A DNA stretch of 64,000 bases from Hydrolagus colliei (Eukaryota). The notes beneath the pieces are model-generated. The model had not been told where the DNA came from. It worked only from the letters and a program-made list of their open reading frames with translations, and ran no database searches. This document shows, one piece after another, positions 1 to 64,000 of this stretch. The position numbers were made by a program, and so were the translations under genes. The first letter of the stretch is position 1. Each line of letters begins with the position of its first letter. The stretch lies in NCBI GenBank assembly GCA_035084275.1, contig CM068744.1:42718001-42782000 (forward strand), read 5' to 3'.

Positions 1-679
1 GTTTTTATTTTCCCCGGTAGTCCGTGTCTAATTGGGAAGGTCGAATGTGTTCGCCGATAAAAGCAAACACGATTGTTGACTCGATGATGTAAGGAATGCG
101 AACGATAAAGTAAATTACAATCCAATTAACACAGTACAATGACGAATGCTTGATAAATGTATGCGTATAGAGAAAATGATCATAAACTACAGATTGACGG
201 TAATTAATAAGTTGTTCTGCATTGTTATCCTAAGACTAAATTTCTTTTGGACTGTAATGAACAATAATGTAAGAGTAAAGTATGAATTATGTGCTCAGAT
301 ATTCCAGCAAAGCAAATTTTACAAAAGACAAGAAAATATACAGAAACTGAAAATCAGTGTCAAACAGTTAATTCACACGTGTTACAAGCCTGTTATCAGC
401 ATTATCCTGAAAATATCGTTGAACTGTGAGCAATAGTGTAGTTAGTTTTTATTTATTTATTTAGAATCAAAATTAAAGGAAGTGACCCATCAAGCAATAC
501 TGATCTGACGAAAAAATACTTGAAAAAATAAGGGAAGGGAAATTAATTCTTTAATAGCGTTCCGTATTCGAGACGCCTCGGTCGCTTTGAAGCGAATACG
601 TCAACCGCTCTACCAATATCGATTTCCATATTATAATGAATGTGCATTAACGCGAGGGCTGAAAGTCGCTCCTATACGG

Positions 680-1078
680 AGCAGAAGGCTGGACACTTAG
701 GCAAACCTCGACCAGGGGATTAGGTGACTTGTGAGGTATATACCAGGCTTCTAAGAGACGCCCTGAACGTTTACTGGCGACAGCATCTGACAAATAGCTA
801 TATGGTACACTACCACACTGGTATCACAGACATTACTGCAGAGGCGTCTTAGGTTTAGCGGACATAGCTGGAGAAGCCGGGAGGAAACTGTCCATAGTCC
901 TACTATCCTATGGGAACCATTGCACGGTCACAGAACACGAGGTAGACCGGCCCTAACCTACATCGATACTCTGGAGCGCGATTGGGGTATTGGCAGGCGG
1001 GAGTTGTCAGGCTGCATGGAGAGAAGGGATCAGTGGAGAAGTGTGGTTGTCAATGCCCGAGTTCGCTCGATCAGATGA
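680..1078 (+). mobile_element. RTE-clade LINE, frameshifted C-terminal ORF fragment
   Basis: Manual translation across frameshifts gives YTRLLRDALNVYWRQHLTN...RRLRFSGHSWRSREE...ILWEPLHGHRTRGRPALTYIDTLERD, which resembles the post-RT region of RTE elements. Boundaries approximate. Confidence 0.6.
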
Positions 1079-2052
1079 CGGTGAAACTATTTTTATGCCA
1101 GATTCGTGCGACATTGATGTTTTTTCACTCCGGGTACAAAACTGAATGTGAAATAAAGTCGCACTGTTTATCTTTGCGGTCATATGTTTTTTGCATGTCA
1201 GTGGACGTCTCTAAAAGCAATTTTTAATTACAGGAATACATCTTTAATAATATAAATCAAATGTGATAATCAAGACAAAACAAGAAATATGATATTTCAG
1301 AAACACGCCTATCAAAACTTAAGTCATTTTTACTTACATTTATCAGATTAAAATACGATTTCAGCTTCCACAAAGTGCTGCTACCTTTTTATGTAGTGAC
1401 TGTATACGGGATGATTTCCGATTGACACACCACGTGGAATAGGCGCTAAAGCCTAGGTCTATGTCCATGCGTATTTTTTTTAAAGATAGGCATTCCCGTC
1501 CAGCATATAACTTTTTTGTTGGGTTCTCAAAAGCTTTAATTTCTCAGAAGCTTGTAAATATGTTGTCATTGTTTGCTAGCATTACAGTCACACCTCTCAA
1601 AACTTGAGTAATTTTTACTTACGGTGATCAGATGAAAAGATGATTTTAACTCCAGAATTGGTGCTGCCCCTTGTGGCTGTTTACGGGATGATTTCCAAAC
1701 GAGGATTTGAGTCTTGGCGCCTATGTTTATCCAATCACGAGTCACAGACTCGCCGCGTCATGGACTGGTCTATCGACGCGGTATGTTTTGGGGTAGACGC
1801 CGATTCTGGTGTGCGACTCGATAATTTTATATTAATACTAAATCATTCAAAGATGTGAGTTTATAATTTATATATAGTTTTGAAGAACTGATTGTTACTC
1901 AAATGCTCAATAAATTTACTTGGTATTTAAATTTGATAAAAAAATGCAATTCTCTACCCCGGAAAATGTGGACCTTTTATAATTTGGGGGGGTGCGTACG
2001 CACCCGTCGCACCCCCCCTACGTACGGCCTTGATACATCACAGCAATGCTTA

Positions 2053-2688
2053 CGTCGTCCATGCATTCATCACATCAATGTACGATTATGGAAATTCCCT
2101 CCTTGTCGGCCTTCCTCTTTCTTCCCTTCACAAGCTGTAGATCATCCAGAACTCTGCAGCTCGTGTCCGCACCAAGCTCCGCGACCACATCACTCCCACC
2201 CTCGCCCGGCTCCATTGGCTCCCCATCCCACAGAGGATCGAAATCAAGATGCTCGGCATCACCTTCAAGGCCATTCAAAGCCTTGCCGCCCCACCCCACC
2301 TCCCCAAGCTGCTGTCCCCCAATGAACCTCCCCAAGCTGCTGTCCCCCAATGAACCTCCCCGCCCCCTCCGTTCAGCAGGCTCTGGCCTGCTCTATAGCC
2401 CCCGCCCGACCCGCCCCACCATCGGCGGACAGACTTTCACCCTCTCTGCCCTCACACTCTGGAACTCCATCCTACACTCCCTTCGCCTCACTCCCTCCCT
2501 CGCCTCCTTTAAGGCCGGTCTCAAAACCCTCCTCTTCAACTGTGCCTTCTGCTGCCTCCCAACTCTCTCCCTCCCCATCTAACTCTTTCCCGCTCCTCCC
2601 CTCTGCCCTGCCCCTCTCCCTTGCTCGGGTCCCGTCCTGTGTCCTTCTGATGTGAAAGGCACTCTATAAATGTAATTTTGTTGTTTTT
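2053..2688 (+). mobile_element. L2 LINE 3' fragment
   Basis: Complementary-strand ORFs resemble the L2 C-terminus (IGGQTFTLSALTLWNSI...SFKAGLKT). The fragment ends in the recurrent tail 'tctataaatgtaattttgttgttttt'. It interrupts a sequence that is contiguous at 6675-6690. Confidence 0.75.
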
Positions 2689-3350
2689 ACATATCGATGC
2701 ATATTTCACAATGATTGAAGTTGACCAAACCAAATGCTGTGGGTGAGATATAATAGCAAGGTCCAATTTAATCTCCATATGAATCCAAATTACTATGGAG
2801 AGTTAATAAAATATATCGAAGTATTGTTAATAATAATATCCAAGTATTAGCCACGTATTTGTGTACGGTTTCCAGTTCAACATCTGAAAGTATCCAGGTA
2901 TTATTATGCCATTCCCAGTTTGATCCAAGTACCCCTGTACATCTAGAGTTGTTGCACTTATAGTCTCGATCTTTCCTTTGTTCTGAAGCCGAAACATGGA
3001 TTCGCGACTCCAAGTTGCAGTTTATCCTTTCTGCAACTTCTTTGTTGAATCGATCTCTCCTTATCGAGTTCATTAGGTGGCTTTTCACCAATTGTTCTTT
3101 GCAAGGTGGTTCCTGCGCAAAAACAAATGCAACACAGCTCCCTCTCCAGCTGCAGACCATTTCTCCTTGAGAAAATTATTGATAAAGATTGAAAACACTT
3201 TGTTTTTTATGAACTGCCTTTTGTTTCTTCTGCAAAGTAAGTCACAACCATGTCCTATCATGTAATTAATTACGTATGTCTCAAATATATGCATATCACT
3301 AATCTAATTTTAGATATTATTTAACACATTAATTACAGAATCCTACAGAC
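2689..3350. repeat. Unidentified AT-rich interspersed repeat, copy 1
   Basis: Colinear similarity to 6670-7280 and, inverted and partial, to 48630-48860. Confidence 0.7.
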
Positions 3351-5099
3351 AAACATAAACCCACTTTCGAACTGTAATTAATGTAAAATTTATACATTTC
3401 TCCTCCATGTCGTCCACCGCATTCGATCTCCAACTTATTTAAAACTTTTCATGATTTTTATTTATTCATAAGAAACATTTTACAACAGTTTTACATGCAG
3501 TCAGTTCAGTTTGTGTTTTTACACTAATTTTAAATTTAAAAAACTGATTCCAAGTGCTACATTAAAAAAATGTAAATGTGCCTGTCTGCTGTTTGTATTC
3601 TATTAATTTTCAAAAATAAGTCTCTGGTTTTACTTTGGATCTAGTCACCATTTAAAAAAATATTTTATCAGTGTTCATTTGGTGTTTGATCGTCTGGTAT
3701 TCTTGGACTTTCAATCATCTGTTGTAGCATACCATGTTAAATATATAAAACAATTGCATTAAATACAGTAAATATAAAAGAGCATTGAAATCAATTTTGT
3801 CCAGTAGCTGCAGCTGTACTTTGCTGCTAAAACAGCTGCAGTCACATCTCTGCTCATCCCAAGCAGTCAGTGACCTTGAGCATGATATCTTTGATAAAGG
3901 CAAACAGCCATGTCTCTCCCCACTTCGAGCACTTTGGTTTACAATGGCGTCAGTTTCACATTTTTGGAGGGAAAGAAGCAAGTTTTAATAACTCTTTACT
4001 TTATCAACATATGAGTTGATACAAACCAAACCATTAGGAATATTCATGGCTTGCCGTGTCGATGTCCAAGCGCTGGAACTGATGTATCAATTGGAACCCT
4101 AGAAAATCTGTGTAAAATCAGAGATTGTTAAAAGTCAGGGGTACGGGGAGGAAAGAGAAAGGTGAAGGAGGGTGGGGACACCCATGACAGTTGCTGTACA
4201 TAATATAAGCATTTCAGCATAAAATTAGTAATTTTTCCAAAGAACATTTGAATTTTTTTTCTTAAATGCCTGACTGTTCTATTATTTATTAGTTTCACAT
4301 TTAATCTCTTTCTCGTGCTACTTATTGTTACCACATTCTACTGATTCTCTCAACTTTTGTTAATCTCTTTATTTGAGAGAACAACATTTTGACCTTTTCT
4401 GACTTCTCACAAGCATCGATCAGATTTAACTGCTTGAGTGCCTTAAGGTTAGCTAATAAATCAACACCCTGTTTTGTCTGGAGGCATATCAGCGGAACAT
4501 TAGTACCTGCTGATTGCTCAATCAGTTGTCTCCTTGCTTTTAACTCCTTCTGCAACCATTCAAATTCAGAAATAATCATTTGTCCCAACTTTTCTTCCAA
4601 ATTGGACTCTTTAGTATCCTTCTTAGTTTTATCATTTTAACAATCCTTTGGTGTTGAAGGTTTTGTGATTGGATTTGAGTTTTTACCTTTGCCCCTTCTT
4701 TTACCTGTAGAATTAACCTGTCCTATTATTATGATGTTCTTATGTCCTGTATGTCTTTTAAACCTTGCAGTTAACCATTGTTGTTCTGCACCTTTTCAGA
4801 CTGATCCTCTATCAAGGCTGCTACTGTATGTTCCTTTAATTTTTTTGTTGCCTCTCCCAGTCTAGCTTTCCATTGTATGGGTAATGTGATCTTTTGAACA
4901 TTCATCACAGTCTCCAATCTCTCCTTTTGTTGGAGGGTTAGCATCATAATTAGTTTATCTGTATCAAATTTGAATTAGTTTATCCAATTTTCAATCAATG
5001 GAAGAGGGATTAGATGCACTATACGATGGTGGATCACGTCGACCAGATTCTGGTTGTGTTTCTTGTTGGCACACTCCTGTACTTTAAAGCCCTCCAAGC

Positions 5100-5900
5100 C
5101 CTCACACCATTCGACATCCGTGACCTCCTATTCCCTTAACAACCTGCCTGCCCACTCCGCTCAGCAGGCTCTGGCGTGCTCCACCCCCCCCGACCCATCC
5201 ACCCAACAATTGGCAGGCGAGCCTTCAGCCACTCTGCCCCCAACCTCTGGAACTCCATCCCGCAGTCCCTCCGCTTCGCCCCCTCCCTGGCCTCGTTCAA
5301 GTCTCGCCTAAAGACTCTCCTCTTCAATGGACCCATCGGCAACTCATTATCACCCCCTGTCCTCAGCTCGGATCTGAAGCAATCACTGTCCAGCTCCTTC
5401 GGACATCCTCCTGACTTGAAAGGCACTAACCAAATGTAATTTTATTATTGTACGCAACCTAGGCGCCAGGTTCGACCCCTAATTATCCTTCCTCCCTCAC
5501 ATCCAGTCCCTCACCAGCACCGTTTTCTCCACCAATATCTCACCCCAAAAGCCACCAACCATGCTGTTGTCACCTCTTGGCTGGACTATTCAAATGCCCT
5601 CCTCGCCGATATCCCCTCCACTACCATTCAAAAAATCCAGGTTAACTAAAATTCTGCTGCCCGCATTCTGAACCGAACTCTGCTCCTGGTTAACCCAGTT
5701 TTTGATAGATTGCATTGGCTCTCTGTCCCGGAGAGGATTGATTTCAAGGTTCTCACTCTTGTTTTCGAAACCCTCCACTCCTCTGCAACCCTCTACCTTT
5801 CTGACCTCTCTCCTCACTCCTCATAACAGTACACGTTGCCTTTGCTCCACCGAGTCTGGCCTCCTCCTTGTCCCCCGAATCCTCCACTCCACCATCATCT
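5100..5900 (+). mobile_element. L2 LINE fragments
   Basis: IGRRAFSHSAPNLWNS motif and L2 tail at ~5420-5450, followed by a second L2 RT-downstream fragment. Boundaries approximate. Confidence 0.65.
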
Positions 5901-5964
5901 AAATGCTCCTATTGCTCTTTTTTAATCATATACTTAAGATCACAAATGGTATATTGGCATAATT

Positions 5965-6320
5965 GAATCTCTGTCTCCTTCTCACGCAGGATATCCCAAA
6001 GTTTCAATTCCTTAACTTTGACTTCTGCCTCTTTCTCCAAGGCATTCTGAAGTTTAAATTAAAATTCTTCCTCTCTGACTTCTGCTTCTCAGACAAAGGC
6101 AGTGTGAAGTTATTTCACTTCTGCCTCTCTGACCAAGGCATTCTGAAGTTCAATTTTAAATTCTCTCTCCCTGACTTCTGCCTCTCTGATCAAGGCAGTT
6201 TGAAATCCTCTTATTTCTGCTTCTCTGGCTAAGGCATACTGCAGTTCAAGTTTAAATTCTCTCTCTCTCTGACTTCTGTCTCTCTGGCCAAGGCATTCTC
6301 TCTGACTTCTGCCTCTAACC
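5965..6320. repeat. Degenerate minisatellite (tctctgacttctgcctctct...aaggcattctgaagtt units)
   Basis: About 6-7 imperfect units visible directly. Confidence 0.7.
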
Positions 6321-6669
6321 GCTTTCTCCTTCCTATTCTAAATGTAGAGTTAAGAAGGAGTAAAAGGATGGAGCCCAGGAAATCCCCGAGGATGGTTAGG
6401 CACATAATTAACTCCAACCCGCTAACACAACTATTAATCTTCAACACGCTAAACATATCATTTCAAATTCACACCAATACTTAATTTCTAACCAATATTA
6501 AACATTTTTATTTATCGCACTTCAACATAACAGGGTCAATTGTAAGGATTGATTTAAATTTGTGAACCTGCAGTGAAGTAAGGACTGACACAAATGTTGT
6601 ACAATTGACATGTATGTTTATTAATTCAGGTTAGTAATAGATATAAGTGCAGTAATTAAAAGTATTCAT

Positions 6670-7280
6670 CGCAACAATGCTTACATATCGATGCATAGCT
6701 CACAATCATTTAAATTGACAAAACCAACTGCTGTGGGTGAGATAGAGTAGCAAGGTCCAATTTAATCTCCATATTAATCCAAATATAAATCCATCAAAAG
6801 GTATCCATCCACGTACTGTTGTATGGTTTCCAGTTCGACATCCGAAAGTATCCAGGTATTATTATACTGTTCCCAGTTCGATATCCAAGTACCATTGTAC
6901 GTCTAGAGTTGCTCCACTCATCGTTTTGATCTTTTTTTCCAAAGCTGGAACATGGATTCGCAACTCCAAGTTCCAATTTCTCCTTCCTGCAACTTCTTTG
7001 TTGAATCGATCTCTCGTTATCCAGTTCATTAGGTGACCTCTCATCCTTTGCAAGATGGTTCCTGTGCAAAAGCAAATGCAACACAACTCCCTCTCCAGCT
7101 GCAGACTATTTCTCCATTAGAAAATTACTGGCAAGGACTGAAAACACTTTGTTGTTTATACACAATTTTTTGTTTCTTCTGCAAATCGAGTCACAACCAG
7201 CGATTGATTACATATGTCTCAAATATATGTATATTGCTAATATAATTTGAGATATTATTTAACACATTAGTTAAAATCCT
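6670..7280. repeat. Unidentified AT-rich interspersed repeat, copy 2
   Basis: Colinear similarity to 2689-3350. Confidence 0.7.
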
Positions 7281-7959
7281 ACCCCACTGTGTTGGAGTAC
7301 TCCCCAAATGCCTCCATCAAATACTTCTAGAAGCCTCTCTGATCCATCAAATTAGTGACCTCGTCAAAATATTCAATTAGTCAGACATGACCTTCCGTTC
7401 ACACATTCATGCTGTCTCTCTTTGATTAGTTCAGACTTGTTCAATCACTCTGTCCCTGATGAGAGATTCCAGTAACATCTCCACAACTGAAGTTAAACTG
7501 ACATCTGTAGTTTCCTGGTTTCTCCCTTTTCTTAAATAATGGAGTGACCTTCAAAATCCCCCATGGCCTCGCTCCTACCTAGTTCTGTGATCTCCTAATC
7601 CTCTACCAACCTGCCCGCTCCCTCTGCTCAGCGCTCTCTGGCCTGCATCATGTCTTTCGCCTCACCTATTCCAACATTAGCGGCTGGGCGCTCAGCCACT
7701 CTGTCCCCACCCTCCAACCCACAGACCCTCTGCCTCGTCCCCTTCTTCACCTCCTTCAGCACCCACCTCAAGTCCCTACTCTTTGACAGCCTCTTCCCCC
7801 ATTGCCTGCACCCTCCCTCAATCCCTACTCCAAGATCAGATCCGGAATACTGACTCCCCAAGACCTTGGGATGTCCTCCCAATGTGTAAAGCACTATAAA
7901 TATAATTTAGTTTTTGATGTTGTTGCACGACAAGTGCTCTAATCACACAGGAATCTGTG

Positions 7960-8304
7960 GTTCAGTGGTCAGAGCACAGGAGGATGGATGGAAGGATAGT
8001 GAGAGTTGTGATGGGAGGACAGTGTCTGGGTGTCTGAACTAAACCAGTGCTGATATCTCTTGTATTTTGTATCTAAATGATGAGCTAAATAATAATACTT
8101 GTCACATCTGAAAGAGCTTCACATGAAATACTGTGTAATACTGTCAGTGTCGCTGTGTGACAGAGCTGTGACTGTTTCTCCCCTTTTCTGTCTCTTCCTC
8201 TTTCTATGAGTAAACAGGATCTTGTTCAACAGGCAGCAGGAAATTGCCTGAGCTCCATCACAGATTCTCCACATCATTTCACATCTAACCTGAGCATCGC
8301 TGAG
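7960..8304 (+). promoter_or_regulatory. Putative promoter/5'UTR of gene A
   Basis: The block is conserved upstream of all three leaders (cf. 48180-48330 inverted, 54170-54370). It includes 'ctcttcctcttt' (reverse complement AAAGAGGAAG, PU.1/ETS-like) about 110 bp upstream of the ATG. Confidence 0.5.
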
Positions 8305-8353
8305 ATGAGAAAAAGTGTCTTAACTGTGAGCCTGCTCGTCTGGGTGACTGCAG
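8305..8353 (+). CDS. Gene A exon 1: signal peptide MRKSVLTVSLLVWVTA(G)
   Basis: ATG, hydrophobic leader and phase-1 donor G|gtcagt. Paralogous leaders lie at 44118-44166 and 60080. Confidence 0.85.
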
Positions 8354-8359
8354 GTCAGT

Positions 8360-9000
8360 GGGTGAGGGAGGGAGGGGTGGAAGAAGGGAGGGATGGAAGG
8401 ATGGGATGGAACGAGTGAGTGGGTGGGCGAGTGAGTGAGTGAGGGAGGGAGGGTAGAGAGGGAAGGGTAAGTGAGTGAGTGAGGGAGGGAGGGTAGAGAG
8501 GGAAGGGTGAGTGAGGGAGGGGGCAAGCGAGTGAGGGGGCAAGCAAGTGAGGGGGCAAGCGAGGGAGGGGGCAAGCGAGTGAGTGAGGAAGAGACGGAGT
8601 GAGGGAGCAAGTGAGGGTGTAAGTGCGAGAGGGAGGGAGAGAGGGTTAGTGGGATGGAGGCAGTGAGGGAGGGTTGGTAGTGTTAGAGAGTGTGTCTCAG
8701 TGAGGGAGTGAGGGATGAGGTGATGCAACAAGGGAGGGAGTGAGTGAGTGAGTGAGTGAGGGAGGGAGGGAGGGAGGGAAGGAAGGAGTGAGTGAAGTAG
8801 CAAGGTAGGGAACGTGGGATGGAATGGACCAGCGAGTGAGTGAATGAGAGAGGCAGCAAGTTAGGGAGTAGTGTGGAAGGGAGGGAAGGATAGTGGGAGG
8901 GAGGTAGGGACGGGAGAGGAAACGAGACAGGGAGTGAATGAATGAGGAAGGAACATGGGTGGGAGTGAGGAAGGAGGTAAGGAGGTTGGGAGGGTGCAAT
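8360..9000. repeat. GA-rich low-complexity tract in gene A intron 1
   Basis: (gagt/gagg/gga)n repeats. The homologous tract is at 43210-43848 on the opposite strand. Confidence 0.85.
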
Positions 9001-10344
9001 ATCTGTTGATGTCTATAATGGCTTCACATGTGGCAATGTATGAGCTGTTCCCAGTGTCAGAGTTGGGAGAGAGGACGGAAGGTAAGGTTGGAGTCAGTGT
9101 GATCTGAAGACAGGCTGGTCTGATGGGGTACAGAGTTTAGTGTGGGTAAGGATACAGTCGTGAAGGGTTGGTGCTGGGGAGAGGGACGAGGAAGGCATTG
9201 GAAATATGGAGTTGGCAAGTGAGGAATGGGTGGATAAGGGATTCATTGCATTGGGTATGAGATGTGGGGGAGGCAGGAGATATGATTGGATCAGAATCCC
9301 GTGGTTTCAAACCCCTTGTTGGACCTTGAGCTCTTGTCTCAGTTGACATTCCAGTGTAGGGGTGGGGGAGGGCTATCTTGTCAAGAGTTGCCGTCCTTGG
9401 AACATAGGAGCAGGAGGAGGCCATTCAGCTCCTCCAGCATGTCCCACCATTCCATTAGATCATGGCTTATCTGTACCTCAACTCCAATTACCCACCTTTG
9501 CCCCAATTCTCTCTCTCAATCACCCCCTTTCTCTTGCACAGTCTCTCTCCCTCTCCAGCAAACACACTCCCTCCTTTCACATTATATCCCTTCCCCATTC
9601 CCTCTTCCCCTTGTTGAATCAACCTATCTCTGTTGGTCTATCCCTCTCTCACAGTTACATGTGACAGAGACTGTGTCAGGACAGCAGCTGAGGTTCCTCT
9701 TGCAAACAGTGAATAGGTACAGAATAATGTCGGCCATTGCTGTGTGCAATTGGCTGCCATGTTTCGCCCACATATACACAGTTAAATCACATTACAGTAT
9801 ATTCTGTGAAGCACTTTGAGACATTGATAAGATGTGAAAAGCGCTATATGCAAGGATTATTATCTTCCACTGTCTCATTCACTCTCTCCCTCTTTCTCAA
9901 TCACTCTCTCTTCCAATCACTACATCTTCCAATCCTTCTCACCCTCTCTATCAATCACTTTCTCCCTCTCTCAATCAGTCTCTCCCTCACTCAAACACAC
10001 TCCCTCAATCTGTGAATCACTCCATCAATAACTACCTCCCACTATCTCAATCACTCTCTCTGAATCACTCTCTCTCCCTGTCTCTCAATTCCACTCCCCC
10101 AATAACTCTCCCTGTTAACCAATCACACTCTCTCTATCTCCCAATCATTCTCTCTCCCTCTCTTTCAGTCCCTCATTCTGCCTTTCTCAAGATCCACTCA
10201 TCCATCATGTCTTCCCAACATGAAAGGCGCTCTATAAATGTAGTTTTGTTTCTCTCAATCACACACCCACCCTCTCAATCACTCTTTCCCTGACTCTATC
10301 ACTCTCCCTCTCTCTCTTCTTTCAATCAGCCACATGGGTCACTA

Positions 10345-10615
10345 TGTGCAGTGACAGGAGCTGGTGGTTGGTAAGGAAGCAGTGGATAAGGAGACCAGTT
10401 TACCCCACCACCCCTGGCTCAGGTACACGCTGCAGTAATGGCTGACGTTATTCCACTTTCCACACGGCGTCCTCCCAACTCCTGGCTCCTGCAACTGCCC
10501 TGGGAGGATGTCACCAGGAGGGAGGGAGCGGGCAGCCTAAAGGTCTCAAGCCAGATACCATCACCTGTTGGGCCGGATGTGGCCCGCGGGCCGCTTGTTG
10601 GACCAGTGTCCATTG
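10345..10615 (-). mobile_element. hAT-like non-autonomous DNA transposon remnant
   Basis: Ends in 'gggccggatgtggcccgcgggccgcttgttggaccagtg', typical of hAT MITE termini. The paralogous copy is at ~41805-42055. Confidence 0.45.
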
Positions 10616-10761
10616 TATCCTATGAACAACCTATAACATATACAGCCCTGATTAACACCATCTTTGTAGCTTTGATCAGAGACAAGGTGTTCAATCTGCT
10701 GCCCTGTGTGTGTGTCTCACTCCTCACCCTGTGACAGTCTGTACCTATTCACTGTTTACAG

Positions 10762-11103
10762 GGGGAACCCCAGCTGCTGTCCTGACACAGACTCCGCCAC
10801 ATGTAATTGTGAGAGAGGGTCAGACCGTCCACTCACTGTGTGTCTTGGGCGGCGCTGAGATGAAGCCAGTGCATCTCCACTGGTACCAGCAGCTACCTGG
10901 GGACAGCAGGAAACATATAATCACCCATTATGAGAATCACTTTGGGAGACAGAATGTTGGGAACCGTTTTGAGTCAAAGAAACACATCAACAACAACAGC
11001 TGTTCTCTGACCATCACTGATGTGAGACTCACAGACTCCGCTGTCTATACCTGTGGTGTGCATGGTACTGTCTACGGAGCTGGGACTGTGATTAATGTGA
11101 CCA
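10762..11103 (+). CDS. Gene A exon 2: V-set Ig domain V1 with in-exon J-like strand
   Basis: tttacag| acceptor; VLTQ, C(B), WYQQ, DSAVYTC, YGAGTVINVT; donor A|gtaagt; 342 nt, phase 1-1. Confidence 0.92.
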
Positions 11104-11129
11104 GTAAGTAACCCATCAACATCATCACA

Positions 11130-11490
11130 TCAACAGAGAGTCACACAGGGAGACGGAGAGAAAGACACAAACAGGGAGAGAGAGACATACAGTGAGAGAG
11201 TGAGTCACACGGGGAGAGAGTCACACAGGGAGAGAGAGACACACACAGGGAGAGAGAGACGCACACAGGGAGAGAGAGACGCACACAGAGGGAGAGAGAG
11301 AGTCACACAGGGAGACGGAGAGAGAGAGACACAGAGAGAAAGAGAGTCACAAATAGAGAGAGTCACACATTGAGAGAGAGAGAGAGAGTCATACAGGGAC
11401 AGATAGTGAGAGTTACACAGGGAGAGTGAGAGCTACACAGGGAGAGACAGAGAGAGAGAGAGTCACACAGGCAGAGAGAGTGAGTCACAC
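11130..11490. repeat. (gagagagtcacacagg)n minisatellite in the V1-V2 intron
   Basis: Directly visible. The equivalent tract in gene B is at ~40960-41285. Confidence 0.85.
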
Positions 11491-11580
11491 AGGGTGTGTG
11501 GGGTGGGGGGCTGTAGGAGAGAAGGTTTGTTGGTCAATATTCAGGCTGAACTGTAACTGAAGGAAATGTTTCCCTTAAAG

Positions 11581-11925
11581 GTGAGGCTGTTCCTCTCCTG
11601 GTTCAGTCCCCGAGCCTGGAACGTGTCACAGAGGGACGCCCGGCCCGGTTACAGTGCTCCATGGAGAAGGCCAATGTGATCAGCACCGATGTACACTGGT
11701 ACCGACAACTCCCAGGACAGCAGAGAGAGTGGATTTTAACACATGATACAAATGACAGGATAACAGGCTCCGAAGGTTCCACTCAGCGTCTCCAGCCGTC
11801 CAGAGTCACCTCCAATAACACCTACATTCTGATCCTCCCAACCGTGACGCTCAGTGATGCTGCCGTCTATCACTGCTGTGTGTGGGGAGATGTCTGTGGG
11901 GACGGGACCGGGCTGAACATAACCA
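11581..11925 (+). CDS. Gene A exon 3: V-set Ig domain V2
   Basis: ttaaag| acceptor; LVQSP, LQC, WYRQ, DAAVYHC, CGDGTGLNIT; donor A|gtcagt; 345 nt, phase 1-1. Confidence 0.92.
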
Positions 11926-12160
11926 GTCAGTACATGTTATATTCTCTCAGTGTCCTGGCCAATAATCCCCAGATAAAATCACTCTGTGACCTGCTAACTC
12001 CATATAGATCTGTCCGCTCCCTCCACTCAGTGGGCTCCGGCCTGCTCCTTGTCCCCCGCCCACCCCACCCCAGCATTGGGGCTCAGGCTTTTAGCCCCTC
12101 TTTCCCCATTCTCTGGATCCCTAGTGCCTGTGTTAACCTTTGACTGTTTGCCATTAACAG

Positions 12161-12511
12161 GTGCGAGCGAGGACCCGGTGCTCACTCAGTCTCCGGCAAT
12201 GCTGAGGGTACCAGAGGGAGCCCCAGTGCAGATACACTGCTCCATGGACAGGGCCGCTGTGGGAGAGGCTGATGTGCACTGGGACTGGCAGCTGTCTGGA
12301 AATGAGAGCCAGTGGGGGCTCAGTCTCTTCACCAATGACACCGTCAGCAGGTCCCACAATGTGAGCCAGCGTTTCCAGCCTGTCAGGAACGTGACCAGTA
12401 ACAGCTACATTCTGAGCATCAGCAACACGTCAATCAGTGACTCCGGCCTCTATACCTGCAGAGTGTGGGGCTACATCCGGCCAAGTCAAGGCATCCGGCT
12501 CATTGTAACCA
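12161..12511 (+). CDS. Gene A exon 4: V-set Ig domain V3
   Basis: ttaacag| acceptor; VLTQSP, IHC, HWDWQ, DSGLYTC, QGIRLIVT; donor A|gtgagt; 351 nt, phase 1-1. Confidence 0.92.
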
Positions 12512-13937
12512 GTGAGTACAGCAGCACTCAGCCATCAAGTCCATTCATTCCTTCATCTGACATGGACAACAGGATAGATGCCCAGCCCCTCCCATTGTTA
12601 TTGTCTCATCTCCCCCCCTCCTCTGTGACCATACTGGGCTCCACAACCTCCCTGTCACGTCCCTGTTAACCAGCCTCTGTGGAAATCCAACAGTCACAAA
12701 CAGGCTTCTCGTGGCATCTCCACCTCTTTCACAATCCTCCCCCCAACCCTCCTCGCCTCCTTCTGGTGGGAATGAGGAACTTGCTCCGGCATGGAGTAGT
12801 TGAGATCAATGGAATTGATCTATTTAAGGGGAACAACAACAACACAATTACATTTGTAGTGTGCCTTTCATATCAGGAGGACGTTCCAAGGCATAGTCAG
12901 ACCGCTACCTGTGCCCGTTCAGGTGAATGTTAACTCACAGTCTAAACTGATACTCCAATGCAGTGCTGGGGGAGAGTGGGGGCTGCACTGTTAGAGGTTC
13001 CATCCTTCAGGTGAGACAAAGTTCTGGCTGCCTGTTGGGTGGATGTTTAATATCCCTTGGCATCATTGGAAAATAGAAGGGAGTTTGTCTCTGCCAGTGT
13101 CTTGGCCAACAATCCTCAGATACAATTGTTCACTCTCTCTGTGGCTGTTTGTTGGACATTGCGATGGTAAATTCACCTGCATTATACACAGCCACTACAC
13201 TTTGCAGTAAATCCCTTGAAGACATTGTCCCGATGTGAAAGATGCTGTTCAAATGCAGATTAATAATAATACACAAGGTGACCAGCGGGTGGCAGCGCTG
13301 CTCTCAGACCTCATAAGAACATAAGAAATGGTAGACAATAAAAGGCCAAGGGCCATCCGCTTCACCTTCCTGATGGTCACGTGTACATATGTCCCAAACT
13401 ACCCATGTACTGTATATGTCCCATTATGTTATTTCCTAAATGAAAACTCTCCTCTGTGTTTGACAGAATCAGCATTTCCTGCTTCAACCATCTCCCCAGG
13501 GAGCCTGTCCCACAGGTTCACTATTCACTGACTGAAATAGTGTTTGCGTAGATTCATTCTGAATTTACCCCCCTTCAATCACGGGCCGTGGCCTCTGGTT
13601 GTACTATTGTGGACAAGTAGAAGCAGCCGGTAGTGATCTATATTGTCTTGCTCCTTTAGAATGTAAATACCTTCCTACCCCTGCTCCTGGCTCGGTGCCG
13701 GGATCCGCTCCTGTGAAGCACTCTGAGACGCTGTCCAGCGTGGAGGGCGTTATATAAATCAAAGTTGTTGTTGTTGCTGTTAAATACAGCAACCATGTCC
13801 CCTCTCAACCTTCTCTTGTCCAGTGTGAACCTGCCCAATTTACCTATTCACTCCCCATAGTCCAGTCCCTCCATTGCCTTAATCGTTTGGTTGTCCTCCT
13901 CAAATTCTCTTGATTTCTCCAGTATCCTTTCTGTACT

Positions 13938-16734
13938 AGAATCATAGAATCATAGAATTTTACGGCACAAAAGGAGGCCATTCGGCCCATCTAGTCTGTG
14001 CCGGCTCTTTGAAAAGAGCCGGCACAGATCGAATCAGCCTCCACCACCTTTTCAGGCAATGCATTCCAGATTCGAACAACTCGCTGAGTGAAAAATGTTC
14101 TCCTCAGCTCCCCTCTACTTCGCCTTGAAACTATTTTAAATCTGTGACCACGAGTCACAGATTCACCCACGAGTGGAAATAGTTTTTCTCTATTTGCCCT
14201 GTCGAAACCCCTCATGATCTTATAAACCTCTATTAGGTCTCCCCTCAATCTTCTCTGCTCCAGAGAGAATAACCCTAGCCTATCTAGCCTCTCCTCATAG
14301 CTGAAGTCCCTCAATCCTGGCACCATCCTAGTAAATCTTCGTTGTACCCTTTCCAATGCCTTCACATCCTTTCTGTAGTGTGGTGACCAGAATTGAACAC
14401 AGTATTCCAGCTGAGGCCTCACCAAAGTCCTATAGAGGTTAGTCAGCACTTCCTGACTTTTGTACTCTATACCCCTATTTATAAAGCCTAGTATCCCATA
14501 TGCCTTCTTAACAGCCTTGTCTACCTGTCCTGCCACCTTCAACGAGTCACTAACACAAATCCCCAGGTCTCTCTGTTCCTTTACACCATTTAAAATTGTA
14601 CTATCTAGCCTATATTGCCTCCCTTCATTTCTTCTCCCAAAATGCATCACCTCACACTTCTCTGCATTAAACTTCATCTGCCATGTGTCTGCCCACTTTA
14701 CCAATTTGTCTATATCCTCTTGCAGATGGCTACTATCCTCCTCACTGTTTACTATTCTCCCTAACTTAGTGTCATCTGCAAACTTGGAAACTGTACTCCG
14801 TACACCCAAGTCCAGATCATTGATGTAGATTACAAACAGCAATGGTCCCAAATCCGATCCCTGTGGCACACCACTGCTCACTTCCCTCCAATCTGAAAAA
14901 CAGCCGCTCACTACAACTCTCTGCTTTCTGTCTCGCAGCCAGTTGTGGATCCACGCTGCCACTGTCCCTTTTACGCCATGGGCCTTTAATTTCCTAATAA
15001 GTCTCTCATGTGGCACTTTGTCAAATGCCTTTTGAAAGTCCATGTAAACTACATCAACTGCGCTACCATTATCCACCCATTCCGTTACCTCATCCAAAAA
15101 TTCTATCAGATTTGTAAGGCAAGATTTGCCTTTAACAAATCCATGTTGACTGTCCTTTATTAGCCTATATCTTTCTAAGTGAAGATCTACCTTGTCCCTG
15201 ATTATGGACTCTAGAAGTTTGCCCGCTACCGACGTTAGACTGACTGGTCTGTAGTTACCAGGCTTGTCCTTCTGCCCCTTTTTATACAAGGGAGTAACAT
15301 TAGCTATCCTCCAGTCCTCTGGCACGACCCCTGTGTCCAAGGAAGATTGAAAGATCGTGGCCAGAGTCCCTGCTATTTGCTCCCGTGCCTCACTTAGTAA
15401 CCTAGGGTGCATCCCATCCGGACCAGGTGACTTATCCACCTTGAGCGATGTCAACCTTTTTAGCACTTCCTCTCTGGTTATAATTATTCTATCCATTTCT
15501 CCTACCCTCTCCTCTAATACCATGGCATTGGCTGTATCATTTTCTTTTGTGAAGACAGAGGCGAAGTACTCATTCAGTGCATCAGCCATGCCCTCTGCCT
15601 CCACAATGAGATTTCCTCCTAGGTCCCTAATTGGCCCCACCCTATCCTTGACCAACCTTTTACGCTTAATATGTTGGTAAAAAACCTTAGGGTTCCCCTT
15701 AATCTTACTCGCTAATTGTTTTTCATGCAGTCTCTTTGCCCCTCTAACTTCCTTTTTTAGTTCTATCCTACACTTCCTATATTCTGCTTTGTTCCCTTCT
15801 GAATTTTGAGCCTGACACTTATCATAAGCCTCTTTTTTTTGTTTTATTTTGGCCCCGATTTCCTTAGTCATCCAGGGAGGTTTGGATGCCTTACATTTCA
15901 CCTTTGTGGGGATGCTTTTGACCTGTGCCTGAACTATCTCCTCTTTGAACGCTGCCCACTGCTCGTTAGTTGTCTTACCTGCCAATTTTTCTTTCCAATC
16001 CACCTTGGCTAGGTCCCACCTCAACTCATTGAAATTAGCCCTTTTCCAGTTGAGTGTCCTCACCTGTGATCGTTCCTTATCCCTTTCCATAATTATTCTG
16101 AATCTAACGATATTGTGGTCACTATTCCCTAGATGCTCACCTACAGAAACCTGTTGAACTTGCCCTACCTCATTTCCCAAAACTAGATTCAGCAATGCTT
16201 CTTTCCTCGTTGGACTGGAAACATACTGATCAAGAAAGTTGTCCTGCACACACTTCAGGAATTCTTCTCCCTCCTTGCCCTTTACTCTACTATTCTGCCA
16301 GTCTATGTTGGGATAGTTGAAGTCACCCATTATCACTACTCTATTAGTTCTGCATTTCTCCGTGATACGCTTGCAGATCTGCTTGTCTATCTCCTCCCCA
16401 CTATTTAGTGGTCTATAGTATACCCCTAACAGTGTAACTGCACCTTTTTTATTCCTCATTTCTAACCAGATAGATTCGGTTTTTAGTCCTTCTTCCACCT
16501 CGTTCCTTTCTAAGGCAGTCACTGAGTCCTTAACTAAAATTGCCACCCCGCCCCCTTTTCTCCCTTCTCTATCCCTCCTGAATACATTATAACCAGGAAT
16601 GTTCAACTCCCATTCCTGCCCATGCTGGAGCCAAGTCTCTGTTACTGCTATAACATCATATCGCCTCGCAGCAACCTGAGCCTGCAGCTCACCAATTTTA
16701 TTTCTCAAACTTCGTGCATTTACATACATGCACT
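13938..16734 (-). mobile_element. CR1 LINE with open ORF2 (APE endonuclease + reverse transcriptase)
   Basis: 912-aa ORF 13991-16729 with VNARSL/TETWL, GDFNYP, SDHN, PGPDG, GVPQGS and KFADD motifs. The (attctatg)n 3' tail is at 13938-13965 on the minus strand. Confidence 0.95.
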
Positions 16735-16739
16735 CTTAC

Positions 16740-18570
16740 TACGGCAACCAGAACTGTGCACAGTACTCTAAATAAGGCCTCACCAATGATTTATACAGTG
16801 GCAGGATTACCCCACTATATTGACTTGCTGTTGATCTTTTGATACATCTCAACATCTGGTTTGCTTTACTCACTGCTAATGAGCATTGTTGGGAGAGCTT
16901 CAATTTATTGTCAATCAGGACCCCCAGGTCCTTTTCATTTTCCAAAAATGTTATTCCCTTTCCATACAAATAATAGAATCATAGAATCTTTCGGCACAAA
17001 AGGAGGACATTCAGCCCGAGGCTATGCCAGCTCTTTGTAAAGAGCAATTCAATCCCATTTCCCAGCCCTCTCCCCATAACTGTGCAAACCCATCCTCCCC
17101 AAATAAATGTCTACCTCTCTTTTAAAAATTGTTATCCAATTGGCCTCCACCACCTTTTCAGGCAATGTATTCCAGATTCGAACAACTCACTGAGCGAAAA
17201 CATTTCTCCTCACCTCCCCTCTGCTTCTTTTAGAAACTATTTTAAATCTGTAACCTCGGGTTACCGACACACCCAACAGTGGAAACCGTTTTTCCCTGTT
17301 TATCCTGTCGGATTCCCTCATGATCTTGAAAACCTCTATTAGGTCTCCTCTTAACCTTTTCTGCACCAATGAGAATAAACCTCGCCTCTCTAGCATTTCC
17401 CCATAACTGAAGTCTCTCATTCCTGGTACAATCCTGGTAAATCTCCTCTGCACCTTTTCCAAAGCCTTAACGTCCTTCCTAAAGTGTGGTGACCAAAATT
17501 GAACACAGTACTCTTGCTGAGGACTTACCAAAGTTTTGTGGAGGTTAGTCAGAACTTCCTGACTTTCATTTTCTATGCCCCTATTTATAAAGCCTAGTAT
17601 GCAGTATGCTTTTTTTTAAACAGCCTTGTCTACCTGTTCTGCCCACCTTCAAAGATTCACTTACACAACCCCCCAGGTCTCTCTGTTCCTTCACACCCCT
17701 TAAAATTGTACTATCTAGCCTATATTGCCTCTCCTCATTCCTCCTCCCAAAATGTATCGCCTCACATTTCTCCACATTAAACTTCATCTGCCATGTGTCT
17801 GCCCATTTTACCATTCTGTCTATATCTTCTTGCAGATAGCTACTACCCTCCTCACTATTTACTATTTTTCCTAACTTTGTGTCATCTGCAAACTTGGAAA
17901 TGGTACCCCCTATACCCAAGTTCAGATCATTAATATCAATTAAAAAGAGTAGTCCCAATAACAATCCCTGTGGGATGTCACTGTACACTTCCCTCCAGTC
18001 AGAAAAACAGCCGTTCAACACAACTCTGCTTTCTGTCTCCCAGCCAGTTGTGGATCCATGTTGCCACTGTCCCTTTAATGCTGTGGGCTTCTAATTTCCT
18101 TATGAGCCTTTCATGTGGCAGATTGAATTTCATCTGTCACCGATCCGCCAAATTCCCAAGTAGGTTCAAATCCTCCTGTAACCATCTTGTTCAGTTTTGC
18201 AATCCACCACCTTCATTAGCTTGGTGTCATATGTAAACTTAGCCACTGTACTTGAAACTCCTAGGTCCGGATGATTTATAAAAATATTCAACAAAACAGG
18301 TCCCAAACTGATTCTTGTGGAACTCAACTGGTAACATTTTCCCAGTCTGGTCACATTCCCTGTACCACCACCCTCTGGGATCTTCCAGTCAACCTGTGGT
18401 GTATCCATTGTAATAAACCTCCACTGACGACCTGTATCAAAGGCCTTACTGAAATCCAGATACTGTATATATCATCCATTGACTTGCTCGGTCAAAGAGC
18501 CAGCACAGACTCGATGGGCTGAATGGCCTCCTTCTGTGCGTTAACATTCTATGATTCTATGATTCACAGC
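16740..18570 (-). mobile_element. Stacked degenerate CR1 fragments
   Basis: ORFs with EYCVQFWSPHFRKD and ISKFADDTKL motifs, broken by frameshifts; CR1 tails at ~16975 and ~18545. Confidence 0.85.
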
Positions 18571-19789
18571 CTTACCCTTATCAAGTTTCCTTGTCACACA
18601 AGCAAAGTACATTGGACTGGCCAGCCCTTCCCTTCATGAACCCTTATTGGTTATTTTTTATGATTTTATTTCTGTCTAGATGATACATGATTTTAAAATA
18701 GAGTCCCGATCATTTTACCTACAATGGACTGCAAACTTACTGGTCTGTAGTTCCCCAGGTCCCTCTTGTTACCTTTGTTACAGATAGGAGTAATATCTGC
18801 CGTTCTCCAGTATTGATCTCCAGTATTCACTGATTTTAAAAAGATTTGTGCCGTGTTTCTGTGACTTCCTCCTTTAGTTTTGCCAGTCTCCCCTCCACCA
18901 CAATCCTTAAAATCCAACTCATTTAAACTCTGCTGCCTACATTCTCATCCACAAAAAACTTCGCTCCCCCATTACCCCACTCCTTGCCAGACTTCACTGG
19001 CTCCCTGTCCCGGAGAGGATCGATTTGAAGATCCTCACCCTTGTTTTAAAATCCCTCCTCTGCACCCCCCTACCTCTCCGACCTCCTCAAACCAGCACCC
19101 ATTGCCTTCACTGGGTCTGGCCTCTTCCTTGTCCCGCAAATCCTCCGCCCCACCATCGGCAGCCATGCCTTCAGCCACTGTGCTCCGAGGCTCTGGAACA
19201 CCCTTCCTCACTCCCTTCGCCTCTCCACCTCTCTTCCCAGTTTCAGGTCTCAGCTAAAGACCTTTCCCTTCGACCGCGCCTTCGGTCACCTTTCTCCCCC
19301 TGCCCCTGGCTCGGGCCCGGGATCCGTTATTACAAAGCGCTCTGAGAGGTCCGGCGTCCGGCGTAGAGGGCACTACATAAATCGAAGATGTTGATGTTAG
19401 TTACTTAAGAATCCTCAGTTGCTATTCTTCTGGTCCCTAAGGTTGCTTTACCAGTGAGATGAACAGTGTCACAACTTTTCTCTGTAACATCCTTGAGTTC
19501 TCTTTCTTGATCAGATGGTTACCCGTCTCCTCCTTGGTAAAGACTGATTAAAACATTTTTTTAACACTTTTGCAGCTTGTGCTGGACTATTTGTCACGTT
19601 GTCTCCCGAACGCACCTCCAGTGGCCCTGTTCCATTGCTTGTTTTCCTTCTACTCACTATTCTGTGAAGTGCTGATGATTTTGTTTGTAAATTGCAGGCC
19701 CTGGAGCAAGTTCATTGCTTTATTTTTGGGGGGGATTTAGCATCTTGAGGCTGGTTCTCCCCCGGCCCAGTTCTTTCCTCAACAGGGAT

Positions 19790-20280
19790 CATGGCCTTGG
19801 ATCCATTGGCCACTCAAAGCCTGAGCTCTGTGGGGAGACACTGCTCTTGGTGGCCACTATACTGTGTTTGCTGTCATTCTTTCCACACTGATTTCACACA
19901 TAAACTTGCAAAGGGATTTATAACCTTGCCATTTATAATAATCTTTACATTTGATATATTGCCTTATCCCGAGATAATTCAAAACGCTTCACAGGATATA
20001 CAGTAAATTGCTGTGTATTTTGTGGGTAAATCCTGGAATCGAGTTAGCACACGGCAGTGTCCCACAAACAGCCATGGAGTGAGAGACCAAATTTATTTGA
20101 GGGATTCTTAGCCAGGCCATCAGGGTAGGCAGAGAGAGAGGGTGAGGGAAATTCCCTTCTCTTCTCTTGGGATATTTAACATCCATCTAAAGGATGGCAT
20201 GGCTCAGGATGCATTTCTTCCCCTGCACAGCACTGGGCGTTAGCATAGTTGAAGGTTCTCATCGGGGTGAGGGATGTTGC
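19790..20280 (-). mobile_element. SINE remnant (Deu-domain-like)
   Basis: Similar to the SINE at 44750-45110 and 54340-54720 ('ggatatttaacatcc', 'cagcactggg'). The family assignment is from recall. Confidence 0.45.
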
Positions 20281-20354
20281 TTTAATTCACGTCTGTGTCC
20301 AGGACTGAGCTGTTACTGTTGCTGAAACCCATGTGTGTTTGTGAATTGTTACAG

Positions 20355-20493
20355 TAGACACCAGCCATCCACACAGCCCTCATCGCATCAAAGTGATCAT
20401 AGGCTCCTCTCTGGCATGTCTCCTGCTGCTCTGCACCCTTCTCACAGCTCTCTTCTGCAGGAAACGTCTGAGCAGTAAGGCCCACAATGACAG
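20355..20493 (+). CDS. Gene A exon 5: short stalk + transmembrane helix
   Basis: ttacag| acceptor; DTSHPHSPHRIKVIIGSSLACLLLLCTLLTALFCRKRLSSKAHND; no charged residue in the hydrophobic core; donor AG|gtaaat; 139 nt, phase 1-2. Confidence 0.88.
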
Positions 20494-20859
20494 GTAAATC
20501 TGGGTTCCCAACAGCAGAGATCAGAGCCTTGGGTGACTGTTGTACCAGGTGGATTTCAGGGGACCAGGGAATTAACATTGGTGGAGACACTGTTGTAATT
20601 TGTCAATTGTTGTCATTTGTCATTTGTTGTTGTCATCCAGGAGAATTGTGATCTCAGCTTCCTTGTCCTCCCTTCCCTCCCGGTCTAACCCTAACCTCAA
20701 CTGTCCCATTGCTCACTCTCTCCACACAACTGTCTCTGACAAACACCCCTTCTCCTCCCTCATCCACAGCCTCCCCAACTCTCCCTGCATCTCAAATTCC
20801 ACATTCATGTATCCTTCATGACCCCAAATCCTCTCTTTACCGCTCTCTCCTTTATCCCA

Positions 20860-23200
20860 TCCCCACCCCAGCAAACCTATCTGCATTTGTATCCAAAATG
20901 CCGCTCCTTCTCCAATGAAGCCCTGACTATCCATGACGTCATTCTGAATGAGTATTCTTGGGCTCACAGAAACATGGCTCTCTCCCAGACTTCGTCCCCC
21001 TCATCCTGGTCTCCCATCCTGGCTGCAGTTTTCACCTTTCCCTCCTCCGCATCCTCCTGGCTTCTTCCTCACTGACATCTCCTCACTCCTAATCCTTGAC
21101 CCTCTGCATGAAACACCTGCTCATAATGCGAGATTTCAACCTCCACCTAAACTCCTCTTGCACGCATTTCACTGCACTCCTCTCCTCCCTAAACCCCACC
21201 CTCCACATCAACTCACTGACTATGGTCTCTCCCTTTCCCAGGACTCCAATGTCATCTTGGAGATTAAAAAAAATCGAAAGATATTGTTTACCATTTTCCA
21301 TTACCTCCTCTATGGACCCCATCAAACTCCCTCTATCTTCATAATAAACCTTGCGTTTGACATAGTGCTTTTCATGTCTGCTAGATATTTCAAAGGGCTT
21401 TGCAGAATACACAGTAAAGTGAAATGACTGTGTATATGTGGGTGAAACATGGCAGCCAATTGTGCTCAGTGAAAATCACCAATATATTATTGTTTTTTTG
21501 CATGGGATTATTATTAGCTGTGCGGAGTAAGGAAACTTGCCCAAGGTTATACTGTGCCTGGAATCGAACCCAGGTCTCTCGCTTGCAAGGCAAGTGTTCC
21601 AACAACTGAGCTGCAGAACTCCACATCAGACGCCAAGTGCAAAGAGGGACTAGAATTCTTTGCCTCAAAAACTGAAAACATCCGCATGGCTGCATCAACC
21701 TCCCCACCCCCATGTCACCTTCCACCACATCCATACCATCATCTACCTATGCCATGATTCCAGCTACTCTCCCCTACCTACATTCCTTTGCACCATTACT
21801 CCCTCCTCCCTCTCAACCACAATCACCAGGATGAAGTTCACAACTTGCTGCCTCCAACCCCAACCCATCAGCTGTGACAGCGCTTGACAAAGTCACAAAT
21901 GACATTCTCTCTCTATCTGTGACCAGGGCTCCCTCTGCCTCCATATCCTCCTGGATCTCTTTGTTGCATTTATCAGTTGACCCCACCATCCTCCTCCACC
22001 CCCTCTACTCCCTCATCTACCTCAGTGGGATCACACTCACATGGTTCAAGTACTACTTTAGCAAACCTCCATTGCATCTCAGCAAATGGTTTCTCGTCCC
22101 GCCCCAGTCCATTCACCTGTGGGGTTTCCCAGGGCTCCATCCTTGACCCTCTTGTTTTCCTTGTCTATCTGCTCCCTCTAGGTGATGTCTTCCACAGAGA
22201 CGGGGTAAACCGTATGAGGATGATAAATCTATTTTGCCTCAAGTAGCATCTCCAGGGCCCCTGATGTTCTATCAGCTGGCAGACATCAACAACAGCAACA
22301 AAATGACTTTCATGTCGGGAGGACGTCCCAAGCTGCTGAACATTCAGTTGGGACGCGAGCAGGGTGGGGAGGGTTAGGGTACGGGCAGTGGGACAGAGAG
22401 TAGGAAAGGGGAGAGAGTTAGAAGGGCAGCAGAATGCACTGTTGAAGAGGAAGGTCTTGAGACCGGCCTTGAACGAGGAAAGGGAGGAAGCGAGGTGAAG
22501 GGATTGTGGGATGGAGTTCCAGAGTGTGGGGACAGAGAGGCTGAAAGCCCAGCCACTGATGGTATGGCGGCTCGGGCAGCGGACATGGAGCATGCCAGAG
22601 CCCACTGAACGGAGGGGACGGGCGGGCTGATAGGGAGACAGTAGTTCGGAGAGATAGGTGGGGGCAAGGACGTGAATGGCCTTGAAAGTGAGGATGAGGA
22701 TCTTGAATTCAAGGCCTGGATGAGTGTAAACTTTGTGCAGCTGAACATGGATAAGATGGAAGCCATACTCCTTGGCTCCCGTCAATGTCTTCACTCCTGT
22801 GGTTCTAAACTGCTAAACCTCCCTGGGCTCTCCCTCAGTCTCAATGACCCGTGTGAAACCTAGGGTCCAATTCGACATTCAGCTGTCCTCCCTCACCAAC
22901 ATCTTATCCTTGACCAGGACAACTTTCTTCCACCTCCTCCACATTGCCCTCCTCTAACTATACCTTACCCCAAGTTCAGCCTGAACCCTTGTGCATGAGT
23001 TTGTCTCCTCTCGCCTGGATTCCTCCAACACTCTCCTCGCTGGTCGCCCCAGCTCCACCATCCAAACGATCAGCTGATTCAGACTTTGCTGCACACATAC
23101 TGACCCGGACCAAACTGTGTACCCACATCTCACCAGTTCTGGCTCCACCCAACGGATCAACTTCAAGATCCTCAAACTCATGATCAAATCCAGTCACTTC
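20860..23200. mobile_element. Cluster of L2 fragments in both orientations
   Basis: LTETWL, GVSQGSILDP and WNSIP motifs in broken frames. Confidence 0.7.
21370..21615 (-). mobile_element. tRNA-derived SINE (tRNA-Ala-like head)
   Basis: Minus strand reads gcagctcagttgttgg...ttgcaa...gggttcgattcc (A and B boxes), followed by ccttgggcaagtttcc. Confidence 0.6.
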
Positions 23201-23499
23201 GTGGCACCACACGTCCTACCTCCCTCTCTCTGACCACCATCAGAGGTCGCCCTTTCCACTCCTTGCTTTGGTGTAATTTCAGGGCAGTGTCAAACTCCTC
23301 GGCCCTCAATCCCTCCTCCTTGCCCCTTCACTCCCCTTTTTCAAGCGCAAACTGGATAACTTCTGCTTCTATTGTGCTTACAAATACCTCCTCCAGCTGC
23401 CCACCACCCCCAGCTCAGAGACAGGCTCTGCACACTGTTAAGCACTATAAGAAGCTGCCTGGTGTGGAGGGTGCTATATAAGTTATTGATCAGAATGTG

Positions 23500-23930
23500 A
23501 GCATCACGTCCATGGGGAGTGAGCAGGAAATGGGGTTAGAGTAGAGCAACAGAGGGGAGCAAGAATCAACTGAGACATGATGGCAGAGAGAACAGGGAAT
23601 GGGGTTAGAGTAGAGAGCTCCAGTGGGGGAAAGAGAACCAGCACAGACACAGTGGGGGAGAGAGCAGGGAATGGGCTTAAAGTAGAGAGCTCTAGTGGGG
23701 AGCGAGCACCAGCACAGACACAATGCAGAGAGAACAGGGAATGGGGTTAGAGTAAAGAGCTCCAGTGGGGGAATGAGTACCAGCACAGATACGATGGGGA
23801 GAGAGCAGGGAATGGGAGCAGGGAATGGGGCTAGAGGATAGAGCTCCAGTGGGGGAGTGAGCACCAGCACAGACATGATGTGGGGAGACAGAGCAGGAAA
23901 TTGGGTTCGAGTAGAGAGCTTCACATGCTG
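23500..23930. repeat. ~60-bp minisatellite upstream of cytoplasmic exon 1 (gene A)
   Basis: About 6 units of ggggttagagtagagagctccagtggggg...cagcacagac. The homologous array is at 33680-34000. Confidence 0.8.
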
Positions 23931-23974
23931 CATGTTCAGCGCTGGAGAGAAATGATTGTTTCTTCTGATTTTAG

Positions 23975-24009
23975 GAAACTCGCTGGTGTTGTGAACAGCA
24001 GGTGTGATG
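23975..24009 (+). CDS. Gene A exon 6 (cytoplasmic 1) KLAGVVNSRCD
   Basis: ttttag| acceptor, G|gtgagt donor, 35 nt, phase 2-1. The paralog at 33603-33637 has the same length. Confidence 0.75.
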
Positions 24010-24254
24010 GTGAGTAACTCAGTCCCACGATACACAACAGATCAACACAGCAGTGTTGGGGGAGGAATGCCGTTGTTGGAGCTGTGGTCTTGTAGATGTG
24101 GTATTAAACTAATGGTCCTCTCTGCCTAATGCATGTTAAAGGTCCTATGATGCTACTGGAAAACAGAAGAGAATCTCTCGTGAGGCGCTGGGTAAATGTC
24201 AGACTGTAAACCTTGTGTTGTGTATCAATAATCCTTGTTTTGGTGTAATTTCAG

Positions 24255-24298
24255 GGCAGTGTCAAGCTCCTCGGCCACAGACAGCCAGCAGCTCTGAG
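24255..24298 (+). CDS. Gene A exon 7 (cytoplasmic 2) QCQAPRPQTASSSE
   Basis: tttcag| acceptor, |gtaagc donor, 44 nt, phase 1-0. Confidence 0.8.
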
Positions 24299-24384
24299 GT
24301 AAGCCCATGTATCACACCCCCTGTATCACACCTAGTTTGTGTGGCTTGGTGATGGCTGTGTGTGACTGTGTGGCTCTGTTTCAG

Positions 24385-24501
24385 GAGCCGGAACCGGACG
24401 TGCTTTACGCTGACGTGCAGTTTGTGCCACGAACCAGAGGCAGCGACACCGTGAGAGAGAACCTGGACTGCACGGAGTACGCTGAGGTCAGGCGGGCCTG
24501 A
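24385..24501 (+). CDS. Gene A exon 8: terminal exon with ITIM (VLYADV) and ITSM (TEYAEV)
   Basis: tttcag| acceptor, 117 nt to TGA. The eight exons sum to 1422 nt, i.e. 473 aa plus stop, in frame. Confidence 0.88.
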   Translation, partial: EPEPDVLYADVQFVPRTRGSDTVRENLDCTEYAEVRRA

Positions 24502-25839
24502 GCAACACCCTCCCCTGCCTTCCCTCTGCCCCACCTTCTGCCTCACCCTCTGCCACACCCATAACACTCCATCTAGCCCTCTCTCCCACTCGCCTATACC
24601 CCTCTCTCTTCCCTTCCTTGTGCCTGACCCATACCCCTCCCTCTGGCTCTCCCCTGCCTCTCCCTTTGCCTTGCCCATACTATTGCCTCTGCCCCACCTT
24701 CTGAACAGTTTATTTTTGTGCGTGATCAGTGGTCAGGTTGGTGGTTGGGGCTATGGGTAGGTTGTTGGGTGGGGTAGTGTGCATGTTGGTGGGTGGGGCA
24801 CATGTTGGCTGAGGCTGTCTGAAGATATTGCTCTGAATGTGTTATGTGGAAGTATATAAATCAATCTGAGATGTTGTTTCTCATTCTGTCTCTTTTTTAT
24901 GTAAAATACTAAATCTTTTCAATGAAACAAAGTCCTGGAGCTTTTCTGCTTGGATTTATCTACACACTGTTGGGATATGGAGGTACTGTATTAAAAATTA
25001 TAGTTAGTTCCAATCAGGCACCAATTAAAACAATCTATCCACAACACAGGCATGGTCAGTAACCTTGAGCAAAAGGGAGAGATACAACTTGTCTACACAA
25101 AACACCAGGTACATATTCCCCTACGCTGAGACAACCTTGGGTACTGGTCCGTGCCAATAATCCAAGGAGCACAATAACATCAATAGCTTCTAGGATAAAT
25201 AAAGAATTGAAGGAGAGCGGCTCAAGATATAGATAGGGACAGAGGATTCAATTAACAAAGGCGCAAAGGAATGTACCCATTTGGGAAATTGCCAAGTGAG
25301 TAGCTGGACAGCCATCTCAAGGTCTGGGAAAAGAAGGGAGGCAAACAACTCCCTATAACTCTGGCCTTTAGATAGTCTAATTTTGACATCGCTTCTGGAC
25401 AATGTCCAAGTGATCAACTGGCTGAGTTAATTATGGTGGAGAAGTATAAAGATAGGAGAGAAAGAGTGGCTCATTACAACAGTTGGGGAGTCTCAAGGTA
25501 AACTGATGTCTCCAGCCTGCCACTGTTGTCCAGAACTACTGGAATGGGTCATGGTTCCAGTTGTTTTGTTTTACAGGCAGAGAAGGGTCAGTTAGAGAAG
25601 GAAAGTTAGAGAAGGAAAGTTAGAAGGAGTGAGTATTGTGAGAAGCCTGAACCTGACTTAAGGTGTAACAGCCTGAATCCAGCATTGTATTCTACATAGA
25701 ACTGGTAGTTTGATTATTTACTCTTTTATTCTATCATTCTAAATTGCTTATAATCATTAAATCACTATACCTTTATTAAGGATTGTTGGGTCATTATTTT
25801 GAAATCCCCAAATTCTCACAACTCAAGTGTCAACAAGTT

Positions 25840-27210
25840 TTTTTTAACCAAATAGATATTTATTGAAAATATATATTTATTGTATCCATAAATAATTCAA
25901 ATCAAACCATTCCCATAACAGAAGACAAAATTTGCAAAACAAAACACCCTTCAAACCGTGACAAATCACAAATCTGCCCCTTCCTTCAGTTCCCCAAGCG
26001 AATATACATACAACACATTCCACTTGCCTCGTGGTTAGTAAAACATCACCATTACACACAAACACCCATCCATTTCAACCTTTCCAAAAGAAGACCATTA
26101 AACTTGTGCCGGACGCTAGTGTCGCCCACTTTCCTGACGTACAGGGACCAGGACCTCCTCACTTCTCCATTCCCTTTATTTACAGGGAACAGTTACACTT
26201 GGGCTATTCCCAGCTCTGCCTTCCTTCACTTACCGGATGGCAGGATACAATCCCCACTCTGTCTCACCCAACTTTATGGGGAGAGATGTTTCCCACCCAA
26301 ACACAAACACATCACATTGTGGGACACTCTCTGGTTACATGTCTTTTTCCGCACCAGACAGGGAATCCTGGGGGCGTTGTGCTCTCGATGGCCTTCTCAC
26401 AGTACAGGTCTGCATAAAAAGACCTTGTGATCCTTCACATGCCTTCCTACTCTGCACACACTGAGCCATTCTCATTCTTCAACCCAGAGATCACAGAGCT
26501 ATCTCTGTTTGCTTTCTGGGAGAAGAAAGTCAAACACTTCTCATCCTGGTCTTTCTTGCGCACTCTGGAGCAGAAAATCGCATTGGAGGTTTCAGTAGCA
26601 AGGAGTGAAGATTGAAGTTCCAGAGGGTAGGAGTGAAGATTGCTCTCAGCTCCTTATGTTCCTTCCTAACCTCTGAACCTTCCAATTACAGCTTTAGCAG
26701 TTTTTGCAGCTCATTGTACAGCCTAACTATTCCTGACCTTAGCCAATCTTACCCCTTTCTGGACAAAGAATTCCTTCATTCTTACCTTTATCATTTCCCG
26801 CTATTCAGTCAAGGAGTCGCAGAAGACCCTCAAGAATTTCCACCCTTGATTGTCCATCTGTGACTCCTCAACACTTTCCCAGGTTATTAGTGTCACGTTC
26901 AAATTCCACGTCCCCCGACCCATCCTCCTGCTTTCCCTCACTTGCAGGTTAGTCAGCAGGAGGTGATGGTCAGTAAAGAACATCGGTTGAATGTCAGTAA
27001 TTTTAAGCTCTAGACCTCTCAAACCGAATAGGAAATCTATGCGTGAACAAACTGACCCATCTAGCCTGGAAAAGGTAAATTGTTTGGGTGCCCCATCCGC
27101 TGGAGCTTTGAAAATGTTACGTATCTGCACATCCATCAGCAACTCTGTGGAGAAGCCTGGACGAGGTGTCTCTGTATAATCAGATCTATTGGATCTCATC
27201 TCTCTCCAAT
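25840..27210 (-). mobile_element. L1/Tx1-clade LINE remnant (endonuclease + 3' part, internally deleted)
   Basis: FTFSRLDGSVCSRIDFLF...TDHHLL...GRGTWNLN is an L1/Tx1-type EN motif set. The T-run at ~25840 is consistent with a poly(A) tail. Confidence 0.7.
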
Positions 27211-27999
27211 ATACAATTAAAATCTCCTAAAATGACTGGTCAAGATGTGACGAACATGGAGACGGCATCTGGAACAGGGCCACATGTTCATTAGCAGTTA
27301 AAGTTAATTTGGGGTCACCAAATATTTCCAGTGTTGAAATGGGGTAGTGCTGGGAACAGGTTGGGAAGGGCTGCTCAAACTGGTCTGGTCTCCTCCTTGA
27401 CCCCCAAATCCTCCGCTGCACCCCTCAGCCTGGGAGATTTATTGGGACATCCTCCCGACTTGAAAGGCACTCTACAAATGCCATTTTGTTGTTGTTATTT
27501 GGTGGTTGTTTCTAATTAATAAATACATATTTGATATAAACAAAAGGGAGCTCTATAATCACATGAAATGATTGGAAAGAGATGCAGAACAGAGAGACAG
27601 TGATCAGCAAACTACACATTTATTACCAGGTCCCTGACCAGTGACAGGCCCTCACCCTCCCCGTGATGACCCTCTGTAACTATGACCCACTGAGTAAAGA
27701 CACAGACATATCTATGACCAGGACCCTGACCCAGTGTGCCGACCCACTGTTGACACTTGAACTCACATTGTCTAGGCTTGCACTCCATTGCAGAGCTGGG
27801 AGAGTTCCATTGTATGTCGTGATATCTCCCAGATGAAACATTTAAACAGGCAAGATCCCAGATCTATTTAAAACAAGAAGGGAGTTTCTCGCGGTGTCCT
27901 GAACATCAACCATCAAATAACAACAACAAAATGACATTTGTCTGCCTTTCACGTCGGTTAGATGTGCCAATAAATCTCCCAGGCTGAGGGGTGTACAAA

Positions 28000-28700
28000 C
28001 CATCCTATCACCTGACCTGCTTGGGGAGGGTCGAGAAGACAGCTTCAGGTCCACATTGCCCTTTGACAATTGAAGGCCAAGTAGAGTTTGGGGGAGAAGA
28101 TTGTCTATGAGGACAACACTTGTTTTCTAAGTGGAACATGTTGGTCTAATTCAGTTAATCAGGGTGTGTTCATCCACAAAATTCACTACAACTGCAAGTC
28201 AGTCAATGTTCAGCTTTTTTTTTTGCCCAGCCGGGTGTCTGACATATACGGAAACCCATCACCGTTGCTAAAGAGTCTCCAAACTAAGATGAGGATTCCA
28301 TGTATTCCACCTACACATGGAAATCCCAGAGATAGATGAATGAACTTGAATGAACTCTCTATCTCTGGAGGGACACATCCCGCTTACCTAATTCCAGGGA
28401 TTGTTAGCCACAGATTGGCAACAGTCAAGACTTGGGGAGCCCAGAGTGTGCATTGCTGTAACTGCTGGAGTCTAACCAGCTAAACCCAATTAGTTTGCCA
28501 TTGATATCACTGTCTGGCCAAGCTTTCTCACTGATTGTGCCACTAGCACTATCTTACACATTAGGCTTTGCCATCTGGCAAAGGATTGTCCGACAGGCAA
28601 AAGGTGTGACTTGTGTGGAGAAATGGGGCACTTTTATTACACTTGCCCAAGGAGGAATGGGCAGAAATTAGTCCAGACCCATCATCACAGAAATCAGGTG
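28000..28700 (+). mobile_element. Tx1-like ORF1 remnant with zinc knuckles
   Basis: Manual translation at ~28577-28650 gives HLAKDCPTGKRCDLCGEMGHFYYTCP (CX2CX4HX4C). Upstream frames are broken. Confidence 0.5.
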
Positions 28701-29399
28701 GGCAACAGGTGATGGAGGGAAGCCAGGCTTCCGCAGCCAAAGACTGCAACAGGAATATGGCAGAATGCGGAAGCAACAGATTGTGCTACCTGCGGAGGGA
28801 AAGGTAACTCCTGGGCACGCAGGCGAACATAGAATTATCTCCTGATGGTTCCCCCTCTGAAGAAGAATGTAATCCATACGAGAGGGAAACAAGGGAGGAA
28901 GAGGAGGAGATGGAACTATCCCAAGGGAAAGTTTAATGCATCAAACCAGAAACAGGGATGGAAAAGAGAGACAGTAGTAGGTGGCTGGTAAATGTGCACA
29001 GAAAAGAAAGGCGGGGAAGAAGAAGGGAATCTGACCACAGAAAGTGGAAATACAGAATACAGACACGGTGAACAAGCTAGGGAGACAGGGAAAGGAAGAA
29101 ACAATGCTTGAACCCCCAAATAGCAGCGACTTTTGGACGCAGTTTCTGCCAGTTCTGCCAGTTCCCCCAACACTTGTTCAAAAAACACTTGTTGACACTT
29201 GCGTTGCGAGAATTCATACAGTTTGGGTTTGAATTATTACAGTGTTCTGTGTGTACATAAATCCAAGCACAAAGCTCCAGCACTTTGTTTCATTCAAAAA
29301 TGTATACTTTTACATAAAAAAGCGACAGACTAAGAAACAACATCTCAGATTGATTTATACACAGTACTTCCTTATAATACATTCAGGATAATATCCTCA

Positions 29400-30350
29400 G
29401 AAAGCCGCACCCACCAAACCATCCCACCAAATTGCACACTACCCCACACAACAACAACCTACACATACACCCACCCACAAACCCGCCCACCAACCTCCCC
29501 AGAGCCCCACCCACCAACCTGCCCATAGCCTCACCTACCTATCTGCCCAACTACCAACCTGCCCACACACCCACTCACAAACCTGTCCCCACCCACACAC
29601 CTCCTCACTGCCCCAAACACCATCCTGCCCACATGCAGCAAACACACCCAATCTGCCCACCTGTCCACATACCCACCCAACCTACTCACATACCTACCTA
29701 CCAAGCTGCCCCACCCACCTGTCCATTCCCTCTTTCACCAACCAGCGCCTTGGGATGCCCTCCCAATGTGAAAGACACTCTATAAATGTAACTTTGTTGT
29801 TGTTGTCACACACCCACAGGTCAAACCAGCCATTAACCCACGCACCACAGCCCCAAACACCAATCTGCCCACTGCTCCACCAACCAAATTGCCCATATCC
29901 GCATCCAACAACCTGTCAACACACCCACCCATCAACGTGCTCACACCTCCACCCTTCAACCTGCCCCCACCCAAACCCACCAATCTATCCACTGCCCCAC
30001 CCAACAACCTGTCCACATCCCCACCAACCTAACTGCCCACAGCCCCACCCACCAACCAGGCACCATCTGCCCATAGCCTAACCCTCCAAACTGGCCCCAC
30101 CCCCACACATCAACCTACCCACTACCCCACACACCAACCTGTCTCAACCTTGCCCACATCCCCACCCACCAACCTGCCAACAGCCCCACACAACAACCTG
30201 TGCACATCACTGCACACCAACCTGTTCACAGCCCCACTCACTAAACTGTCCATAGAACCACACACCAAGCTGCCTCCCGCACCCACCAACCTGCCCACAG
30301 CCCCACTCAACACCTGCCCATAGTCCCACACCAATCTGTCCATTGGCTCC
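29400..30350. repeat. C/A-rich low-complexity tandem repeat
   Basis: (ccaccaacctgccc)n-like units. Confidence 0.75.
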
Positions 30351-30945
30351 TGTTAGGTTCAGAAATTTAGACAATCTGTAACTAGAAAATAGTCAGTCAA
30401 TACAGTCAAAAACAAGAGGTAGGTAGGTTTAGCAAAAACGATTTATTCAACTACATGCATATAAGTCATCAATTAGTCTCATATGCCCATAGGGTCAGTT
30501 GTCTCTAAGGCAGACAAAAGACCTCGTGTCCAGCGTTTTCACATCTTTTATACAGAAAAAGAGATATATCTTGAGAAAGGGGTAGTCCCTTTCTTAAACC
30601 AATTACAATACAGTCACGTACATATCTTGAAACTGAAAATTACTAGCCCAAACTGCCTTTTTGCCTCCTGCACAATTTGTTCGTTTCACACAGTTTTATT
30701 ATTCTCGCTTATCTCTTCTGTTGTACCCAAGGCCGTCTCTGCAGATCACAACCAAGGCTGCAGTTTTCACAGAAGAGACAATAGAGAAGCTGTTACGTCA
30801 CCAATCGAACTAATCTGATTTCGATTATGGCTTTGCAAACAAGTATTAGTAAAGCATTCTATTTAATTAAAACATCTATCAGACTCACATGCTGCCACCA
30901 AACAAGTTTCTTGAAAATATAACATAACCATTTTCTCCTCTAACA
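30351..30945 (-). mobile_element. Solo LTR (595 bp)
   Basis: Termini tgttag...ctaaca. The flanks ctcc/ctac give a 4-bp TSD with one mismatch, and the uninterrupted site is seen at ~31628 (ctggctacc). AATAAA lies on the minus strand at 30442-30447. Confidence 0.65.
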
Positions 30946-31273
30946 CTACCACCAAAGATAAACTATCCAGAGGGGCAGAGGGCAGGACAGTGGGAGGGGC
31001 AGAGTGAGGCAGTGGCGGCATGGGTGAAGCAGAGGTTGTATGGGGGAATGAGGCAGAGAATGAATTTATCATGAGTAGAGGATGAGTCAGTGGGAGGTGT
31101 ATGGATGGGGCAGATAGTTGGGTAGAGGGAGGGGCAGAGGAAAGGCAATGGGCAAGGCAGAGGGTGGGGAAGATGGAGGGATATGGGTGGGGCAGAGGGT
31201 GAGGCAGAGGGAGGAGCAGAGAGAGGGATATGGACGAGGCTGAGGCAGAGGGAGAGTAGTGGTAGGGTGTTGC

Positions 31274-31390
31274 TCAGGCCCGCCTGACCTCAGCGTACTC
31301 TGTGTGGTCCAGGTCCTCTGTCACGGTGTCGCTGCCTCTGGTTCGAAGCACAAACTGCACGTCAGCGTAAAGCACGTCCGGTTCTGGCTC
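31274..31390 (-). CDS. Gene B distal terminal exon: ITIM (VLYADV) + ITSM (TEYAEV)
   Basis: tttcag| acceptor; EPEPDVLYADVQFVLRTRGSDTVTEDLDHTEYAEVRRA*; 117 nt. Confidence 0.75.
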   Translation of the reverse strand, partial: EPEPDVLYADVQFVLRTRGSDTVTEDLDHTEYAEVRRA

Positions 31391-31476
31391 CTGAAACACA
31401 ACCACACAGTCACACACAGCCATCACCAAGCCACACAAACTGGGTGTGATACAGTGGATGTGATACATGGACTTAC

Positions 31477-31517
31477 CTCAGAGCCGGTGGCTGTCTGGCG
31501 AGGAGCCTGACAGTGCC
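31477..31517 (-). CDS. Gene B duplicate cytoplasmic exon 2 (HCQAPRQTATGSE), weak acceptor
   Basis: 41 nt, phase 1-0, donor gtaagt. The acceptor tgtacag lacks a pyrimidine tract. Confidence 0.45.
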
Positions 31518-31983
31518 CTGTACACTAACCTGTCCACAGCCCCACCCACCAAACTCTCCATAGACCCACATGCCAAGCTGACCCACGCACTCACCAACCT
31601 GCCCAGAGACCCACACCAATCTGTCCACTGGCTACCGTCCAACATAAACTGTCCTGAGGGGCAGAGGACAGGACAGCGGGAGGGGCAGAGTGAGTTGTAT
31701 ATGTGGGGCACAAGGTGAAGCAGAGGGGGCATGGGGGAATGGGCATTTATTGTTGGGGTAGATGGTGAGTCAGTGGGAGGTGTATGGATGGGGCAGATAG
31801 TGGGGCAGAGGGAGGGGAATGGGCGAAGCAGAGGGTGGGGAAGATGAATGAGTATGGGTGGGGCAGTGAATGGAAGAGGGCGGGGAAGAAGGAGGGGTAT
31901 GGATGAGACTGATGGTGGGGCAGAGGGAGGGGTATGGATGAGGCAGAGGGTGGGGCAGAGGGAGAGTAGTGGTAGGGTGTTGC

Positions 31984-32091
31984 TCAGGCCCGCCTCACCT
32001 CAGCGTGGTCTGGGTTCTCTCTCACGGTGTCGCTGCCTCTGGTTCGTGGCACAAACTTCAGGTCAGCGTAAAGCACGTCCGGTTCCGGCTC
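31984..32091 (-). CDS. Gene B proximal terminal exon: ITIM only (VLYADL), ITSM deleted
   Basis: 108 nt; EPEPDVLYADLKFVPRTRGSDTVRENPDHAEVRRA*; AATAAA on the minus strand at 31746-31751. Confidence 0.8.
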   Translation of the reverse strand, partial: EPEPDVLYADLKFVPRTRGSDTVRENPDHAEVRRA

Positions 32092-32178
32092 CTGAAACAC
32101 AGCCACACAGTCACACACAGCCATCACCGAGCCACACAAACTAGGTGTGATACAGGGGGGCGTGATACATGGGCTTAC

Positions 32179-32222
32179 CTCAGAGCTGGTGGCTGTCTGT
32201 GGCCGAGGAGCTTGACACTGCC
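32179..32222 (-). CDS. Gene B cytoplasmic exon 2 QCQAPRPQTATSSE
   Basis: 44 nt with canonical splice sites, near-identical to 24255-24298. Confidence 0.8.
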
Positions 32223-33602
32223 CTGAAATTACACCAAAACAAGGATTATTGATACACACAAGGTTTACAGTCTGATATTTACACAGCGCCTCACTATGGC
32301 GGAAGTTCCAAAGAACGGAAGCAGAAAGGCTGATTATGCGGCAGGTAGCCCGAGTGCTATAAAGCAGGGTTGGAAGGTTGTCAGGTCACAGGAGGAGGCC
32401 ATTCAGCCAGTCTAGCCTGCTCTGCCAGGTCAGTCAGCACATCCTTTAATTCCATTCCCCACATTATTATCATTTTCCTCATTCCAAAATATTCAACAAA
32501 GACCCTGTTAAGAAGCGTCCATAAACAATGGTTGGTAAATGGGACTGAAAGGATTTTTCTTCAAAGAGGCATGATGGTAGTCTTCTGTGCTGTCTAATCC
32601 ACTTTGATTTTCTTGAAAAGAGGTAAGCAGCTGCTACACCACCTAGGGAGCCATCACTTACTGGGATGGGACGTGTGCTCGGGCTGTGGACAGAAATATG
32701 GTGCCAATGCTCTGAGCCCACTGGGAAGCTTACAGTTCACATCTCCTTAACTTCCCAGTTCATTTCCTGAGATTGTTTCTAGCCTATCACCCTATCCTCC
32801 CGACATGAAAGGCGCTCTATAAATATAATTCAAATTCCTGATAACCTATCATGCTCCCAGGACCTTCCTCTCGCTGCCTACAGCCCCAGTCAACAACCCG
32901 CAAACAACCCCGAATACCTACTCATTAGGAATGACTTGAATCTCCATCATCAACTCTTCCTGCTGCAACTCAACTCTCCCCCTTACCCTCTGCATAAACT
33001 CCCCCATGGCCTCACTGTCGCCCATCTCGCCATTACTGACACTAACCACATCCTCATCTCCCTCTCATCCACACACCATCTTGGGATCCTGAACCTGATG
33101 TCTGCCAAGAATCAGTCAGGACAGCAGTGGTCCTGATATCAAGGGTGGATACAGAGAGATAGAGTTGGGAGTCTTGCCTTGCAAGTGGAAATCGATCGTA
33201 CTTCCAATTAGTGACAGACAATGTCACGAAGGGAAGCAAGGTGACGATGGTGAAGAGGAGAGAACCAAGGTCAGCGCCTCACAGATCCAAGAGTGAAACC
33301 AGGAGAGGACAGAACCATAAAGGTGGAGCATGGAGGAGAGACGGTGGAGAAAGATGGAGTGGTTGACAATATCAAAGGCAGAGACTACGAGTGGGGATAG
33401 GGTGGCAAAGGGATGATTGCTAAAAACTAGAGATTCTCTTCTGTTTTCCAATAGCATAATAGGACCTTTAACATGCACTAGGCAGAGAGGACCATTAGTT
33501 TAACATCACATCTACAAGACCATAGGTCCAACAATGGCATCCCTCCCCCAGCACTACACTGCTGTTTTGGCCTGTTGTGTATCATGGGAATGAGTTACTC
33601 AC

Positions 33603-33637
33603 CATCACAGCTGCTGTTCACATCGCCAGCGAGATTT
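33603..33637 (-). CDS. Gene B cytoplasmic exon 1 NLAGDVNSSCD
   Basis: gatttag| acceptor, G|gtgagt donor, 35 nt. Confidence 0.75.
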
Positions 33638-35670
33638 CTAAATCCAGAAGGAATAAACAATTATTTCCAGAAGGAATAAACAATGTGGAACTCTCTACTC
33701 TAACCCCATTCCCTGCTCTCTCTCTCTCTCTCCATGGTGTCTGTGCTGGTGTATGCTCCTCCACTGGAGCTCTCTACTCTAAACCCATTGCTTGCTCTCT
33801 CCCCATCGTATTTGTGATGGTTCTCATTTCCCCACTGGAGCTCTTTACTCTAACCCCATTCCGTGCTCTCTCTCCATTGCATCTGTGCTGGTGCTCATTC
33901 CCCACTAGAGCTCTCTACTTTAACCTCATTCCCTGTTCTCTCTCCATTGTGTCTGTGTCTGCCCTCTGTAACTCTACTTTAACCCCATTTCCTGCTCACT
34001 AGCCATGGACGTGGTGCTTACACTCTGATCAATAACTTATAGAGCGCCCTCCACACTGGGCAGCTTCTTATAGTGCTTAATAGTGGGCAGAGCCTGTCTC
34101 TGAGCTGGGGGTGGTGGGCGGCTGGAGGAGGGTGTTTATAAGCATGGTCGAAGCAGAAGTTATCCAGTTTCGGCTTGAAAAGGGGGGAGCAAGGAGGAGG
34201 GATTGAGTGAGAGTGGAAAGGGCGACCTCTGATGGTGGTCAGAGGGAGGGAGGGAGGCAGAGTGGTGCCAGGAAGTGAATGGATTTGAAAATGTTTGAGG
34301 ATCGATCATGAAGTCAATCCATTTGGTGATGGGGAGTCAGTGAAGCCGGAACTGGTGAAATGTAGGTACAAAGTTTGGTCCGGGTCAGTATGTTTGTGGT
34401 AATGTCTGAATCAGCTGATCTTTTGGATGGTAGAGCTGGGGAGACCAACGAGGACAGTGTTGGAGGAATCCAGGCGAGAGGAGGCAAACTCATGCACAAG
34501 GGTTCTGGCTGCATTTGGGGTAAGGTATAGTTAGAGGAGGGCAATGTGGAGGAGATGGAAGAAGGTCAAGGAAAAGATGTGGGAGAGGAAGGACAGCTGG
34601 ATGTCGAATTGGACCCTAGATTGTGCACTGGATCATTGAGTCTCAGGGAGAGTCCAAGGAGATTGAGGACTTTAGAACCACAAGAGTGAAGACGTTGATG
34701 GGAGCCAAGTATGGCTTCCATCTTGTTGGAAGCCATACTATGTTATGTTCAGCTGAAGGAAGTTTACACTCATCCAAGCCTTGATGTCTGACAGACAAGC
34801 TGATAAAACATCAGTGGACCTGGAGATGCTATTGGAGGCAAAGTAGATTTGTGTGTGATCCTCACACATGTAAAAGTTTACCCTGTGTCTGTGGAAGATA
34901 TCACCCAGAGGGAGCAGATAGACAAGAAAAAGAAGAATGTCATGGATGGAGCCCTGGGGAACCCCAGAGGTGACCGGGCTGGGGCGGGATGAGAAACCAT
35001 TTGCTGAGATAAAATGTAGGACAAATCTGTGACAAATGCAACAAAGAGATCCAGGAGGATGTGAAGGCAGAGGGAGCCCTGGTCAGAAATGGAGAGGATG
35101 TTGTTTGGACTTTGCCAAGCGCTGTCACAGTGCTGAGGGCAGTCAGGGCGTAAGCCAGACTACAGGGGGTGGAGAAGGGAGGTGTGTGACCAGAGTTGAC
35201 CTGTAACATGGGGTTCCAGGACTTTTGTCAAGGAAGTGTAGGTTGGAGATTGGGCAATAGTGAGAGAGATTAGAGGGATGGAGGGTGGGTTTATTGAGGA
35301 GAGGTGGGATGACAGCGGTTTTCAGGGTGATAGGAACAGAGCCTCAGGAGAGAGACTGGTTGATTGTGTCAGCAGCAGGGGAAGATGTGGGGGAGTTACA
35401 AAGGGTTACTCAAACGGTTGGGTGTCAGAGACATTTCTGTGGATAGAATGAGCAATGGGACAGTTGAGGTTAGGGTTAGACCAGGAAGGAAGGAAGGACA
35501 AAGAAGATGAGATCACAATTCTCCTGGATGACAACAACAAATGACATTGAATGACAGTGTCTCCACCAATCTCAATTCCCTGGTCCCCTGAAATCCACCT
35601 GGTACAACAGTCACCACGTTGTTAGCACATCCCAAGGCTCTGATCTCTGCTGTTGGGAACCCAGATATAC

Positions 35671-35809
35671 CTGTCATTATGGGCCTTAATGCTGAGACGT
35701 TTCCTGCAGAAGAGAGCTGTGAGAAGAATGCAGAGCAGCAGAAGACATGCCAGAGAGGAGCCTATGATCACCTTGATGCGATGAGGATGTTGTGGATGGC
35801 CGGTGTCTT
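35671..35809 (-). CDS. Gene B stalk + transmembrane exon
   Basis: DTGHPQHPHRIKVIIGSSLACLLLLCILLTALFCRKRLSIKAHND; 139 nt; ttacag| acceptor and AG|gtatat donor. Confidence 0.88.
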
Positions 35810-37285
35810 CTGTAACAATTCGCAAACACACATGGGTTTCAGCAACAGTAACAGCTCAGTCCTGGACACTGACCTGACTTAAAGCAGCATTTGATGAGAT
35901 TTTACTCTTACATCCCTCACCTCGATGAGAACCTTCAACTCAGTCTATGCTGAAGCCCAGTGCCGTGCTGGAGCAGAAACATTGTGAGTCATGCCATCCT
36001 TCAGGTCGATGTTAAATATCCCAAAAGAAGGGAGTTCCCTCAATCACTAGCTTTCTCCCCTGGTGTCCTGGCCAAAATTCCACCAAATAAAATTGGTCTA
36101 TCACTCCATGGCTGTTTGTGGGACACTGCTGTGTGCTAACTGGATGCCAGGATTTGCCACCAACATACACAGCAATTTACTGCTTCTACTTGTCCACAAT
36201 AGTAAAACCAGGGTCACAGCCTGTGATTGAAGCAGGGGAAATTCAGATTGCATCTACGCAAACATTATTTCAGTCAGTGAATAGTGAATCTGTGGGACAG
36301 GCTCCCTTGGGAGATGGTTGAAGCAGGAACTGCTGATTCTATCAAAAACAGACAAGTGTTTTCTTTTAGGAAATAACATAATGGGACATATACAGTACAT
36401 GGGTAGTTTGGGACACATGCACATGTGACCATCAGGAACGTGAAGTGGATGGACCTTGGCCTTTTATTGTCAACCATTTCTTATGTTCTCTGAGAGCAGC
36501 GCTGCCACCCGCTGGTCACCTTGTGTATTATTATTAATCTGCATTTGAACAGCATCTTTCACATCGGGACAATGTCTTCAAGGGATTTACTGCAAAGTGT
36601 AGTGGCTGTGTATAATGCAGGTGAATTTACCATCGCAATGTCCAACAAACAGCCACAGAGAGAGTGAACAATTGTATCTGAGGATTGTTGGCCAAGACAC
36701 TGGCAGAGACAAACTCCCTTCTATTTTCCAATGATGCCAAGGGATATTAAACATCCACCCGACAGGCAGCCAGAACTTTGTCTCACCTGAAGGATGGAAC
36801 CTCTAACAGTGCAGCCCCCACTCTCCCCCAGCACTGCATTGGAGTATCAGTTTAGACTGTGAGTTAACATTCACCTGAATGGACACAGGTGGCGGTTTGA
36901 CTATGCCTTGGAACGTCCTCCTGATATGAAAGACACACTACAAATGTAATTGTGTTGTTGTTGTTCCCCTTAAATAGATCAATTCCATTGATCTCAACTA
37001 CTCCATGCCGGAGCAAGTTCCTCATTCCCACCAGAAGGAGGCGAGGAGGGTTGGGGGGAGGATTGTGAAAGAGGTGGAGATGCCACGAGAAGCCTGTTTG
37101 TGACTGTTGGATTTCCACAGAGGCTGGTTAACAGGGACTTGACAGGGAGGCTGTGGAGCCCAGTATGGTCACAGAGGAGGGGGGGAGATGAGACAATAAC
37201 AATGGGAGGGGCTGGGCATCTATCCTGTTGTCCATGTCAGATGAAGGAATGAATGGACTTGATGGCTGAGTGCTGCTGTACTCAC

Positions 37286-37636
37286 TGGTTACAATGAGCC
37301 GGATGCCTTGACTTGGCCGGATGTAGCCCCACACTCTGCAGGTATAGAGGCCGGAGTCACTGATTGACGTGTTGCTGATGCTCAGAATGTAGCTGTTACT
37401 GGTCACGTTCCTGACAGGCTGGAAACGCTGGCTCACATTGTGGGACCTGCTGACGGTGTCATTGGTGAAGAGACTGAGCCCCCACTGGCTCTCATTTCCA
37501 GACAGCTGCCAGTCCCAGTGCACATCAGCCTCTCCCACAGCGGCCCTGTCCATGGAGCAGTGTATCTGCACTGGGGCTCCCTCTGGTACCCTCAGCATTG
37601 CTGGAGACTGAGTGAGCACTGGGTCCTCGCTCGCAC
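37286..37636 (-). CDS. Gene B V3' exon (duplicate)
   Basis: 351 nt, open, canonical splice sites, offset 2655 bp from 39941-40291. Confidence 0.85.
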
Positions 37637-37871
37637 CTGTTAATGGCAAACAGTCAAAGTTTAACACAGGCACTAGGGATCCAGAGAATGGGGAAAGAGG
37701 GGCTAAAAGCCTGAGCCCCAATGCTGGGGTGGGGTGGGCGGGGGACAAGGAGCAGGCCGGAGCCCACTGAGTGGAGGGAGCGGACAGATCTATATGGAGT
37801 TAGCAGGTCACAGAGTGATTTTATCTGGGGATTATTGGCCAGGACAGTGAGAGAATATAACATGTACTGAC

Positions 37872-38216
37872 TGGTTATGTTCAGCCCGGTCCCGTCCCCA
37901 CAGACATCTCCCCACACACAGCAGTGATAGACGGCAGCATCACTGAGCGTCACGGTTGGGAGGATCAGAATGTAGGTGTTATTGGAGGTGACTCTGGACG
38001 GCTGGAGACGCTGAGTGGAACCTTCGGAGCCTGTTATCCTGTCACTTGTATCATGTGTTAAAATCCACTCTCTCCGCTGTCCTGGGAGTTGTCGGTACCA
38101 GTGTACGTCAGTGCTGATCACGTTGGCCTTCTCCATGGAGCACTGTAACCGGGCCGGGCGTCCCTCGGTGACACGTTCCAGGGTCGGGGACTGAACCAGG
38201 AGAGGAACAGGTTCAC
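37872..38216 (-). CDS. Gene B V2' exon (duplicate)
   Basis: 345 nt, open, canonical splice sites. It has a few substitutions versus 40527-40871 (EP/EA, TSD/TND, GS/GP). Confidence 0.85.
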
Positions 38217-38411
38217 CTTTGAGGGAAACATTTCCTTCAGTTACAATCCAGCCTGAATATTGACCAACAAACCTTCTCTCCTACAGCCCCCCCACCCCAC
38301 ACACCCTGTGTGACTCTCTCTCTCTGTCTCTCCCTGGGTGGCTCTCACTCTCCCTGTGTAACTCTCACTCTCTGTCCCTGTATGACTCTCATTTCCAGAC
38401 AGCTGGGAATG

Positions 38412-38464
38412 AGAGCCTATGATCACCTTGATGCGATGAGGATGTTGTGGATGGCCGGTGTCTT
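38412..38464 (-). pseudogene. Truncated copy of the TM exon (5' part only)
   Basis: The acceptor is intact and encodes DTGHPQHPHRIKVIIGS. It is then cut at the duplication junction before the hydrophobic helix. Confidence 0.8.
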
Positions 38465-39940
38465 CTGTAACAATTCACAAACACACATGGGTTTCAGCAA
38501 CAGTAACAGCTCAGTCCTGGACACTGACCTGACTTAAAGCAGCATTTGATGAGATTTTACTCTTACATCCCTCACCTCGATGAGAACCTTCAACTCAGTC
38601 TATGCTGAAGCCCAGTGCCGTGCTGGAGCAGAAACATTGTGAGTCATGCCATCCTTCAGGTCGATGTTAAATATCCCAAAAGAAGGGAGTTCCCTCAATC
38701 ACTAGCTTTCTCCCCTGGTGTCCTGGCCAAAATTCCACCAAATAAAATTGGTCTATCACTCCATGGCTGTTTGTGGGACACTGCTGTGTGCTAACTGGAT
38801 GCCAGGATTTGCCACCAACATACACAGCAATTTACTGCTTCTACTTGTCCACAATAGTAAAACCAGGGTCACAGCCTGTGATTGAAGCAGGGGAAATTCA
38901 GATTGCATCTACGCAAACATTATTTCAGTCAGTGAATAGTGAATCTGTGGGACAGGCTCCCTTGGGAGATGGTTGAAGCAGGAAATGCTGATTCTATCAA
39001 AAACAGACAAGTGTTTTCTTTTAGGAAATAACATAATGGGACATATACAGTACATGGGTAGTTTGGGACACATGCACATGTGACCATCAGGAACGTGAAG
39101 TGGATGGACCTTGGCCTTTTATTGTCAACCATTTCTTATGTTCTCTGAGAGCAGCGCTGCCACCCGCTGGTCACCTTGTGTATTATTATTAATCTGCATT
39201 TGAACAGCATCTTTCACATCGGGACAATGTCTTCAAGGGATTTACTGCAAAGTGTAGTGGCTGTGTATAATGCAGGTGAATTTACCATCGCAATGTCCAA
39301 CAAACAGCCACAGAGAGAGTGAACAATTGTATCTGAGGATTGTTGGCCAAGACACTGGCAGAGACAAACTCCCTTCTATTTTCCAATGATGCCAAGGGAT
39401 ATTAAACATCCACCCAACAGGCAGCCAGAACTTTGTCTCACCTGAAGGATGGAACCTCTAACAGTGTAGCCCCCACTCTCCCCCAGCACTGCATTGGAGA
39501 ATCAGTTTAGACTGTGAGTTAACATTCACCTGAACGGGCACAGGTAGCGGTCTGACTATGCCTTGGAACGTCCTCCTGATATGAAAGGCACACTACAAAT
39601 GTAATTGTGTTGTTGTTGTTCCCCTTAAATAGATCAATTCCATTGATCTCAACTACTCCATGCCGGAGCAAGTTCCTCATTCCCACCAGAAGGAGGCGAG
39701 GAGGGTTGGGGGGAGGATTGTGAAAGAGGTGGAGATGCCACGAGAAGCCTGTTTGTGACTGTTGGATTTCCACAGAGGCTGGTTAACAGGGACGTGACAG
39801 GGAGGCTGTGGAGCCCAGTATGGTCACAGAGGAGGGGGGGAGATGAGACAATAACAATGGGAGGGGCTGGGCATCTATCCTGTTGTCCATGTCAGATGAA
39901 GGAATGAATGGACTTGATGGCTGAGTGCTGCTGTACTCAC

Positions 39941-40291
39941 TGGTTACAATGAGCCGGATGCCTTGACTTGGCCGGATGTAGCCCCACACTCTGCAGGTAT
40001 AGAGGCCGGAGTCACTGATTGACGTGTTGCTGATGCTCAGAATGTAGCTGTTACTGGTCACGTTCCTGACAGGCTGGAAACGCTGGCTCACATTGTGGGA
40101 CCTGCTGACGGTGTCATTGGTGAAGAGACTGAGCCCCCACTGGCTCTCATTTCCAGACAGCTGCCAGTCCCAGTGCACATCAGCCTCTCCCACAGCGGCC
40201 CTGTCCATGGAGCAGTGTATCTGCACTGGGGCTCCCTCTGGTACCCTCAGCATTGCCGGAGACTGAGTGAGCACCGGGTCCTCGCTCGCAC
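39941..40291 (-). CDS. Gene B V3 exon
   Basis: 351 nt; the protein appears identical to gene A V3. Confidence 0.9.
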
Positions 40292-40526
40292 CTGTTAATG
40301 GCAAACAGTCAAAGGTTAACACAGGCACTAGGGATCCAGAGAATGGGGAAAGAGGGCCTAAAAGCCTGAGCCCCAATGCTGGGGTGGGGTGGGCGGGGGA
40401 CAAGGAGCAGGCCGGAGCCCACTGAGTGGAGGGAGCGGACAGATCTATATGGAGTTAGCAGGTCACAGAGTGATTTTATCTGGGGATTATTGGCCAGTAC
40501 ACTGAGAGAATATAACATGTACTGAC

Positions 40527-40871
40527 TGGTTATGTTCAGCCCGGTCCCGTCCCCACAGACATCTCCCCACACACAGCAGTGATAGACGGCAGCATCACTG
40601 AGCGTCACGGTTGGGAGGATCAGAATGTAGGTGTTATTGGAGGTGACTCTGGACGGCTGGAGACGCTGAGTGGGACCTTCGGAGCCTGTTATCCTGTCAT
40701 TTGTATCATGTGTTAAAATCCACTCTCTCCGCTGTCCTGGGAGTTGTCGGTACCAGTGTACGTCAGTGCTGATCACGTTGGCCTTCTCCATGGAGCACTG
40801 TAACCGGGCCGGGCGTCCCTCTGTGACACGTTCCAGGGTCGGTGACTGAACCAGGAGAGGAACAGCCTCAC
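40527..40871 (-). CDS. Gene B V2 exon
   Basis: 345 nt, open, canonical splice sites. Confidence 0.9.
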
Positions 40872-41315
40872 CTTTAAGGGAAACATTTCCTTCAGTTACA
40901 ATCCAGCCTGAATATTGACCAACAAACCTTCTCTCCTACAGCCCCCCTACCCCACACACCCTGTGTGACTCTCTCTCTCTGTCTCTCCCTGGGTGGCTCT
41001 CACTCTCCCTGTGTAACTCTCACTCTCTGTCCCTGTATGACTCTCTCTCTCTCTCAATGTGTGATTCTCTCTCTCTGTGTTTCTCTCTCTCTCCGTCTCC
41101 CTGTCTGACTCTCTCTCTCCCTCTCTCTGTGTGTGTCTCTCTCTCCCTGTGTGTGTGTCTCTCTCTCCCTGTGTGATTCTCTCCCCGTGTGACTCTCTCT
41201 CTCTCACTGTATGTCTCTCTCTCCCTGCTTGTGTCTTTCTCTCCGTCTCCCTGTGTGACTCTCTCTCTCCCTGTGTGACTCTCTGTTGATGTGATGATGT
41301 TGATGGGTTACTTAC

Positions 41316-41657
41316 TGGTCACATTAATCACAGTCCCAGCTCCGTAGACAGTACCATACACACCACAGGTATAGACAGCGGAGTCTGTGAGTCTCACATC
41401 AGTGATCGTCAGAGAACAGCTGTTGTTGTTGATGTGTTTCTTTGACTCAAAACGGTTCCCAACATTCTGTCTCCCAAAGTAATTCTCATAATGGGTGATT
41501 ATATGTTTCCTGCTGTCCCCAGGTAGCTGCTGGTACCAGTGGAGATGCACTGGCTTCATCTCAGCGCCTCCCAAGACACACAGTGAGTGGACGGTCTGAC
41601 CCTCTCTCACAATTACATGTGGCGGAGTCTGTGTCAGGACAGCAGCTCGAGTTCCCC
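41316..41657 (-). CDS. Gene B V1 exon
   Basis: 342 nt, open; differs from gene A V1 by P>R and two H>Y changes. Confidence 0.9.
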
Positions 41658-43848
41658 CTGTAAACAGTGAATAGGTACAGACTGTCACAAGGTGAGGAGT
41701 GAGACACACACACAGGGCAGCAGATTGAGCACCTTGTCTCTGATCAAAGCTACAAAGATGGTGTTAATCAGGGCTGTATATGTTATAGGTTGTTCATATG
41801 GTACCATGGACACTGGTCCAACAAGTGGCCACATCCGGCCCAACAGGTGATGGTATCTGGCCTGAGACCTTTAGGCTGCCCGCTCCCTCCCTCCCTGGGC
41901 AGCGGCAGGAGCCAGGAGTTGGGGGAAGTGGAATAATGTCGGCCATTACTGCAGTGTGTACCTGAGCTGGGGGGGGTGGGAGGTAAACTGGTCTCCTTAT
42001 CCACTCCTTCCTCACCAACCACCGGTTCCTGCCACCCTACATAGTGACCATTGTGGCTGATTGAGAGAAGAGAGAGTGATTGGGAGAGAGCGAGAGTGAT
42101 TGAGATAGAGGGAGACAGTGACTGAGAGAGAGGGAGAGTAATTGAGGGAGAGGAAGATAAAGTGATTGGGAGTGAGAGTGATTGGGCAAGAGGAAGGGTG
42201 ATTCCAAGAGAAGCATTGAGAGAGAAGGAGAGTGTGATCGAGATAGTAGGAGAGATGTTCTCTATCATCACGCTGATAGCGTGATTGAGAAAGTGATTGA
42301 TGGAGATGGAGAGTCATTGAGAGAGAGGGAGAGAATGATTGGGAGAGGGAGTGAGTGATTGGGAGAGGGGGAAAGGGAGCGAGTAATTGGGAGAGGCGGA
42401 GAGTGATTGAGAGAAAGGGATGGTGAGATCGAAAAAGTGTCAGTTAGAGATAGGAAGAGAGTGATTGACAGAGAGTGATTGCGAGTGAGGGCAAGAGTGA
42501 TTGTGAGAGGAGCAAATAATTGGGAGAGAGGGAGAGGGTGATTGGGAGAGAGTGATAGAGAGAGGATGTGGTTAAGAGAGAGAGAGAATGTGATTGAGGC
42601 AGAGGGTATGATAGAGAGACTGATAGAGAGAGGGTTTGAGAAAGGGGAAGAGAGGCATTCAAAGAGAAGGAGGGAGTGAGAGTGAGGTAAAAATTGATTC
42701 AAAGAGGGGAAAAGAGAAGTGGCGAGGGATAGATTGTGAAAGAAAGGAGTGTGTTTGCTGGAGAAGGAGAGGGACTGCGAGAGAAAGGGGAGAGAGTGGG
42801 ATTGAGAGAGAGAAATGGGGCAAAGGTGGGTAATTGGAGTTGAGGTATAGATGAGCCATGATCTAATGAAATGGTGGGACAGGCTTGAGGGATTGAATGG
42901 CCTCCTTCTGGTCCTATGTTCCATGGACGGCAGTTCTTACAAGATAGACCTCCCCCACCCCTAAACTCGAGTGTCAAATTAGACAAGAGCTCAAGGTCCA
43001 ACAAGGGGGTTGAACCTACAAGTTTCGGACCCAACCTCCTCGCCGGTCTCCTCAGCTCCAAACCACCACTGCCCGTATCCTTACTGACACTAAACTCCGT
43101 ACCCCATTACCCAGGCTCTACTGATTCCCTATCGCACACACTAAACTCGCTCCCCCATCACCCCAGCCCTCACAGGACTCCACTGACTCCCAATCACACA
43201 AACTAAACTGATCCAGTAAACTGATTCCCTCCCTCCCTCATTCCCTCCCTCCCTCCCTCATTCCCTCCCTCCCTCATTCCCTCCCTCCCTCACTCACTCA
43301 CTCACTCACCTCCCATCTCTCCATCCCTCTCTCTCCCTCCCACACACACTCCCTCACTCTGTTCCTCACACACTCCCTCCCTCCCTTACTCACGACTTCC
43401 CTCCCTCCATCTTTCTCTCCCTTGCTCACTGTCTCCCTCCTTTCCTCCCTGCCTCGCTTGCTCCCTCCCTTGCTTGCTCCCTCCCTCGCTCGGTCACTTA
43501 CTCACTCTGTCTTGCTTCCTCACTCCCTCCCTTCCTGATTCACACTCTCCTTCCCTCCTTCATTCCCTCACAGCCTCCCATCCCTCCCTCCCTCACTCCC
43601 ACATACACATACACTCTCTCATTCTGTTCATCATACACTCTCTCCCTCCCTTACTCACAGTCTCCCTCCCTCCTTCCATCCATCTCTACCTTGCTCACAT
43701 CCCTCCCTCTCTCTCTTTCCCTCATTCCCTCCCTCCATCACACACTTCCTTGATTCCTACTTTCCTTCCTCCCTCATATCCTCCCTCCTTCACAACTTCC
43801 TTCCCTCCCTCCCTCAAAGCCTCCCTCCCTCGCTCCTTCCCTCACTTG

Positions 43849-44068
43849 NNNNNNNNNNNNNNNNNNNNNNNNNNNNNNNNNNNNNNNNNNNNNNNNNNNN
43901 NNNNNNNNNNNNNNNNNNNNNNNNNNNNNNNNNNNNNNNNNNNNNNNNNNNNNNNNNNNNNNNNNNNNNNNNNNNNNNNNNNNNNNNNNNNNNNNNNNNN
44001 NNNNNNNNNNNNNNNNNNNNNNNNNNNNNNNNNNNNNNNNNNNNNNNNNNNNNNNNNNNNNNNNNNNN
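43849..44068. other. Assembly gap (N run) inside gene B intron 1
   Basis: 220 Ns. Confidence 1.
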
Positions 44069-44117
44069 TCCTTCCAGCGTTCACCTGTCTCTCAGCCTCC
44101 CTCCCTCAACCACTGAC

Positions 44118-44166
44118 CTTCAGTCACCCAGAGGAGCAGGCTGACAGTGAAGACACTTGTTCTCAT
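44118..44166 (-). CDS. Gene B leader exon MRTSVFTVSLLLWVTE(G)
   Basis: 49 nt, phase-1 donor G|gtcagt, paralogous to the gene A leader. Linkage to V1 crosses an assembly gap. Confidence 0.82.
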
Positions 44167-44169
44167 CTC

Positions 44170-45110
44170 AGCAATGCTCAGGTTAGATGTGAAATGAAAT
44201 GGAGAAGCTGTGACGGAGCTCAGGCAATTTCTCACTGCCTGTTGCACAAAATCCTATTTTCTCATATAAAGAGGAAGAGCGAGAGAGAGACAGGCAGTGA
44301 GAGTGAGACAGACAGAGAGAGACAGACCGAATGGGCTGACTTGTCACACCAACACTGATCACAACTACTCAAACACCTCCTATTTGGTGTTTGGTGTATC
44401 TGAGTGAGGTCAGGTTTGTTGCTGAGGGAAAGCTTTCACACTAACACAGTGTCAATGGAACATTCTCACTCAGAGGCCAGAGAGATGCCACTGAGGGTTT
44501 GAGAACCGCTGAACCTCTCCGAAAGTTTTACAGAAAGGCCAGGGCACCGAGCTGGGAGAGGAGGAGGGAGAACTCAAGGTCCCAGTCACATACACACAGT
44601 TTAAGAGAGTTTTGAAGTCAGAGAGAGAAGGTGCAGAGCGAGGGATTTGGGGAGAGAGTTTCAGAGCAGCAGCTCAGTGTTTGAACGCTTGGCCACCAAT
44701 GTGGGATAAAGGGAGTGAGGAACCAGCAGAGGAGCAAAGTTTAACTGTGTATCAGCCTGGCTCACTGGTTGCGCTCTCTGAGTCAAAGGATGTGAGGATG
44801 TCAGGACTTGGAATTACAGTCTAAGCTGAGGCTCTAGTGCAGCGCTGTGGGATGTTTCATTGTGGGAGGTGCCGTCCTTCGGATGAGATGTTAAATCCGG
44901 GTCCTGTCTGCCTGTTCAAGTGGATATTAAAGATCCTGCGGTGCTATTGCAAACAGGGAGTCTCTCTCTTTCTCTCTCCTGGTGGCCTGGCCTACAAGCC
45001 CCCAAATAAAATCAATCATTCACATCATGGGTACACGTAGGACACTGATGTGCACAAATTAGCTGCTGCATTTCCCCCACTAAACTCCCAATATTTAACG
45101 TGAAGGGTTT
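44170..45110 (-). promoter_or_regulatory. Upstream region of gene B (5'UTR, PU-box-like site, repeated module, SINE)
   Basis: Inverted homolog of 54340-55200 plus 59950-60079. Confidence 0.5.
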
Positions 45111-45510
45111 TGTGACATGATAAGGCCTTGTATCGAGCAAACTAATACTGTATTATAATTAGCAAAAATAGAAAAACAAGTTATTTTCTAGAAGGGGAGA
45201 GATTAGAAAGTGTTAGTGTTTAGAGGGATTTGGGTGTCCTTGAACACCGGTCACAAAAAGTTAGTTTGCAGGTACAGCATAGTAAGCAACTAAGAAGGCG
45301 AACAGCCTGTTAGCATTCATTGCAAAAAGTTTAGAGTACAAGAGAAGGGAAGTCTTGCTGCAACTGTATAGGGCCTTGGTGAGACCGCACCTAGAGTATT
45401 GTGCGCCGTTTTGTTCTCCTTATTTAAAAAAGGATATACTTGCCTTAGAGCTGGTGCTGGTTAGTTCCTGGGATGAGGGGCCTAACCTATGAGGATAGGT
45501 TGAATAGATG

Positions 45511-45810
45511 GTTACAGCTCGATAGTCCGAAGGTTCGTTAGTCCGAAGGTTCATTAGTCCAATGGTCCGTTAGTCCGAAGCTTCCCCTAACCCTAACCCT
45601 AACATTTGGACTAATGAACCTTCAGACTATTGCACCAAATGTTCGGATTAATGAAACTTATTTTCGGACTATTGAGCGTTACCGCTCAATAGTCCGAAAA
45701 TAAGTTTCATTAATCCGAACATGGTAACCGCCCCGGGTATAGGAAATTTGTGTGTTCGGACTATCGAACCTTCCGACTATTGAACCTTCGGACTGTCGAG
45801 TGCCCCCCAA
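45511..45810. mobile_element. MITE-like element with tagtccgaagg subrepeats and inverted ends
   Basis: ggttacagctcgatagtccgaa...ttcggactattgagcgttacc; internal (ccctaa)n. Confidence 0.6.
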
Positions 45811-45829
45811 ATAAAGGTCCGAACCGACA

Positions 45830-47463
45830 ATGAAATAGGGTTTGTTAAAACAAACAAACAATACTCTATCAATTTGACTCCCAATCTTTTTTCCATTCCA
45901 TTCTAACTGGTCGGCCACAAAGATCCTCACTCTCCCACCTAGCCTCATTCTGTATCTGCAATAGTTTTATTTTTCCGATTAGCCTTTCTTTGTCGGCCTT
46001 TGCTCAGTCCATGAGTTTGTTGGTACTCTAGAGGTTTTACTGTATTTTTGGGCGTGTGGGGTAGCATACTTCCTGTATCTTCATCGAATCCAATTATAGT
46101 TATGTGGTGTGAATAATTTGATATTCTGCTCTTTTTTGGTAATGTGGTTCATATCCACAATCTGGCTGCGAATGCAGTAGGGTGTTCAGATTTTCGCTGT
46201 TTGCAGCGAGACACTGCTTCTGTAGGGTCCCCTCTATTATCTCCTAACAGTTCTTGTAAGGCTTCATTTAACTGTGTTAACATTCCTCCTCCCGTTCTTA
46301 AATCTCCCGGCAGAACAGAGTGAATTTGATGTCCGACACAGTGTAGAACCAGTTTTCTTTGTTCTGGTTTGTCTAATCCATGTATCAAAGACTGTTGTCG
46401 AACACGTTCAAACAGTTCTTTAACACTTCCTCCCGGTTCACATCTGGGGATGTCTCTAGCTATATCTCACAACTGAGTTACAGAATACGGGGTGCTGTAT
46501 CTAGTATCTACTGCTCCATTTGCATCACGGCGCTCAGTAACGATTGGAGCCATTTTAAGTGGAGGATCCCCTGGATTGTCCTCCTCATGATAATGGGCTG
46601 CCTGCTCGTCTAACCATTCCCAGTCGGGTTCGTAACTGTAACCCCCTCCCTCATCATCTTCCCCGTATCTACCCTGAAAAACGCATTCCTTGCTGAACAC
46701 CCAATTGTTCTTCTAACCTCCGAATTTGAGGATTACATTTTGTGTGATCACTCTGCTCATATTTTTGAGAAGTAGCTGCTGCCTGAGTTACTCTGACAGT
46801 AGCTTTTAAATCTTCAATTGTGGCTTTTAGCATTTTTACTTCTTTTTCCTGTTCACTCTTGTTTTTAAGAGCATTATCTTTTTCTTTTTCAACGTGATCG
46901 GTAGTTCTCTAAATGTAGATGAGCATTTTGTGTTTGTTGCTCTCCTACTTTCAATTGTTTTTGCAATTGAATTATTTGCTCTTTGGGCGCTTTATTTTCT
47001 TCATTTTCAGCTGCCACTTGTTCTTTTAGGCTTTCTCTTTCTTGAGCGGTATACACTATTGCTACCGCTTTCTCGACCCTATTTAGTTCTTTCTTTTTTA
47101 ATACAATTAATGCGTTCTGCCAAATTCCTATGCCTTCTTTCGTTTGGTTTACTATAATCTGCTTGTTGGTTGGTTGGTTGGCCATTTTTTTCTACAAAGT
47201 TGTTTAATATTTTTTCCCAAACGGGTGTCTCTAAGTTGTCTATAGAGGTTATTTTAAGTCGTACTCTTTTTATTTACTTCCTGCTTTTGTTTACAAACAG
47301 GCTTTCTCTCGCCTGTTTGTTTCAGTTGAGTACTTTGTCCAAATGCACTAAACTTTCTCCACCAACTCCACATAAGTAGGTGGTTCTTAGAACTCGATCA
47401 AACTATACTCAGTCCCTGACTTAAGTTATAGTTATATTTCGAGCCCACCCAGGGATGCCAAAA
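45830..47463 (-). mobile_element. LTR retroelement/ERV internal region: PBS, leader and degenerate gag
   Basis: PBS at 47438-47460; coiled-coil-like ORF 46889-47185; capsid-like ORF 46149-46388 (GDPTEAVSRCKQRKSEHPTAFAARLW). No pol is present. Confidence 0.65.
47438..47460 (-). promoter_or_regulatory. Primer-binding site complementary to tRNA-Asn
   Basis: The plus strand ttcgagcccacccagggatgcca matches the vertebrate tRNA-Asn(GTT) 3' end (TTCGAGCCCACCCAGGGACGCCA) with one mismatch, 3 nt from the LTR end. Confidence 0.8.
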
Positions 47464-47962
47464 TGTTGCCGAAATAACTATTGCAACTTAAAACGGAGGC
47501 CACAGTATAGTAAACGAATAAACAGTTTATTATATGCAAAAGCTTCTAGTCTAGTAAGTCAAAAAGTAGTACATAAGAATCATATGATACCCAAAGAGTC
47601 TAACTGATCAGGTTGACCTTCTGGGTTGTAGTCTTTTCTTCGGTTTTCTTTGTTGCTTGACGAAATCTCCGGAGTTCTCGCTGAAAATGGCAGTTTTGGG
47701 CGCCATACTTTATAATAGTCCAACAGCAATTCTATGTCCATATATGGAATTGTTTTTCTTACTTCTTCAACGTCTGCCATTTTAAAATATGATATTTAAC
47801 CAACGGTCTTTGTTGATTGTTCCTTTATCTCACAATGTCCTTGACTTCAGGTCCTCTTTTTGTCAGTTCCAGTCGGTTTTGTACTGTCTTTTTGCCAATT
47901 GCCTTTATAGTTCATTTCTCCTTATTTGGAGTCTTGCTGTTTGTCAGGTATAAGGTGCAACA
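47464..47962 (-). mobile_element. 5' LTR (499 bp)
   Basis: Inverted termini tgttgc...gcaaca, adjacent to the PBS. Confidence 0.75.
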
Positions 47963-48949
47963 AGAGGGTAGTGAATTTATGGAATTCACTACCCCAGAAG
48001 GCTGTAGATGCTCAGTCCTTGAACATTTTCAAGGCTGAGACTGATAGATTTTTAAAAAATAGAGGAATTAGGTGATATGGGGCTAGGGCAGGTAATTAGA
48101 GTTAGGTCAGAGGATCAGCCATGATCTTATCGAATGGCGGAGCAGGCTCGAGGGGCTGAATGGCCTACTCGTGGTCCTAATTCTTATGTTCTTCTTCTTA
48201 TTATTTAGCTAATAGTTTACATACAAAATACAGGAGATATCAGCACTGGTTCAGGTCAGACACCAGCATACTTTTCTCCATTCACCATCCCTTCATCCTC
48301 ACCATTCTCACTATTGCTCACTCTCTCTGTCCCACTAGTGATAGATAAGCATTCAGCTATGATGTCCCCTTTCTCCAGTGCTCTCTCTCTAACCTTCTCT
48401 GCCTTCCTTAAAAACACCATTCTGTGTGGCTGTGCCTTTGATCGGTGTATCAGAGAGAACGGGCTGACTTGTCACAGCAACACTGTCCACAACTCTTCAA
48501 ACACCTTCTAATTTGGAGCTTGGTGTAACTGAGTGAGGTTTGTGTTGAGGAGAAGCTATCACACTAACACAGTGTAAAAAAACATGCAGTTTGTACAATG
48601 GTTTACTTATCTGATGAACCTCTTAACAATCTGTAGAATTTCCGTAATTAATGTGTTAAATAATATCTTAAATTATATTTGTGATGTTTATATATATATG
48701 AGACATATGATCGATTTCATATGAGGGGAGCTGGTTGTGAGGAACATTGAATACAATCCTTTCTCGAGGAGAAACAAAAGCTATTTATACACAACTAAAT
48801 GTTCTCAGTCCTTATCAGTCATTTTCTCAGGAAACATGGTCTGCAGCTTGTAAGGGTGGGTGTAAATTGTGACCTTGCAGTGAAGTAAGGACTGAAAACA
48901 GTTTTTTTTAAACAAGCACTGCTCTCCTCTGTCTCTAACAATGTGACCA

Positions 48950-51850
48950 GCCTCACTGCTCTCCTCTGTATTCAACACTATGATCAGCCCCACTCCTCTC
49001 CTCTGTCTCTAACATTGACGAGCTCAGTACATCTGCTTATAATGAGTGACTTGATCCTCCACCTTGTCTCCCCTTGCACCGCATCCTCAGACTTCATTGC
49101 CCTCCTCACCTCCCTAAACATCACTCTCCACATCAACTCTCCTACCCCCAACTGTATTCACCCCCTCAACCCCATCATCACTCATGGCCTCTACATTACT
49201 GTGCATCACAGACAAAGCCATCTCGGGACACTTCCTCATCTCCTTCACCTGTCGCATTCCTCTCTCCTCCATCAAGTGCTCAAGTATACTCTTCCACCCA
49301 AGGAAAAGGCTACCCCAGAGATCTTCAAAAAGGCCATCTCATCCTCTGACCTTCCATGCAGAGTGATCATAAAGCTGCCTTCAAGCTGCTCCATGATTGC
49401 CTCTTCTCCACCTTCAACTCACTCATCCCCCTGAAATCCAGGATCAACACCAAACCCACTCACTCTCCCTGGTACAACAACCATCTCCTCTCCCTAAAAT
49501 CCCAAACACAGCCAAATGCCATCCTCCTCCACAGCCTCTCCTCCATCATCCACCTCAGTGGGACCGCACGCATTTGGTTTGAGTCCTACCTCACAAACCA
49601 CAAGCGCTACATCTCTGCTAATGGTTTTTCTTCTCGTTTCTGCCCAGTCACCTGCGGGGAACCCCAAGGAATCCTTCCTTGGCCACATTCTCTTCCTCAC
49701 TACATGCTCCATCATAAGAACTCCCACTCTTCTGGCTCTCACTAACTGACTTACCCTCCTCGCTTTATTTTCTCCACAAATCTGTTTCCTCCATCTTCAA
49801 CTCCCTCGTCCCCCTCAACTCCCATACCACCTCTTACTCCCATAATTCCCCCTGGTACACCAGCCATCTCCAAACCCTCAAGGCGCAAGTGCGAGCTGTC
49901 GAACGCGCCTAGACCAAATCCAAACTACCTGTCCATTGGCAGATGTGACTGGATCACACTAAGACCTACCACTCAGCCCTTGCCTCCGCCAAATCCTCCT
50001 TCTACTTCAAGTTAATCTTGGAGGCCATGGATAGATGACACCAGGCTCCTCTTCTCCACCACAAACAATCTCCTCCGTCCACGCCTCACCCATCTTATCC
50101 TCCAACTCCAACTGGGAGGAGATGCTGGACTTCCTCGAATCTAAAATTGAGGAGGTCCATTCAGCAACCTCTACCCCATCCAACACTACCTCCCCATTAC
50201 CTCTCCATCAGGATCCAACCCCTCCCACCCCCATTACACACCTTTGACCCCATCTCTCCCTCCACCCTATCTGCTCTCATCCTAAAAATGAAACCCACCA
50301 CCAGCTCCCTCGACCCCTTCCCACCTCTCTCCTCATCTCCCAGCTCCACCTCCTAGCACCTCCTCCTCCCTCAACTGACATCATCAACCTCCCCCTATCC
50401 ACCAGCACTATTCCCACCCCTTTGAGAACAGCTGCCATCACCCCCATCGTGAAAAAACCTGCACCCATCCTTACTCTCCAGCTCCCGCTCCATCTCCAAC
50501 TTCCCATTCCTCTCTAAGGCCCTGGAATGAGTCGTTGCTTCCCAGCTTCACTCCTTTCTCTCTCGCCATTCCTTCTTCAAACCCCTGCAATCTGGCTTCT
50601 GTGCTTCCCACAGTATGGAGACAGGCCTGGTCAATGTCTCCAATGACATTTTAAACATCTGTGATCAGGGCTCTCTCTGCCTCCTTGACCTCCTTGACCT
50701 CTCTGATGCCTTCGACATTGTCGACCACTCCATCCTCCTACACTGCCTCTCCTCCCAGCTCAATCTTCACAGGCTTTCCCTCGCCTGGTTCGACTCTTAC
50801 CTTTCTCATAGTCTCCACTTTGTCACTATCAATGGCTTCTCCTCCAGCTCCTGCACTGTTACCTCTGGCATGCCCCAGGGCTCTGTCCTTGCCCCGCTAC
50901 TTTTTAACATCTACATGCTCCCCCTTTACGACATCCATCCGCAGACAAGGGGTCAAATTCCACATGTATGCAGAAGACACCCAACTCTATTCCAGGACCA
51001 TTGCTTTCCTGATAGACTGTTTGTCAGATATCAAGGCCTGGATGAGAGCTAACTTTCTACAGTTGAACAAGACAAACACCCTCCTGATTGGATCGTGAAA
51101 GCATGTTCACTCATCAGGCCCTGGCAGCATCAACCTCCATGGTTGCACACTCAACCTCACCAAGCCAGTCAGGAACCTAGGTGTCTTGTTCAATCCTCAA
51201 CTGTCTTTCCTCTGCCACATCTAAGTCATGACCTGCTCTGCCTTCCCTCACCTCTGCAATATTGCCCAATTCTGCCACTACCTGACCACTCAAGAGTGCT
51301 GAAACTTTCATTCAAGCCTTCATTACATCCAGGCTCAAATATGCCAACACCTCACTTGTCGACCTTCGCAATTCCTCCCTCCTTAATCCAGAACACTGTG
51401 GCCCGTGTCCTCTACCGCTCCAAGCTCCGTGACCCCATTTTCCCCCATTCTTGCCTGATTCTATTGGCTCCCCATCACCCACATTCAAAGCCCTCATGGC
51501 CTCGCCCCACCCTACATCTATGACCTTTTAACCCCCTACCAATTTGTCCACCCCGTCCGCTCAGCATGTTCCCCAACCCACCTGCCCCAACTTTGGCAGG
51601 TGAGTCTTTACCTACTCTGTCCCCAACCTCTGGAACTCCATCCTGCAGTCCCTCTGCCTCACCTCAAGACCTTCCTCTTCGACGGTCCCATCAGTCACCC
51701 CAAATCCCCCACTTTCCCTCCACTATCCCTCCCCGATACCAGCTCGGATGTGAAACATTGACTGCCCAGCACCATGGGACGTCCTCCTGATGTGGAAGAT
51801 GCTATATAAATGTAAATATGTGTAATTTTGTTGTTTTTGTTGCTTCCTCT
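48950..51850 (+). mobile_element. Degenerate L2 LINE(s)
   Basis: METGLVNVSNDIL...LDLSDAFDIVDHSIL, GMPQGSVLAP and FHMYAEDTQL motifs; L2 tail at ~51800-51840. Confidence 0.8.
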
Positions 51851-52735
51851 CAGTGATGTCATCTGCAGACACGGGGTTAACAATACAACAACACCCACAA
51901 TAAAATTACATTTTTAGAGTGCCTTTAATGTCTGGACGACATCCCAAGGCGCTAACAAGACAATCAAGTCAGGAACCAAGCAGGGGGGACGAGCATAGTA
52001 GGAGGGATGGGAGCAAGAGAGTTAGGAGGGCAGCAGAAGGCACGATCGAAGAGGAGCATCTTCAGACCGGCCTTGAAGGAGGCAAGGGAGGAAGCGAGGT
52101 GAAGGGACTGTGGGATGGAGTTCCAGAGTGTGGGGCAGAGAGACTGAAAGCATGTCCACCAATGGTAGGGCAGGTCAGGCAGGGAACATGGAGCAGACCA
52201 GAGCTCGCTGAATGGAGAGGGCAGGCAAGTTCATAAGGGGACAGCAGGTCGAAGAGATAGGAGGGGGCAAGGATGTGAATGGCCTTAAAAGTGAGGACGA
52301 GGATTTTGAATTCGATCCTCTGGGGGATGGGGAGCCAATATAGCCGGGCGAGGGTGGGAGTAATGTGGTAACTTCCACATGTATGCAGATGACACCCAAC
52401 TCTACATTTCCACATCCAGTTGCGACCCCCTAGTCCCCTGTTAGCTTCTGTGTCGGACATCAAGAGCTGGATGGGCGCAAATTTCCCGCAGTTAAACGTC
52501 AACAAGACATTTAACTCTGTTGACATCTTCTGTCCCAAAGCAGAGCAGATCGGCTTGAAGATCCTTACTCTAGTGTTTAAATCCCTCCACTACTCTGCAT
52601 CCCCCACCACTCTAACCTCTCTCCTCACAGCAGCACCCGTTGCCTCCACTCTACTGGGTCTGGCCTCTTACTTGTCCCCCTGAAACATCTGCTCCACCAT
52701 TAGCATGCGTGTTTTTAGCCACTACACCCCGAAAC

Positions 52736-53333
52736 TAGGGTCCGGCGATATATCAATATATCGCTAAAACCCGATATAATTTTCAGATCGATACGCCGAT
52801 ATAGGCATTTCGAAAATATTGATATATCGAGGTAAAAAATCGGAATGCGCGCACACTGAACTACAAGACCCAGAATGCTCATCTCTCTACACAATGCACA
52901 GACCGAGGTGCAAAGCCACCATATTGTATTCATACTCCTCGAATACAAAATACAGGTATGCAAGAGGTGGGAGGGGGAGAGAGACGGCTGGGGTGGGGTG
53001 GGGGGGGGAGAGATGGCTGGGGGGAGGGAGGCGGAGAGAGACGGCTGGGGGGGGGTGAGGGGGAGAGAGATGGCTGGGGTGGGAGAGAGACGGCTGGGGG
53101 TCAGAAAAGCACAGAGATGGAGAGAGTGAGAGACACAGAGAGAGAAAGATATTTACCTCCTGAGGAGATAGGCCCCGAATGCGCGCACACCCGGAATGCG
53201 CGTGCACCCCGAATGTGCGTGCTGCGCGCACATGCGCAGTATGAAAACACCGAAAATATCGATATTTCGGTATATCTCGATACGAGCCGATCGATATATC
53301 TAAATCGGAAAATTTCCATATCGACGGACCCTA
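52736..53333. mobile_element. hAT-type non-autonomous DNA transposon (598 bp)
   Basis: TIRs tagggtccggcgatat / atatcgacggacccta (one mismatch). Perfect 8-bp TSD cccgaaac at 52728-52735 and 53334-53341. Confidence 0.9.
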
Positions 53334-53879
53334 CCCGAAACTTTGGAATTCCCTCCTTCAACCCCTTCATCTCGCTCTCTCCTTTACCATCTTCAGGTCA
53401 TGCCTGAATACCTTTCCCATTGACTGTGCTTATGGTCACCTTCGTCCTCCCCAGGCTCAGCATTGGGTTTGACCACTGTGAAGCACTCTGAGGCACCTCC
53501 CAGCATGGAGGACGCTATATAAATGCAAGTTGTTGTTGTCGTTGATCTCTACGTGTCTTCTCCCGCACCCGGCTCAAAGATTTGTCATAAAACCTTCAGT
53601 TTCGCTAATCCCCACCATTGGTGGTCAGGCCTTCAGCCTCTCTGCCCGCACCCTCCGGAACTCCATCCCACATTGCCTTTGCCTCCTTCAAGGCACAACT
53701 CAAGAACAGTGCTTTCAGTCATGCTCTTACCCCTCCACCCTCCTAACCCCCACCTTCCTATCCTCCGCCCTCCAACCCCCCACACTCCTAACTCACTCCC
53801 ACCCACCTAACCCCCACTCTCCTACCCCACACCATCCTACCCTCCACGCTCTTTCCTCCGAAACTGCGACCACAATTGT

Positions 53880-55200
53880 ACATTTCGTATGTGTTAGTCT
53901 GAAAGCTTCCCCTCAGCACAAACCTGACCTCACTTGGTTACAGCAAGCACCAAATTAGAAGGTGTTTGAACACTTGTGGTCAGTGTTGCTGTGACAAGTC
54001 AGCCCATTCTCTCTGATACATTGATCAAAGGCACAGCCACACAGAGAGATTCTAATGGTGTTTTGAGGCAGAGAAGGTTAGAGACAGAAGGTAGGCAGAG
54101 AAGGTTAGAGACAGCGAGCTCTAGAGAAAGGAGACATCACAACTGAATGCTTGTCTATCGCTAGTGGGGCAGAGGGAGTGAGTAATAGTGAGGATGGTGC
54201 GATGGTGAAGATGGAGGGATGCTGAGGGATGGTGATGGGAGGAAAGTATTCTGGTGTCTGACCTGAACCACTGCTGATATCTCCTGCATTTTGTATGTAA
54301 ATAATAATAATGTTCTTGTATTTGATACAATGCCTTATCACATCTTAAAACGCTTCACGTAAAATACTGTGTTTTGTGGGGGAAACACAGCAGCTAATTT
54401 GTGCACCTCAGTGTCCCACACATACCCATGAAGTGAATGACCAATTTTATTTGAGGACTTGTTGGCCAGGCCACTGGGAGAGAGAGAGAAACTCCATCTG
54501 TTTGCAATAGCACCGTGGGATCTTTAATATCCACCTGAACAGGTAGATGGGACCTGGGTTTAACATCTCATCCGAAGGACGGCACCTCCCATAATGAAAC
54601 ACCAGCACTGCACTAGAGCCTCAGCTTAGATTGTGATTCCAAGTCCTGATGTGGGGTTTGAACTCACAGCCTTTGACTCAGAGACGAGAGCGAGACCACT
54701 GAGCCAGACTGACACAGTTAAACTCTGCTCCACTGCTGATTCCTTACTCATCCTGTCCCACATTGGTGGCCAAGCCTTCAAACACTGAGCTGCTGCTCTG
54801 AAACTCTCTCCCCAAATCCCTTGCTCTGCACCTTCTCTCTTTTGACTTCAAAACTCTCTTAAACTGTGTGTGTGTATGTGACTGGGACCTTGGGTTCTCC
54901 CTCCTCCCCTCCCAGCCGGTGCCCTGGCCTTTCTGTAAAACTTTCTGAGAGGTTCAGCGGTTCTCAAACCCTCGGTGGCATCTCTCTGGCCTCTTGGAGT
55001 GAGAATGTTCCATTGACACTGTGTTAGTGTGAAAGCTTTCCCTCAGCAACAAACCTGACCTCACTCAGTTACACCAAACAGGAGGTATTTGTGGTCAGTG
55101 TTAATGTGACATGTCAGCGCATTCTCTTTTTCTCTGGTTGTCTCTGTGACTCTATTTTTCTCTCTGTCTGTCTCTCCACCTGTCTGTATGCCAGTGTCTT
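53880..55200 (+). promoter_or_regulatory. Distal upstream region of gene C, displaced by TE insertions
   Basis: Inverted homolog of 44290-45110 and 48180-48580. Confidence 0.5.
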
Positions 55201-55389
55201 TCTGTCTGTCAGGCACTGGTAGGAACATAGGTGTCTTGTTCGATCCTCAACTGAATTTCCTCACCTAGGTCCAAGCCATGACCAGATCTGCCTTTCTTTA
55301 CCTCCGCAATGTTGCTTCACCCCTCAGGTCACTGAAATCTTTATTCATGCGTTCATCATATCCAGACTCGACTACGCCAACTACTCTTG

Positions 55390-58300
55390 TCCCACCCTAT
55401 CCTACTCTCCCACTTCCCCCTCTGCCTACCCCGTCCCATTCCCCCCTCTGCAACTCTCCCGCTCTGCCCTCTCTCCGCCCTTCCCGCCTCCTATCCCCAC
55501 TTGACCCTCCCACAGCCTCCCTCCCTCTGCTCCAGCCTGCGAATCCTCCGCCGGGCTCACCATGGCTGTACAGCAGCAACCACACCGACTGCCCCACTCC
55601 CCATCACCGCTGCCAGCCACGCCCGACACAGATCCAGGGGGCTAACCTCTCTTCTCTCATCCCCATCCCCTCCACCCCAGCTGCCCAAACCAGTCCCCCC
55701 TCACATCCCTCTGCCAACTGCTCCCTCCGCGTTGGTCTCCAAAATGTCCGCTCCCTCTGTAACAAGACCCTGGCCATCAACGATCTCATCCTCGATGAGA
55801 ACATTCACATCATGGCCCTCACTGAAACCTGGATCACCTCAGGGGACACCTGCCCCCTCACAGAGGCCACACCACTTGGCTGCACATCCCACCACGTCCC
55901 TTGCCACAACCGCCGCGGCGGTGGCGTGGCCCTCATCTCTAGGAAGCCACTTGCCCTATCCCCCTACTCCTCTGGTTCCTTCCCATCTTTTGAGCACCTC
56001 GCCCTCTCCCACTCCTCCCACCTCTCCCTCAAAATCTTCCTGGTATACCGTCCCCCAAAACCCTCCCCAACCTTCATCTCTGACCTTTCCACTCTTGTTG
56101 CCTCCCTCTGTGCCTCCTCCGATCGCCTTGTCATCCTCGGCGACTTTAACCTCCACTTCAACCCCTCCTACTCCACCTCCTCAGAATTCTCCTCTCTCCT
56201 CTTAACCTCTCCCTCCACATCCACTCCTCCACCCACGTTCACGGCCACCCGCTTGACCTGGTCCTCACCCGGGGTCTCGGATGTCACCATTTCTGACAAG
56301 GCCATCTCCGACCATCACTTAATTTCTTTCAACTCCTCTAACCCTCTCCCCTCTATCCCCAAACCTACCACTATCTTCTACCGCCCTTGAAGAAGATCCC
56401 CCCACAAACTCTCTCCGCTGCCTTGGAGTCCTCCAAACTCCTCTCCCTCTGGTCCACCTCCTGCACTAACCCATCCTCCGCACTCACCCTGCTCAACACC
56501 CTCTCCACCACATTCAAAACTCTTGCCCCCCTCACTTCCCGAACTGCCTCCTACTACCAAACCTCTGGTTTACCATCCACCTCCATTCCCTCAAGGGCCA
56601 GGTGCAGGCCGCTGAACGCACCTGGTTCAAATCCAGCCTCATGGTCCACTGGCATATCTGGCTGGACCTCACATCTTCCTACCACTCCACCCTACCCTCC
56701 ACCAAATTGTCCTTCTACTCCAAGATAATCCTGGAGGCAAACAAAGGACAACCCCCAGCTTCTCCTTTCCACCAACCATCTCCACCGTCCACTTCGCCTC
56801 GCCTCACGGATCCTCTCTTCGAACTCCTGCTGTGAGGAGATGCTGGATTTCCTTGTGACCAAAATCAAGGGAATCCGCTCTGCGGTCACTGTCCCCCCAA
56901 CTTCCACCCCCTCCCCACCTCCCCCCCACACCCTGTCTCCATCTCTCTTTTCACACCTTCGACCCCATCTCCCCATCCTCCGTCATTGAGACCATTCCCT
57001 CAATGAAGCTCACCACCTGCTCCCTTAATCCCATCTCCACCCCTCTCCTTACCACCCAGCTCCACCTTCTAGCCCCTCTAATCACTGACACTATCAACCT
57101 GTCCCTCTCATCCGGGTCTGTTCCTACTCCCTTCAAAACCACCAACCCGTCCAATCGGGTTTCAGTGCCTACCACTACATGGAAACTGCCCTGGTCAAGG
57201 TCACAAACGACATCCTGACCATCTGTGACCAGGGCTCCCTCTGCCTCCTCGTCCTCCTCAACCTATCCGCTGCCTTCAATACCGTGGACCTGTCCTCCCC
57301 CACCACCTCTCCTCCCTCAACCTGCAAGGCTCTGTCCTCGAATGGTTCCGGTCCTATCTCTCCCACCGCCTTCTTTGTCTCCTCCAATGGCTTCTTCTCC
57401 AGCCCCCGCACAATCACATGCGGCGTTTCCCAGGGCTCTGTCCTTCGCCCCCTGCTCTTCACCCTCTGCATTCTCCAACTGGGTGACCTATCCGCGTCAA
57501 CCCTCGATTCCAGGACCATTGGCGTTCTGACTGCATGTCTGTCCGACATTGAGTCCTGGACGAGGGCAAATTTCCTACAACTCAACATCAACAAGACAGA
57601 AGCCCTCATGATTGGCTCACGTCAGTGCCTCCGCACCTCAGGCACTGACAACATCAGTGTTCAAGGCTGCTCTCTCCACCTCTCAAAGCCAATCAGGAAT
57701 CTGGGTGTCTTGTTCGACCCTGAACTGTCCTTCCTCTCCCACATCTGCTCCGTGACCGGCACAGCCTTTCATCATCTCCACAATATTGTCAAACTCTGCC
57801 ACTACCTCACTCCCCTACTCCCCTAACCACCAAAACTCTCATCCACGCCTTTATCACTTCCAGGCTCGACTACGGGAACAACTCGTCGGCCTCCCCAGTT
57901 CCTCCCTTTACAGGCTGCAGATCATTCAGAATTCTGAAGCTCGTGTACTGTCCCATACCAGGCTTTGCGACCACATCATTCCCAACCTCGCCCGTCTCCA
58001 CTGGCTCCCCGTCACCCAGAGGATCAAATGAAAAATCCTTGTTCTCACTTTGAAGGTCATTCACGGCCTTGCCCCCGCCTATCTCTCTGACCTGCTGTCT
58101 CCCTATCAGCCTGCCTGTACCCTCCGTTCAGCAGACCCAGGCCTGCTCCGCGTCCACCGCCCTAACCGCCCAACTATCGGCGGCCGGACTTTCAGCCTCT
58201 CTGCTCCCACACTGTGGAACTCCATCCCGCAGCCCCTCCACCTTGCTTCCTCCCTTTCCTCCTTCAAGTCCGGTTTCAAGATCTTTCTCTTCAACCGCGC

Positions 58301-58472
58301 CTTCGGCTGCCCCACTAACTCTTCCCCCTCTCCCACTCTCCTTCCCCTTCCCCGACCGTCACCCCCCACCCCCCCCCCCACTCAGAGTCCCGATCTGACT
58401 GTTCAGCGCTTTGGAACATCCTCCCGACGTGAAAGGCGCTTTACAAGTGGAATTTTGTTGTTGTTGTTGTTC
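55390..58472 (+). mobile_element. Near full-length degenerate L2 ORF2 (EN+RT) nested in an older L2 fragment
   Basis: LQNVRSLCNK/LTETWI/GDFNLH/SDHHLI EN motifs in ORF 55278-56390; RT motifs at 57179-57826; (ttg)n tail at ~58455-58472. Confidence 0.88.
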
Positions 58473-58509
58473 CAAACTCCTCCTTCCACAGGTTGCAGAT
58501 AATCCAGAA

Positions 58510-59420
58510 CTGGCTGCGAGACAGAAAGCAGAGAATTGTGGTGAGTGGCTGCTTTTCAGACTGGAGGGAAGTGTGCAGTGGCGTCCCTCAGGAATCAGTT
58601 TTGGGACCCCTGCTCTTTTTAATATACTGTACATTAATGATTTGGATTTGGGTTTAGGGAGTACGGTTTCCAAATTTGCGGATGATACTAAGTTAGGGAG
58701 AATAGTAAATAGTGAGGAGGATAGTAGCCATCTGCAAGAGGATATAGATAAAATGGTAAAGTGGGCAGACACATGGCAATTGAAGTTTAATACAGAGAAG
58801 TGTGAGGCGATGCACTTTGTGAGAAGAAATGAGGGGAGGCAATATAGGCTAGATAGTACAATTTTAAAGGGTGTGAAGGAACAGAGAGACCTGGGGATTT
58901 GTGTGAGTGACTGTTTGAAAGTGGCAGGACAGGTAGACAAAGCCGTTAAGAAGGCACATGGGCTACTCGGCTTTGTAAATAGGGGTATAGAATACAAAAG
59001 TCAGGAAGTGCTGATTAACCTCTATAAGACTTTGGTTAGGCCTCAGTTGGAGTACTGTGCACAATTCTGGTCACCACACTTTAGGAAGGATATTATGGCA
59101 TTGGAAAGGGTGCAGAGGTGATTTACCAGGATGGTACCAGGAATGAGGGTCTTCAGCTACGAAGAAAGGCTAGATAGGCTAGGCTTATTCTCTCTAGAAC
59201 AAAGATTGAGAGGAGACCTGATAGAGGTTTATAAGATTATGAGAGGTTTTGACAGGGTGAATAGGGAAAGACTGTTTCCACTGGTGGGCGAATCAGTACT
59301 CGTGGTCACAGATTTAAAATAGTTTCAAAATGAAGCAGAAGGGAGCTGAGGAGAATTTTTTTCACTCAGCGGGTTGTTCGAATCTGGATTGCATTGCCTG
59401 AAGAGGTGGTGAAGGCAAAT
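58510..59420 (+). mobile_element. CR1 RT fragment
   Basis: VSKFADDTKLG and LEYCAQFWSPHFRKD motifs. Confidence 0.85.
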
Positions 59421-60079
59421 GCCATGCTGGTCGGCCTTCCCAATTCTTCCCTCCACAGGCTGCAGATAATCCAGAACTCTACGGCCCGTGTCCTTTACCG
59501 TTCCAAACTCTGTGACCCCATCTCCCCCATCCTTGCCTATTGGCTTCCCATCAACCAGGGGATCCAATTCAAGATCCTGGTTCTCACATTTAAAGCCCTC
59601 CACAACTCGCCCCACACTAAATCCGTGACCTCCTATCCCCTTACCAACCTGCCCACTTGCCCCCTCCGCTCAGCAGACTGCTCCACTTTCCTGGACCCAC
59701 CCACCCCACCATTGGCGGGCAAGCCTTCAGCCACTCTGGAACTCTATCCCGCAGTCCCTCCACCTCGCCCCCTCCCTGGCCTCCATCAAGTTTCGCCTCA
59801 AGACTCTCCTCTTCGATGGACCCATTGGCAACTCCTTATTCTCCCCTTCCTTCCTCCCCACTGTCCTCAGCTCAGGTCTGAAGCAGTAACCATCCAGCGC
59901 CTTGGGACGTCCTCCTGACATGAAAGGCGCTATACAACTGTAATGTTGTTGTTGTTGTCTGTCTGTCTCTTCCTCTTTATATGAGAAAACAGGATCTTGT
60001 GCAACAGACCGGGGGAAATTGCCTGAGCTCCATCACAGCTTCTCCACATCATTTCACATCTAACCTGAGCATCGCTGAG

Positions 60080-60127
60080 ATGAGAACAAGTGTCTTCACT
60101 GTGAGCCTCCTCCTCTGGGTGACTGCA
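60080..60127 (+). pseudogene. Gene C leader exon (MRTSVFTVSLLLWVTA), disrupted
   Basis: Paralogous 5'UTR and leader. An L2 insert separates it from its donor at 60539-60540, giving an in-frame TAG at 60155-60157. Confidence 0.8.
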
Positions 60128-60537
60128 ACAATAATTACAACAAAATTACATTTATAGAGTGTCTTTCACATCGGGAGGATGTCCCAAGGCGCTGAACAGT
60201 CAGGGGTCAGGACTCGATCAAGCGGTTGGGGCAGGCTAGGGGGAAAGGGAGGGAGAGAGTTGGGATGGAGAGAGTTTGAAGGGCAGCAGAAGGCACGATT
60301 GAAGAGGAGGGTCTTGAAACAGGCCTTGAAGGAGGCGAGCGAGGGAGCGAGGCTAAGGTAATGTGGGATGGAGTTCCACAGTATGGGGACAGAGAGGCTG
60401 AAAGCCTGGCCACCAATGGTAGGGCAGATCGGGTGGGAGACATGGAGCAAACCGGAGAATGCTGAATGGAGGGAGCGGGTGGTTGGTAGGGAGTCAGCAG
60501 GTCAGAGTGGGGAATGCTGTGAATGCCTTGAAGGTAA
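60128..60537 (-). mobile_element. L2 3' fragment inserted at the gene C leader/donor boundary
   Basis: Begins with the reverse-complemented L2 tail; host sequence resumes as aggtcagtgggtgagggaggg, matching 8352 onward. Confidence 0.8.
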
Positions 60538-60899
60538 GGTCAGTGGGTGAGGGAGGGAGGGAGATATCTGTTGATGTCTATAACGGCTTCACATAGGGCA
60601 GTGTGTAAGCTGCTCCAGTGTCAGAGATAAACTCTGAGTCGGGGAGAGAGTATGGGAGATGAGGGTTGAGTTGGAAGATCTTCAGGTGTGACCTGAAGAC
60701 TGGCAGCGGGGAGGGTGAAATGGAGGGATTGAGGCAGAGTTCCACAGTGTAGTCAGAGCAAAGCCGCTGATGGTGGAGTGGAGGGATGTGCAGGCCAGAG
60801 CTGGCTGAGCCAAGAGGGTGAGGAGTGGGGTGTGAGTGGGTCAGAGAGGTAGGAAGGGGCCAGGGCATCAAGTGATTTGTACATAAGTGTGAGGATCTT

Positions 60900-63800
60900 C
60901 AACTCAATCCATTCTGGAGATGAGGGCTGTGTGTTGGTGCGGGGGTGGGCTGTGTGTATGGGGAGATGCTGTATATGTGGGGGGGGGTGGGGGCAGTGTG
61001 TGTGGAGAACAGTGTGTGGGGTCGGGGGCTGTGTCTGTAAGAGGGGATGGGGGCTGTGTGTGGGGGGGCTGTGCGTGTGGCAGATGAGGGCTGTGTGTGG
61101 AGTGGGGGCTGTTTGTGGTGGGGTGGGGGCTGTGCGTGTGGCGGATGAGGGCTGTGTGTGGAGTGGGGGCTGTTTGTGGTGGTGGGGTGGGGGGCTGGGT
61201 GTGTGGTGGGTGAGGGCAGTGTGTGGGTTGGGGGCTGCGTCTGTAAAACGGGATTGAGGCTTTTTGTGGAGGGGGGCTGGTGGGGGCTTTGTGTGGTGGG
61301 GTGGGGGCTGTGTGTGGTGGGGGGCTGGGGAGGGAGCTGCGTGTATGGTGGGGGGCTGTGGGGGTGGGGGCTGTGTGTGTGGGGGGGCTGTGTGTGTGGT
61401 GGGGGGCTGGGTATTTGTGAGTGGGGGGCTGTGTGTGGGGGGGGGGCTGGGGGGGCTGTGTGTGGGGGGGGGCTGTGTGTGTGGGGGGGGGCTGGGGGGG
61501 CTGTGTGTGGGTGGGGCTGGGGGGGGCTGTGTGTATGGTGGGGGGCTGTGGGGCGGGGGTTGTGGGTGGGTGGGGGGCTGTGTGTGGGGGGGGGGCTGGG
61601 TATTTGTGAGTGGGGGGTTGTGTGTGGGGGGGGGGGCTGTGTGTTTGAGTGGGGGGTGGGGGCTGTGTGTGGGGGGGGCTGTGTGTATGTGGCGGGGCTG
61701 TGTGTGTGTGTGGGGGCTGTGTGTGTGTGGCGGGGCTGTGTGTGTGGGGGGGGCTGGGTATTTGTGAGTGGGGGGCTGTGTGTGTGGGGGGGGGGGGCTG
61801 TGTGTGTGCGTGGGGGGGGGCTGTGTGTGTGTGTGGGGGGGGGGCTGTGTGTTTGAGTGGGGGGTGGGGGCTGTGTGTGGGGGGGGCTGTGTGTATGTGG
61901 CGGGGCTGTGTGTGTGTGGCGGGGCTGTGTGTGTGGGGGGGCTGTATGTGTGGTGGGGGGCTGGGTATTTGTGAGTGGGGGGCTGTGTGTGGGGGGAGGC
62001 TGTGTGTGTGTGTGGGGGGGGGGGGGGCTGTGTGTTTGAGTGGGGTGTGTGTGTGTGTGGGGGGGGGGGGGCGGGCTGTGTGNNNNNNNNNNNNNNNNNN
62101 NNNNNNNNNNNNNNNNNNNNNNNNNNNNNNNNNNNNNNNNNNNNNNNNNNNNNNNNNNNNNNNNNNNNNNNNNNNNNNNNNNNNNNNNNNNNNNNNNNNN
62201 NNNNNNNNNNNNNNNNNNNNNNNNNNNNNNGGCTGTGTGTGTGTGTGGGGGGGGCTGTGTGTGGGGGGGAGGGCTGTGTGTGTGTGTGGGGGGGGCGCTG
62301 TGTGTGTGTGTGGGCTGTGTGTGGGGGAGGGCTGTGTGTGTATGGGGGGGCTGTGTGTGTGTGTGGGGGGGCTGTGTGTGTGGGGGCTGTGTGTGGGGGG
62401 GGGGAGGGCTGTGTGTGTGTGGGGTGGGGGGCTGTGTGTGTGGGGTGGGCTGTGTGTGGGGGGGGGGAGGGCTGTGTGTGTGTGGGGGGGGTGCTGTGTG
62501 TGAGGGGAAGGCTGTGTGTGTGTGTGGGGGGGGGCTGTGTGTTTGAGTGTGGGGGGGGGGCTGTGTGTGGGGAGAGGGCTGTGTGTGTGTGGGGGGGGGC
62601 GCTGTGTGTGTGTGTGTGGGGGGGGGGCTGTGTGTGTGGGGGTGTGGGAGGGCTGTGTGTGGGGGGGGGGCTGTGTGTGGGGGAGGGCTGTGTGTGTATG
62701 GGGGGGGGGCTGTGTGTGTGTGGGGGGGGGCTGTGTGTGTGGGGGGGGCTGTGTGTGTGGGGGCTGTGTGTGGGGGGGGGAGGGCTGTGTGTGTGTGGGG
62801 GGCTGTGTGTGTGGGATGGGCTGTGTGTGGGGGGGGGAGGGCTGTGTGTGTGTGGGGGGGGTGCTGTGTGTGGGGGGAAGGCTGTGTGTGTGTGTGGGGG
62901 GGGCTGTGTGTTTGAGTGGGGGGTGGGGGCTGTGTGTGTGGGGGTGGGGGGCTGTGTGTGTGGGGGGGGGGGCTGTGTGTGTGGGGGGTGGGGCTGTGTG
63001 TGGGGGTGGGGGGCTGTGTGTGTGTGGGGGGGGCTGTGTGTGTGGGGGGGGAGGGCTGTGTGTGTGTGGGGGGGGTGGGGCTGTGTGTGGGGGTGGGGGG
63101 CTGTGTGTGTGGGGGGTGGGGCTGTGTGTGGGGGTGGGGTGCTGTGGGGGTGTGTGGGGGGTGGGGCTGTGTGGGGGGGGGGGCTGTGTGTGGGGGGGCT
63201 GTGTGTGTGGGGGGGCTGTGTGTGTGGGGGGGGGGGCTGTGTGTGGGGGGTGGGAGGGCTGTGTGTGGGGCGGGGGGGGCTGTGTGTGTGTGTGGGGGGG
63301 AGGGCTGTGTGTGTGTGTGGGGGGTGGGGCTGTGTGTGGGCGTGGGGGGCTGTGTGTGTGGGGGGCTGTGTGTGTGGGGGTGGGGGCTGTGTGTGGGGGG
63401 TGGGGCTGTGTGTGGGGGGGGGAGGGCTGTGTGTGTGGGGGGTGGGGCTGTGTGTGGGGGGGGGAGGGCTGTGTGTGTGTGGGGGGTGGGGCTGTGTGTG
63501 TGTGGGGGTGGGAGGGCTGTGTGTGTGTGGGGGGTGGGGCTGTGTGTGTGTGTGTGGGGGGTGGGGCTGTGTGGGGGGTGGGGCTGTGTGTGTGGGGGGT
63601 GGGGCTGTGTGTGTGGGGGGTGGGGNNNNNNNNNNNNNNNNNNNNNNNNNNNNNNNNNNNNNNNNNNNNNNNNNNNNNNNNNNNNNNNNNNNNNNNNNNN
63701 NNNNNNNNNNNNNNNNNNNNNNNNNNNNNNNNNNNNNNNNNNNNNNNNNNNNNNNNGTGGGGGGGGCTCTCTGTGNNNNNNNNNNNNNNNNNNNNNNNNN

Positions 63801-64000
63801 NNNNNNNNNNNNNNNNNNNNNNNNNNNNNNNNNNNNNNNNNNNNNNNNNNNNNNNNNNNNNNNNNNNNNNNNNNNNNNNNNNNNNNNNNNNNNNNNNNNN
63901 NNNNNNNNNNNNNNNNNNNNNNNNNNNNNNNNNNNNNNNNNNNNNNNNNNNNGGGGGGCTCTCTGTGTGTGTGTGTGGGGGGGGGGGGATGTCGGGCCTG
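60900..64000. repeat. G/T-rich tandem repeat (ggctgtgtgtgtgggggg)n with three N gaps
   Basis: Directly visible; gaps at 62083-62230, 63626-63756 and 63776-63952. Confidence 0.95.

Follow-up and report, generated by a model that had tools for sequence, protein, structure and literature searches.

Duplicating Ig-domain exons in frame is a textbook way for immune receptors to alter their reach and valency. Siglecs and CEACAMs carry C2/I-set repeats behind an N-terminal V domain, and LILR/KIR receptors consist of C2/I-type domains only. In CEACAM5, the A-B pairs are symmetric blocks of phase-1 Ig exons that were duplicated in frame, while KIR2DL1-3 retain a pseudo-exon that is skipped. Gene B, located on the minus strand at ~44.2 to 31.3 kb of the window (the whole 64,000-nucleotide stretch of Hydrolagus colliei DNA that was analysed), resembles the CEACAM/PSG and KIR/LILR/Siglec genes as an IgSF immune receptor in a duplicated cluster with in-frame blocks of phase-1 Ig exons, and its truncated TM exon (TM stub), which must be skipped, is analogous to the KIR2DL1-3 pseudo-exon. 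However, those receptors have at most one V domain, whereas gene B lacks C2/I-set repeats and is V-set throughout, so that it was not assigned to the Siglec, LILR/KIR or CEACAM families and kinship is limited to the Ig fold. A likeness to Siglec/LILR/CEACAM-type clusters, proposed in an earlier sequence-only reading of this DNA, thus holds as an analogy in mode of evolution but not as kinship, since gene B has V-set domains only and appears to belong to a family specific to cartilaginous fishes.

The novel immune-type receptors (NITRs) of bony fish, known from ray-finned fish, contain a single V domain, either alone or together with an I-type domain (PMC2442602; PMC6795676). Gene B shares with them non-rearranging, antigen-receptor-like V domains with a J-like G-x-G-T motif (YGAGT in V1 and GDGT in V2) and ITIM-bearing tails. 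Unlike NITRs, it has three to five V-set domains and its nearest relatives are all from cartilaginous fish, with no NITR among its protein matches; it was therefore not classified as one.

Gene B is predicted to encode a type I membrane receptor in which a leader is followed by tandem antibody/TCR-like V-set domains (V1, V2 and V3 types), a TM and an ITIM/ITSM tail. Its protein matches (E values down to 1e-176 to 1e-265) are all chondrichthyan among the top ~49, and point to a cartilaginous-fish-specific family of multi-V ITIM/ITSM receptors. Gene B has the features of this family: its V-set domains stand in tandem, can be typed as V1, V2 and V3 and are each encoded by a single exon, and they are followed by one TM and a tail with ITIM (xLYADxxF) and ITSM (TEYAxI/V), both of which are found in the distal tail in gene B. 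Every gene B domain scores best as V-set, with V-type WY(R/Q)Q and YxC motifs, and the nearest matches outside the family are Ig light-chain and TCR V regions. The V2 exon DNA is 86–87% identical to a Callorhinchus milii locus, the closest match in a single-exon ORF protein search (79%) was also from C. milii, and looking up the V2 ORF for exact matches gave none. NCBI models of the family bear unrelated '-like' names, and full-text literature searching found no published name for it. Pairing in cis of adjacent V domains as Fv-like modules was also considered and found no support: a 3-V homologue modelled with AlphaFold had good domains but a pTM of 0.36, and scFv matches across two domains were at ~14 Å rmsd, which is a weak test.

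All five V exons of gene B (342, 345 or 351 nt) are open and in phase 1-1, as had been read earlier, and are flanked by AG...GT; the 702-aa frame L-V1-V2-V3-V2'-V3'-TM-tail could be reproduced. This predicted model joins the leader, the five V exons, the complete TM exon, a 35-nt candidate exon and the two exons of the proximal tail module (Table 1); it is open and gives five Pfam V-set matches, compared with three stretches in the 3-V model. The 35-nt exon is tentative because no conserved counterpart was found in gene A, an inverted paralogue whose leader (8305–8353) lies within a block 89.7% identical to gene B. The proximal tail has lost its ITSM tyrosine (...NPDHAEV...), leaving only the ITIM, and no homologue-like 'NPVYATV'-type cytoplasmic exon was found. 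A suspected reverse-transcriptase fragment at 34741–35082 had no Pfam match.

Table 1. Features of gene B, the duplication junction and gene A, with positions in the window (slash, splice junction)
Feature	Position	Strand	Evidence or content
Leader exon, gene B (MRTSVFTVSLLLWVTE)	44118–44166	-	donor AAG/GTCAGT, phase 1; paralogous to gene A leader
V1 exon	41316–41657	-	342 nt, phase 1-1; open, AG...GT; outside duplication
Copy 2 (upstream in gene orientation)	38413–41045	-	self-BLAST, base comparison; 99.05%, no indels
V2 exon	40527–40871	-	345 nt, phase 1-1; open, AG...GT
V3 exon	39941–40291	-	351 nt, phase 1-1; open, AG...GT
V3-exon 20-mer CAGCTGTCTGGAAATGAGAG	40144–40163	-	exact match; likely template of junction insertion
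TM-stub pseudo-exon (KDTGHPQHPHRIKVIIG)	38413–38464	-	intact acceptor ttgttacag/ and first 52 nt of TM exon; authentic donor lost
Junction filler, 22 bp	38391–38412	-	minus strand reads TCATTCC + CAGCTGTCTGGAAAT
Copy 1 (downstream)	35758–38390	-	self-BLAST, base comparison; V2', V3' and start of complete TM exon
V2' exon	37872–38216	-	differs from V2 at 6 nt; 3 changes are non-synonymous (A>P, N>S, P>S)
V3' exon	37286–37636	-	2 differences from V3, both synonymous; protein identical
Complete TM exon	35671–35809	-	139 nt; donor CAG/GTATAT; aligns to TM of homologues
Candidate cytoplasmic exon	33603–33637	-	35 nt, needed for frame; strong donor; tentative
Proximal tail module	31984–32222	-	exon 32222–32179 and terminal exon 32091–31984; ITIM VLYADL kept
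Distal tail-module duplicate	31277–31520	-	ITIM VLYADV and ITSM TEYAEV
Gene A, inverted paralogue	10310–13626	+	V1-V2-V3 single copy; outgroup
Gene A TM exon	~20381–20467	+	approximate position
Gene A tail	24382–24498	+	VLYADV...TEYAEV

Window self-BLAST and base-by-base comparison identified, inside gene B, two direct head-to-tail copies of 2,633 bp differing at 25 positions without gaps, which bears out both the exact 2,655-bp offset and the "few substitutions" noted before. Each of the three pairs of anchor positions proposed earlier is right: the V2/V2' exons end with 40527/37872 and the V3/V3' exons with 39941/37286, and the TM stub and TM exon begin with 38464/35809, respectively. Copy 2 comprises the 3' part of intron 1, the V2 exon, an intron, the V3 exon, an intron and the first 52 nt of the TM exon. 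Outside both copy ends the identity drops at once to random levels (16–38% in 50-nt windows). No N run occurs at or near the junction, the closest (43849–44068) being within the intron after the leader exon. The duplication seen earlier is thus confirmed in the sequence and looks genuine.

The left breakpoint (35757/35758) lies within the TM exon and the other in the GA-rich intron 1, with no shared homology between them; since the copy flanks have only random-level identity, non-allelic homologous recombination was ruled out. The junction, described earlier as complex, contains a 22-bp filler which, with the next five nucleotides (GAGAG, 38386–38390), includes a stretch (38386–38405) that matches 20 nt of the V3 exon exactly (0 matches expected by chance). 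The same 20-mer recurs at 37489–37508 (V3') and 12289–12308 (gene A). FoSTeS/MMBIR and polymerase-theta end-joining junctions are known from human copy-number variants, and the gene B junction is like these in being head-to-tail without breakpoint homology and in having a short insertion templated within ~1–2 kb and a 5-nt microhomology, here GAGAG at the intron-1 switch. It differs from them in that the mechanism is read from the scar alone and seven nucleotides, TCATTCC, are unaccounted for; a longer microhomology (CTGGCA, present in the TM exon and V3) was rejected as their source by eye, as the expected sequence would be CTCTCTGG. We suggest that the 2,655-bp segment, which starts in the GA-rich intron 1 and ends midway through the TM exon, was duplicated non-homologously. 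Either polymerase-theta-type end joining or FoSTeS/MMBIR, a replicative form of template switching, is the most likely mechanism, with the junction built from 7 nt of unexplained origin and then 15 nt from the V3 exon, joined to the intron via GAGAG.

The same scar bears on whether the repeat is an assembly artefact, in which a single V2-V3 region was entered twice in tandem, from two haplotypes or from mis-joined reads. Two alleles of a polymorphic immune locus could in principle diverge to this extent without indels, multigene and repeat-rich regions are error-prone, and assembly gaps are present elsewhere in the window. However, the junction is ungapped, its boundaries are sharp and non-homologous, and one breakpoint cuts an exon; moreover, the filler with its templated V3 copy and microhomology is a mutational signature rather than an assembler product, which favours a real mutation and makes an artefact very improbable. 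Templated-insertion junctions are, on the other hand, compatible with deletion as well as duplication and therefore do not discriminate between them. Two complete tandem gene B copies fused by a deletion, from the upstream mid-TM exon to the downstream intron 1, would leave a formally identical end structure (V1-V2-V3-TM stub / intron 1 remnant-V2-V3-TM), and the family does evolve via gene duplication, as in the A/B pair and the duplicated tail modules. Since this history demands two events (a >10-kb whole-gene duplication, then the deletion) instead of one, and no further remnant of a second gene copy was found on the gene B side of the locus, we regard it as most improbable.

With gene A as outgroup, the two copies have 36 substitutions in common, and they differ from each other at 25 sites (0.95%) but from gene A by 2.3–2.8%, indicating that the duplication is younger than the A/B split. 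The derived substitutions are unevenly distributed: the downstream copy has 17 and the other copy 6 (binomial p = 0.035). Substitutions are also clustered, with five falling within 54 bp (p about 0.01 by simulation), so that a single event followed by simple clock-like divergence does not fully account for the pattern.

Both V2 and V3 are symmetric (phase 1-1) and keep their splice sites unchanged; their inclusion together with skipping of the donor-less stub would therefore give L-V1-V2-V3-V2'-V3'-TM-tail, i.e. a taller 702-aa receptor with two additional V domains, the ITIM motif suggesting that it may be inhibitory. The receptor lengthening proposed earlier is supported as regards the intact duplicated V2-V3 pair, the open frame and its recurrence in the family (see below). 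A 5-V mRNA or protein is a prediction; the cut TM exon left a stub with an intact acceptor, and the strongest cryptic donor within it is frameshifting. The stub acceptor equals the real TM acceptor except at position -12, and the cryptic donor AAG/GTGATC scores 7.0 against 3.2–8.4 for real gene donors (rough consensus matrix). Use of this donor would create a 38-nt exon and a stop at residue 408, whereas read-through into the intron is open for 77 codons and would end at residue 437 as a 3-V product without TM. The duplication might be real and yet have caused no lengthening, with the stub acceptor capturing splicing (frameshift and likely decay, or a TM-less 3-V form) or one V2-V3 cassette being skipped, which is conceivable given the weak V2/V2' donor CCA/GTCAGT (3.2 with the same matrix); the extra copy would then be neutral or mildly damaging. 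We consider this rather unlikely: the authentic TM exon has the same cryptic donor yet must splice normally to encode the conserved TM, the 38-nt exon is poorly defined, and no AATAAA or ATTAAA was found between the stub and V2'. In addition, the four duplicated exons are still open, with 5 synonymous versus 3 non-synonymous changes, and annotation pipelines predict 5-V products from analogous repeats elsewhere. The best explanation overall, which we hold with moderate confidence, is that gene B is a receptor of this family in which a non-homologous duplication after the A/B split would give a stub-skipping 5-V product.

Near-identical V2-V3 repeats also occur in relatives with the same V1/V2/V3 types, TM and ITIM/ITSM tail: 1) Isoform X2 of Mobula hypostoma LOC134350035 is predicted to be V1-V2-V3-V2-V3 (V2/V2' 91%, V3/V3' 99% identity). 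2) A predicted 5-V protein of Mobula birostris has identities of 86% (V2/V2') and 96% (V3/V3'). 3) A predicted Heptranchias perlo protein is V3-V2-V3-V2, with repeat identities of 90/100%. 4) Carcharodon carcharias has a genomic tandem repeat with a 6.7-kb period and 98.3% identity. These repeats are independent events in other lineages, and the gene B protein is only ~45–51% identical to these proteins. The white-shark repeat has its boundaries at V2-type exons, which is compatible with homologous unequal exchange, whereas gene B has non-homologous breakpoints, a cut TM exon and a residual stub. The occurrence of similar repeats in its relatives makes the event in gene B fairly ordinary. A bolder reading, which we consider improbable, is that gene B could yield both a tall 5-V membrane inhibitory receptor (stub skipped) and a secreted, TM-less 3-V decoy (stub acceptor used, read-through to the stop at 437), that the allele could segregate with a 3-V form as a polymorphism in domain number, and that selection on a functional V2-V3 module would explain why the pair was duplicated repeatedly and independently in rays, sharks and this chimaera-like fish. 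If so, the cut in the TM exon would have made the duplication more than a lengthening.

The gene B duplication is a fresh instance of an already known type of event and raises no new question on its own; its value is mostly descriptive, in documenting a non-homologous origin, probably by template switching, for such a duplication. It is, however, a clean example caught young, with less than one percent divergence and a junction scar that is still legible, and it shows that duplication of the V2-V3 pair is recurrent within the family. To our knowledge, innate IgSF receptors of the cartilaginous-fish lineage are almost undescribed, and the finding draws attention to an uncharacterised family of multi-V ITIM/ITSM receptors that appears to be specific to cartilaginous fishes and whose V domains resemble those of antigen receptors.

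Comparison of the window with itself revealed that gene B, a minus-strand receptor gene with multiple V domains, carries two direct copies of a 2,633-bp unit (35758–38390 and 38413–41045) with 25 substitutions and no indels (99.05% identity). The offset between them is exactly 2,655 bp, identity drops to random immediately outside both copy ends, and no run of N was found near the junction between the copies. This tandem duplication, which a sequence-only reading had placed at the same offset, is real and was borne out in every detail: the three anchor pairs of that reading are the ends of V2/V2', the ends of V3/V3', and the starts of the truncated transmembrane exon (TM stub) and the complete TM exon; the five V exons, described as phase 1-1, are open and AG/GT-flanked; and the 702-aa product was reproduced, with the frame open through the proximal tail exons. 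The model, in which five V-set stretches were identified (Pfam), includes a tentative 35-nt exon; the version with three V domains (3-V) has 470 aa. V2 and V2' differ by 6 nt (3 amino-acid changes), and V3 and V3' by 2, both synonymous. The lengthening of the receptor proposed in the same reading is supported in part: it holds at the genomic level, where open V2-V3 exons are duplicated, and expression of a longer receptor and polymorphism are possible.

Exons of gene B and features of its inverted 3-V paralogue, gene A (window positions)
Gene	Feature	Position	Strand	Remarks
B	Leader	44166–44118	minus	MRTSVFTVSLLLWVTE, phase 1; conserved with gene A leader
B	V1	41657–41316	minus	342 nt, phase 1-1, open, AG/GT-flanked
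B	V2	40871–40527	minus	345 nt, phase 1-1, open, AG/GT-flanked
B	V3	40291–39941	minus	351 nt, phase 1-1, open, AG/GT-flanked
B	TM stub	38464–38413	minus	52 nt
B	V2'	38216–37872	minus	345 nt, phase 1-1, open, AG/GT-flanked
B	V3'	37636–37286	minus	351 nt, phase 1-1, open, AG/GT-flanked
B	Complete TM	35809–35671	minus	
B	Tentative 35-nt exon	33637–33603	minus	used in 702-aa frame
B	Proximal tail	32222–32179, 32091–31984	minus	
A	Leader	8305–8353	plus	
A	V1–V3	~10716–12513	plus	
A	TM	~20381	plus	
A	Tail	24382–24498	plus	

The left breakpoint (35757/35758) lies within the TM exon, so that the upstream copy closes with a truncated TM exon, and the right breakpoint (41045/41046) lies within GA-rich intron 1. 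The copies are separated by a 22-bp filler (minus strand, TCATTCC-CAGCTGTCTGGAAAT). Its last 15 bases, read on into the next five (GAGAG), reproduce 20 nt of V3-exon sequence without a mismatch; this 20-mer is otherwise present only in the window's three V3 exons, none being expected by chance. The breakpoints thus share no homology, and the scar combines an insertion templated 0.9–1.75 kb away with a 5-nt microhomology. Such a scar is the expected trace of replicative template switching (FoSTeS/MMBIR) or theta-mediated end joining, by one of which the duplication most likely arose. An assembly artefact is improbable, since the scar is of this type and unlike a haplotype duplication made by an assembler. 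At 41020–41300, 42060–42700 and 43190–43810, long degenerate GA/CT-rich repeats with a period of ~20 nt (GAGAGTGATTGGGAGAGAG-like) occupy intron 1 of gene B and the intron between its leader and V1; the right breakpoint lies at the edge of one of them.

Gene A aligns with the duplicated unit over 2.2 kb, diverging by 2.3% from the upstream and 2.8% from the downstream copy, whereas the copies differ from each other by only 0.95% and have 36 substitutions relative to gene A in common. Since the copies share these substitutions and are nearer to each other than to gene A, the tandem duplication is, judged from these comparisons, younger than the A/B inverted duplication. The derived state was found in the downstream copy at 17 of the 23 polarisable differences and in the upstream copy at 6 (p = 0.035), and the differences are clustered, with 5 in 54 bp at 36880–36933 in the V3'-TM intron (simulation, p ~0.01). 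Such a pattern may point to a conversion tract donated by an unseen paralogue, or else to one copy having been made by error-prone (repair) synthesis. Genes A (10310–24548, plus) and B (42076–31936, minus) are convergent, tail-to-tail inverted paralogues, with 94–97% identity in the V region and 82–92% in the TM and tail regions; the V3-TM intron of gene A is ~6.4 kb longer (extra 13627–20000).

The duplicated V2-V3 exons are symmetric and their splice sites are unchanged; therefore, default inclusion with the TM stub skipped would give a predicted receptor with five V domains (5-V). The stub could instead be used, as it retains an intact acceptor and contains, 38 nt in, the donor-like site AAG|GTGATC, which scores 7.0 (real donors, 3.2–8.4; rough consensus matrix). 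Splicing at this site is predicted to shift the frame so that translation stops at residue 408. Weaker alternatives of 96 or 192 nt would keep the frame and add a linker, and if the stub were read through, the product would be a 3-V protein that lacks the TM segment and terminates at residue 437. However, stub skipping is moderately preferred, because the authentic TM exon contains the same cryptic donor yet must still splice normally, and a 38-nt exon is poorly defined. The reading as a whole, duplication with stub skipping and a predicted 5-V receptor, has a somewhat better than even chance of being correct. For Fv-like pairing of neighbouring V domains, an AlphaFold model of a 3-V homologue had a pTM of 0.36 and matched scFvs at ~14 Å rmsd, values too poor to bear on such pairing.

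Both ITIM and ITSM are kept in gene A and in the distal tail of gene B; the proximal tail has lost the ITSM tyrosine. Alternative gene B tails could alter signalling. The two-exon tail module is itself tandemly duplicated (30946–31520 vs 31632–32225, minus strand, 79.8% identity), the distal copy reading VLYADV...TEYAEV (ITIM and ITSM) and the proximal copy VLYADL...DHAEV (ITIM only).

In protein searches, high-significance matches came only from cartilaginous fishes (rays, skates, sharks and Callorhinchus), with full-length identities of 45–51%, and 72–79% for the Callorhinchus V2 domains; next in rank were V regions of Ig light chains and TCRs, and the PDB matches were antibody V domains. 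The canonical architecture is L-V1-V2-V3-TM with an ITIM (LYYADIQF) and an ITSM (TEYAAIK). NCBI names of the matching proteins were uninformative, and a literature search found no published family name. The nearest match to the window came from a Callorhinchus milii locus (in WEZY01002071.1), with V2-type exons at locus positions 9882–10272 and 13144–13551; these lie 3.26 kb apart, have 86–87% DNA identity to the window's V2 exons and belong to a V2-V2-TM model (P0026). The window is probably of holocephalan origin, but corresponds to no annotated Callorhinchus gene. Dispersed repeats in both orientations (14037–14950, 17134–18120 and 58502–59416; also 44388–45134/54324–55080; 82–88% identical), presumably transposable elements, have relatives in this locus (67–80% identity). 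The stretch 60915–63625, which is likely hard to assemble, holds three N runs and a G-rich minisatellite with extreme GC skew; the 19–21-nt units of the latter (such as GGCTGTGTGTGTGGGGGGGGG) are arranged in higher-order periods of 61, 104, 189 and 208 nt.

Typing of each domain in 75 family members gave the architectures V1-V2, V1-V2-V3 and V1-V2-V3-V2, the last of them widespread, as well as several recent repeats of the V2-V3 unit: 1) Mobula hypostoma, V1-V2-V3-V2-V3, with V2 copies 91% and V3 copies 99% identical; 2) M. birostris, with the same order (86% and 96%); 3) Heptranchias, V3-V2-V3-V2 (90% and 100%); and 4) white shark, V2-V3-V2-V3-V2. Since such repeats recur and the C. milii locus has two V2 exons, lengthening by V-exon duplication is a habit of the family. 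In a homologous white-shark gene (Carcharodon carcharias CM029966.1, locus positions 2919–16715), a 6.7-kb unit bearing V2- and V3-type exons is repeated in tandem (2.05 copies, 98.3% identity). Both ends of the repeat fall at V2-type exons, a layout consistent with unequal homologous exchange. In contrast, the mechanism in gene B is a different, non-homologous one. The gene B event is a fresh instance of an already known type in a little-studied receptor family, and adds a holocephalan-type case of V-exon lengthening by this different mechanism.
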